NCBI GenBank assembly: GCA_043228905.1
Contig: JBHGNT010000017.1
Span: 9,238,001 to 9,302,000 of the forward strand
DNA length: 64,000 bases
Direction of reading: 5' to 3'
From: Azolla caroliniana
Taxonomy: Eukaryota > Plantae > Polypodiophyta
Shown: in pieces, positions 1-64,000 of the stretch
Layout of the letters: the number at the start of each line of letters is the position of its first letter
How positions within the stretch are numbered: position 1 is the first letter of the stretch
Program-made: the position numbers and the translations under genes
Notes under the pieces: generated by a model
What the model was told of the DNA's origin: nothing
The model's input: only the letters and a program-made list of their open reading frames with translations
Database searches by the model: none

Positions 1-3000
1 GTTAAACTCGTCAATGATCCAGAAGGGGACTATCCATCGGAATCGTAATTTACCCGGGATAGCACCGAGTCGTGTTTGGAAGACCAACACCGGTTTGCTG
101 ATGGTAAGTGCTTTCTCCGTACCCTTTCGATGTCGATCGACGAAGGCTTTGCGTTGTCGTTGGCGTTGCTCCAGGTGAGCCATGTTGGCCACTCGTTGTT
201 TGCCAAGTTCGAGGAGTTGTTCGAGCTGATATTGCTCTGATTGAGCCTCGGGTAGCCTTTCCTTAACCTGAACTCCGAGACTCGGAACTTGGAACTCGAT
301 TGGCATGACTGCTTCCAAACCAAAGGCCATCCGAAAGGGTGTAGACTGAGTGCTAGTTTTGAATGTGGTGGGATACGCCCATAATGCACTCTGGAGCTTG
401 TCATCCCAATCGGTGCGGTTCTCATTGATGATCTTTTTCAGGATTGTTTGCAAAATTTTATTAGTCGACTCCGCCAATCCGTTTGCCTGTGGATAGTACG
501 ACGTACTTTTCTTATGTACGACTGCGTAGTGTGTAGTGAGTTTGTGAATTATGTGGTTTAGAAAATGCCCGCCTTGGTCACTAATGAGCTCGATTGGGCA
601 TCCATATCGGCACCATAGATGTTCGTATACGAATTTTGCAGTGGATGCAGCGGTATTGTCCCGCAATGCCTTAGCCTCGACCCATTTTGTGCAATAGTCT
701 GTGGTCACGATGATGTATTTGTTACCGGTGCGGGCCGCGGCTGGTTTAAAAGGTCCTACAAAATCTAACCCCCACTTTTGAAAGGGCTCTAACAGAAAAA
801 TGGGTTGGTGCGGCATCCAGGCTTGCTCGGTTGGTTGTCCCATGCGTTGACATAGATCACATTGTCGACAAAATTCATGAGCATCTTTTTTTGTTGTGGG
901 CCATCACAAGCCACTCTACCATATTTTTCTTGTCGCGGCCTCTCCAACGTAATGTCCCCCCACGATTCCGTGATGTGCCTCATGGAGGATTGCGGGTTTC
1001 TCAAATTGACGGATTGCACGGCGCTAGATGCCATTCGAGCCTTTGTGGTAAAGAGTGTCGGAGACGAGACAGAAATTTCGGCACCTGACAGCTAGTCGTT
1101 TCCGAGCGTCGAGGGTCAAGTGGTCAGGAAGAAGGCCTGTGTTGAGAAAATGGGTAATCTCTGCGACCCATTCGTCCTCATTTGTGTCTGGCACCGTTGC
1201 GAGACTGAAAAGGGCGGCATCAGGTAAATCATCGTACGTGGACACGACTAGTTCGCCTGACTCAAGGTGGCTCAGGTAGTCAGCTACGGCGTGTTGGACG
1301 CCGGGCCGGTGCTGGATCTGAAAATCAAACTCCTGTAGCAGGAGCATCCATCAGGCCAAGCGACCTGTGAGGGCTTGCTTATTAACCAAGTAGAGGAGGG
1401 TCGAGTGGTCGACGTGGAATGTGAAGTTCCGTCCCAAGAGATAATGCCGGAATTTGTTGATGTTGTAGACCATACTGAGGGCCTCACGTTCAGTGGTTGA
1501 GTAGTTCTTTTCCGCGGCCGAGAGTCGTCGGCTAGCATAATACATTGGCTGGTACCAATTTGGTGGTGTGCGTAGCATGAGCGCACTGCCGATGGCTATA
1601 TCTTATGCGTCTACGAAGACGTGAAAAGGTTCTGACCAGACCGGTGACTGTAGCACAACGGCATGGGAGAGCATTAACTTCAAGCCTTGGTACGCCTCGT
1701 CTTCTATTGAAGACCATTGAAATGGGATTCTAAGCACCGCCGCGTGCAAAGGAGTCGCGAAATCGGCCAAGTGTCGCAACATCCGGCTATGCCATCTAAT
1801 TTGGCCCAAGAATATGCTGAGAGCCTTCGCGATAGAAGGCACGGGGGCATTTAGAATGGCCTGCACTTTATCCGGGTCCATGGCGATACCTTCCTGGCTG
1901 ACTATGTGCCCAAGCAGGTTGCCGCTTGTCACCAAGAATGCGCATTTTGCCAGATTTAAGCTCAAACGAGCGTGTCGACATCGTTCGAGACAAAGCTGTA
2001 GCTGGGTCATATGCCCCCGCCGCTGGCCATACACAGCAAAGTCATCGAGGAACACTTGCATGAACGCCGGAATATACTCGTTGAAAATCTCTGAGATGAT
2101 GCGTTGGAACGTGGCCGGTGCCGTTTTTAATCCGAACATCATTACCTCGGCCACGAAGACACCCCAGTCCGTGACAAACGTCGTTTTCTCCTGATCGTCC
2201 GGGTGCATTCGGATTTGATTATAGCCACTGAACCCATCGAGGAAACTATAGCATTCATGACCAATCACCGTGTAGAGGACATTATCCGTGAACGGAAGAG
2301 GAAACCCATCCGTGACTGTCGCAGCATTGAGTTTGCGGTAATCAACGCAAACGTAGATTTTCCCGTTTTTCTTGGGGACCACGACGATTGGGCTTATTAA
2401 CCATGTGGCTCTTTTTATTGGGCGTATAAAGCCTACTCGAAGTATTTTGTCGATTTCCTCTTTGACCTTAGCCGTGTAGTTGGGGTTCATACGGTACTGT
2501 CGTTGTTGGATCGGCCGAGTGTCCGGTAGGAGGTGTACTTGGTGTTGGTAGCATTGGGGATCCAATCCCTTCATATCAGTGTAAGACCAGGCGAATACAT
2601 CCTGATATTCCGTGAGCAGGTGTATCAGGGCTGACCGTTCGTCGGCTGGTAAGTTATTAGTGATTTGAAATGTCTGTGGGTTCTCGTTTGAGCCGAGGTT
2701 CAATGACTCGAGCGTTGATGCTTTTACCTGCTGGGAGATGGCGAGTTCTCATTCGAACGCGTCCCGAGCTTGTCGTAGTTCCGCGATAATTGTGGAATTG
2801 GCTTCGTCCTAGGGAAGGGAATCTGCCGTGCCATCCTCGTCCAGTGGTGTGCCGAAACCCGAAATGACGTTTATTTCGAAGAGGGGTATGATAGTGGGGT
2901 GATCTTCGAGTAAGTCATCCACCTCTTCGTCGACTAAGCCGTCGAGCATGTGTACCCCTTCCACGTATAAGGGCGTAGTGTTGTGGGGCGTGGTTAGGCG

Positions 3001-3240
3001 TTCTTCTGTTATTACCTGTACCTTGGACTTCCCCCGGCGGAAGGAGATCATATTACGCTGCCAATGTTGTTTAATATTTGCTGTGCGCAGCCAGGGTCGG
3101 CCAAGCAGCATTGGGTAAGTGCTCGGAGCTTCGAGGCGTAACACGACTACCGAGATAGTGAACATGTGGCCGCCTAACGTGAAATCAAGGTGGCGGATTA
3201 ACTTGATGGGGCGAACCGATCGCGTATCGGCCATCCACAA
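1..3240 (-). pseudogene. Gypsy pol (protease-RT-RNase H-integrase), frameshifted/stop-interrupted
   Basis: ORFs 2809-3240, 1603-2703 (VDYRKLN, FLDGFSGYNQI, FLDDF), 1351-1578 (YYASRRL..NYSTTEREAL), 1024-1347, and integrase core at 430-800 (WGLDFVGP, DYCTKWVEA). Confidence 0.9.
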
Positions 3241-3490
3241 CCAAAAGGGGCATTCACGGTTGGATTCTGGGAATCCATGAGGGGTGGGCCCGTCCCTGGC
3301 TCCGTCATGTTAATAGGGGGTGTGACCGATATGTCGTTAGCCGTGAGCTTAGCCAAGGTATCCTGAAAGCGCTGCATGAGGGGTAACAACTTATGTAATG
3401 GCAACGAGATCCTAACGCTTGTAAGGGCTTCCCATAGATGGTCATCTTTTGCCGTGGTGAATGGTCCTGCGACCGGTGCTGCATCGATGG

Positions 3491-5124
3491 TCACGTCCTA
3501 CATCTCTGTGTGCATCCGTGCCGCGTTGCTTTTATTGGCGGTCTCAATCCATTCCTTGGCTGCTTGTCGGACGTCATCTTGTTCTTGCCATTGGCTGGTG
3601 TGGGTCTTGCTACTTGTAGTGACGTGTTGGACGTCGGCATAATAGTATTCACAATCGAGGCCTTGCCGTGGTCCGTGGTTGGGCATTGGGTAGCGTAGTG
3701 GCTGGGTTGGTTACACTTAAAGCAAATAACGGATGCCGAGTTGCTGGTGTCACCGTGCTCAGTGTGTGGGAAGGATTGTGATTGGTTCCTGGTCGCTTGG
3801 GTAGGCGTGTTGGCCCGTGGCTTGGTGTGCGGGGCGTTTGGAGGGGGGTCCCAACGACGATTGTCGTTCTGACGTCGATTGTTCCTTGGACCTCTATAAG
3901 AGTTTCGTCGATCATTTCGTGAATACCGCTGATCGTACCAGTCCTCCTGGTCGTCGTCATACTGATCGCAATCATTGTTCGCTCTATATTGGTCGTCGTG
4001 ATACTGGTCACGGTCGTTTGATCTCCTGCGATTGTCGCAACGGTAGTCGTCGTCGCGGCGCTGGCGATCCGGGGATCGTGGTCGCTCATTTGCCCGATGT
4101 CGGTATGACTGACGTTCATCTTGCCGGGAGTATGTATTGCGCAACTCGATCTGGCGAACTGGAGCCATCATTGTGCGGTTGAGCATGTTGTACTCACATT
4201 GTTCGATCATGTGAGCTCGGGCTGACATATTTGGTAGTGTGGCCGGTGGGGGCACTCAAGAGCCAGATGGCCTGAGCCTGAGCAGGCCGTGCATTGGAGA
4301 ACTTGTTGGAAACGGTTGTCCTCCTGAGTTAGGGAGCTTTGCAAAGAGCCCATGGAGAAAACCGTGTTATGCTGTGTTCGATCGATGGTGAGGACACGTG
4401 CGATGACTTGCTCCATAGTTTGTTTGGAGAAATTTGTAAGTGTGAGAGTCGTCTGTAGAGGCTCCCGTAGGCTGGACAGGAAGGTATCCAGAATGTGATG
4501 AGCGGTGACATCGTCGGCCAGTTGTCGGTATAAATCCTGAAATCGGATCGTGAACTGGGCGACCGTCTCATGAGGTTCTTGGCTCTTGGAAAAGAATTGC
4601 CAGAGTAGTTCCCGCTTCGGAACTTGGCGGTGAAATAATTCTAGGAACTTTGTCCGGACGTCTTGGAACGTTGTGACCTCCCCCATGTCGAGGCAGGAGT
4701 ACCATTGAGCAGTCGAGCCATTGAGGGATAGAGCAAATTCCGCGATTTTGGAGGCCTCGATTTCGGCAGTCGATAACCGCTGCGTCGAGTGGTTGGCCTG
4801 CCATGTGGACACGAATGCGCGAGTGTATGATTCCGCGTCGGAGCCGTTGGTATATCGTGGGTAAGCGTAAGGCATGGTATCGAGATCCGGGTCCTCGAGT
4901 TCAGCTGGAAAAGGGTTAGGGTCAGGTTGGGTGACCTCTGGAGGGCTCGGCGGGGAGGTTGGTGCGGAATCAACTCGCGACTGGGTATTGGGTGGCGAGG
5001 ATTGCAACCGGTGAGCCTCCGATAGTTCCTGGAACGATTGGTCAGTGACCGCCGAGTCGGAAGTTCCTTCGAATGGCTCAGGGAGTCGGGCAGGTGGCCA
5101 AGACCGTGTGATGCGATTGGGCAC
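3491..5124 (-). pseudogene. Gypsy gag with zinc knuckles and an Arg/Asp-rich low-complexity segment
   Basis: ORF 4207-5124 has a retrotransposon gag core (QEPHETVAQFTIRF). ORF 3491-4255 has the RD-rich tract and a CCHC knuckle. Confidence 0.8.
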
Positions 5125-5198
5125 CGTAATGGCGGTTGGGGTTTGCTTCCAACATAGTTCGCTGTGATCTTACAACTATAACCGGGCGTGCCAAATTG

Positions 5199-5684
5199 TG
5201 TTAACCGTTTCTGGGGGAACACCTTCGATGAGCCCACAGGCTATCAGTGTCAAGGGATCGTGTTACGTGGAAGCCTCTTCTACACGGGGGAAAAGAAAGG
5301 AGAACGAGGAGCGTACACGGGCTACAACCCATTAGGTATAAACACAGCTCGATTTATGAGTACAGGGAGAATACACAGATAGAAGATTAGAAAAAATGAA
5401 ACTTATATTAAATGATAAAGCTCACAGTGATTACAGTACTCGGCTCTTAGCCGGAAATAGTTCGTACAAAGCTTGCTGCTAGGATATTACTCTCGCTAAG
5501 AATGATCTAGATAATCCCCCCCTTGGGTTATGCATAACTCGGGTTATATAGTTTTCCTCTTGAGACCGAGCCGAGCCATCGGCTGATTGTGAGGGCTAAA
5601 ACACGGCTATCTATTTCCTCACCTACTCTTCTACCTAACGACGAGTTTACATAATGTATTTATATTTCTGGCCTATGGACAACA
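5199..5684 (-). repeat. 5' LTR of the Gypsy element
   Basis: TGTT...AACA termini, with the PBS adjacent at 5181-5193. Copia coding sequence resumes at 5685 (ACAATGAGTACATGG, compare 8862). Confidence 0.75.
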
Positions 5685-7880
5685 ACAATGAGTACATGGC
5701 GCATCACTATGCATACATGACCAAAGTGGCGGAAGTGTGTGAGCCGGAGAGCTACGTAGAAGCGGCAAAGGATGCAAATTGGCGTGCCGCTATGGAAGAA
5801 GAAATGCGGGCACTCTATGCCAACAACACATGGGACCTCATTGACCCTCCCCGACACTGTAAACCGATCGGTTGCAAATGGGTGTACAAGGTAAAGTACA
5901 ATGCCGACGGTTCGGTCAACCAGTACAAGGCCCGATTAGTGGCGAAGGGCTACGCACAGACCCACGAAATCGACTACGAAGAAACCTTCGCTCGGGTAAC
6001 GAAGATGACGACGGTTCGTGTGGTGCTGGCGGTTGTTGCGGCAAGGGGGTGGCATCTTCACCAGATGGACGTGAGGAATGTGTTTCTTCAAGGTGACCTT
6101 GAAGAATGGCTCTATATGATCCAACCTCCCTGTTTTCAGTCGGAGATGAACAAGTTGGTGGTGTGTTGGCTTAAGAAGTCGCTTTACGGTTTGAAACAAG
6201 CCCCTCGCGCTTGGAATGCGAAGATCACGCACCAGTTGTATAAGATGGGGTTTGTGACCTCTAAATCCGACTCATCGTTGTTCATCTGGCAAGGTCCGGA
6301 CGGTTCGGCTTGCATCTTACTTTATGTAGATGATTTAGTCATCACCAGACCCGGACTCAATGAAATTGGCCGTGTCAAGGCCCAACTATCGGACGCATTT
6401 GAGATGAAGAACCTCGGGGACCTTCATTATTTCCTTGGGATCGAGGTGATCAGAACCCCCGACGACATATTGCTCTCACAACGCCATTATGTGTTCGGCA
6501 TGACGGAATGCTGACCGATCTCTAAACCCCTAGACCGGAACCTGAAGCTACGTCCCGACTCCGGACCGGCCTACAATGAGAAACACTTCTGACAAATTGT
6601 CAGAAGCCTTATCTACTTGATGATCACTTGACCCGACATCAGTTATCTAGTCGGAGTGATCAGCCAGTTCATGCAGACGCCGACTGTCAACCATCTTCAT
6701 TGCGCACACCGGATACTCTGGTATGTTAGCGATACGAAGAACCGAGGACTGTTATACTGACACGGTATAACTGGGAAGCTAGTCGGATATAGCGATGCCG
6801 ACTAGGCTAGTGATGCATCGGATCGCCGATCCACCTCCGGTTACATGTTTTCTCTTGGTAGCGTGGTTGTTGCGTGGAGCAGCAAAAAGCAGCCAACAGT
6901 GGCTCTGTCGATCATTGAGGCTGAATACCGAGATGCTACCATTGCCACCTATGAAGCCATCTGGCTTCGGCGACTGCTGTAAGACCTGCGAATTGAGGTA
7001 CCGACCCCGATCTTGATGTACTGTGAGAAACATTCAGATCGCCGAGAACCCCAATTCTGATCTTTTGCGGATTGAGGTACCGACAACATGAGCAACATTC
7101 AACTCGCCAAGAACCCCATGTTCCATGGTCGGACGAAGCACATAGAAGTCCACTATCACTTTGTGTGTGAGGGGGTTTTGAGCGGTGAAGTCAAACTTCG
7201 GTATGTTTAGATGGATCGGCAAGTTGCCGACATCTTCACCAAACCGCTCGAATTGGCCAAGTTGTAGCACTTCACCGAAATGCTTGGTGTACAACATCTC
7301 GATATGCCGCACTTGAGGGTGAGACTTGGAACGGGCAAAGGATTTGGTGATGGCACCGGACTAAGAGCTAGAGAGGAAGAAAGAACCAAAGGGGGAGGTT
7401 AGCAGAAAAAGGGAGCCGAGTCGACCGATTGAGTCGGCACATCTGAACAAGTCGGAGCAAGCGGCAGCGACAGTAGAGTCAAGAAGGACAGAGCTGACCG
7501 GAAGAAGGCCAAGAACCGGACATGGTTTGATGTGGTGAAGGATCTGAAACCGGGATACCAGTTGGAGAACACCGATTCAGACAAGAGCTGGAACGAATCG
7601 GAGGAAACCGATTCGATTCAAGATTCGGAGAAGCCGGATTAACTAAAGGCCCAATGGACATGGACGCAACGGAAGTTGATGCCAACACGAAGGAACCGAC
7701 GGGTCGACAAGCGCCGGAGTTGCAACAACGAGGGAGCTGAAATGGGCAAATCATTGATCCGGGGATGCAAGTTCGATCCATGCATCTCGAGTGCTTCATC
7801 GAGGAAGAGGGCCAACTCATCGTGTAAGGGGGCCGAAACGGGAGGATGTCCATCCTCGACACTAATGACGTCGGCACCGC
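5685..7880 (+). pseudogene. Ty1/Copia RT-RNase H module (copy 1) with charged 3' tail
   Basis: [52 protein letters not shown]; multiple stops. Confidence 0.9.
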
Positions 7881-7884
7881 TCGA

Positions 7885-10627
7885 CTATTTCCGGAACTTG
7901 CACAGTCTTGTTGAATGGGAAACAAAGAGGAAGATCAAGTGGTTGCAGTCAAATGACAAGAAAGAGTATTTTTCTGGCCAATTCAACACCTATCTGCAAT
8001 AGAAGGGAATTCAACGAGAATTCAGCTACAGGTATACGCCAGAACAAAACGGTGTAGCCGAGAGGAAGAACCGGTCAGTTGTAGAAGCGGCACGGGCACT
8101 GTTGGAGGAGAAGAGCATGCCCAAGTTCTATTGGGCCGAAGCGGTCCGGACGACTGTCTACATCCAAAACCGGATCGGGGAGGAGGTGTCAGCACACAAG
8201 CTATATTTTGGGCAGAAACCAAACTTACGACACTTGAGGATATTCGACAGCATTGTCTATGTGCATGTACCGGATGAGAAGCGGAGGAAGTTGGACCCGA
8301 AGTCGGAGAAGTGCATTTTGGTTGGCTATTTACACGAACATAAGGGGTATAAGTGTTATAACCCCCGCACAAAAGAAGTTTGAGTAAGCCAAGACGTCCA
8401 GTTCGATGAGTCGACATCATGGTACTCTTTACCAACTCTGACCCCCGACAACTCCGACCATCGGATTCCGGAAGATGAGGCTAGTGAGCCAGAAATGATC
8501 CGGGCAGAAGAAGAGTTCGGCACTCTGGAAGAGAGTCCGATTTCATTCCGGCTGAGTGGGCCGAATGAAAGACTGAGTCGGAATGACCAGTCGGATGAGG
8601 AGTCAACGAGTAGTGAAGACTCAGTTATGTTGTCCCCATGCAAGGAACCAAGGAGGCAGTTCATGCGCAAAGAGAAGGGGAAGAAGATGCCGGAATATGA
8701 CACCGACAGAGACGAGCCGGATCAGAGCGAAATCAACTCTAGAAAGAACAAGGAAGGACTTTCGGAGACGAAGTCCGAGTCGGCCAAAAGGGCTCTTAAA
8801 TCGGCCAACGAGAAGTTATGCCGATCGACTTGCCAAAAGAATCCCGTGAAGGAGTATGGGTATAATGAGTACATGGCACATCACTATGCGTATATGACGA
8901 AAGTGGCGGAAGTGCATGAGCCAGAGAGGTATGTAGAAGCGGCAAAAGACGCGAATTGGCATGTTGTGATGGAGGAAGAAATGCGGGCACTCGATGCCAA
9001 GCGACACTAGGACCTGGTTGACCCTCCCCGACATTGCAAACTGATCGGCTGCAAATGTTATACAAGATAAAATATAATGCCGATGGTTCGGTCAACCGGT
9101 ACAAGGCCCGGTTAGTGGCCAAAGGATATGCGTAGACCCACGGAATTGACTACGACGAGACCTTCGCTCTAGTAGCAAAGATGACGACGGTTCGTGTGGT
9201 GTTGGCAGTTGTTCTAGCAAGGGGGTGAAAATTTCAACAAATGGATGTGAAGAATGCGTTTCTTCAAGGCAACCTTGAAGAACAAGTCTGTACATGATTT
9301 AGCCCCCCCCCCCCCCCGTTTTTGGTCGAAGATGAAGAAGTCGGTAGTGTGCCGACTCAAGAAGTCGCTTTATGGCCTAAAGCAAGCTCCCTGTGCTTGG
9401 AATTCGAAGATAACACACTGGTTGCGTAAGATGGGGTTTGTGGCATCGAAGTCCTACTCTTCATTGTTTATCCGAAAGGGTCTGAAAGGTCCAGTATGCA
9501 TTTTGTTGTATGTCAACGACTTAGTCATTACCGGACCCAACCTCCCTGAAATCGGTCGAGTGAAGTCCCAACAATCGAGCGTGTTCGAAATGAAGGACCT
9601 GGGGGACCTTCATTACTTCCTCGGGATCAAAGTGATCCATTCCCCCGACGACATATTGCTATGTCAGCGACGCTATGTGCTGAATATGATGTACAAGTTC
9701 AGCATGACCAAATGTTGATCGGTCTCGACATCCCTGGACCGGAACCTCAAGTTGTGTCCCAATTCTAGACCAGCTTGCAATGAGAAATAGTTTTGACAAC
9801 TTGTCGAACGCCTTATATACTTGACAATCACCCGACCCAATATCAGCTATCTGGTCGGGGTGATCAACTAGTTCATGCAGAAGCCGATCGTCGAGCACCT
9901 TCAGTGCGCGCATCGACTATTGCGATATGTCTCTGGCACTAAGGATCGGGATTGTTGTATTGACACGGTATAACCGAACAGTTAGTTTGTTATACAAATG
10001 CCGATTGGGCCTGTGATGCGTCAGATCGTCAGTCAACATCCGTTTTTATGTTTTCTCTAGGTAGTGTGGATGTTGTGTGGAGCAGCAAGAAGCAACCAAT
10101 AGTGGCTCTATCAAGCACTAAGGCCGAGTATCGTGGAGCTACTGTCACGACCAGTGAAGCCATATGGCTTCGACGGATGTTGCAAGACCTCTGGATCAAA
10201 GTACCGACTCTGATCCTGATCTACTGTGACAACATCAGTAGCATGTAGCTTGCCAAGAACCCCGTGTTCCATGCTCGGACGAAGCACATGGAAGTGCATT
10301 ATCACTTTGTGCACGAGCGGGTCTTGAGCAGTGAAGTCAAACTCCAATATGTTCGAACAGGCCGATATCTTCAGCAAGCCACTCGGACATGGTCTGATCT
10401 GGTAAAGGGCCTGGAGGATGAGGACGAGTTGGAGGCAGCCAATTCGGAAGAGGCGTTCGATTTGGAGGAGCCAAATCAACTGAAGGCCAAATGGATGAGA
10501 AGGCAACGGAAGTCGACACCGACACGGAGCAACTGACGGGTCGAGAAGTGCCGAAATCGCAACAATGAAGGAGGTGAGATGGGCCTTATGAGCAGGCACG
10601 CCGATTAGAAGGGTCGAGGAGTGCGAG
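7885..10627 (+). pseudogene. Ty1/Copia integrase-RT-RNase H module (copy 2), interrupted at 10628 by a Gypsy insertion
   Basis: TPEQNGVAERKNR, FYWAEAV, KLDPKSEKCILVGY, LKKSLYGLKQAP, WSSKKQPIVALS. Continues at 26284. Confidence 0.9.
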
Positions 10628-11123
10628 TGTCAGGAATAGTACTAAACAGAGAGCGAATTAATACTAGAGAAGAGAAGTACTGTCAGGAATAGTACTAAAT
10701 AGGGAGAGAATTAGTATTAGAGAAGAGAAGTAATATTAGTACTAAGAGGATGGGACTGCATAAGATTCCCGAGAGAGGAAGAGAGAAGAGGAGAGAGAGA
10801 GAGATAGCGAGAATGAGAGAGAGAAAGATGATGACAATAGCTAATATATTATGTGAAAGATAAGTACAAAGTGGCTAAGAGGCTTAAGACTGGCATTGAA
10901 CCAATTTGGTTCAAAACAATGCCTTGTGCCTCCTTTTATAGTGTTTTTAGGAATAATCCTAAAGCTTCTAGAATGTTCCGGAGAGATCTGGAATATACAT
11001 CAATTTTTTATGATAAAACATAAATGAAAATAATATCCTACAAATTACAATTCATAGTCTGATGGTAAGAGCTCGACCCATGCAGCATAAGGTCATGGGT
11101 ACAACTCTTGCCATATCATGACA
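10628..11123 (-). repeat. 3' LTR of chromovirus A
   Basis: Near-identical to 25755-26278; TGTCA...TGACA; internal ~53-bp direct duplication and (GA)n tract. Confidence 0.95.
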
Positions 11124-11133
11124 CTATCTCCCC

Positions 11134-12356
11134 CTTAAAGACGACGAGTGGAACGAGTCGGCGCTGGCGCTAATTGTGGACCGGGTTTGTCCGGATACTA
11201 TCGGTGGAAATCAGCAAGAAGATCCTGAGCATTAGCAACATGCTCGATGGGTTCCCAAGTACATTCGCTTGGACTATAACCGAGCCAATCGACCAAATAG
11301 TAAAGTTTGTTGCGAACAAGTTTGGAATCAAGGATGGTAGCAACTTCATACTCCGGGCCGGCGTCCAACTCCAGGGGCGGCGGCGGCGGTGTAACACGAT
11401 TGGGAATGGTGTTTGCTTTATAAGGTTCAAGAAGAGAACAATGGAAAACCGGATGTATCTGAAGCTGCGGAGGGAGATCAAGGCGGAATGTGACATCATT
11501 AACCTTACCCGTAATACGGAAAGGACCGAGTCGTCGATAATCCAACTTGTCACACGGTCGAGTAGTCTTTGATGTGACGACGTAAGAGCCATACTCGATC
11601 TCCGATGGCAAAAGAGGAGGGAATCCGATGACGATCCGCATAAGTCTTCTGTGTGTGTTGAGCATGATGAAGGTGAGTAGAGAGATCCATTTGGATCTTG
11701 CGTAGCCTCTCCAAATGATCCTCGGCACGAGGGTTGGTAGGTAGCTCCGGGGTGTCGATCACCGACCAACGAGGATGAAAACGGGTATAAGCGAAAAATG
11801 GGGAGACCTAAGTCGAGGAGTGAATAGCATTATTATACGCAAACTCCGCAAAGTGGAGAATCTCAGCCCAATCGTCATGTTGATAACTCAGGAAACACTG
11901 GAGAGGTTGTTCTAGTGTTTGGTTTGTTTGTTCCGCCTGCCCATCGGTCTGGGGATGGTAGCCGGAGGAGAGGTTGCAAGAGACCTTGAGCATCTTGAAG
12001 AGATATTGCCAAAATTTGGAGACGAATTGAGGTCCTCGGTCACTAATGATACTGTCTGGGAGGCCGTGATGGCGAAATACCTCACGCATGACGAGGGTGG
12101 CGGTTTCCTCGCTAGTGATGACCTTAGTACACGGCACAAAATGTGCCATCTTCGTATATCGATCAACGACAATTAAGATAGCATCAAACCCTTTCGAGAC
12201 CGGTAGATCAGTGATAAAATCAAGACAAATAGATTGCCATGGCTTACTTGGAATCGGTAAGGGTTCCAACAAGCCATATGGATGGTGTTGTGGCATCTTT
12301 GCTCGACAGCAAGAATCACAGGTCCAAACGTAGTCATCGACAAAACGGCGCATGTG
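11134..12356 (-). pseudogene. Integrase + chromodomain of chromovirus A
   Basis: PWQSICLDFIT, ISDRGPQF, YHPQTDGQ, GPF motif, EYEVATILDSK...YYLVDWLGY...TWEP. Confidence 0.93.
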
Positions 12357-12482
12357 GGGCCATTTGTGTAATTAGCATAAATGGTAGTTGCCCTAAGTCG
12401 GTCACTATATATAGTGACCTTGTAACCTTTTTGTAAGGTTGGTTGTATTGTTGTTTTTCTATGGAATAGAAAGTCTTGTGTG

Positions 12483-12519
<37 letters not shown>

Positions 12520-12605
12520 ACGATCTTGGAAACTGTCATACGCAGGTACTCAAACTCGAATCGAATGCTTCTTGATCTTCCGCATTGACGGCCTTGTCTA
12601 CAACA
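12357..12605 (+). repeat. 5' LTR of Copia (first ~59 bp deleted)
   Basis: Matches 23128-23381 except for (CT)n length; ends CAACA before the PBS. Confidence 0.9.
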
Positions 12606-13300
12606 TCTGGTATCAGAGCCTGCACAGTATTCGGTCCTTCATCCCGCTGTCGGCCGTCGTCTCAGCTTGCACAGCATTCGGTTTCTTGCGTCATTCGAAG
12701 AAGAGAGAAGAAGAAGAAAAACGAGGCTTGCATCTCATCGCGTTAGATCATCTTCGCTTGGAGTAAGCCAGCCGGTTGTACTCTGTTCCTTGTGATCGTA
12801 ACCGCTCGAGGTGAAATCCCCTTGTGCAACATTGACACGATCGTGCTCCACTCGGTTAAACGGCATCCGAAGGGGTCATCAAACGCTGCTCGCCGCTCAT
12901 TGTAACCACTCGGTGCAGATCGGTCTCAAGACAACAACCCAAATTCGTGCTTCATCCGGCTGATCGACATTCGGGAGGATCAGTTGGATCCGTCTCTCTC
13001 GTCGCTGCAGTCACCCGAAGCAGAATCGGTCTAGACAATCGGTTTCAATAATCGGGTATTTGGCATATATATTCGGAAGCGAACCGGGCTCACTCTGACT
13101 CGGCAACATTCGGGAAGACCAGTCGGTTCTGTCCCTCAAGTTACCGGAGTCAATTCGAGCAAGTTCAACAATACATATATCCGAAGCCGAACCGACTCGG
13201 GTCCAAATCCGACTAGAACGATATCGGGTGAGCCAACCGGCTGCACTCCAACAAGGTTCGTAGTCAACTCCGAACCGAGCTTCGTCAACCGAAACCAAAT

Positions 13301-16294
13301 TTGATGGCATCAACATCCGGCTCGTCAGAAATGAGTCTACGAAAGTTCGATGGATCGAACTTCAACTTCTGGAAGGAGCAAATGCAGGACTATCTCATAG
13401 TCAAGGGGCAAATCGATCCCATCGAAAATGAAGAACCTCCAGAAGGATACAAACCAATTGAGTGGCAGAAGCTGGACAGAATCGTCCGCGCCACGATTCG
13501 GATGCACCTATCGGAATCGGTATACTTTACGGTGCAATCGTGTACGACAGCATTCGAACTGTGGAAAACACTGTCGGACACCTACGAAAAGAAGGTCACT
13601 GCAACGAAGATGTTTCTGATTCGGCGCCTCTACAACTTGCGGATGAAAGAATCAGATTCGGTTCAAGCACATCTCAATGAGTACGAAAGCATAAGCTCCC
13701 AAATCTCATCTCAGGGGACGGCAATCGAGGATGAACTCAGAGCAATGATACTCATGAGCAGCCTTCCCTCATCATGGGAAACTTTCGTCACAACCGTGTG
13801 CAACGCGTCAACCACGGCTGTTAAATACTCCGAAGTCACGAGCGCAATCCTGACTGAAGCAGCTCGGAGAAAGTCTTTCGCCAAAGACTCAACAGACGAC
13901 GCTTATGTAGTACAAGGTTCGACAGACCGATCGAACATACGAGGAAGAGATTCCTCACGGCAGCCGAACATTCAGTGAAGACGGAGCCAGTCACGGGATA
14001 ATCGAATCTGCAACTATTGCAAGAAACCCGGACACATCAAAGCCGACTGCCGCGCACTCAAGAACAAGAACGACAAGTCTCAGAAATCAGACAAGAAGAG
14101 TGGCCGGCATGAGGAGATCAATTACGTCAGCTTCTCAGCTGATGTGCTACCAAACGACCCGAATATACTATCAATCGAAAATCCAGTCGGATCAGAAGTT
14201 CTGCTCACGACTGAAGAATCGAGCACATGGCTCTTAGATTCGGGCGCGTCATTTCACGTGACTCCTCATCGATCCCAATTTCGGCAATATACGATCCGTC
14301 ACTCCGACTCGGTTCGAATCGGCAACTCGCAACACTGTGACATCATTGGAATCGGCACAGTAGAGCTCAACCTTGCAGGTGGCTCTACACTTGTACTTCA
14401 CAATGTCCGACATGTACCCGAGCTCTCAAGGCCATTGATCTCAATCGGACAACTAGATGAAGACGGCATTCGTGCCGGTTTTTCTTCGGGAGGGTGGACA
14501 CTCCACAGGGGGAACCTCCTGCTTGCTAGAGGACCCAAGATACACTCACTGTATCCGTTACATGTTACGCTCAGAGAGGGTAACCTGTTTTTGGTGGATA
14601 TTCCTGTGTCATCACTATGGCACAGAAGATTAGGACACCTCAGCAAGGCCGGCATTACGCACCTATCTAGAGCCGGCTACATCCCTAAACTCTCCTTCTC
14701 GGACCATCAATTCTGCGAACATTGCCAGTATGGCAAACAAGTAGCCGCATCACACCCGACATCAGCACCAAGAGAAACGAGACCTCTCGATTTAGTCCAC
14801 TCGGACGTCTGTGGCCCAATGCCGCATCAGTCACTCGGCGGTGCCTCTTACTTCGTCAGTTTTATTGACAATTCGACTCGAAAGGTGTGGGCTTATCCAA
14901 TTCGCACCAAAGATCGTGTCTTCTCGATCTTCTCCGATTGGCTCGCTATGGTAGAAAATCAAACTGACCGAAAACTGAAATGCTTTCGGACCGACAATGG
15001 GGGAGAGTTCAAATCCGAAGAATTCGTCAAATTCTGCCGACAACGCGGCATCCGACGTGAATTTACGGCACCACACAGTCCGGAGCAAAACGGGATTGCA
15101 GAACGAATGAATCGGACAATCCAAGAACGGATAGTTTCCATGCTCCAACACTCCGGACTGTCGGATGGCTTCTGGGCAGAGGCTCTACTCACGGCAGTAC
15201 ACATAATCAATATGTCGCCAAGCAGACCTCTAGGACTTCAAATTCCTCAGGAACTATGGATCGGCAGTAAGCCGAATTACGACAAGCTGAGGATCTTCGG
15301 ATGCGAGGCGTACGCCCTTATTCCGAAAGATGATCGCCGAAAACTTGCACCTCGGTCCAGGAAATGCATTTTCCTTGGATATGGATCAGACGGCGAAATG
15401 GGATACCGACTCTGGGACCCCGAACGCAGACAAATCGTTCGAAGTTCGGACGTTGTGTTCAACGAGTCGGCTATGAATCCATCAGTCGAAAAACCGATCG
15501 AAGTCCGAAGGGTAACATTTTCCGATGTGCCAACCCTTCAAGAAGGCCCCGCTCTTAACACACGGTCAGCTTCACGGGTAGCTGAACCTTACACCACCGA
15601 CTCGGACAACTCTGACTCGGCACAGCAGAATAATTCGCTTTCGGACCATCCGACCACGATACCCGATGCGACCAGTCCAATCATACCTCGACGATCCAAG
15701 AGACTGTCGCAACCTCCGGAGAGGTATTCTCCTGGAATTTTCTTCACCGACGCCGGCGAACCGACGTCTTACGAAGAAGCATCGACATCTGTCGATTCAG
15801 CCACCTGGCATCTGGCGATGGAGTTGGAAATGCACTCCATTCGGGCAAACAAGACTTGGGATCTGGTCGAATTACCTAAGAATCGACGTGCTCTTCCTTG
15901 CAAGTGGGTTTATCGACTAAAAGAGACGTCTGATTCGACCACCCCAAAGTACAAGGCCAGATTAGTTGCGAAGGGCTTCCGACAAGAATATGGCGTCGAC
16001 TTCGACGAGATTTTTTCACCAGTGGTGAAAATGACAACCCTTCGTTTTCTACTCGGCGTAGTGGCAGCCGACAACTTGGAGCTGATTCAGCTAGATGTCA
16101 AAACAGCCTTCCTCCATGGTGATCTTGAAGAGGAAATTTATATGGAGCAGCCAAAAGGCTTCGTGGCAACTGGCCAAGAACATCTAGTCTGCCGACTCAG
16201 GAAGAGTCTATACGGCCTCAAACAGGCACCGCGACAATGGTACAAGAAGTTCGACGACTTCATCCAATCGATCGGCTTCTCAAAAAGCGATGAG
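13301..16294 (+). pseudogene. Copia gag-protease-integrase-RT (5' part); one in-frame TGA at 13976
   Basis: KFDGSNFNFWK (UBN2-type gag), CNYCKKPGHIKADC, WLLDSGAS, LWHRRLGH..CEHC, LVHSDVCGP, RTDNGGEF, QLDVKTAFLHG. Confidence 0.93.
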
Positions 16295-16884
16295 TGTCAA
16301 GATTCGAACTCTTGACACGACCATGTTATAATCTACTATAATGAGTTAACCAAGATATCTAGTACTAGTTATGTATGTAATTGGTCCTTATTATTTTGCT
16401 AGCATCATGTGCATAGTTGCTCCCTTGTAGTATTTACACTTGGCACATGCATGCATACCTACATGCTCTATTGTAGATTCACATGCGTGCAACAAGTGTG
16501 CATGCCATGTAGTATAAATAGAGGAGTTCACCTTGAAGGAATTCAAGGTGAACAAACTGTCACGGAACTGTCACGGATCATAAACTCAAGAGACAACGAA
16601 GAAGATAACCAAATGGACAAGAAAGAATATAGTACTAAAGGAAAGACTCCATAACTGGTGTTGTTCACCTTGAATTCCTTCAAGGTGAACTCCTCTATTT
16701 ATACTACATGGCATGCATACTTGTTGCACGCATGTGAATCTACAATAGAGCATGTAGGTATGCATGCATGTGCCAAGTGTAAATACTACAAGGGAGCAAC
16801 TATGCACATGATGCTAGCAAAATAATAAGGAACAATTACATACATAACTAGTACTAGATATCTTGGTTAACTCATAATAGTAGA

Positions 16885-19066
16885 TTATAACATGGTCGTG
16901 TCAAGAGTTCGAATCTTGACATTATCCCCCCTCTTACGCCGCCGCCTTCCCAAATCGGCCGCTGGTTTGTGGGGATATCGGTGATGAAAATCTTGGACGA
17001 CCTCTGGGGCATTTTGTAAATTTTCCGATGGTTCCCATGTGGCCTCAGACATGGGGTAACCCCTCCATAGGACGAGGTATTGCAAGTGTCGACGGTGCCA
17101 ACGCGAGTCAAGGATTTGGTCGACCTCGTATTCCTCCCCTGTCGTCAATTGCACAGGTGGTGGTGGTGGGGCTTGACGTCCTGGGAGTTGTGAAGCATAA
17201 TGGGGTTCGAGGAGGGAGACATGAAAAACATCGTGAATCCGAAAGTGGGATGGAAGGGCGAGCCGGAAGGCGACGGGATTGATGCACTCGATGATACGGA
17301 ATGGTCCCAACTTCTTGTAATCAAGTTTCGCACATGGACGAGTAGTAGAGATGTGTCGACGTAACAACCAAACCATGTCTCCAACGACAAAGTGTGGAGT
17401 GGAAGATCGATGGCGATCAGCCTGCTTCTTGTATCGTTCATTAGCAAGACTAAGCTCCAAGGATAAATCATGATGTACTTCTTCCAAAATGCGGGCACGA
17501 TCCTCCGCCGAAGGGTTCACGGAAGTGGTAGGAAGGGAAATGTTGAAGCGAGGATGTAAACCGTAGTTGGCAAAGAAGGGAGTGACGCCAGTCGATGCAT
17601 GGAGTGAATTATTGTAGGCGAATTCCGCGAGCGAAAGTAAGTTGACCCAATCATCTTGTTGGTAACTAACCGAGCACCGAAGATACTGCTCAAGGATTTG
17701 GTTGACACGCTCCGTTTGCCCGTCAGTTTGGGGGTGATAAGCGGAGGACAACTTGACAGAGATGCCTAAAGTTTGTAGCAGGCGCTGCCAGAAGTGAGAG
17801 ACAAACTGGGGTCCGCGATCCGAGATGACATCATCGGGGAGTCCATGCAAGCGTACTACATTGTTGAGTAGGAGATGCACCATTCCTTCTCCGGAAATGG
17901 TTTTGGAGCATGGAGTGAAGTGAGCCATCTTCGTAAACCGATCGACAACGACCAACACCGAGTCATAGCTATTGACCAAGGGTAGATCAGTTATCAGGTC
18001 CATAGAGATAGAGGCCCAAGGACGACGAGGACATGGAAGCGGCTGTAGTAAGCCGTATGGCCGATGATGAATGGCTTTGGAGCGAGCACAAACCTCACAA
18101 CTCTTTATGTATTCTTTGACCAGCTTCCATGGTTGTGGCCACCAATACCCCCGAGAGATTAGCTCGAGGGTTTTCGCGACCCCGAAATGACCTGCAAGTG
18201 GGTCATCGTGGCATTCCCGCAACACCCGGGTGCGACATGGGCCCTCTGGGACGTATAAGAGATGATCTCGGAACAACAAACCCTCTTGTATGGTGAAGGT
18301 GTCAAGATCCTTCCTTTTGGTCGCCTTGGAGGGGTTTTGCAAACTATCTCGAATCTCGTTGGCGAACGCATCGGTCTTGGATGCATCAGTGATTTGTTGG
18401 AGTAAAGAATCATCCTGCAACATACAAGTGGCAAACAGATGCAATTGGTCGGGTTTCAACAAACGTCTAGATTGTTGAGCATAAGCAGCATCCCCAGGGC
18501 GGAGTGCAAGGTCAGCTCGGCGAGAAAGGGCATCAGCCTTCCCATGTTGGCCTCCAGGTCGAAATACGATCTCAAAATCGTAGTCGGCGAGAAATGTAGA
18601 CCAACGGCCCTGCCTTCGATTCAAAGTACGAGTGGTGGAAAAATAAACTAAATTTTTATGATCAGTCACTACCTGGACACGATGTTGTGCGCCGGCCAAG
18701 TAGGGTCGCCATTCTTCAAAGGCAGCAATGATAGCAGCAAGCTCCTTGTCGTAAATGGGATAATTGATTTCAGATGCCGTAAATTTTTGGGAATAGTAAG
18801 CCACTGGGTGCATTAGGTTGTTGTCGTCTGCTTGGGATAAGATGGCGCCAATGGCAAAGTCAGAGGCATCGGTTTCGACTTGGAAGGGTTTTGTGGGGTC
18901 GGCATGTAGCAGCACCGGGGCAGTGATGAATGCGTGTTTGAGTGAGTCGAACGCATTTTGTGCCTCCGAGGTCCATAAAAATGGAGTGCCTTTATGGGTG
19001 AGAGCGATAAGAGGTTGTGCTAGGGTGGAAAACCCCTTGATGAAGCGACGGTAAAAATTCGCGAAG
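16885..19066 (-). CDS. Chromovirus B RNase H-integrase-chromodomain (inverted copy)
   Basis: 676-aa open ORF: ETDASDFAIG, YDKELAAI, CHDDPLAGH..CEVC, ISDRGPQF, EYEVDQILDSR..YLVLWRGY..TWEP. Confidence 0.85.
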
Positions 19067-19191
19067 TTCGACCGTACCTCGATCGAATTTCTGGGCTACA
19101 TCATCTCGCCCACTGGCATCACCATGGATATGAAGAAGGTCTCTGTCATTCAGGCGTGGGCGACTCCAAGGCGACTTAAAGATGTGCAATC

Positions 19192-19291
19192 NNNNNNNNN
19201 NNNNNNNNNNNNNNNNNNNNNNNNNNNNNNNNNNNNNNNNNNNNNNNNNNNNNNNNNNNNNNNNNNNNNNNNNNNNNNNNNNNNNNNNNNN
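19192..19291. other. Assembly gap (100 N)
   Basis: Run of N flanked on both sides by the same RT sequence (TGGGCGACTCCAAGGCGACTTAAAGATGTGCAATC). Confidence 0.99.
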
Positions 19292-21476
19292 ATGGGCGAC
19301 TCCAAGGCGACTTAAAGATGTGCAATCCTTCCTCGGCTTCGCAAATTTTTACCATCGCTTCATCAAGGGGTTTTCCCACCCTAGCACAACCTCTTATCGC
19401 TCTCACCCATAAAGGCACTCCATTTTTATGGACCTCGGAGGCACAAAATGCGTTCGACTCACTCAAACACGCATTCATCACTGCCCCGGTGCTGCTACAT
19501 GCCGACCCCACAAAACCCTTCCAAGTCGAAACGATGCCTCTGACTTTGCCATTGGCGCCATCTTATCCCAAGCAGACGACAACAACCTAATGCACCCAGT
19601 GGCTTACTATTCCCGAAAATTTACGGCATCCGAAATCAATTATCCCATTTATGACAAGGAGCTTGCTGCTATCATTGCTGCCTTTGAAGAATGGCGACCC
19701 TACTTGGCCGGCGCACAACATCGTGTCCAGGTAGTGACTGATCATAAAAATTTAGTTTATTTTTCCACCACTCGTACTTTGAATCGAAGGCAGGCCCGTT
19801 GGTCTACATTTCTCGCTGACTACGATTTGAGATTGTATTTCGACCTGGTGGCCAACATGGGAAGGCTGATGCCCTTTCTCGCCGAGCTGACCTTGCACTC
19901 CGCCCTGGGGATGCTGCTTATGCTCAACAATCTAGACGTTTGTTGAAACCCGACCAATTGCATATGTTTGCCACTTGTATGTTGCAGGATGATTCTTTAC
20001 TCCAACAAATCACTGATGCATCCAAGACCGATGCGTTCGCCAACGAGATTCGAGATAGTCTGCAAAACCCCTCCAGGTGACCAAAAGGAAGGATCTTGAC
20101 ACCTTCACCATACAAGAGGGTTTGTTGTTCCGAGATCATCTCTTATACGTCCCAGAGGGCCCATGTCGCACCCGGGTGTTGCGGGAATGCCACGATGACC
20201 CACTTGCAGGTCATTTTGGGGTCGCGAAAACCCTCGAGCTAATTTCTCGGGGGTATTGGTGGCCACAACCATGGAAGCTGGTCAAAGAATACATAAAGAG
20301 TTGTGAGGTTTGTGCTCGCTCCAAAGCCATTCATCATCGGCCATACGGCTTACTACAGCCGCTTCCATGTCCTCGTCGTCCTTGGGCCTCTATCTCTATG
20401 GACCTGATAACTGATCTACCCTTGGTCAATAGCTATGACTCGGTGTTGGTCGTTGTCGATCGGTTTACGAAGATGGCTCACTTCACTCCATGCTCTAAAA
20501 CCATTTCCGGAGAAGGAATGGTGCATCTCCTACTCAACAATGTAGTACGCTTGCATGGACTCCCCGATGATGTCATCTCGGATCGCGGACCCCAGTTTGT
20601 CTCTCACTTCTGGCAGCGCCTGCTACAAACTTTAGGCATCTCTGTCAAGTTGTCCTCCGCTTATCACCCCCAAACTGACGGGCAAACGGAGCGTGTCAAC
20701 CAAATCCTTGAGCAGTATCTTCGGTGCTCTGTTAGTTACCAACAAGATGATTGGGTCAACTTACTTTCGCTCGCGGAATTCGCCTACAATAATTCTCTCC
20801 ATGCATCGACTGGCGTCACTCCCTTCTTTGCCAACTACGGTTTACATCCTCGCTTCAACATTTCCCTTCCTACCACTTCCGTGAACCCTTCGGCGGAGGA
20901 TCGTGCCCGCATTTTGGAAGAAGTACATCATGATTTATCCTTGGAGCTTAGTCTTGCTAATGAACGATACAAGAAGCAGGCTGATCGCCATCGATCTTCC
21001 ACTCCACACTTTGTCGTTGGAGACATGGTCTGGTTGTTACGTCGACACATCTCTACTACTCGTCCATGTGCGAAACTTGATTACAAGAAGTTGGGACCAT
21101 TCCGTATCATCGAGTGCATCAATCCTGTCGCCTTCCGGCTCGCCCTTCCATCCCACTTCCGGATTCACGATGTTTTTCACGTCTCCCTCCTCGAACCCCA
21201 TTATGCTTCACAACTCCAAGGACGTCAAGCCCCACCACCACCACCTGTGCAATTGACGACAGGGGAGGAATACGAGGTCGACCAAATCCTTGACTCGCGT
21301 TGGCACCGTCGACACTTGCAATACCTCGTCCTATGGAGGGGTTACCCCATGTCTGAGGCCACATGGGAACCATCGGCAAATTTACAAAATGCCCCAGAGG
21401 TCGTCCAAGATTTTCATCACCGATATCCCCACAAACCAGCGGCCGATTTGGGAAGGTGGCGTAAGAGGGGGGATAA
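19292..21476 (+). pseudogene. Chromovirus B RT end-RNase H-integrase-chromodomain (forward copy, single-base frameshifts near gap)
   Basis: ORFs 19428-19946 and 20077-21513 are nearly identical to the minus-strand ORF 16885-18915. Confidence 0.88.
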
Positions 21477-21829
21477 TGTCAAGATTCGAACTCTTGACAC
21501 GACCATGTTATAATCTACTATAATGAGTTAACCAAGATATCTAGTACTAGTTATGTATGTAATTGGTCCTTATTATTTTGCTAGCATCATGTGCATAGTT
21601 GCTCCCTTGTAGTATTTACACTTGGCACATGCATGCATACCTACATGCTCTATTGTAGATTCACATGCGTGCAACAAGTGTGCATGCCATGTAGTATAAA
21701 TAGAGGAGTTCACCTTGAAGGAATTCAAGGTGAACAACACCAGTTATGGAGTCTTTCCTTTAGTACTATCTTCTTTCTTGTCCATTTGGTTATCTTCTTG
21801 GTTGTCTCTTGAGTTTATGATCCGTGACA
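21477..21829 (+). repeat. 3' LTR of chromovirus B (353 bp)
   Basis: TGTCA...TGACA, TATAAATA at 21695; reverse-complement copy at 16569-16921. Confidence 0.95.
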
Positions 21830-22875
21830 ATGAGGACCATTGTCTTTTTACCAACACAGCTCACGATGGATCACCCATCTTCCTCATCATCTACGTGGAC
21901 GACATGCTAATTTCTGGACGCCACGCGGGCGAACTTGCCGATCTCATTCGGCAACTGCAGTTGAAGTTTGCCATGGAGGACCTCGGTCCGGCACGACACA
22001 TACTCGGCATGAAGATTAGTCGGCATCGCGACAAACGACATCTTTTTTTGTCTCAGACCGACTATATCGGACGTGTCTTGGAACGCTTCAACATGCAATC
22101 AGCCAAATCTGCTTCAACCCCGCTCCCCATGAATCTTCGGCTCTCTCAGCGAGACTGCCCGACATCCGGTCTGGAGGGGGAAGATATGAAGTCGGTACCG
22201 TATGCACCGACAGTCGGCTCCCTTATGTACCTGATGGTCGCGACACGGCCTGATATCTCTCATGCCGTAGGAGTCGTTAGCAGATTTATGCACAATCCTG
22301 GCCGATCGCATTGGAACGCAGTCAAGCATGTGTTCAAATATCTGGCTGGCACAAAAGATCACGGCATTCTTTTCGGTCCGAACTCAACCTCAGGCGTAGT
22401 CGGTTACACCGACTCGGACTTCGCCGGCTGTATAGACAGTCGGAAATCAACAACCGGATACTGCTTCAAATTCGGCAATGGAGCAATTTCGTGGAAGTCG
22501 AAACTTCAGGAGTGCACAGCGACCTCAACGACCGAAGCAGAATATGTAGCTGCGTCCGACGCTGCAAAAGAAGCCTTGTGGCTCGGCCGGCTGGCGCACA
22601 CGTTTCGGCAAGTCGACCATGACTCGGCTCCAGTTGTCTATAGCGACAGTCAAGGTGCTGTTGCCTTGTCGAAAAATCCAGTTCACCACAACGCCTCCAA
22701 ACATATCGACGTTCGATATCACTTCGTTCGGGACTGCGTCATTTCAGGGAAAATCGGTCTAGAGAAAATATCCACAACCGACAATGTCGCAGATGGAATG
22801 ACCAAGTGTCTTTCGGCAGACCGCTTTCGGTCCCTTCAGCATCAGATGGGCGTAACGACAAACCAGTCCGGTTAG
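21830..22875 (+). pseudogene. Copia RT-RNase H (3' part)
   Basis: IYVDDMLIS, VGYTDSDFAG, ISWKSKLQ, SKHIDVRYHFVRD. In frame with the 5' part once the insertion is removed (SKSDE|DHCLF). Confidence 0.93.
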
Positions 22876-23068
22876 AGCCGGACACAGCGCAGGATGGTTT
22901 CAGACAACCGACATCAGTTCCCTAATGATCGGCTTCAACTCTTCCAACCCGACCAGTCTGGTCTTCTGCCTTCGGACCCTGCCGACTCGAACAAAACTGA
23001 TATGTCCGAGAACCTAGGTTTATACCTGTAATCTTAGATAACCCATGTATACGCCCATTACGGGGGAG

Positions 23069-23252
23069 TGTCGAATACAAGTGTATAATGGATGTATTCA
23101 CACTATCCCTTTGTATAGATCAAGTTTGGGCCATTTGTGTAATTAGCATAAATGGTAGTTGCCCTAAGTCGGTCACTATATATAGTGACCTTGTAACCTT
23201 TTTGTAAGGTTGGTTGTATTGTTGTTTTTCTATGGAATAGAAAGTCTTGTGT

Positions 23253-23295
<43 letters not shown>

Positions 23296-23381
23296 ACGAT
23301 CTTGGAAACTGTCATACGCAGGTACTCAAACTCGAATCGAATGCTTCTTGATCTTCCGCATTGACGGCCTTGTCTACAACA
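23069..23381 (+). repeat. 3' LTR of Copia
   Basis: Starts TGTCG after the PPT, ends CAACA. Confidence 0.93.
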
Positions 23382-24520
23382 GAGAGCCCTCTAAGAAATG
23401 TCGTCATTGCACAAATGAATCTATGATGGCTAATAACTCCTTGTCATGTATTTCGTAGTTGATTTCCGCGACATCGAATTTGCACGAATGGAAAGCCACA
23501 GGATGTAACTCTTCGTTATCTCCTTGTTGAGAAAGGATGCTACCGAGGGCGAAATCTGATGCGTCGGCCTCCATGATGAATGGTTTGCTTGTATCCACAT
23601 GAGCTAGAATCGGTGCTGATGTAAAGGCTTTCTTAAGATGTCGAAAAGCCATATCTGCTTCATTGGACCAAAGAAATGCTTGTCCCTTCTTCGTAAGTTG
23701 TGTGAGAGGCAAAATAATCTTCAAGTAATCTTGTATAAACTTACGGTAGAAGTTAGCAAAACCTAGAAAACATTGTACATCTCGTACCGACCGTGGAATT
23801 TGCCACTCTAGTACAGTTTGGACTTTAGCTGGATCCATGGCGATGCCCTTTGAGGAGATGACGTATCCTAGAAATTCCACTTGCTTGCAGTCAAAGCTAC
23901 ATTTTTCTAGCTTGGCATAAAGACCATTCTCGCAGACTCTCTTTAGTACTAATAGTACATGAGAATCGTGCTCTTCCACGGTCTTTGAATAAATCAATAG
24001 ATCATCCAGATAGATGATCAAACAGATATCCAAGAGGTCTCTGAATATATCATTTGCCATGTGTTAGAAGACTGCGGGTGCATTGGTTAGGCCGAACGGC
24101 ATAATAGTATACTCGAAATGCCCATACCGCGTGCGAAAGGCGGTCTTCCATTCATCTCCCGGTCGGATCCACACGAGGTTATACGCTCCACGTAGATCGA
24201 TTTTGGTAAAAAACTTGGCACCATTAACTCGCTCTAAAAGACTTGATATAAGAGGAAGTGCATACCTATTTCGGATGGTGACCTTATTCAATCCGCGGTA
24301 ATCAACGATGAGACGAAGTGAGCCATCTTTCTTCTTGACAAAGAAGATGGGTGCACCGGCCGGAGATTTCCAATGACGGATGAACCCGCTTGCCAAGTGC
24401 TCCTCTATGTAGGCTCGAAGGACTTCTAACTCGGTGTGTGACAAGTTGTAAATTGGTCCCCATGGTGGCTCGGTTCCTGGATGTAAATCGATGGGACAGT
24501 CATAGGGACGGTGATGAGGA
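23382..24520 (-). pseudogene. RT and RNase H of chromovirus A
   Basis: [52 protein letters not shown]. Confidence 0.93.
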
Positions 24521-24533
24521 AGGGTACCGGCTT

Positions 24534-25742
24534 TTACCTTGTCAAATACATCGGCATAAGGATTTCAAATTTGTTTGAGATACTTGGGCTATTAGTACTA
24601 TGAATACTATTTGACACTCTATTAATACTATTAATACTATCAGACACTCCGAAGGGAAGAATTGACTCGGGTTTAGTACAGGCGACGATTTGATTTACTT
24701 GTCTTCTTGGCCTATGGGGACAATTGATGGCAATATGCCCTGGTCCACCGCAATAAAGACATAATCGATTGGCACGTCGTTGTTGCTTTTCTTCTTTCGA
24801 TAACGGGCCGCGTCGACGCATGGTGTTGATCTCCATCGGTGTCGGAATATTGGCTTGAGGTACGTCGCGTGCAAATGGTTTAGCCGTGACTGAGGCGTAT
24901 GTGGGTTCCGGCCAAGAGCGTGGTATTTGTAATTGACGTTCCAAACGCCGTTCGAAAAGGCGGTTGTCGCATCGGACTGCTCGACTGATTGCCTCCGTAA
25001 GAGACTTTGGTTCTTCGGGGAAGGTTAAAAGCAAGTCTTTGACATCGTTGCGCAAGCCGTAGCGAAACTGCTCCATGAGGGCCTGATCATCCCAGGGGAT
25101 ATCTGAGGCGATTAGACGGAAATCCACCGCGTAGGCAGAGGTTGGACGATCGCCTTGACGCAATCTTCGGATTTTGTTGATTGTCGTCCTGATGCTGTCG
25201 GTATCTCCAAAGCAAGCTTTAAACTCACTAATAAACTCTTCAAAGTTATTAAGCAAGGGCGATTGTTTTTCTAGAAGCGGAGCGAACCATGCCAAGGTTG
25301 AGCCGCTAAGTAACATGCTTATTAGGCCGACTCGAGATGCATCAGTGGGATATCGGGAAGGATGCATCTGGATGACTAAGCGTACCTGATTAAGGAATCC
25401 CCGGAATTGCGATCGCGTTCCATCACATTTCACAGGAAGTCCAATCTTGGGCTCTTTATGAAATCCTTGGGAACTTGATCCTTGTTGTTGCAACGCTGCT
25501 TCGAGTTGTTGTACCCGTAACGCTAACTCCCCATGTTGTTGTTGCGTTTGTTGTTTTTCTAGAGCGATTTGTTGCAGATCCCCTATCAACCGTTGGTTTT
25601 CTTGTTCCAGGGCAACAAACTTTTCTTTTAGACACTGTAGCTCAGAGAAAACGGATTGATATTCTTGGGCGCTAACAGTAGCCATAGTATAGAAAAAGGA
25701 TAGGAGGAGGAGGGAAAACGACAAGTAGACTTGAGGAAGCAA
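24534..25742 (-). CDS. Gag of chromovirus A (coiled coil, capsid, CCHC knuckle)
   Basis: 402-aa ORF with [35 protein letters not shown]. The protease between gag and RT appears deleted. Confidence 0.88.
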
Positions 25743-25754
25743 ATTGGTTCAAAC

Positions 25755-25910
25755 TGTCAGGAATAATACTAAACAGAGAGAGAATTAGTACTAGAGAAGA
25801 GAAGTATTGTCAGGAATAGTACTAAACAGAGAGAATTAGTACTAGAGAAGAGAAATACTATTAGTACTAAGAGGACGGGACTGTGTAAGGTTCCCGAGAG
25901 ACGAAGAGAG

Positions 25911-25964
<54 letters not shown>

Positions 25965-26278
25965 AATGAGAGAGAGAGAAAGATGATGACAACAGTTAAT
26001 ATATTATGTGAAAGATAAGTACAAAGTGGCTAAGAGGCTTAAGACTGGCGTTGAACCAATTTGGTTCAAAACAATGCCTTGTGCCTCCTTTTATAGTGTT
26101 TTTAGGAATAATCCTAAAGCTTCTAGAATGTTCCAGAGAGATCTGGAATATACATCAATTTTCTATGATAAAGGATAAATGAAAATTATATCCTACAAAT
26201 TACAATTCATAGTCTGATGGTAAGAGCTCGACCCATGTAGCATAAGGTCATGGGTTCGAGTCTTGCCATATCATGACA
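25755..26278 (-). repeat. 5' LTR of chromovirus A
   Basis: TG...CA, minus-strand TATAAAA at 26095; followed by non-tRNA PBS GTTTGAACCAATTT. Confidence 0.95.
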
Positions 26279-26361
26279 GCGAGCAAGGCAGGAAGATGCC
26301 AAGAGGAGCCGGAGGGAGGAACCAGCAGACACTAACACCATGATCTGAGCTTGAGGGAGAG

Positions 26362-26774
26362 TGTTGAGCGGGCACGCTCAACATGATCCGGATCAGCTGA
26401 ATAAGCCAGAGTCGGATTGGTATCCAGAAAGAAGGGCTAGATCGATGTCTGGATCTGACGGTAACCGGTAGGCCGTTAGAGATTTACGATCCTAGCCTAG
26501 TACGTAGGCATATTTCGAGGAGTCAGTGTCAGTCGCTCGGTACGAGCATTGAAGTACTTGTCAATACTTTTGTCAGTCCTTTTTAAGGAAGTCTTGTATA
26601 AAAGTGTGCACAGAGCACATTGTATGTGAAGAGTGTTTATTATTTATGAAATTGAGTTTACGTTATGCTCTCTCTGTCTCTCCCGCGTACTGTGTATTCT
26701 CAAGCTTTCCATTAAACCTTGTCTCTGTTTTCTGTTGCTATCCAGCTGAGCCGGTTTGTCTAAGCTTCCACACA
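26362..26774 (+). repeat. 3' LTR of the outer Copia (right end approximate)
   Basis: PPT TTGAGGGAGAG immediately followed by TGTTG; TATAAAA at ~26597; ends near CCACACA. Confidence 0.65.
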
Positions 26775-26914
26775 TTAACTGTCACACGTCATCAACTGCC
26801 ATGCTCCATAATCGTGCCATCTTCTGTTGTAGGTTCCCCATCTTGCGGCAATGTTCTATCGATGCCTCACCTACAAGAGCCTATGCTACCCTGTAAAATT
26901 CAGGTTAGTTGCTT

Positions 26915-27068
26915 TGTTAAGGGCATGACCATATCACGTGGTAAGTTTTATTGTAGTATTCTATACACGTGGATAAAGTGTGAGGGTTAAACAAGATTGT
27001 AAAGCAGGAAAGGATTACTTTAATCCTTGGGATTGGAACAACCCATTAGGCCAAGTGTGAACTTGTAG
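26915..27068 (+). repeat. Truncated copy of the solo-LTR family also at 43832 and 61713
   Basis: Shares GTAGTATTCTATACACGTGGATAAAGTGTGAGGGTTAAA...GTGTGAACTTG. Confidence 0.85.
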
Positions 27069-28229
27069 GCGAATGCTCTGGCGAATGCAACTGACAACTC
27101 ATTGTTGAGAAGGATCTCTTGATGTACTTTTTGGTGAAACCTCATGCAGTCCTCATACAACTTCGGTCGTACATGCTTCAACTTCACCTTACCTTCATTG
27201 GTTACTTTATAGACTGACAACCAATCTATATCACTAATCAATTTATCTGGTCAATACCCTCCAGTGACAAACCATATATTTGGTTGAAATCCTCCTTTGT
27301 CTCATAGAACTTTGTAATGTTCAGCACCCTAGGATAGGGAGGAATGAGCCACCAGAATTAAAAAATCAATACATGTTATCTCTATTAGGACATGTGTAAC
27401 TCAATCACATCTTCCCACAACCAGAATTCAACCCTAATAATTTAGAATCTGATTCTAAATAGATATTTAAGTCTACCAAAATCATAAACAACCCAAATAT
27501 GCATAGATTCTAATTTTACCAAAATCAGATATGCATGTTATCTGATTCGTAACAGATATTTATTTCAACCATACCCACAAATTTTTGGGTAGAATGTTTG
27601 TTTGCAACCCTACTATGAAATTTGTTGACAAACATTCTAATAAAAAATTTGTTGCTTCCAAAATCAACCCTAATAAAAAATTAATACAACTTGATTCTAC
27701 TCACGTCAAACCCTATTCGCATCGATTTCAGAAAAAAACGTAAACTCACTTGTTAGATTGCAACTTTCGCGACATCCTCGTTTGTGACTCCAACACTTCA
27801 CCCTAAACATAAACATATAAATCTATAATAAGACAGTTACAAAAAAAGAAATTATAAACTGGTTATATATAAGTTGCATTTGATGCATACCTTGATGAAC
27901 AAGGAATTGGTTGTGTGTTGGTGGTTTGATTGCACAATGTTAATTTTGAGCGCTTCATTTGCGCTCATAATTGAAGTGCGCCATTTTATTTGAATTTTGG
28001 TGTAAAACTTAAGATTGGAAGGACTTTTGTGACATTAAAGTCGTGTTTACATGAGTGCACTATTCCCCATGTTCCACTATGTGTGTGATCCCAAATTCAA
28101 AATTTAGAGTATTCCTATGTTTTCCTCACCATAGTAAATCATATTTATTTAATTTATAAATCAAACAAATTTAGGTAAACAAATAACTAAATAGTTGTGG
28201 CCATTTCAGCTACAGGTTAACTATAATAG

Positions 28230-29340
28230 TGTTTCCATTCCCATGCTTTCACCCTTTGTTCCTTGTCCTATTAGTTCTTGAAGATATTGACTCTCTTCCT
28301 TGCTATGGTAGAACCACTATCGTCTCATCTAATTTAGCAAGGTGGTAAGTAGCAATGTCATTCAAGTGGGTTACTATGTACAACCCAAACCATTGCCTTG
28401 TAAACTTCCTCATTGAATTATGTTGGTTGCTTTAGGTCCTTTCAAAGCATTTCAAGTTTTCTTTTTCACTTTGTCAATAGGTCATCTCGACTCATTTAAA
28501 CATCCCTTGGCATTGCCACCCATGATGTGAACGACTCTTCCATAGGCATTACATGCTTTTGGCCATACATGAGCTTGGTTGAGATCAATCCCGTCACGGA
28601 GCTATTGGTGCTCCTATCTACCCACAAGGCATAAGGTAGAAGTTAATGCCAATCTGCAACTTTCCGTGCACATGCTCTAACAATCGCCTTGACTATAGAG
28701 CTATGTCCTCGTTCTATCTTCCCATTGCCCTTTGGGTTGTACACAATTGTAAGGGAAAGTTTAACTCCTCGAAGGTTGAATAGTTACCTAGCGTCATTGG
28801 CACTTAATTCCCCTTTGTTCGCGACAATCTCCCTGACACACCCATATTGACATATAACATCTTCCAAGAGAAGTTTGCACACCATTGCAATGATCTTATT
28901 TCATTGAGCTCTTTTTTCTACCTGGTTTGCGAGATCTTCCCTTGTAAGAATTAGGTACTTCATTTGGCATAGCCATTAAGTCCACCATCCATTTGAAATA
29001 CATTGCCAATGGGTAAGTTGGGTGTAATTCATCTCTGTGTCACATCTGAGTGCATTTGGTAGCTTTCACATGTTTCAACAAAGTGTGCAACATCTTTGTA
29101 CATTTCTAGCCACTAGTACATCCTTTTTAGTTTTGAGAAAGTCTCACAAATTCCTTTGTGTCCTTCACAAGAACTTTCGTGATATTCAAACTTCAAAGTT
29201 CTCTGTTCTTCCTTGCAAACTAATCTCAACAGTGTGTCCAACCTCTTCTTGGGTTGCTTCCAAAGGTGTCCTCCTTGCAAGAAGTATTTGTATACCTTCT
29301 TCCAAATCCATTATTAACTCAACACATCAACACAAAATAA
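28230..29340 (-). pseudogene. Highly decayed Gypsy-type integrase remnant
   Basis: Minus-strand fragments such as EDVICQYGCVREIVANKGEL and DSSVTGL resemble an rve core; many stops. Confidence 0.55.
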
Positions 29341-29751
29341 TTGAGACTCTCAAATGTTACTTCTAGCTACAATTACACATGTGTATCAAAAAAATTGCCA
29401 TGGAAAGAGTTTATTAATAAAAAAGTTGGTTACAGAACCCTAGAAATGTGAAATATTAACATTGAATGGTACAAATCTTTGTTATTGTTCATAGTACATA
29501 CAATATAACATTATGCATATGTTGTTTATTGTCTTAATAGCATTAAGAAAAACTTCTATGCTAGAGATCGATCCATTTAGTTACACCTAAGTGCAATGTT
29601 ATAGAGATATGTTGTTTTGAAGTACTAATTTTCTCTCTATCATTTTACAAAGGTTTTAAAACAAGGTGAGCATTGACAACTCTCGTATTACATGGGTTAC
29701 AATTGTCTTTATTTATTTGCAAATCAAGTGAAATGAATAGAATTTTTATTG

Positions 29752-31991
29752 TTACACGCTAGCCGTAACAGGTGACTTTAACAACTCGAGGATTTTGTCA
29801 TCTAACTCAAATTTGATGTCTTTCTTATCCCGTCCAATGGCAACATACTCTTCAAACCTTTCCTTGAGGTCCTCTGGGAGGTTAGTGCTACTCTTCCACC
29901 CGAGTTTCTCTTTGGCCGCCCTTGGTTCGGCATAGAAATGCTGCCCAAACCACATCAATTGGTGAGATCATGTGAAAAAATGATCAACATTAAGTTTTCA
30001 GTTTTTAATATCAGCGACCTCATGAGTCATGATCCCCGAGGAGTTCGCTTAATCATAATAATAATAAACATTTACGGAGATGATTATACATATGTTACCA
30101 TGTTGCGGAATGGGAATGCTTTTTTGGCATCGATCCCAATAGCTTTGGGATCATAGTATACAATCTCAGCCTCCTTGCCAGCAGCCGCAGCACAAAGTTT
30201 CACTAACCCAATGAATGTAACTCCTCGGTCGCTCACGGCATTGAAGGTAGTTCCATTTGCGGCATCCGGTTTCGATATCGCTAGAGTTATCATACTTGAT
30301 AAGTCCTTTACATGAGAGATGTTGGTAACTTGTATACCTGGGGTGGGTATAGGAACTGGTCTCCCTCTGACAATACCTATTAAAGCCCATTTGATCAACG
30401 AGAAAAGAAATTATGTCCATGTCACATTCAATGGGGCATTGCAGATATTAACTAATTGAATAGGGAAAGGGTATGTTATACCTCATGTATTTCTGTTTTT
30501 TTTAATCCATTAATGTATAGTTAAGCATATGCTCCGGACAACTACTGAGCATTAATTGAATTAGAATGACAAATGACCTAGCAGAAACTTACGGTCGAAG
30601 AACCACTCTTCGCAATCTTTGTTGTTGCCGGATCCGATCATATACTGGGGCCGGAATGAGGCCCAGCTTGGAAAGGAAAGACTTGAGATGTATTCCTCAA
30701 CTACTACATGTCCAGCATCTGACTTCACAGCATCCTGGGAACCCAAATGATGAATTATAAGACATCATGAATCAAAGGATAAACTTGGTCTATTCATTTG
30801 AATCATAATCTTTGTAACATATTAACATGCAACACTTCGACATGACATGACACATGATACATATACATGACATGTCCCATATAATATACATGCACAAACC
30901 ATATACTACCACCTGGCTGACATATACACATACAAATATACAGAGACACGTATGTATATACATACATACATACATACATACATACAGATATTTTTGTATA
31001 TAAAGCAATGCAAGACATTGATTAGCAAAACATGTGTATAAATGTGAACACTGCACATACCCCTTCTACATGTGGGGGTTCAGTACTTGTCTTATAGATA
31101 CCAGCACTGCTTATAAAGAGGAACTGTTTGGCACCATTGGCTTTGGCCCAATCTGCAACAGGCCTGCAGCAAAAACAAACACAAAGCATCAATGCTATCC
31201 TAACGCGAATAATCCAACCAAACGAAACACGACACCCTTTTTTATATAATGATTTTGCTTGAATTCCGAAAGAGAAATGTGGCACATACTTCACTGCATC
31301 TATGTCTTTCCCATTGTTGTCAAGAACGACATCATATGAAGCAGACCCGAGCACAGCACCAATGTCAGATGGGCTACCCCACACAGTCGTAGCTCCAGCA
31401 TCTCGGAGCTCCTATATACATACACATATATATATATATATCACACAAATTCACGAGGAGTACTCTTTCAATTTATGTCGTCCATTATCCAAATATGGGT
31501 TCATAACTTGGAAGCCATTTAATAACCATTGGCAATATAAGACCACATTTTTCCTGAGGAACAAAGAGGGGGATTCAGTGTATACTCACAGAGAAGCGAG
31601 AGAAGGGAGGTTTCTTCATCTTGTCTGAGGATTCTTCACCAACGGTGAAGATGGTGACTTTGTGGCCAAGGGAGAGGAGCTCCTTAACGAGCCAAAACCC
31701 GATTACAGAATGACCGCCACTGTTGGTGTTTACGATTAGAACCTTCTGAGAGCTGGCTCTGACAGAAACGCCATTTGAACCAGAAAGTGCCTTCCGTGAT
31801 CCTGTGCGTTTGGGATAAAAACTGAGGGAAGGAGAAGACGAGGAGGAGATGAGGAGAGAGTTCGATGCAAGGAAGCCATAGCTGCAGCTGCTTGGCCTTC
31901 CTAATGCGAGTGAGGGAGAAACAGAAGCAGGGTGAGAATGAGAATGCAGTCCAGTTGAGGTAACGGTAGTCGCTGCCTGGAGGGCCATCAT
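29752..31991 (-). CDS. CSP41a: Chloroplast stem-loop binding protein of 41 kDa a (atypical SDR/epimerase fold); exons 31991-31590, 31411-31290, 31163-31061, 30734-30593, 30376-30099, 29940-29752
   Basis: Ser-rich transit peptide, then [84 protein letters not shown]. All introns are GT-AG and phases are consistent. Confidence 0.96.
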
Positions 31992-32179
31992 GGCTTCTGC
32001 TTCTTCTTCTGCTGCTGCTTCTTCTTCTTCAGAGACCTACCTTTACCTTACCTGGAGAGTGATTCTGATCTCTTCAGTTTCTGTTTCTCTGTTTATATGC
32101 TCTAGTAGTCTTTCTTAGCTTCTCATCTTCAATCTCATCCACATTATTTCTCTACATCCCATTTGGCTCCTTCCTAGTA

Positions 32180-32212
<33 letters not shown>

Positions 32213-32479
32213 AATAACTAGAGAGAGAGAGAGAGAGAGAGAGAGATTGAAGCATGATGGATTTTGGTGCATGGGAAAAACAAAGGAAGTCTTCTAAAAT
32301 GCATGGTAGTGGCCATTACTAAGCGTCTATATTCCTCCTCTAAAGAATTGACATTCTGTATGCGGCCAGCAATTGGTAAGGTCATGGCAAGATGCATTAT
32401 CTTTTTTTTGAGTGGGCATCGTCAAGTGATCGAGAATTTTGTAATTTGTTACAAAATGAATTGCTCGTTTCTTCTCGAG

Positions 32480-33420
32480 TGTTGTCTTAGTATAGAACAG
32501 AAGAGAAGCTGAGATCTCAATTCAATCGTTTATTTAGATTGGGGGTTGTACATTTGAGAGAAGATGTGGTTGATAATGAATCTCAAAGGTTGTCAAAATT
32601 TGAAGATGCCAAACGATGGTTATGTATCACAGATTTATTTGAGAGAAATTACAAGATATAACATTGTCGCATAGATTGGTGGTTACAAGATGGTACACAA
32701 TTGGTACAAGTCACTACAAATATATTGTATCATCATACAATGGCATCATTATCTTCGCCATCTCCTAAAGCAGGAAAGGTGTGGAATGTATGTAAGTCGG
32801 ATGCAAGGTGGTGGGCAAATATTACAATGTGGTTGGTATTCCCATTTGCCATTCCATGCAAAGGTATTCATATAGAGAGTCATAATTGGTGGGCTCTCAT
32901 TAGGTTCAGCCTTAAAGAGACGAAGACTAGGGTTTGGCACTTGTTTCTTTTGCACCATGCCATTGGAGGACAATACACATAAGTTCATTAAATGTCCTAT
33001 AGCGTGTATCATTTGGAAGTACTTATAAGACGTTTGACAAGTTTTAACTCATTGTTATTTGAGACCTCAACAATGGGTTTTTCATAGTATGTTCAAAATG
33101 GTCCAAACAACAAGATGGAGATATTGTTCCAAATTTTATGATATTGGGTACTACAACACAATTGGAATATGCGTAATGCTTTCATGTTTGATGGTAGACA
33201 TGGAGTGAAAGCCTATATGAAAAAGTTGAAAGGTATTCTTATGTGGAATTTCTGGATGTTGAGGCATGTGGGAAACATTTCCTCAAATGCATATTCAAGT
33301 TTTCCAATGGCCTTACAAGACGTTCCTCTCCCTACAAAGGATAGAATATATAGGTAGAGGACACTAAGGAGTGTTGTAACAAGTGGATTTTACATACAAT
33401 TAATATAATTGTGTGCTTTT

Positions 33421-33469
<49 letters not shown>

Positions 33470-34640
33470 CTAGATGGATGTAGCTCAGTGGGTAAGGTTG
33501 CCCGATGGAGACCAAGAGGTCAATGGGGTATCTAGTAATGGAGAAATGTAGAGGTAAGGTAATTGGGTTTGAAACCCAAGACATAGTGTTAACAGTGTAA
33601 CAACTTACCACTAGGGTATGATAATTACAATAACAATGAGGTCAAATGGATGTAAAAAATACTTAATTAAATGGTAACCTAAATGAAGCTATCTACACAA
33701 ACAACCATAAGGATACATATCTAATCATATGCAAGCTAAAGAAATTTTTAGATGGATTGAGATGAACACCACATGCTTGATGTGACAAATTTACAAAGCA
33801 TTTATGTGAGTGTTAAGCAAAGTATAGCAAGTGTGCATATGTTTACAAAAATTAATTCAAGAGAAGTAACAATAATTGTAATTTATGTTGATGATCTCAT
33901 GATTACAAGAACTCGTTAAACCACGAATGGAAACAAATGCAAAACTTAAAGGAAAAAGAAAGATGCTTGATGCATGATGAAAGATATATCGACAAATGGT
34001 TAGAACGTTGATTTATCTTATCATTTCAAGACTAGATATTGCATATGATGTTAGTATTTTCAACAAATTCATGCAAGCACTTAAGCATGCACACATGGTT
34101 GCAATTAAGGAGATATTTTGATATATCAAAGACATGATAAACTTTGGATTAATTTATACTAACAATAAATTTTCTCTTGAGTTACATTGTGATGTAGATT
34201 GGGCATGAGACAAAGCGTCAAGAAAGAGCACAAGTGGAATGAGAGTATTCATTTGGTTGTGCAACATTATCATGGATGTCAAAGAAACTATCAACAATTG
34301 CTTTAAGCACAAATTGATATATAGAGCTACTACCCAAATCACTTGTGAGGTTGTATGGATGGAGATGATGCTCAATGAGCTTGGAGTTAATAGATAAAGG
34401 CTCATCCAAATATTTTGTGATAGCATATAAGCTCTATTAGGTTGGCAAAAAAAACAAGTTTTTCATACTAAGATCAAACATATATAAGTTCACTTACTCA
34501 TTATATTAGTGAAAAGGTGATTGTTGGGGTCTCAAAAATATAAGACCATTTGGCAAATATTTGACAAAAGCTATTCAAAAAAATAATTTCCAAAAGTTAT
34601 GACTCCATGTTATAAATATGTGTTATATGGGGGATTTGGA
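32480..34640 (+). pseudogene. Old, heavily decayed Copia pol remnant
   Basis: Recognisable pieces IYVDDLMITR (33882), DVDWA, SWMSKKLSTIALS, KIKHI; PPT-like GGGGGA near 34628. Confidence 0.65.
33477..33590 (+). mobile_element. Possible degenerate tRNA-derived SINE-like sequence
   Basis: TAGCTCAGTGGGTAAGG A-box at 33481 and GGGTTTGAAACC B-box-like motif at ~33565, next to (GA)n. Confidence 0.4.
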
Positions 34641-34751
34641 ATAAAACATACAAGATAAGTAGAAAAGAATTATATTTGTGTTGCTTCCATGTACCTCATG
34701 GAAATGTCTCTATAAATCGATGGAGTTTTGCCTCCCATCAATGTTGTTACC

Positions 34752-37540
34752 AGACCTGCGTATACCCGTTTGGTGGCGAATCGGGCCAAAGTGGTTGTCA
34801 AGCACCTTTGATCGATTAGCTTGCTTAGCTTTTACCTATTAGTACTTAATATCTCTCTCTCTCTCTCAAACATGAGTAGGGATTGCACCCTTGCATGGAA
34901 GAGACTACGAGAACCGCAACCACAAACACCCATCGAGGATCCCAATATTTGGCACACATATATCGAGAGACTCTACTATGTCCCGAACCAACCACCCATT
35001 CCATTGCCTTCCACACGCCGACCTACCATGGGGACACTTTTCACGACCTCTAGGGTCAGGTCATAAAAAAATTACAACATAGGAAATCCATGCACCACAC
35101 AAGATTGCGAGCCAAGCACATCATGTATGCTCAAGAGTGCCTAACCCCCCCTTTCTCACTCTAATCTTCAACCACGCCCTCGCCGAGGGTTTTCCACCAC
35201 AATGGACCATGAACACAGTGGCCCCTATACATTAAGGAGGGGACCCAATGGACCCAAATACATATAGGACCATTATGATGAGTCATATGCTCGCTAAACT
35301 ATATGGTGCGGTAATGGAAGTGGAGCTCAACGATTATATGGAAACATTAAGTTTTCGAGCACTTGAGCAGGCTGGCTTTAGACAAGCCTTCTCCACTACT
35401 GACCATATCTTCACACTTAGGTGCTTAATTGACCAGATGAAGGCTCGTAAGAAGAAACTATATTGTTGCTTTGTGGACTTCCGCAAAGCCTTTGACACAA
35501 TTCCTAGGGAGAAGTTGTTTGATAGACTTAAGAGCTTGGAGATACCAAATGACATGATTTGGGCCATTTATGCCCTATATGAGCAAGTCTCTAGGTGCGT
35601 AAGATGCCCAAGTGGCATATCTAATTATTTCACTAGCACCATTGGTGTAAAACAAGGTTGCCCCCTATCATCGACTCATTTTGGGATCTACATTGATGAG
35701 ATCACTGATTTTATTGCTCGTAAGGGAGGCAAGGGAGTAGCTATTGGGGATACGCAAGTTAGTCTCTTACTCTACGCAGACGACATTGTCTTGCTCTTGG
35801 GGTTGGAACGCGACCTACAAAAGCATCTTAATGCCCTAGATGACTTTTGTACACAACGAGGACTGGTAGTGAATCTAGCGAAAACTAAAGTCCTTATCTT
35901 TCATACATCGTCCCGAGTTAGGAGTAAATGTCACCTAATCCTCTCTCATAAACTAGTTGGGGTAGTTGGATCATATGTATACTTGGGAGTCACTTTTAGT
36001 GCTCGCTCAGGGAAATTCTTGATGACCCAGGTAGCCAAAGATACGCTAACGAGAGGGTATGCATCCCTCTCACTCTTAGCAAGACAATGCCACCAGGTAT
36101 ACTTTCAAGAGCCACGGACTAAGGGATGGCACTTCGACTCATTAGTGACCCCTTCCCTCATGTATGCATCAGTACTATGGGCTCCAGGTCTACCATCTTT
36201 CATGTGGACGCAATTAGAGAGACCTTCGGTGACGATGTTATCACGTCAACTTCGAAGCAAATTGACGGTACCACATGACATTATTAGAGCAGAGTTCAGT
36301 TTGCCCCAATGTTAGTAGAAGCATTATTTTAAGTGGTAATTTTTATTCATCGAATACATAGCCAACCACAAGATAGGATATCTCGTCGAGCCTTTGAGGT
36401 ATCCGGATCCCTACATGCATCTAGAGACACTAGCTCTTGGTATAGCAATTTGGTGAGTTGGTTACTTGCAAACGGCATAGACATTAATAACCTACCCCCC
36501 CTTAAGTACAACCATGGGACTGATCAAACTCTAATATATCATGAAGATTGTAATAAAGTGATACACCAAGAAATATGGCAAATTTACACTCGATATAAAT
36601 GGATCACCCCACGAGAGTCACTCCCATCTAAAATGTTGTACTATAAGGAACACTTCTTGCACTTCTCTCAGTTAGGTTTTATTACACGCCCAAGATATCT
36701 AAATACATTTGATCAAATGCACTAAGGGTGGCCATTGGACAACTTAGGATATCATCTCACCAACTTGAGATTGAGAATGGTTGGGCTAATAGAGTCCCTA
36801 GAGAGGAAAGGCTATGTAGGTTGTGCCACATAGAGATGGAGAATGAGTATCACTTCACATGCAAGTGCCCAACTGATGCCGAGATATGAGTGGAATATCA
36901 AGACATATTAGGACCCTCTCCCACCCTCTCCAAACTATTAGATACCCCGGATGTAAAGAGACTAGGTAGGTATATCTTAGAGCTAAAACAACATAGGGAG
37001 AATAAATTACAAAGTGTTAACCATAACCCTTTTACTATTCACCAACTTGTAACTAGTGTAATTTTTCAGGAACAAGGGGAGTTGATGAATATGGATACAC
37101 TTACGCCGCTCGGCCTCTCTCTTGAGGATGCCGAAATGCAAAGAACAACCAAACGCCCTCGGATGTTGGGCTTCAAAACAAGTTGACACGGAGTAGAAAG
37201 GATTAAGAAGATAAGGGAATGTGAGCTACATCGACTAGAAGCTATGGTTGGGGTACCTTTTACATTGGGGCCACGGGCCACATCCACATCGAAACCCTTT
37301 GATCTCCCGCTTCTCTTCGAGAGACTTGGATGGAAACGAAATTAGGCATAGTATAACATCATTTTCATTGTAGAACATGTTTGTTATTTTACTAGACCTA
37401 TTTAGCTTAAAACGCTATTTTTATTTTTATTTTTTACTTTCGATGAATGGGTAAATATCCCATTTTTTGTTGTAAAACATTTGTCTCATGGGCCAAATTT
37501 GGCCTTAGAAGACATTAATATATCTTTCTTTCTTTCTTTT
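34752..37540 (+). mobile_element. Non-LTR (LINE, RTE-like) retroelement: RT + C-terminal CCHC, no ORF1/endonuclease visible
   Basis: NTYRTI, QAGFR, CFVDFRKAFD, GVKQGCPLS, LLYADD, YVYLGV, RLCRLCH..EYHFTCKC; 3' (TTTC)n tail at ~37524. Confidence 0.85.
35248..36315 (+). pseudogene. LINE reverse transcriptase domain
   Basis: 355-aa ORF with non-LTR RT motifs including YADD; flanked by stops/frameshifts. Confidence 0.9.
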
Positions 37541-38298
37541 TCAGAGTCTCTCTTCTTGCTTTACTTTTTCTTACACAAAGAAGAAATATTATTATTAACA
37601 CCACTTCTTAATACAAGGAGGTTTAGCACCATACAAGAGGAAGAGATTAGGGTTTGGTTTACTTAGCTCTTAACCCTAAGCCCTCTTAACTCTAATGAAG
37701 GATTAAGGAGATAGAAGAGGAGTGTACTAATAGAAAGAAGAAATCTCAAGAATGAAGAAGAGCTACAAAAGTCACCAAAAGGCGACTTTTTTAGCCTATT
37801 ACAAGGCAAGTGTTTCCCATGTACACTAGGTTGCCCATTGGCCTACATTGTTTCCTCATCAATATGTTCTATCCCTATTTGTCCTAAGGTTTGTTGAGCT
37901 CAATGTCTCTTGTTGGTGCCACAATTGGTGTGCCAAGTGCTAGATATTTAACATCACCCTTCAAGTTGTCGAATGGAGTCTTGATCCGAGTTATTTGTAT
38001 AAGGGCACCATCAAGTTGGACTTTGGGTACCCATTTGGCACATGTTTATACTGTATCATTGTTGGGGGGTGTTCCCGTTTCTTATCATTGTTGGGGGGGT
38101 GTTCCCGTTTCTTCGTTAGGTGCAGTTGTGTGGGGATCCTTAGATTATTATTATTTTGGGTAGCAAAGAAGTGGGGTATCCATTCATTGTTGTTAGTGTA
38201 TTGTATAGTGTGGAAGGTTTGTGTTGGAGGAACTCAGATTTGGCGGGTGGAGTGAGGCATCTCCGTCTTTGTTTGTTGGGGGAAGAAGCTATACATAC

Positions 38299-38353
<55 letters not shown>

Positions 38354-39404
38354 TGGGTCTATATGTATGTATGTATGTACATAGTTGGGATTTGAAGACC
38401 AAATTCGTTCAAAGGTAGCCAAAACTGTGTGCCTCCGGAGATTCTGCCAACCCTTGCGGTTTGGTTAAATAAAAAACCCCTTCATTTCATTGTAATGATT
38501 ACCTTCAACAGCAGATAGATAAACACCCCCCAATCCCCAATCCCCAATGGCTTATATATTGCCAATTGATATCCTCCTCCTCCTCCTCTGCTTTTCTTGT
38601 GACTTGAGGTTTGGCTGCCGGCTTTTGAAGTGCTGGCATTCCAATGACTCCTCTGCTTTGCTTTGCTTTTGCTGCTTTCTTGATGGCCAGGGGGGGGGGG
38701 GGGGGGCATGCATGCTAATATAATAATAGTGAGTGACCTGCGTCTACATTGCCTGGGTCCAGCTTGTTGCTCCATTTCTCTTCTTGGGAGCCGGAGCCGG
38801 AGCCAGTGAGTGGGTGAGGGGAAATATACATATATGTACATATGTATATGGCTTCTTTACTACTAGGTAGGTGCGATCATGCATTGCCTAGTACAACACT
38901 AGTCTTGACGCAATAGGCAACACAAAGTACTCGTTCAACACAAGTACTCACCCATACCTTATAAAGAGCTTTTATAAGCAAAAAATTCCAAAGATTATTC
39001 ATAGGAGTTCTTAACCATACATACTTATATTCTTTCTCCTATGATTACATTCTCTTGGGAAAGGAAAAACATTATAACATTTAACTAATGATTAGTGCTC
39101 ATTGATAATTATAGTGGTGCTTAACTAATTATCATGATTATGAAGATGATTAATAACTAATAGTCATGAATTAATGAGGATTATTTTTTTGAAAGCAAGT
39201 AGTTACGAAATATAGTGTACTACTTATGACACTAATTAACGTAAACAATGACAAAAACAAGAGAAGAGAAAGACTGAAAAGAGAAAATTAATAGTCAGCA
39301 AGTGAGTCTTCCTCACCTCCTTGGACTATACAAGGCCACTAAAGCTTAAAAAAAACTTACCTTAAGTTTAAATCAATGATTCTAGTTCCAAGTTGCCAAA
39401 GATG

Positions 39405-39426
39405 TAGGGTTTAGGGTTTAGGGTTT
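39405..39426 (+). repeat. Short interstitial plant telomere repeat (TAGGGTT)x3
   Basis: TAGGGTTTAGGGTTTAGGGTTT. Confidence 0.7.
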
Positions 39427-40868
39427 GCTGGAAAATTACAACTTATCATTGTGTTCTTTGTAAGAACCACCTAGAGTTCCAACGTATAAGAATATATCAC
39501 CATCTGTCCTTTTGTTGGGCAAGACAAGCAAAAGTGGGAATCAATCACTCTTGAATCATTAATGTATAGGCAAGCACTCAAGCAACCCCTAATTCTATTC
39601 TACAACTTAATCATATTCAAAACAACTAATAAGAGAACTAAATATATGAGAAACTTTACCTTGTTCAAATATAAAACTTGAAGAAAAACGGTATGAGAAA
39701 CCCCCAACAGAACTAAATTTCCATTAACTTGCTTAAATAATTATACATTTAGATACATATATAGTTTAAGCTCAGGGCTTGAGATTTAGAAAGTGATTAA
39801 AGAATGAGAGATAAAGGCTTAAGCTTGACCTCTAGGGATTTGAAACAAACCCTTGTAAAAGGTTTATAATTTCACCTTTGTCTTTCTTTCTTATTCAACA
39901 TTACTTACAATAATATCCCTTTTGCACTTCAAAGGGTATGAAGGTTTATAGATATTGCTTTTATACCTCATTACAATGTTTCGATCATTCTCTTTGTTGT
40001 CCAAAATCTCCAGGAGGTCTTCAACATACCCCAGACTGTAACATAGGAGTTGAGATGTCCAATGGATACTTAACATTGGAAAAGGCCTCAAATACCTCCA
40101 ATTGTAGCTTTAGCACTATGAAGCTGTGTATTACAGATTATTTCCACCTTAACTATAGAAAAATAGAACCATAAAATATAGAAAAGTTCCTAAAGCAAAT
40201 CCATCCACATGAAAGAGGAAAAAAGCACTTATATTGAAGTGTTATGTTTAATGCGTTCTTTCCTTATCACCTACGATCACAAATCCTATCATTGTGTTTC
40301 ACAACTTCACATTGCTTGCATCAGAGTTCCATACATGTATATAACGAGGCTTCCTTTCAAGCTAAATTTCTTGGACATACTGTGAATCAATCATCATCCT
40401 ACTCAAACAAAATACAATTCAGTAATCTCCTTGATACAGAAGAGGTTCAGTGAGTTTTGCACTTTGTCTGCACTCTCATGATCCATTCTTCATGGTAGTG
40501 CAAAGAAAATTTTGTAAATCACACCCAGCTCCATATTCGGTGTTCCCAGCCAAAAGGTTCCCAACCTTTAATATGGATAATAGGCATTTGTTTCAAAATT
40601 AGCCATTCTAAATGTGCTGTGCATTTATTGTCGATCCAATTGTCTATTTATGCTCAACACATGGGTCTATTTATTCTCGACACAAGGGTCTATTTATTCT
40701 CAATGCATCCATCACACTGTTTATTGTCAATGCATCACTCTTTTGATTCTTCCGTGCATTAGTCCCAATGATTTAGGCCTTTGTTTATCACATAATTATG
40801 CTTGATGCATTTGGTTTATGGAGAGAGACAGAAACAACCATCTTGAATGGAGTAACTAGCTTCTCCAT

Positions 40869-43800
40869 TCATGTGATACTGAACTTAGACAAGCCTGCTA
40901 ATGTTATGGAATGCAAGTGGCCATTTGTGATGAGTATGCTTCCACCTCCATGCACGAATGTCCGACTACCTTTGCATAAACTCTCTTCTATTTCTGATCC
41001 CTCTGAATCTGTAACCTGTTATATAGTATATCCGAGCTATAAACATTACTGAGGAATTATAACATCCTTGAAGGAGATGCATATGTGACGTAACTGACCT
41101 TTCCTCCTGCTTCCAATACGCATATAACTCCAGCTGCATGATCCCATACCTGTCATAATACAGCCACAATGCCTCAGATATTTCCGAAATGAGCGGGATA
41201 TTTGCATGTAATTTAGAGACAATTCCAAACATTTTTCCTTCACTCAATATATATCGTCTTTTGGCTTTTTTGAGATGCCATTCTAAAATCAGTCAACGAA
41301 AAAGTGCTAGAAAATTTCAAACTACAGCTTCATAATAGAACAATCCGGATGGATTATGGATTGTGCCTGGTACACCTATTTAACATCCTCCCTCATCTCC
41401 GCGTCAACATCCATCTCCAGGACGTAGCTTTCCTTGCCTTTCTGGAGTCTAACTTTGTGATCTTCTCAGAGTAAATGAAGTCCAGCTGCATCTGCCACCC
41501 TTTCCTGCCAGAAGACTTCCAGAGTGTAATGACCACAAAGCAGAAGAATTCTCAATAAGGCAGGCTAGTATACATAGCCAGAACTTATGACAATGACAGT
41601 AAAGAAGAACCGTCAACACTAAATATGCAAATTGGATGGTGTACATGGCAAAAAGAGAGGGGTCTTCTTCTTTTTTTCCCTGTTTTTTCCCTTTTTTCTT
41701 CATTCTATAGAAGCTGATTCCCTCACTTTGGAGACCTATGGTAACATCAGCAGTTTTACTAATTTGATTTGATTTATTTACCTTATTCTCCTCAAAGATG
41801 AAACAATATTTTAAGTCTCATTGACCGAAATGGCCTCTTAAAGAAATTTATATATGTTTCTTTCTTTATCAAGAAAATAAACAGGGTTGTATATTCACGT
41901 GGTGGATCCTTGTGGGAAATGCCTAACAGTCTCTCCTGAGATGACTATGAGGCACTGTCTCAGTGGAAACTTTAGATTTGAGCAGCTCGGCATCTCTGCC
42001 ACTTAATTTGGAAAGAGCCCTTGGAGAATAGTGGTGGTCATTGGAGCTGGCACGGCCAGATGCCACAGTGTCTTTCTTCTCATGTGCCATCATCCATGTG
42101 AATTGATAGATAGAAATTTGATTAGTCAGCAAGATAACACTCCTTTGCGAACGGCTTGATAGACTATCTCTCTTCAACTCCCTTGGCGTGATGCAGCGGA
42201 TGAGATGAAGATCCATGGACCGGCCCTCTCACCCCCATCCCGTAGGAACTATGAGATCACCTGCAGTTGTGCCATCAGTTGTATATTGGACTTAACTACA
42301 TATTCCGTTGAGCAATATCATAGTGCTGAGCATTAAAGGCTGCCTCCAGGAACTGTGTTTGTTAAATACCCAAGAGGGGTTGTGATGGAGGAAAATTGGC
42401 GGCAAAATTTTTACAAAGTACAAGGCCATTGGTAGTGGGGCTTCATAGGAGAGGAGCCAGAAGCAATGGTATTTTGAGCAGCCATAGACAGAGGTTATCT
42501 GCTACAACAATTCCTTCTCTTCCTCCTCTGTGAGACTACCATAGATAGCCATGGCCTTGAGAGTTTCTTATACAATGTATTACTTTTTACTCTAAAACTG
42601 AGAAGATAATCTATTAATTTCTGTAAGGAGAAAACATGACCCATAGGTTTTAACAATCATTATAAAACACTCTCCCCAGATCCGTAGGTGGTGAATTTGA
42701 AAATGGTACAGCACAATAAAAAACTATAGCGCTGAAATAAAAAAACTAAGCCTGTTTCATAGTTTCATTGTTTGGATCTTCCACGAGTTTGTTCTGTGGT
42801 CAAATAGACAAGAAAAGAGAATTCATAGTGTTCTCGGCAATGGTTCCATCCCTCATCACAATTATTTGAAAGCTAGAACAACCTTGTAAGAGATGTTGAC
42901 CTCCAACTAATGTGATAGGCAGGAAGCTTCCCTACTGCACATCTGAATCCAAGAATCAGATGAATATCCATATATCAAAGTTGCAGTATAAATCATCCTC
43001 AATGCAGAATATGCCTCAATAAAAGACCATCTCCATGAGTAACTTCTGCACACGTTTGCAGTACGTCCTCGTCTCTAGCTCAAGGCAATATTGTAAGATG
43101 ACTTTGCTAATCTCTGAGAAAGTATGAGATAGTCTATCTAAGAAGTACTAGAACAGAGGTACCCTGTCTATGATGAAACAATAGAGCTCAAACCACAGTT
43201 GGACATACCGACATGAAGTTTCACCCTCACCTGCCAACTGATTGAAGGACTCCAAATCTAACCTGGCATAAATATGTTGAGACTCTCTTTTTTTATGAAG
43301 ATGGGACACTAATTAGACTAAAAATTCTATGAATATTATGTTGGGAGACAGGTCCCTCCGGATGGGAAGGGAGAAGAACATGTTTCTAAGAGTCCATTGA
43401 GGCTATATTTGTAAATAGCCGAAAAGTCATATTAGTATAAATATAACTTAGGGCAAACTTTTAGTGGTTGGTGTTGTTGTCATTTTGTTGGTGCAAGAAG
43501 AAGAGAGAGCACGTAACAATGTACAGAGAGAGAGAGAGAGAAAGAGGGCGTTGCCTCTGTTGTAACCGCCGCCTGTGGCGAAGATCGTGAGCACGAGGTC
43601 GTTGCCTCCGTGAACTCATTGTTTGTACATTCCAACGTAGTGATAGTTTGCAGCCTGTGGGCTGCCGTGGTTTTTCCCTTAGTTTGGGTTTTCCACGTAA
43701 ACATCCTGTGCACTCTTTTCTTCTTCGTGTCATGCTTTATTTCCTGTTTTTCTGTGTATGATTCTAAGCTCGGTTGTGGCCGAGCGTTGCGCATAAGGAG

Positions 43801-46800
43801 CGTACAGTTCTTGTCATATTACTGGTGCAGCTGTTACAGGCATGACCATATAATATCCCGTGGTAAGATTGTACCGTAGTATTCTATACACGTGGATAAA
43901 GTGTGAGGGTTAAACGAGAGTGTAAGGAAGGGAAGGATTACCTTTAATCCTTAGGATTGAGACAACCCATTAAGGCCAAGTGTGAACTTGCCTGGGGCCC
44001 TTAGGCTTGGCTATAAATATGGGGCCTAACTACCCTCATTTGACATCTCTTGACTACATCGAGACTCTAAACTCGTGGTGATCAAACTCTTGTAGCGAGC
44101 GCGCCAGTACCAGGTATGACTCGACACCACGGCGATGGTATGGGACGCCGATCAAGGCTTGAGTCCGTCTCGATCCCTTCGCTCAGGATGGTCAGGTGGA
44201 TCGGCACCCTTCTTTCTCTCTCTCCTCTCTATCTATCTATCCATTAATTCTTTATCATATGCTTACACTAGGATCTACCCCTAATAGTAGCTGTATCAGC
44301 CTTGATAATCTTGTGGATACAGATGTTTTAGCTTGAATCATCCTAGAACTCATGGATACAAGAGGTCTTCGAGACCCACTAGCATAATGTTATATTACTA
44401 TAGGCAAACTGCAAGAAATAGAAAATGCTTTTAGAAAATATTCCACGTGCAATGTGCACACTGCTTAGTGTTTTCTTTGAACTGTTTCCCTAACTCCCAC
44501 AATGCAACCACCAGGACAGCTTTGAATATTTTATCGAAAATACGAAACGCCAAAACAAAATACCAGGAAGATTGATGATTTCTATTAAGAGAATATAAAA
44601 AGGTAAGGGCATAGAGTACTCTATAATTAATGCACAGTGTTCAGAACAGTTGAATCATTAACCTTAATATGCTTTTTGACCTGCGGAAGTAGAACAACAG
44701 AAACAGCTCCAACAGCAACAGCCATATATTTGCAAAGACTGCACCACACTCTGCATTCAGTATTAACATTTCGACAATGTAACTGACACATTATAAAAAG
44801 GCAAAACTACCTTCCACAACAGAAATGGAGGACAAAATCGCTACAAAATACTGAATTTGAATCCATGATATGTGCCAGAGGAGATAAATCCCAATCTTCA
44901 TGTCGTGACAGACCACACCATGCTGTGTCCAATGTAGTGCTTCCATCTACCAAACATTGTACAAATTCTTGATCCACCAAACTCGTATTAGTTCCTTGTC
45001 CCACAAGTGACAAAGGCTTAATCCAACTTCCATGGCCATTGCATGCAGCTACAAGGACCCCCGAAATTTCTTCGCTTTGTTGTTTCATTAACTTGTCCAA
45101 AGATTGTATTAGGCGTCTACCTGTCCTGGATTTCATTTTACAATGTGTGACAGATGGACAACCCATAACTCCTAGAACTAATCTTCCATTTACCACCAAT
45201 GCCAAGCCAATCTGAGCATATAAATTGTGAAAGCTACTTAAAAGAATGGATCACTTTTTAGATGCAATGTGATTGTACTGCTTTAAGCTTCATATTAAAG
45301 CTAATATAGCTTCATACGAACAACCCTAGAGGTTGAACAAAAACCCAAAGGGAGAGAAAAAATGAAAGGTGAAGAAACATCAATCATACCACATACAAGG
45401 AATCTCCACCTTCCAAGAATCCACGTGTTCCATCTATTGGATCCAGCACCTATACAATAAGAAACATAGACAGAATTATAGCACACATATTAAAAACCAG
45501 CATATGCCATGCATTTCTCAAATTGCAGTCAAACAGTCAAGCACCCTTCAAATATCTCGGTCAGCCATAGCAGGATAAGAACGCAATGAAAAAAAAGATT
45601 ACTCTCACTAAAATGTGGAATATTTAATGCTGCAGAATGTAAGTTGAATATGCAATACCAATCATGCAGTGAAGTTGTGCCCAGTTCAAACTTCAAAGTG
45701 TAGCATCAAGTTCAGAATCTCATAGCCCAAACAAACTGATACACCATTCCTACTCAGGTCATTAGTCATATCTTAGGTATCTTCAGTTCACTAGGGAAGA
45801 GTGCCCATTGTTTACTACTTATCAGTTTTGATGAAATTTACAACTCCTAAATTCCTAGGCTAATCAGGTTGCCGAGAAGGATTGTAGGGATTCCTCATTC
45901 TTATCATCGGGAACTATCTTGACAATATCTAAAAAACCAAAATTGTCAGGAGTAACATATCAAGTGCTACCTTCTGTGGATGGCGTTGACATGTGCACAA
46001 TGTTCTGGCACCCTCTTTACCATTTTTTTATTAGTTTCCGAATAATATCTTAGCCTCCACTAGTTGATATTTGCACGTTCTTGTGGTTTTCCATCTTGTT
46101 TATGTTTCCCCCACATAATCAGATTAATACAAATCCATTTGTATATAGCCACTAGTACACTACACAATGCACATGCAAGGTAGGTCTTGGAATTGTTTTG
46201 ATTTTCAAGATTTTTCGTGTTGTGATATTGGTAAGGTTTAGATGTGACCTCCAATGTTTTACTGTAAGTAGTGGCAAGCATCTATCAATGGAGAGGTTAG
46301 AAGCAGAAGAGAAAAAGGTTGCCTATGGGTAGTGAATACACAAACAGGAATGTAGCACTTGTAAGAAAGAGGTTGGAAGGTCAAATTTTCACTTGCAAAC
46401 TGATAGCAAACCCAAATAGATGGTGGAAAGGGGAAGAGCCAGAGGATACAACACAAAAGCAGCAGATCTTTCCCCGTTTCTTATACATCCCTTTTACAGT
46501 GCTTTACTAGATAATTTGCATTCAACCTATTACTAGAACAGTGTTTATTGGAGAAGAACGAGTGTATGTACTTACCCAAAATGTGGGTGTTTCCTTTCTG
46601 AAATGGGTGTCAGAAGAAAGATCTCCACCTCTATCAATTGCTTCCAAGATTATATCGTTCGTCACAGGTCCAACTGCTGTGGATGTCACTTTTGATACAG
46701 CCTCTACAACCATGTCCACTAAAGGCGTTTTGTATGCCTTTGCACTCTCTGCTTCTTTAAGATCCATTCTCAGGTAACTAGCATCCTCCTCTGCAACAAG

Positions 46801-49800
46801 AGGAATTGAAGGAAATAGTCGCCCAAGTTCTGTGATACAAGAAGTCGCAACAATTGAGGTGTGGAATCTATGCACAAAACGTGCAAGCGTTATGACCACA
46901 TACGAATTATGCTAGCTATGTGCTATAATTCTAAATCCCCACAATTGCTTACTATAAACATGCACCATATTTTCAAGTTAGTGATTAATAATGTCAACGC
47001 TGGACTGCATTTAAGGCAGCAACCTGACCACATATCTGATTTATGTAAAGAGAATCTTAAATTATAACAGATATGCTCTAAGATATCTCTTAGAATTTCA
47101 ACTATCTCAAAATCGGATCATAACTCGAGCAATTAAAATTCTAGGTCACATTTGTACCCATGCTAACAAGGGCTTGAATGCCAAAGTCTGCAACTGTAAC
47201 TGGAGTTTGATCACTCTTGTTCATTTGTTCTTCCCCATCCACAATCATAGATTTGCGCACCTGTTCAAATAATAATATGTAAGTTTCTTGTTCACAAGTT
47301 TTCTATCAATCCAAACTTCTTTCCAGTAACAAAAGGAAATACAGTAAACGAATCTAGATCAAGAACTATCTATAGATAATGTACATTCCAAGAAATTTTG
47401 AAGATGTTAGATGATTAACCTTCAAACGGTTCAAGTGTCTAAAGGAGCATTAGACTCTTTAACACAAGTCAAATTATAATGTTCGAGTAAAACTTCAAAT
47501 TGATCCCATGAGTGCTTTATATGCAGCAGAACGATGTGTATCCATTGATGCTTAAAAAAATCCAATATAATGTATGCTTGCATATAGTAGTGATATTTAA
47601 AAAACGAAAACCTATACTATTTTGAGAACAAAACTTATAATCACCATTAATTATGGCCATCCTACCTTAAAAGCCAAAAAGGATGTCCCATAATTATTTT
47701 CAGTCTGAGACTTTTGAGTTCAAGGAGCCTTGGCAATATCGTCAACAGCGTTCAATGCTACGTTAGTTAGAGAGAGATGTACCTTCATACTATGCCATTC
47801 ACTTGGTAACATATCAACCTTCAACATATCTGAACTTTGGATTTGCACCACATCCAACAATGGTTTAAAAGAAATCCACATTCTATTATCATGCACGGAC
47901 GTTAAACTTCATAGATGCTACCATTAGTTTCGTCATCAAACTCAAGATCCAAGAAAATTCATTGTTCTTGCATTTCATATTAACTGTAAATTGAGTCATT
48001 GAAACAGCACTCAAACTTCCATTCCTAATTTAATAAGTAAACATCACCATTCATATCTACATCAGAGCCCATTTTCGGTTACAAAGAGCAACAATAGAAG
48101 CTGAGGAACTCTGAATTTTTTCCTAATTTATTGTTCTTGAGTTGGATATTAAGTGCATATTGTGGTGGTTGCCGAAATATTATTAGGATCTTATTAAACC
48201 TCCACCATAAGCAATAGGCCGTATTAATACTTATGTGCCCTTCCAATCAGAAGTAAACCAGGATTATACGTGATCTCCTTTCACATAGACATATCTTGAG
48301 GGTAGTTGCTAAGCTGGAATCAAAATTTAATGCACACATATGTTCTCTTGCGTGGAGACTACTGATGAAGACATTTGTCATCATTCTCTGTTTCTGTGTC
48401 AACTTTCATCAGGAAGAGTTGCATTTGTAAATCATGCCAGAGATGAGGTTTTCTTATAAATAATAGGAGACCTTTGTCAGAGGTTAGAGTGCACAATTGA
48501 ACTTTTGAAAATCAAATTCTATCCGTAGCAGAATTCTCATCATTCAAATTTCTGACTGTAATGCTAAGTACCAATGTAGCATTCAGACCACATGCTGCTA
48601 GATATCTCACGTAAGTGACCTATTGTTTTCCAACCAGAGAAAGAACTTTGCAAATATCCCAAACAGTTCAGTCAAGTACTTCTAAAACAATAATACAAAA
48701 AAAATCCAAGGAACTTTGAAAGGGATCCAATTCAACCAAATAGTTCACTATTTGGTTGACTTGGGAACTATATTGACCATAATCATACTAAGATTATTGT
48801 TACAGCTTGATATAATTTTCTACTTTAGTCAAATTTATTCAAGGCTCATTACCATTACATTTGAATTTTCTCCTTTCATATTTATAAAAGCCCAATTTGA
48901 ACATAATTTGGATCCATGCATTCACCACATTTGATTGCAAAACGTCCAGCAGACAGAATTCTTGAACATTAGGATTGTGTTGTTTTCTTTAATACCATTA
49001 TGGTTTATCGAAGAAATGAGAGTAATGCCCAACATCTAGATATTACTTTTCTATTTCTTACACTTATGTAGCATTATGTCAATCCTTGGTAGCCAGACGA
49101 AAATAGAATACTTGAATCACATTGTTTCTAAGGATTAACTCGATCTTGATCATAAATTATTAAAGAGTGGCCTGACACAAGCACATACTTGAAGTCTGCT
49201 TTTTAGCCAGATAGAGTAATGCAGTTATTATCAGATATTTATGTGCAATTTATCCTACATATTATTTCCATTAAAAACTCTGCTTAGGAAAGTACTTGTA
49301 TTTCAACAATTGGTTGTTATAGATGTACATAGTTGTATGAAATTCACCCATAAATGAACGTTTATTTTCATGTAAATTGTGTGGTATGAGCATCTGGTTC
49401 CAAAGAGTGAAACTATGATCCACTATGACATAATCCTAAAACTATTTGATGTATTTTAACACTAGCCAAATCTAATTTCTTGTTTACAAACACAAGGATA
49501 TGGATAAATATTTTACGTAGTTATGTACCTAAGGAGTTAACAAAAAATGCATTTATTTTCTTGTTTATGGAGACATGGATGCAGACTATCTTTAATTAAA
49601 TATATGCCTCCAAATCCTCAAAGCTAAATTGTTGTACATTTACTCTTACGAAAATTATTACTGATAATATAGCATCATGTTTTTTCCCAACTCCTTGAAC
49701 ATTGGGTGTAAGTCCTTTGAGTTTCTCTGTAGAGTTTATACGAAGTAGCAAAATATTAAATTCAGGAATCCAAAAGTATGCACTGGCTGTATGGCTTTGT

Positions 49801-51128
49801 GAATCTTTCCATACATTAGCACTCACTATTAAGACATTATTCTGAAGCATTAAAAAGTCACTTGAACAGCCAAATGGGATTGGTTTAAAAACACCCCTGT
49901 ATATGAGAGAATATGGAAAGGAGGCTCACACAAATATTACACTTTGTGAAGATTTCATCTAAAAGCATCTGGAACCTGCAAGAACTTTAAATACTTATGT
50001 GAAACGACATGTTTGGTTGATCAAATCCTTTGGATGTGTCAACCTAGCTTTACATGTTTATAGCCTATCTTTGTGTGTAATGCAACCTAGATTTGGTATA
50101 ATAAATTACTTACATTTATCAAAATAATTTACATGTTTATTTGGGGCATCTTTAAACATTGTCAAGTCATCGAAAAGTTCTTACTGTTAATTCACCATGA
50201 TTGAGAATTTTCCTTTGACGATCACAATCTCATCCTACATGGAAGTCTTGTATTTATCTAGAATCAGGTGCTCGTGCTCTCAATAAACAGTATTATGAAA
50301 GACCTCAAAAAGTTCATAAATCATGATGATATAGATGCTGTATGTCCAAGTTATATATGAAACCCTATAAATAATTTTGAACTCTAACAAGTTTAAATGA
50401 AGACATGATATGATGATCATAGAACAAAACTGATAACATACAGTATTGCATAGGTGACATGCTTTTTCCACTACATCAACTGCTGCTTCAAGTTCCTGCT
50501 TGTAAACTGAACCCTCAAAGGGAAAACAAGATGCAGTCAATCTGCATGGCATATGCACAATTAAGAAGCTATTACATTACTTTAATAACTAGGAATGGAA
50601 TTTAGCTTTGATCTGAAAATGCATAGAATCACCTTATCAGTGTATTTAGAGATACTACTTCCGTCAAACAAATAAGGGATCAAGGAAGAATTTTGATCGT
50701 CAGAATCTTCTCAAAGACTTTAAAACAGTATGGCTTGAATTGAAAACGACAGTCAGTTCCCATATTTTTACCTCACAACTACTTTATACGTATAAACTTT
50801 GAAACTAGGATTAAACAAAATTTTAGTTTTAATTTGTATCTAGTGAACTACCCCTCCTGGATGATTTAGTCAATTGTGATTCTTCAGGTCCATTGAACAA
50901 ATGCAATACCTTCTTTGTTTCTACACATACAATTATCATGGGACCTTGTCTATCATCTAGATTTGAGGCACGAATATAATATGGATTGAATCATCACATA
51001 GAGTTTTTTTTCCTAATTATCATGTCATATTACACACACATACATACATATATGTAAAGACATTTGTATCTGTATATCAATTCATACTTATATGTATGCG
51101 AGTATGTACAAATTTATGTATATATACA

Positions 51129-51188
<60 letters not shown>

Positions 51189-51831
51189 CAAGGGTAAATG
51201 TAGAACCAATGTTGTTTCAGTTGTTAGATGTTGAGTCCACTGACTGATTTTCTATATAATTACATGTTGAATCACTAATGGATTAGGATTCATTAAAATA
51301 GTGTAATTCCTCTCAATAAAAATAGGACTTGGCACATATGTTATGAAGGAGCAAACATTTCTACAAAATGGAAGTGAATTTCTAACAGAATTTCCAATGC
51401 ACAAGACACCATTTTCGAAGTTAGTTTATTAAGAACATTGATACATTTTACAAGTTAAATTCTCGTTTCATTTCAAAATCGCCTTGATCGACTTATGTAT
51501 GAATTCAAGCATTGGTGAATGAAGAAAACAGAAACATAAAAACTGAACGTTAAGGAATGCCCAATTTAAGGTTGAAGGATTCATGAGGCCGTTAAGCTTT
51601 GGTAGAGAAAAGAAGAAATTGGAAATAAAAAAAAAGGAGTGGGAAATGGGGAGGAGACCTGTGTGAGGAGGCAGGAAGCTTGAAGCGACTAGAGGAGAGG
51701 ATGGAGAAGGATCCATAGGTAGGTGTAAGTGTGTTTTTCACGTTCAGGAGAGACTGACTGCGATCCATGTGAGGGAGCCGCGAGGGGGAGAAGGATGAGC
51801 GAAAGACAGAGAGGGCAGAGGAGATGACCAT
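40869..51831 (-). CDS. 3'(2'),5'-bisphosphate nucleotidase / PAP-specific phosphatase (HAL2/SAL, inositol monophosphatase family), organelle-targeted; exons 51831-51659, 50541-50442, 47260-47158, 46829-46576, 45449-45390, 45211-44811, 44738-44663, 41149-41099, 41015-40869
   Basis: ELEAAVDVVEKACHLC, TPVTVADFGIQAL, LVAEED, WVLDPIDGTRGF, LGVMGCP, CCGSLCKY, WDHAAG..EAGGKVTD, ITNGHLH; GT-AG junctions in phase; Ser-rich N-terminal transit peptide. Confidence 0.9.
43339..43831 (+). mobile_element. Probable Copia solo LTR in intron (boundaries approximate)
   Basis: Starts TGTTGG; TATAAATA at ~43436; GGGTTTTCCACGTAAA U5-type motif at ~43686. Confidence 0.5.
43832..44286 (+). mobile_element. Solo LTR (455 bp)
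   Basis: TGTTA...TAATA, flanks GCAGC/GTAGC (1 mismatch), TATAAATA at ~44012; homologous to 61713-62168. Confidence 0.85.
47650..49200 (-). pseudogene. Decayed LINE RT fragment in intron (approximate)
   Basis: Minus-strand remnants resembling RPI-L (48205-48220), DF-K (48500) and AVDDIA (47735-47750) in RT order. Confidence 0.4.
51133..51185 (+). repeat. (TG)n microsatellite
   Basis: Perfect TG run in intron 1 of the phosphatase gene. Confidence 0.95.
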
Positions 51832-51929
51832 CGCTTCTTCTTCTTCTTTCTTCTTTCTTCTTCTTCTTTCTTCTTTTGCGCTTGATAAGTTGCGCTCTCT
51901 CGTAAAATACATACATACATACATACATA

Positions 51930-54005
51930 AATGTGGCATATGCCGCACAATAATCATTTGGATACCGAGTAAATGTAAGCATTTACTCGGCAAGGTCTTG
52001 GCAGGCAAGGTCTTGGCAATCACAATATGAGCATTGGAGTGAGACATTATGTATATACCATAGAGTGGGAGTCGTCATGCTCAAGATTCTAAACCAATAT
52101 CGGGCCTCGTCCACAATATGCATTGTGGAAGTATCATTGACATACCTTTCCAATATTCTCTCGGCCTCTTTGAGTCGGGACCTTTGATCCCTACAATTTG
52201 CACGAGGTGCAAATCGACCACTCTCACATATTTCTTGTCGTTGCTTGTACCACTCTACGACCGTTCCTCCGATGCAAGTGCCAGTTTCACTGTCCCCAAT
52301 TAAGACATGTACAAGGTCGGTAATTGATTGGTTTATTCTCCCTCTCAAGGCAGTATATTTGATAAATTGCCAATGTCTTTCCACAATATTGGTAGTGTCA
52401 ACATGTCTGTGGTTACACATTCTACCAAACTTGGGCCAGAGTTTCCTCCACACACATGTCAAACCACACCATCCTCCTTCTATATATTGCCAAACACCGG
52501 GCTTGTCTCAGTAATGCATTGCATCAGTTGGCACATTCGTTGATAAAGATGGCTTCTCTCAGTTGTACTTACTTTTGGCAACAAGTTGTCCACCCATGAT
52601 TTTTTGGCGTGAAACTGACACAACAAAAGTTGACAATGTGTTTGTGACCATTGTCCATTTATAACAATCCATGATTGATGGTATGTTGCAACCACATTAG
52701 TTATGGCATTATATGATGTCCAACATTTATTAATCACTATCGCATTTGGCCTCACCGTGGGCATCCTTGCGAATATAACTCTCAAGCAAGTTTCTAATGC
52801 AACTTGCTCATGGTTTGACCCCTTATCAGAACTACAAAGCATGTACCATAATGGGATCCCAAATCCCATGGTGTTGGGGACTAGCCTTGGACTTATGATA
52901 TGCTTCCTTACGCATGCTCATTCGTGCCACATGCCTTGCACACCCAACATCAAATAGGTCATCTTTGCAGCAACTAATGACATTGGGGTGTGTTGGCAAA
53001 TGGTACACATCCGACCTACTACATGGTACATGACCACTATGAGGTCCATATATTGAAATGGTCAGTGTCTCATTGTCGACCCCGTCATTCATTCTAACGT
53101 CCACGTGGAATGTACACCCACATCGAGATGTGCACTTGCGTCGCCGAGTGGAATTAGATGCAAGTCGAGATGTCCCAGCACGATGACAACTATACCTAGT
53201 CACACACATGCATACCCATCTTGACTCCTTTCCTTAAGCGTGGATGATACTTGGTTTGCAAATCCGTGAGTCTAGCATCTAGCTGGTGGGTTTCTACAAT
53301 GATCACTTCTATGGGTAGGGTCTTGTTATATTTGACCATGCTCGATCCCAAACTTTCGTTCATGTCAACCTTCGACACCATTTGGCAACCACAACTTCTA
53401 ATGAGTGCTTTTACGTACTCCGTTGTGATGCCATAATCACGTACATCAGTCGTGTAATCCTGCTTTAACTCTTTAAGAGTCTTTGAATATGTGTGATGTG
53501 ATATGTCACCATGTGACGCTAATACTACCTCCCTCCATTTCTCGACATATATTACTTGAAGATTAGGTGATGCCTTAAGGTAGATTGCACTCGCATTCCC
53601 GAGTATGAGACGACTCTTCATGTGCCTCCATGCATGGAGATTGAGAGGTGCACCCCTTGCGACATCACGTAATGCTTCTAATGTTACTTTAACTTCTCCC
53701 AATAAATCTTTAACCATCAAATCATACACACCTCTTGAGAATGAAAAATACCTGGGGGAACAATACATGAAGGGATCCACCGCCTCATCCTCATGATCGG
53801 ATTCAGATGACTCAAAAGGCATCTCCAATTCATCCTCAAATACAAACGATGCACTGGACGACCATGATGTATCCTCCAATTCATCTTCCAACATGGCAAA
53901 GACACCATGATGCATTGTGCTCTCCATAGATGGTTGTGGTTGATTACTACGGCGAGTGAAGGGAATGTGAGTAATTATGCCAATGAATAAAGTGAATGAA
54001 CTCAA
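51930..54005 (-). pseudogene. MULE-type DDE transposase with SWIM zinc finger, frameshifted
   Basis: C-x-C...HxGH DNA-binding region (52832-53209), GIPLWYML..AIVINK..CQFHAKKSW (52480-52869), TTNIVERHW (Glu), CDCQDLACKH (SWIM, with an 18-bp duplication). Confidence 0.75.
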
Positions 54006-54348
54006 ATGAATGCCAATAATTGAAGTTCAAATGAATTTGAACATAATCGATAATGCACATGAATGAAGTGGATGATTTCAATTTCTTCAATGATTTCAAC
54101 ACTTCGAGACTGATTTCAACTCTTAGTGAATGATCGAGAATCATGCCAATTGTTCGTGAATGATTGAATCTGTGGTTTGATTAATCTCTACGATGAATGA
54201 AATCATTGCGAGTGATTAATAGACTGTGAATGAAGTGAATGATTTCAGCTCTTAGTGAATGAGTTAGTGACTAGCAGTGAATCAATTTAGTGTGATCGTT
54301 AGTATGATCGTTGCAATGCCATCATTTCACGTAGTTGGGCACCTGCCT

Positions 54349-54747
54349 ATTAATCAGTCATGCTCCCTCCTTTGATATGAGTCAGGCTCCTCATTAATCA
54401 GTCAGGCTCCCTCCTTTGATATGAGTCAGGCTCCTCATTAATCAGTCAGGCTCCCTCCTTTGATATGAGTCGAGCTCCTCATTAATCAGTAGGGCTCCCT
54501 CCTTTAATATGATTCGGGCTCCTCATTAATCAGTAGGGCTCCCTCCTTTGATATGATTCGGGCTCCTCATTAATCAGTAGGGCTCCCTCCTTTGATATGA
54601 TTCGGGCTCCTCATTAATCAGTAGGGCTCCCTCCTTTGATATGATTCGGGCTCCTCATTAATCAGTAGGGCTCCCTCCTTTGATATGAGCCGGGCTCCTC
54701 ATTAATCAGTAGGGCTCCCTCTTTTGATATGAGTCGGGCTCCTCATT
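54349..54747 (+). repeat. Tandem array, 9 copies of a 44-bp unit
   Basis: ATTAATCAGTAGGGCTCCCTCCTTTGATATGATTCGGGCTCCTC repeated with few substitutions. Confidence 0.97.
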
Positions 54748-55249
54748 GGAAAATTTGGAATGTTGAAAATTTGTGAGGATTTCGAACATAATCTTGAACT
54801 TCCCCATATAACATTATTGTAGATTACTTTGTGTACCTTAGTGTGTGTTCACAAAGCCTATCCTTCATTATTGACTTACTTTGGCGTATTCAACAATAGC
54901 AGAGGATTATTTCAACTCTTTGAAGAACTCCAACCAAGAAACTAGCTTTTACTAAAGCATTGCATACACAGTTTATATAGGTATGAATCAAGAATGAAAT
55001 AAATTCACATTGAGTCATATACAACCAAAATGACATTCAAATGTTGATTTGAGATTACAAAATTAACTATATTGATATGGCCAATAATATACAAAGAAAG
55101 CGTGCAACCTTGATTCCAAAATACAACATTGGTGGCAACCTTGGTTCTAGAATATACAAAAAAGGCTAGCAATTGCATTAGATAGTACATCGAGATCATA
55201 TATTTGATGTTACAAAATACAACTCCGAATGATTAAAATAACCCTAAGC

Positions 55250-57932
55250 CTAGAGTCCTTCGTGCCCATTTTGCCATGATTTTTCAAAGGAGCTCCACGT
55301 CTTCGAATCCAAACCATTGCTCCTTAACCTGCACCACAAAATACCATCAACCCTAACCCCTTACAAAAACAAATGTTCATATTCAATCCTAAGGGATACT
55401 TACAAAATAACTAGACTCAAATCCTTGAATGAACTCCTCAACCAACATCCGAATTGTTTGCATCATGTAATACCCACAATTTGTCCCATTAGGTTGGGTC
55501 GGGATATGTAATACATGGAACCGTTCATCACTGATGATGCAATGGTCATGCGTGGCACTAGAGATATGTCGTACAACCAAAACACGCAATGTCTTCATGT
55601 CGGTAGTTGGATGATTATTTAGTGGATCACAAAAAGAAATTGGGGTCCTGACCTTCTTGGCTTCGAAACCCGTAGTAGTCTGTTGCATCTTCACCCAAAG
55701 CACCCAATGCCCCGAGTACAATATTGGAATGAAGAGATATTCCCGTTCACGGACCCGAGTGAGTATGTTTTCTACCTTATGACGTTGCTCTACTAGTTGT
55801 ACCCATAATGGATCAACAATATGAAGCCGCTTGTTGATCTCGGGGGGTAGTGAGTACTCCATCCATAAGTGGAAGAGGGTCATTGTCAACGTGGATGCCA
55901 TCTCCCCTGCAGTGCACAACGAACATAGTTCTACCTCAGTAAAAAAGACCGCTAGATCTATTCTTCGATAAGCCACCTGAAACCTGTTTATTAGGCCACA
56001 TTAGCAAGTATAAAAATACATGAAGTTAACTTTTGATCACATGCCCCCACCATAACGACATACCTAGTGAACTTATTTTTTGTTGTGTTATCCCATGTTT
56101 TCGTGATTGTCCTAGGACCAACAAAGACAATCCCAATGTCCTCACTCTTAGCACTAGAAGCATATTTTGATAGCTATGGTAGGAAATTCAAGAGCTTCCT
56201 CAGCACTAGAAGCATCTGGTATTACATCTTCCAATGGCAATATACTCCTAGTAGTCATCTCTTGCACCCTCGTTTTTAATGTTCTCTTTGTAATACTTCG
56301 ATGAACATTATGAGCTCTATTAGTGAAATAAGTTTTTTGGTAAACCCTAAACCTTATATATTTAATAGGGTGAATTCCAATCTATAGGATGATTCACATG
56401 CACATCTCAAACTTCTCTTAATTAGACAACTGTTTTATATACATGTCATAAAGACAAGGCCTTGACACACTTTGCATCTAGCGGTTTGATGTATACCTTT
56501 TACAGTAATATATATGTATCTTTCTCTAAAGAGAATGCAAACAAACAACCATAATCATTCTGATCCTTGTCTTTTATGCTTGTGATTTATATACAACAAG
56601 AAAACTCTCATCCTGGCTTACAAATGCACCTCTATTCCTTTACACATAAACCCTAAATTCTCACAATCATAGGTTTCCATTTGGAATTGACCTATTGAGG
56701 TGATCCTGAGATGCTTCCTAGAAAGGAAAAAACTTACGAAAAATATTAACATCAGTCTTGGTGAACTTCCATAAAAAGACTTCAATAGAGGATATCGACC
56801 CATCTACACTACAAGATAGATAACTTTAGTACATAAATTCATTGTGTTATTATTTTTAGTGTTATATACAGAATAGACGATTTATAGTTATATAACTCAC
56901 CCTGCAAATTCTGTAAGATAATTTGTGTCATTACACTTACTGTTTTCTAGATTAATGATAGTACTTGAAATTGAGGTCTGGACCTAACTTAAAAATTACT
57001 TGCTATCTGATTGTTTTGGTCTTTAAACTTAGTCTTCTTTGTATTTATTTCAGGCTTATATCTAGTACAATCATAAATCTTTGATAGGCAGAAACACCAA
57101 GAATCGTTTCTGTGACATCATCTGTTCTTGCAATTTTCCAAGAATGGCTACCATCATAAGTATTAGAAATGCAGTTGTGAAGCCAGAGCAATGCTCCAGT
57201 AAGGCAAGGTAGGGTTGCAAGGGTTGGGTTAGTTACCACAAACCTAATAACTGAGACAACTTAAATGTTTCAGTAAAGAGCCTTTTGCCTCATGCTCATA
57301 ATGGAATGAAGGCATGGAGAGGTAAAGGTTCTATCTTGAACTTGGCTATGTACACTAAAGTAAGGTGACCTCAACTGAGAAATCTAAGGATGTAGGTGGA
57401 TGGTAGGTGGTAGCAATAGCAAAAAGAAAAAGCAAACCAACATGAGATTGAACACAAGACAATTTTAAATAATGACGAAAAAACTTCATTCAAGAATATA
57501 ACAATGAAATAATGAATACATTAATGGAAACAAATTTATTTCTAAGGATGATATTAGGTTAAGAAAAGTTGTAACTTTCCATCATTATGATTAGAAAATG
57601 GTTGCAGAAGAAGAAGAGAAAGACGAGGACGAGGAATAATGTACCTTTTCATCATTATCGATTAAACAATATAATGGATGATGATGATGGTGATGGTGAC
57701 ATCATTAAACAATATAATGGATGATGCTGATGCTGATGGTGACATGGTGACATCTTCCCATCATTATAATTGCTTAGAAGAAGAAGAAAGGAAGAGGAAG
57801 TAGTTACCTTTTCTTTGTCACAGTAAGTGTTGGAGATGGAGGTTGAATCAAGAGGAAGTTTTGGTTCGGATGGTTCGAGAATAGTTGAAGTCTCCTTATT
57901 TTCTTTGTTCTCAGAGGAATTTCGACTATCCA
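55250..57932 (-). pseudogene. Spliced Ulp1/C48 SUMO-protease-like gene (main exon 55400-55976)
   Basis: YLFIPILYSGHWVLWV, FCDPL, QPNGTNCGYY (His-Asp-Gln-Cys). Splice sites CAG|GTG at 55977, TTT|GTAAGT at 55400 and AAG|GTAACT at 57807; last exon has a premature TGA. Confidence 0.75.
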
Positions 57933-58499
57933 TATGCGTACTAAACCCTAAACCGACTGTTACGGTTTCTCTGTTTCCCCGCCCTTGCTCAAAAGAAAAA
58001 TAAAATTTCAAATTTCTCTTCTCACACAACAACATATATATAGGTTAGAATCGGGCTCCTCCCTCTTGTAAGTCGGGCTCCCATAAAGTGAAAACTTGAG
58101 CACGCGCTTTTTTTTATCCAGATTGGACAGTGGAGATCGCACACGCCATCAACGATGCGACTTGCACCATCTGCGCCCGTGATTCCCTCTTAAATATTTG
58201 GTAGTAGTTAGACACGTCGATGTACATATGTACTACTACTTCTTCAGTCTTCTTCTTCTACTACTACTACTAATAATAAATAGGAAGAATAAAAGATATT
58301 ATGTACGATGGATGACATCTATCTATCTATCTATCTATCTCTACATACAATCCATTGATCGATCCGCTCTTATTATATATCCATTCATTTATTCCTTCCG
58401 ATCATGTCCTTTTTGCCATCCAAATAATAAAGAGGCCTGGTGAAGGAATTGTGGTCAACGCACCCCGAAAGAGCGCAGTTCACAAAGAGCACGTAGGCC

Positions 58500-58780
58500 C
58501 GTGACTAACTCGGCTCAGTCCAACAGCCTTCGTCGTGTTTAACCCGGCTCAGTCCAATAGCCTTCGCCGTGTTTAACCCGGCTCTGTCCTTATGTTTCTC
58601 AACTCTAATTGACCTATATCCAACAGCCTCTGCCACGTCTAACCTAGCTTTGCCCTTGTGTTTGTCACGTCCAACCCAACTTAGATCTTGCCTTTGTCAT
58701 GTCTAACCCAACCCAATGTTGTTAACTCGACTAACTTTTTTTCTAACTCGACCCCCGCACCTACATCTAACCCAACTGAA
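58500..58780 (+). repeat. Degenerate subterminal-type repeats (CGTGTTTAACCCGGCTC / CTAAC motifs)
   Basis: AACCCGGCTCAGTCCAA(C/T)AGCCTTCG occurs 2-3 times, followed by decaying CTAAC repeats. Confidence 0.6.
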
Positions 58781-61712
58781 ATTTCTGAAGCGACTAGAAA
58801 CTTCAAATATCACCAAAAAATTTCAAAAACATATTCAAAGATCAAAATACCTTAGTTTTACATTTAAAACTGTAGACACCAAAAACTTCAAAAAATATTG
58901 GATCTATAGCAAAAGTCAAAGTTCATCGCAAACAATGAATCTTCTCAGATTTCATCCACCATAAAAATTTAAGCCATTATAAAAATTTCAGGCATCAAAA
59001 GAATTTCTAAAGTGACCAAAAACTTCAAAGATCACATATATTCTGCAAGACCAATAATGCAGACATTCAGATTGTAACCACTTTCAAATGTGAGCCACCC
59101 TAAAAATGTGAACCACCAAAAACATGACAACCCTAAAAATCACAAGATCTAAACAAAAAGCTAGAGATCATGGCTCTTGTTCAGTGGATGGCAAAATACA
59201 CCCATAATTTTTGCTGCAATCAACATTAGAGTCCCTTGAAGCCAATGTCAAGCCATCACAATGCAAACATAGAAGCTTCTTAGCCTCACATATTGCCGAA
59301 TGCCTCTTAGAACACGTTCGCGTTCACAAGTGGAAGGATCGTGCATAAATGGAAGGATAAGGGAAATTTTGGTTGATTTTAGGGCTTTTTCAATGATTTT
59401 ACAAAACACATTGATACCAGTATCATACATGTTCAAACATACTATGAAAAAGGTTAAAAATCCATTATTTTCGTGATTTAGAAGTAACTAAAAAAAGACG
59501 AATTTCAAAAAGATACATTCTCAATTTATATCACAAACTTTACAACCAATGTTATTTTATAAGAAACAATTTTTTAGAAATCATAAGAATTCAAAACACA
59601 TGCTTTTATATTACTCTATTTGTTACAAGCGGAATGTAGTTACACTTAATAGCCAAATATACATTCATGATCACTCCTTTACGGAGAATCACTACTATAA
59701 CTAATATACAATGACGATTCCTCCTCATCATCCTCGGATGTACCAATCAGTGCATTATCTTCGTCATAAACCAAATGGTTTGACTCTGGATTATATGTAG
59801 CAGATCTCGTTTGCCTTTGACTCGAGCCACCTTGTAGACCTGGTAATTTTTCTTTTATTATATCTATTGTTGACTTCCTTAATCGTCCGGCTTTTGTAAG
59901 TGTGAAGTCGTACACGATGATATCCACATCAGAGATATCAAGGGTCGAGGTGTTACGAATGTTTCGCTTCCTCTTCCTACCTCCCCTTCTTGTTGGGCAT
60001 TCAATCATTTCCAATGTATACTTACCTGTAAAAGCATTTGCACTTCTAGTGTTGTACCAATGAACATTTATAGACTTGATCGTGTTTTCTATTTCATGCA
60101 TTAGCACTTCTAGAATTTTAACAACCCAAAATTGGTGGCCATGTGAGTTCTCATCAGTCGGCGTTGCAATCAACATCCCCGCGGTGAGCTCTTGCAAATT
60201 GCCTTGCCATCTAGCTTCGGCTACTTTGGTCATCCTTGGTCCCACATAAATGTCTCTTTGTTGTGGATGGACTAAGTTGTCATTAATCGCATTTGCTAGT
60301 TGCTCCGGAGTTCTATTTACGCGATCATGTTGAAGCGACCATGTGAATGGTGTTTCCAAATTCCAATTATCACTAGATACACAATTGTCTATAATTCCTT
60401 TCTAATCACTATAAAATACATCCCACCATGACGTGTCTTGTTGTGCGGCATATTTCTTGGCGGCCTCAATATGCTTTCTTTTTTCTTCTAAGGCTTGGAG
60501 CCATGACCGTTTTTGTTCTGATACCAAGTCGCTCTGCAACTGTCCTTTCTTCTCAATTGGCATTTGCTTAGCTCCGTGGACAATTGTACTCAGCATACAA
60601 AGTAATAACTGGCAACCACCTTCAGGTTCCCATGTTGTAGAAGATGAATATTGTTTAGCATACAAAAGTGTAGAACCACTTATTCCATTTTTCTTTATCA
60701 TAAAAATGTGATTGAAACTTATATTGTTTAACTGAGCAAGCACTTTAACACTCCCACCACCCCCATCTGATATATATCTCTTAAAGTCATATACCTCCTT
60801 CAAGTGTAACACTTTTGGGCGTGGTGTATATGCATCACAAATGACATCAAATAGTTTAGGTAAAGTGAAAGCATCATGCCGAGACAACTATCTAGAGAAT
60901 GTGCTAAACATCTGATCTATATGGTCATGTGTGTGGCCAACCAAAAGAAAATTGACTTTCACTTTCCTAAACAATTCTTGGTTGACCAACATACTTAGAT
61001 AGCCAAATACAGTTGAATTTTTGTTCTCTCTAGCAGTATTGTCCAATTGAATGTATAGAACAAGGGGGAAAGGTTGGCCCCAAGACATCAAAACTCGGTG
61101 AATGACTGTAACTGTTAGGTTAGGGTTATTGTGAACATTGGGGTATGTAATGAAGACGTGAGGTCCAACAGAACTATTATAAGCCAAGCATCCCACCAAG
61201 TGCATTTGAACAAGGCACTCATCATTGACATCTTTGGGGAGCCTCCGCATATGCGGCAAGCACGTCTTCTTCTGGTCCATGCCATCTATCATTAAGCACA
61301 TGTATTGTTCGGGCCTCTTCAAACACTTCTCTCTATGATGTATCGCCTTCTTTCGTTCTAAGGATTGTGCCTCACGATGCTCTTGTAGTAACTTCTTACT
61401 CATATCCTTTTCCATTGATGTCTTTGCACCTTTAGCCAAACTTTTAAGATTTGCACAAATGGAGCAATACCCCATACGTACTTTACGAGGAATGATAACA
61501 TTTGAAAACCGAGCTCTCCATAATCTTGTGAATTGGCTATAGGTGATAGACTGATTACGTGAGCCCAACATATCAAATCGATAGACATCATAAACTTCCC
61601 GACGTGTATAATTATCAGAAAGGTGCATCCTACCTGTAGTGGGAATTACTTCACAATTTAACTGAAAGTAAGTTTTCATCCAACCAATAGCATGTCTTCC
61701 AATTGCACCTTT

Positions 61713-62168
61713 TGTTATGGGCATGACCATTTAATATCCCGTGGTGAGAATTTACCGTAGTATTCTATACACGTGGATAAGTGTGAGGGTTAAATGAGAG
61801 TGTAAAGAAGGGGAGGATTACTTTTAATCCTCGGGATTGAGACAACCCATTAGGTCAACTGTGAACTTGCATGGGGGCCTTGGGTATCGCTATAAATAAG
61901 AGGCCTAGCTACCCTCATTTGATCAACTTTTTGACAACATCGAGACTCTGCTCTTGTGGTGGGTCAACTCTTGTAGCGAGCGCGCCAGCACCAGGTACGA
62001 CTCGACGCCACGGCGGTGGTATGGGACGCCGATCGAGGCTCGAGTCCATCTTGATCCCTTCGCTCGGGGGTGGTCGGGTGGATCGGCACCCTTCTTTCTC
62101 TTTCTCCTTTCTATCTATCATTTGTTTATCCTTATCTTAAGCTTACTTTAGTACTTAGATCTCTAATA
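61713..62168 (+). mobile_element. Solo LTR (456 bp) inserted in the transposase
   Basis: Perfect TSD CCTTT (61708-61712/62169-62173), TGTTA...TAATA; removal restores SMKGAIGRH. Confidence 0.92.
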
Positions 62169-62699
62169 CCTTTCATACTTGGAACCTCTTTACAATTGAG
62201 CATCTGATCCCCGCTAAGTAGACGTTGTTGTACTCTATGTAGCCGCATATTACTAACACATAACGCAATTTTGAATGCAACTCTACATATCTGTTGTGCA
62301 TGGAAGATATAATACTCGAATGATACTTTGATCCCCGTACATTTGTCAGATACTAGTTGCATATGTGTCCCGAGGTAAGTGTCTTGCTCATCACCGGTCA
62401 TCGAAAAATAGTATCGCCTTAATTCTCGCAACTTTGATTTTCCAATCATAGACATACAACCACGGGCACAACATATTTTTTTGACATCAAATCCAATCTG
62501 TTTATCTGATGTCACCAAGCTAAATCTAGCCAGACGAATTCTTCGTGGGATTCTTCTAATATGCATAGGGCTCCCAGATTTCTCTTCCTGCATAGAGTTT
62601 GGTGTAACCTTGTTACAATCTCATTCTTTGTTGTGACCATCGCCAATGTTATTCAATGTTTCCTTGGCACTACCTTCATTCTCCGTATCTTTATTAATA

Positions 62700-62915
62700 T
62701 CGTATTCTTCAATAGAGAACTCTTCACATGTGTCATTATTTACATTCCCTGTAGATGAGCTCAGACAATATTCTTCGATAGAATATGGTGAGTCTGTCGA
62801 CAGACAATATTCTTCAATAGAATATGGTGACTCTGTCGACAAACAATACTCTTCAGTAGAAAACGATGAGTCTGATGACAAACAATATTCTTCAATCGAG
62901 AACGGTGAATCTTCA
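62700..62915 (-). repeat. 39-bp coding tandem repeat (SPYSIEEYCLSTD x4, plus one partial)
   Basis: Visible in ORF 62621-62920. Confidence 0.9.
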
Positions 62916-63650
62916 CTCATGGCTTAAGGTCTAGATAGGGCTCTGTAAGTTATGTGCTTAGGGTAAGGAAAAATAATAATAAGCTCCTCTCTAAACATAT
63001 ACTCCTCTCTAAACATAAACTTCTCTCTAAACAAAAGCCAAATCAATAGAATGTCTATATTATGTAATATTATATTAATACAATACATAAAAAATTTATT
63101 TTTAATATAGTAATTATATTTAAAATATCAATTATTATTTAAACTACATCCATATGAAGTTAAATCAAGTATAATATAAATCTAATCATTACCAAGCCAT
63201 AAATATGTTGGATTAATGTTAAAATCATTGGCTAATTAATGACACCCATATTTGATATAGAACCTCTCACTCATTGGTTCTTTAATGCTCACCATTTTAA
63301 ATATTAGACTTATCAATCATTGGTTAATTCATGCCCACATCTTTAATACACAGCATTTGAGAGTCATAAAAATTGTTGCTTTTAGTAATCAATCATTGGT
63401 ACATTCATGAACCTCTATCATTGTCTCCTTCATGACCTTTGAAGTCATTGCAGGTTGTTATCACTATAAAAGATTGATCAATATGTTAGTTTGACTTTGT
63501 AATCATTAATGCAATCATAAGTTACTCTAGTTAATGTCACTGTGGTTACCAACTAACTATCCTCAAACTTACCAACCTTGGTTAAGGTGACTATGGTTAC
63601 TTTAACCAATGTGGTCAATCCCTATAAATAGGAAGACCTCGTCATATTTC

Positions 63651-63728
63651 ACTCACAAGAGCACACAAGAGCGTACAGAGCACACAGAGCACACAGAGCG
63701 TATAGAGCACACAAAACACATAGAGCAC
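63651..63728 (+). repeat. Short tandem repeat (CACAGAGCA)
   Basis: ~10-bp units just downstream of CTATAAATA at 63622. Confidence 0.8.
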
Positions 63729-64000
63729 GTATCGAGTTCCTATGTTTCCTTTGCTTTTTAAACAGGAACTCGATACGGCATATCGAGTTCCCGTTTAAAA
63801 TTTAAGTTTTAAACAGGAACTCGATACGTCGTATCGAGTTCCCGTTTAAAGTTTAGGTTTTAAACGGGAACTCGATACGCCGTGTCGAGTTCCCGTTTAA
63901 AACCTAAACTTTAAACGGGAACTCGATACACCGTATCGACTTCCTGTTTAAAAAGCAAAGAAATCACAGGAACTCGATACGGCGTATCGAGTTCCTGTAT
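63729..64000. repeat. Modular palindromic array (alternating GTATCGAGTTCC / GGAACTCGATAC, ~51-bp period)
   Basis: At least 11 motif copies in alternating orientation; continues past the window end. Confidence 0.93.

What the first reader, a model, noticed from the sequence alone, without database searches (positions are those of the whole stretch)
25741..26095. Chromovirus A appears to self-prime reverse transcription (Tf1-like) instead of using a tRNA
Seen: after the 5' LTR (minus strand) comes GT+TTGAACCAATTT, with no TGG tRNA-type PBS. Its exact 12-nt complement AAATTGGTTCAA lies inside the LTR (26062-26051), beginning 33 nt after the TATAAAA box where the transcript should start. Known: fission-yeast Tf1 and related Tf1/sushi-group elements prime from the first ~11 nt of their own mRNA. 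Inference: this plant Tcn1-like family does the same.
Basis: partly seen in the sequence, partly recalled or inferred. Interest (0 to 1): 0.8.

Follow-up and report, generated by a model that had tools for sequence, protein, structure and literature searches.

The report
Self-priming plant chromovirus with priming fossil
A broken jumping gene in a likely non-flowering plant has, instead of a tRNA docking site, 12 letters that pair with its own end-repeat, a pairing its relatives keep with different letters, so the group likely starts copying itself from its own RNA as yeast Tf1 does, which was already predicted in print for this plant lineage.

Summary
Observation confirmed. After the 5' LTR come GT and a 12-nt site whose exact complement lies 33 nt after the TATA box. 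In the window element plus 42 of 79 related loci, 29 of 43 pair 12/12 and 39 of 43 pair at 11 or more positions, across 17 different PBS sequences (27 two-sided changes on a gag tree). RT-RNase H groups with fungal and vertebrate chromoviruses, not with seed-plant elements. Self-priming is likely (0.88), but the transcript start and cleavage were not testable. It is not new: Neumann 2019 predicted self-priming for 83% of 1500 plant Tcn1 elements, and this scan noted the same on other DNA (e1-7364707). Two extras raise interest. (1) The nested chromovirus B carries a junction reading U3, predicted primer, AC, reverse complement of the LTR end: the expected start of a self-primed minus strand. 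It is unverified by reads. (2) Most related LTRs keep antisense tRNA-type A and B boxes at the start of U3, without a conserved cloverleaf; I found no description of this for autonomous plant chromoviruses. Element A itself is dead.

The parts
25755..26278 (-). 5' LTR of element A (524 bp, TG...CA)
26089..26095 (-). TATA box
   Evidence: spacing to primer 31-34 nt in 39 of the 41 scored loci with a TATA in reach
26051..26062 (-). predicted 12-nt self-primer at the inferred start of R
   Evidence: C|A at -1/+1 in 37 of 43 loci
26063..26069 (-). U3-end arm that can hairpin with the primer's 3' half (not universal in relatives)
26043..26050 (-). conserved motif after the primer (predicted cleavage context; weak second duplex with the U5 end)
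25753..25754 (-). 2-nt spacer GT between LTR end and PBS
25741..25752 (-). primer-binding site, no TGG
   Evidence: conserved block ends at 25741 in contigs of four runs
26210..26220 (+). tRNA-type A box, antisense to the element, in the 5' part of U3
26253..26262 (+). tRNA-type B box, 43 nt from the A box start; changed in the 3' LTR copy at 11098
24534..25685 (-). gag with zinc knuckle
   Evidence: Pfam PF03732, PF19259, PF16297
23383..24564 (-). RT-RNase H remnant with stops; protease region absent
12357..23381 (+). nested copia element (TGG-type PBS), itself interrupted by element B
11124..12356 (-). integrase and chromodomain remnant with intact aromatic cage, then PPT (11136-11124)
10628..11123 (-). 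3' LTR of element A; TSD CTCGC at 10623-10627 and 26279-26283
16295..16555 (+). element B left end: U3 plus predicted 12-nt primer (16544-16555), identical to the right LTR over 261 nt
16556..16568 (+). element B junction: AC, 9-nt stutter of the LTR-end complement, AC
16569..19066 (-). element B inverted arm (U5, R, U3, PPT, integrase, RNase H), 98.6% like the right arm
21477..21829 (+). element B right LTR (353 bp); TSD ATGAG on both sides of 16295-21829

Best explanation
Element A is a dead Ty3/gypsy chromovirus of the Tf1/sushi-related (Tcn1-like) plant lineage whose 12-nt PBS pairs with a 12-nt stretch of its own LTR, and active relatives likely use that stretch, as the first bases of their RNA, to prime reverse transcription without a tRNA. 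Steps: (shown) PBS and LTR 12-mer are complementary and change together across families; (inferred) Pol II starts about 32-33 nt after the TATA box, at the A of the 12-mer; (predicted by folding) the RNA 5' end pairs with the PBS; (inferred from Tf1) RNase H cuts after nt 12; (inferred, with a DNA trace in element B) RT extends that end through the 2-nt spacer into U5; (inferred) the plus strand copies the retained primer, so each cycle rewrites the PBS from the primer, which would explain why changes are almost all two-sided Watson-Crick swaps.
For: Exact complement at the stated places, 3 of 20000 by chance. 43 scored copies: 29 perfect, 39 with 11 or more and 42 with 10 or more Watson-Crick pairs; 20 distinct pairs average 11.2 of 12 against 8.1 when swapped, 0 of 20000 swaps as high. 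27 two-sided changes against 11 breaks, 4 changes to G-U and 3 back to Watson-Crick on a gag tree. TATA spacing 31-34 nt in 39 of 41. Predicted primer:PBS pairing probability 0.87 or more in 27 of 30 RNAs started at the primer. RT-RNase H groups with fungal and vertebrate elements (99/96); grouping with seed-plant elements rejected, p-AU 2e-7. Element B junction: predicted primer followed directly by AC and the reverse complement of the LTR end. Tf1 mechanism as reviewed in PMC7175516 (passage).
Against: No RNA run held the element, so the start site is unmeasured (a blank, not evidence). A predicted matching change was not seen: the primer variant at 26058 made up 22-69% of depth in four runs, but no partner change was listed at 25745 at the 5% threshold. 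That site lies 4 nt from where similarity ends and far fewer contigs were laid there, so it is inconclusive. 11 of 79 loci have a family-type PBS but no complement in the contig; in the seven with 270 nt or more upstream, the printed sequence shows the LTR cut short at or near the CT tract or within U5. The flanking duplexes of the Tf1 'pretzel' are weak in element A itself (-3.7 and -5.5 kcal/mol). My anchors fix PBS positions 1-3 and, part of the primer's last five bases, so only the middle columns are informative.
Confidence: 0.88

Rival explanations
1. A host tRNA fragment (a half-tRNA, or a piece ending in the T-loop, which the primer's last bases resemble) is the real primer, and the LTR 12-mer pairs with the PBS only as a structural or regulatory element.
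For: The primer ends in GGTTCAA in 19 of 30 distinct U3/primer combinations, like a tRNA T-loop (recalled). Half-tRNA priming exists in plant copia lineages (PMC6317226). The host tRNA set could not be searched.
Against: 17 PBS variants track their own LTR base for base, which no single tRNA could follow. Several primers lack the T-loop look (L066, L070, L075, element B). Element B's junction continues from the LTR 12-mer, not from a tRNA.
Confidence: 0.05
2. The complement is a relic of ancestral self-priming or a by-product of template switching, and present copies are primed some other way.
For: Element A is dead. The element B junction could arise by a DNA template switch across 12 nt of shared sequence rather than by RNA priming.
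Against: The pairing is exact in high-coverage, open-frame relatives and has been kept through many two-sided changes. A relic would decay on one side. A switch at that point still requires PBS and 12-mer to be complementary.
Confidence: 0.05
3. Chance match.
For: 6 of 3591 internal 12-mers of element A have a complement in the LTR, of which 4 come from one palindromic spot.
Against: Position fixed at both ends, 3 of 20000 shuffles, conserved in relatives.
Confidence: 0.01

Closest known systems
Plant Tcn1 chromovirus clade (Neumann et al. 2019, PMC6317226; Novikova et al. 2010, PMC2864245)
   Same: No tRNA-type PBS, predicted self-priming (83% of 1500 elements), 5-bp TSD, gag and pol in overlapping frames (intact relative L002), chromodomain with aromatic cage, RT close to fungal and vertebrate chromoviruses.
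   Different: Neumann's call rests on a blastn complement of 10 nt or more; the main text passages and the supplements I could read give no co-variation or junction evidence (Additional files 1 and 3 were too large to read). Their hosts were moss and club-moss; this host is unidentified. No named Tcn1 sequence was in my tree.
Tf1/Tf2 of Schizosaccharomyces pombe, Tj1, Tosmo1-3 (Tf1/sushi group)
   Same: 5'-end primer complementary to the PBS, TATA-proximal start, predicted flanking duplexes.
   Different: Tf1's primer is 11 nt and was shown by experiment; here it is 12 nt in most families (10-11 in distant ones) and only predicted. The flanking duplexes are weak in element A.
Helenus, Ajax and Cassandra TRIMs (Kojima 2024, PMC10886601)
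   Same: Small-RNA-type Pol III promoter boxes inside LTRs.
   Different: Those are short non-autonomous elements whose boxes are thought to make the template RNA. Here the boxes are antisense, at the start of U3, in protein-coding elements that keep a TATA promoter.

Membership tests
Tf1/sushi group (self-priming chromoviruses) | PBS not complementary to a tRNA 3' end (no TGG) | tested here: met
   Element A PBS starts TTG. No CA..TGG site upstream of gag in 22 of the 24 unscored loci that had upstream DNA; the 2 hits are in loci with 5'-truncated gag matches and no family LTR end.
Tf1/sushi group (self-priming chromoviruses) | PBS complementary to a TATA-proximal stretch of its own LTR, kept across families | tested here: met
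Tf1/sushi group (self-priming chromoviruses) | That stretch is the 5' end of the RNA | not testable with these tools
   No RNA holder listed; only contigs could be laid. Spacing and C|A context are indirect.
Tf1/sushi group (self-priming chromoviruses) | Three-duplex 'pretzel' around the PBS | tested here: inconclusive
   Post-primer/U5-end duplex better than swaps (31 of 20000; 34 distinct), leader duplex 333 of 20000 (30 loci); weak in element A; relatedness not corrected.
Tf1/sushi group (self-priming chromoviruses) | RNase H cleavage releases the primer | not testable with these tools
   Needs biochemistry. The element B junction falls exactly at the predicted primer end.
Tf1/sushi group (self-priming chromoviruses) | RT phylogeny with fungal and vertebrate chromoviruses | tested here: met
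   31-row tree, 99/96; family plus seed plants rejected p-AU 2e-7, family plus seed plants plus alga p-AU 0.003. Root is one long-branch non-chromovirus; references are database hits, not Tf1 or sushi themselves.
Plant Tcn1 clade | RT clusters with named Tcn1 elements (Cryptococcus Tcn1, PpatensLTR1, SM-Tcn1) | not testable with these tools
   None of these was among the named hits listed.
Plant Tcn1 clade | Group I chromodomain with aromatic cage (Y24, W45, Y48) | tested here: met
   Y...W..Y with the 21 and 3 residue spacing read; definition from PMC3350952 passage.
Plant Tcn1 clade | 5-bp TSD; gag and pol in overlapping frames; about 5.5-9.4 kb | tested here: met
   TSD; L002 gag 181-1476 and pol 1449-5060; L002 LTR-to-LTR distance 5274 nt plus one LTR; ranges.
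Plant Tcn1 clade | Host is a non-seed plant | tested here: inconclusive
   Best named relatives of the nested copia are angiosperm proteins at only about 48-51%; cage motif limited to non-seed plants in PMC6317226; host not named by any search.
TRIMp3 (Helenus, Ajax, Cassandra) | Short non-coding element with a Pol III promoter in the LTR | tested here: not met
   These elements encode gag and pol and the boxes are antisense.

The most novel reading that the evidence does not exclude
This self-priming lineage has a richer LTR design than described. Its U3 starts with a working antisense tRNA-type Pol III (TFIIIC) module that insulates the LTR promoter or makes antisense RNA, and ends in an arm that hides the 3' copy of the primer from the PBS. 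Element B is a genuine integrated by-product in which an LTR end stopping at primer nt 12 primed a second, co-packaged RNA: a physical trace of self-priming in a plant genome.
Probability: 0.35. Interest if true: 0.65.

Novelty: new member of a known kind. Interest (0 to 1): 0.42.

Why it matters
Among the papers I could read, self-priming is described as demonstrated only for yeast Tf1 and as predicted for plant Tcn1 from complementarity alone. This locus adds co-variation across 17 PBS variants, a precise predicted cleavage point, and a genomic junction that looks like the primer still joined to minus-strand DNA. Together these give a directly testable design for a plant self-priming element. 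If the antisense A/B boxes bind TFIIIC, an autonomous chromovirus clade carries its own tRNA-gene mimic, which bears on how such elements escape silencing or attract other insertions.

Tried and rejected
No whole genome is held, so the genome-wide copy survey and host tRNA search were not done. No RNA holder listed. The viral-contig scan gave no locus. Rfam: 0 matches in the window at gathering score, and no tRNA match on the antisense box unit of element A or in the LTRs of 9 loci. The matching PBS change predicted was not seen (inconclusive). A conserved tRNA cloverleaf for the antisense unit was rejected: D stem 52 of 88 against 52.8 shuffled, T stem 70 of 110 against 70.2, acceptor 63 of 154 against 56.6, anticodon 48 of 110 against 40.2. 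A general co-varying U3 arm is not established: 1 of 20000 swaps with all 30 combinations, 885 without the two B-clade rows, 1932 after removing two more; its predicted effect on element A changes with the window folded. My first reading of element B as an assembly artefact at the N gap was dropped as the main explanation: both junctions lie inside the left contig and the gap's two sides overlap by 35 nt; a chimeric assembly is still possible. Host identification by named homologues failed. The 85-row careful tree did not finish (quick tree shown); a 31-row subset was used. PMC1563812 is not held; only its title was seen in a reference list.

Full report
Observation. Element A runs from 26278 to 10628 on the minus strand, with a 5-bp TSD, a PPT and LTRs 5.3% apart. 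In this copy the complement is 13 nt. Shuffled LTRs gave a 12-nt complement in 3 of 20000 trials. The window's copia and non-chromovirus gypsy have TGG-type PBSs and no such complement.

Anatomy. Gag is open. Compared with the intact relative L002, element A lacks the protease region and about 190 residues where a copia is inserted, and has stops and a frame change. It is a dead copy. Its chromodomain keeps the three aromatic cage residues (definition in PMC3350952, passages). A second chromovirus, B, is nested in the copia.

Co-variation. A gag alignment fetched 79 metagenome loci. I scored 42 of them plus element A. Of the 37 dropped, 13 have gag at the contig edge, 13 show no LTR end and 11 have a family-type PBS but no primer region in the contig. 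Among the 43 scored, 29 pair 12/12, 39 pair at 11 or more and 42 at 10 or more positions. They hold 17 distinct PBSs; own pairs average 11.2 against 8.1 when swapped (0 of 20000). One search located primers by the TATA box and a downstream motif, independent of complementarity; one search added a filter on the primer's last bases, and both anchors fix the first PBS bases, so the middle columns carry the signal. Parsimony on a gag tree, with ties broken towards joint changes, gave 27 two-sided Watson-Crick changes, 11 one-sided breaks, 4 changes to G-U and 3 back to Watson-Crick. The primer starts 31-34 nt after the TATA box in 39 of 41 loci and at C|A in 37 of 43, as expected of a start site (rule recalled). 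Folding from that base predicts the primer:PBS helix with probability 0.87 or more in 27 of 30 RNAs. These loci are mostly collapsed, high-coverage contigs of related assemblies, so they are not independent species.

Sequencing runs. 20 of 22 listed runs hold part of the element, none on record as RNA. Contigs of four runs show no listed variant from 25741 to 25765 and a fall in depth just past the PBS (run X1: about 52,000 at 25742-47, about 1,700 at 25730-35). Against my reading, a common primer variant (26058, 22-69% of depth) had no listed partner at 25745. This is inconclusive because that site is at the edge of the alignable block.

Phylogeny and host. In a 31-row RT-RNase H tree, chosen from the 85 rows, elements A and B and their relatives group with fungal and vertebrate elements (99/96), and grouping with seed-plant elements is rejected. 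The host is a land plant, likely non-seed (and the cage motif). Unchecked notes of this scan say fern. Novikova 2010 found no Tcn1 in ferns by PCR (section 7), but PMC13477047 states that ferns contain Tcn1 (passage), so a fern host would not be new either.

Element B junction. Between ATGAG target duplications, B reads: U3, the 12-mer predicted as primer by the same anchors, AC, a 9-nt stutter, AC, then the reverse complement of U5, R, U3, PPT, integrase and RNase H, then a switch back to sense in RT, and a normal right LTR. Primer + AC + complement of the LTR end is what a self-primed minus strand should begin with, and the break falls at that one position of the 353-nt LTR. The left U3 matches the right LTR at 261 of 261 bases and the inverted LTR at 258, so the inverted arm likely came from a second family member. 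The likeliest origin (inferred) is an LTR DNA end that stopped after primer nt 12 and primed at the PBS of a second template. A switch across 12 nt of shared sequence gives the same letters and also needs the complement. It is not checked by reads, and no second junction of this kind was found in the 79 loci (of 61 motif hits, 2 flagged with a TATA upstream; one is this junction, the other the ordinary PBS of L029 read backwards).

Accessory structure. A duplex between the bases after the primer and the U5 end is better than swaps (31 of 20000) and clear in distant families, but weak in A. A U3 arm can fold over the primer in A and B. Opening the primer costs 6.9 kcal/mol on average with U3 attached against 2.5 at an RNA 5' end (28 LTRs), which would hide the 3' copy from the PBS. 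Its co-variation rests mainly on the two B-clade rows.

Antisense A/B boxes. Using recalled consensus patterns, 19 of 26 de-duplicated LTRs have an A+B pair with 3 or fewer mismatches on the antisense strand against 1 of 26 on the sense strand, with spacing 43-44 in 22 of 26. In the 22 with that spacing, the boxes are 65-79% alike between families and the DNA around them 37-39%; stems are not conserved. Over 791,872 bases (both strands), 33 of 38 such pairs lie in this U3 position. This fits selection for TFIIIC binding rather than for a tRNA. Against it: A's 3' LTR has lost the B box, the B clade shows at most partial boxes and L066 shows none, and no function was tested.

Literature. PMC6317226 (passages, outline, Additional file 5 whole, search of five supplements; Additional files 1 and 3 too large to read, and these may hold per-element primers) predicts self-priming for 83% of 1500 Tcn1 elements. 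PMC2864245 (passages, section 7) found neither tRNA priming nor self-priming for SM-Tcn1. Tf1 mechanism: PMC7175516, PMC4600332, bioRxiv 10.1101/2022.12.06.519325 (passages). PMC3601003, PMC8282616, PMC13469084: passages only. PMC10886601: passages, outline, sections 14 and 19. Ten searches listed nothing whose title, abstract start or passages read described co-variation, a primer-joined junction or antisense Pol III boxes in plant Tcn1-like elements. Only searches were aimed at the LTR extras, none at the junction, and subscription papers (Levin; Butler 2001; Goodwin and Poulter 2001) were not readable.

Verdict. Real, well supported and of a known kind: a new member of the self-priming chromoviruses (mechanism 0.88). 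Interest 0.42, carried by the co-variation, the element B junction and the antisense boxes rather than by the basic claim.

Noticed in passing
window 16295-21829: Element B is an inverted-arm insertion without gag, whose left junction reads as primer joined to minus-strand DNA; second junction at 19066/19067; the two sides of the 100-N gap overlap by 35 nt.
   Followed up: partly
window 26210-26262 (+) and 11055-11107 (+); L001-L077 LTRs: Antisense tRNA-type A and B boxes at the start of U3, conserved with tRNA spacing across families.
   Followed up: partly
window 26069-26051 and 21709-21737: Hairpin arm in U3 complementary to the predicted primer (7-8 bp in A, 10 or more in B; differs at matching positions in L075).
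   Followed up: partly
window 12357-12605 and 23128-23381: Both LTRs of the nested copia begin without a clear TG end, and part of element A's pol is missing at the insertion, suggesting a deletion at the junction.
   Followed up: no
window 43832-44266 and 61713-62146, partial copy 26913-27065: An LTR-like repeat pair 17.9 kb apart, 86% alike, enclosing a Ulp1-like peptidase fragment (55392-56000) and DUF7869 fragments (60405-61730).
   Followed up: no
window 1-5700 (-): Non-chromovirus gypsy with a TGG-type PBS, used here as outgroup and control; other notes on this genome report a similar family with a tRNA end in place of the PPT.
   Followed up: no
L017:128-199 (+): A tRNA gene (Rfam 45.8 bits) with an LTR-like end (..TTGACA) about 7 nt upstream.
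   Followed up: no
window 33476-33504 (+): A tRNA A-box-like start right after an AG microsatellite, possibly a SINE relic.
   Followed up: no
window 54305-54791, 62723-62912, 63728-63998: Tandem arrays of 44, 39 and 51 nt; the last is palindromic.
   Followed up: no
protein P0156: A related pol polyprotein (75% in RT-RNase H) carries an extra dUTPase-family domain (PF00692).
   Followed up: no
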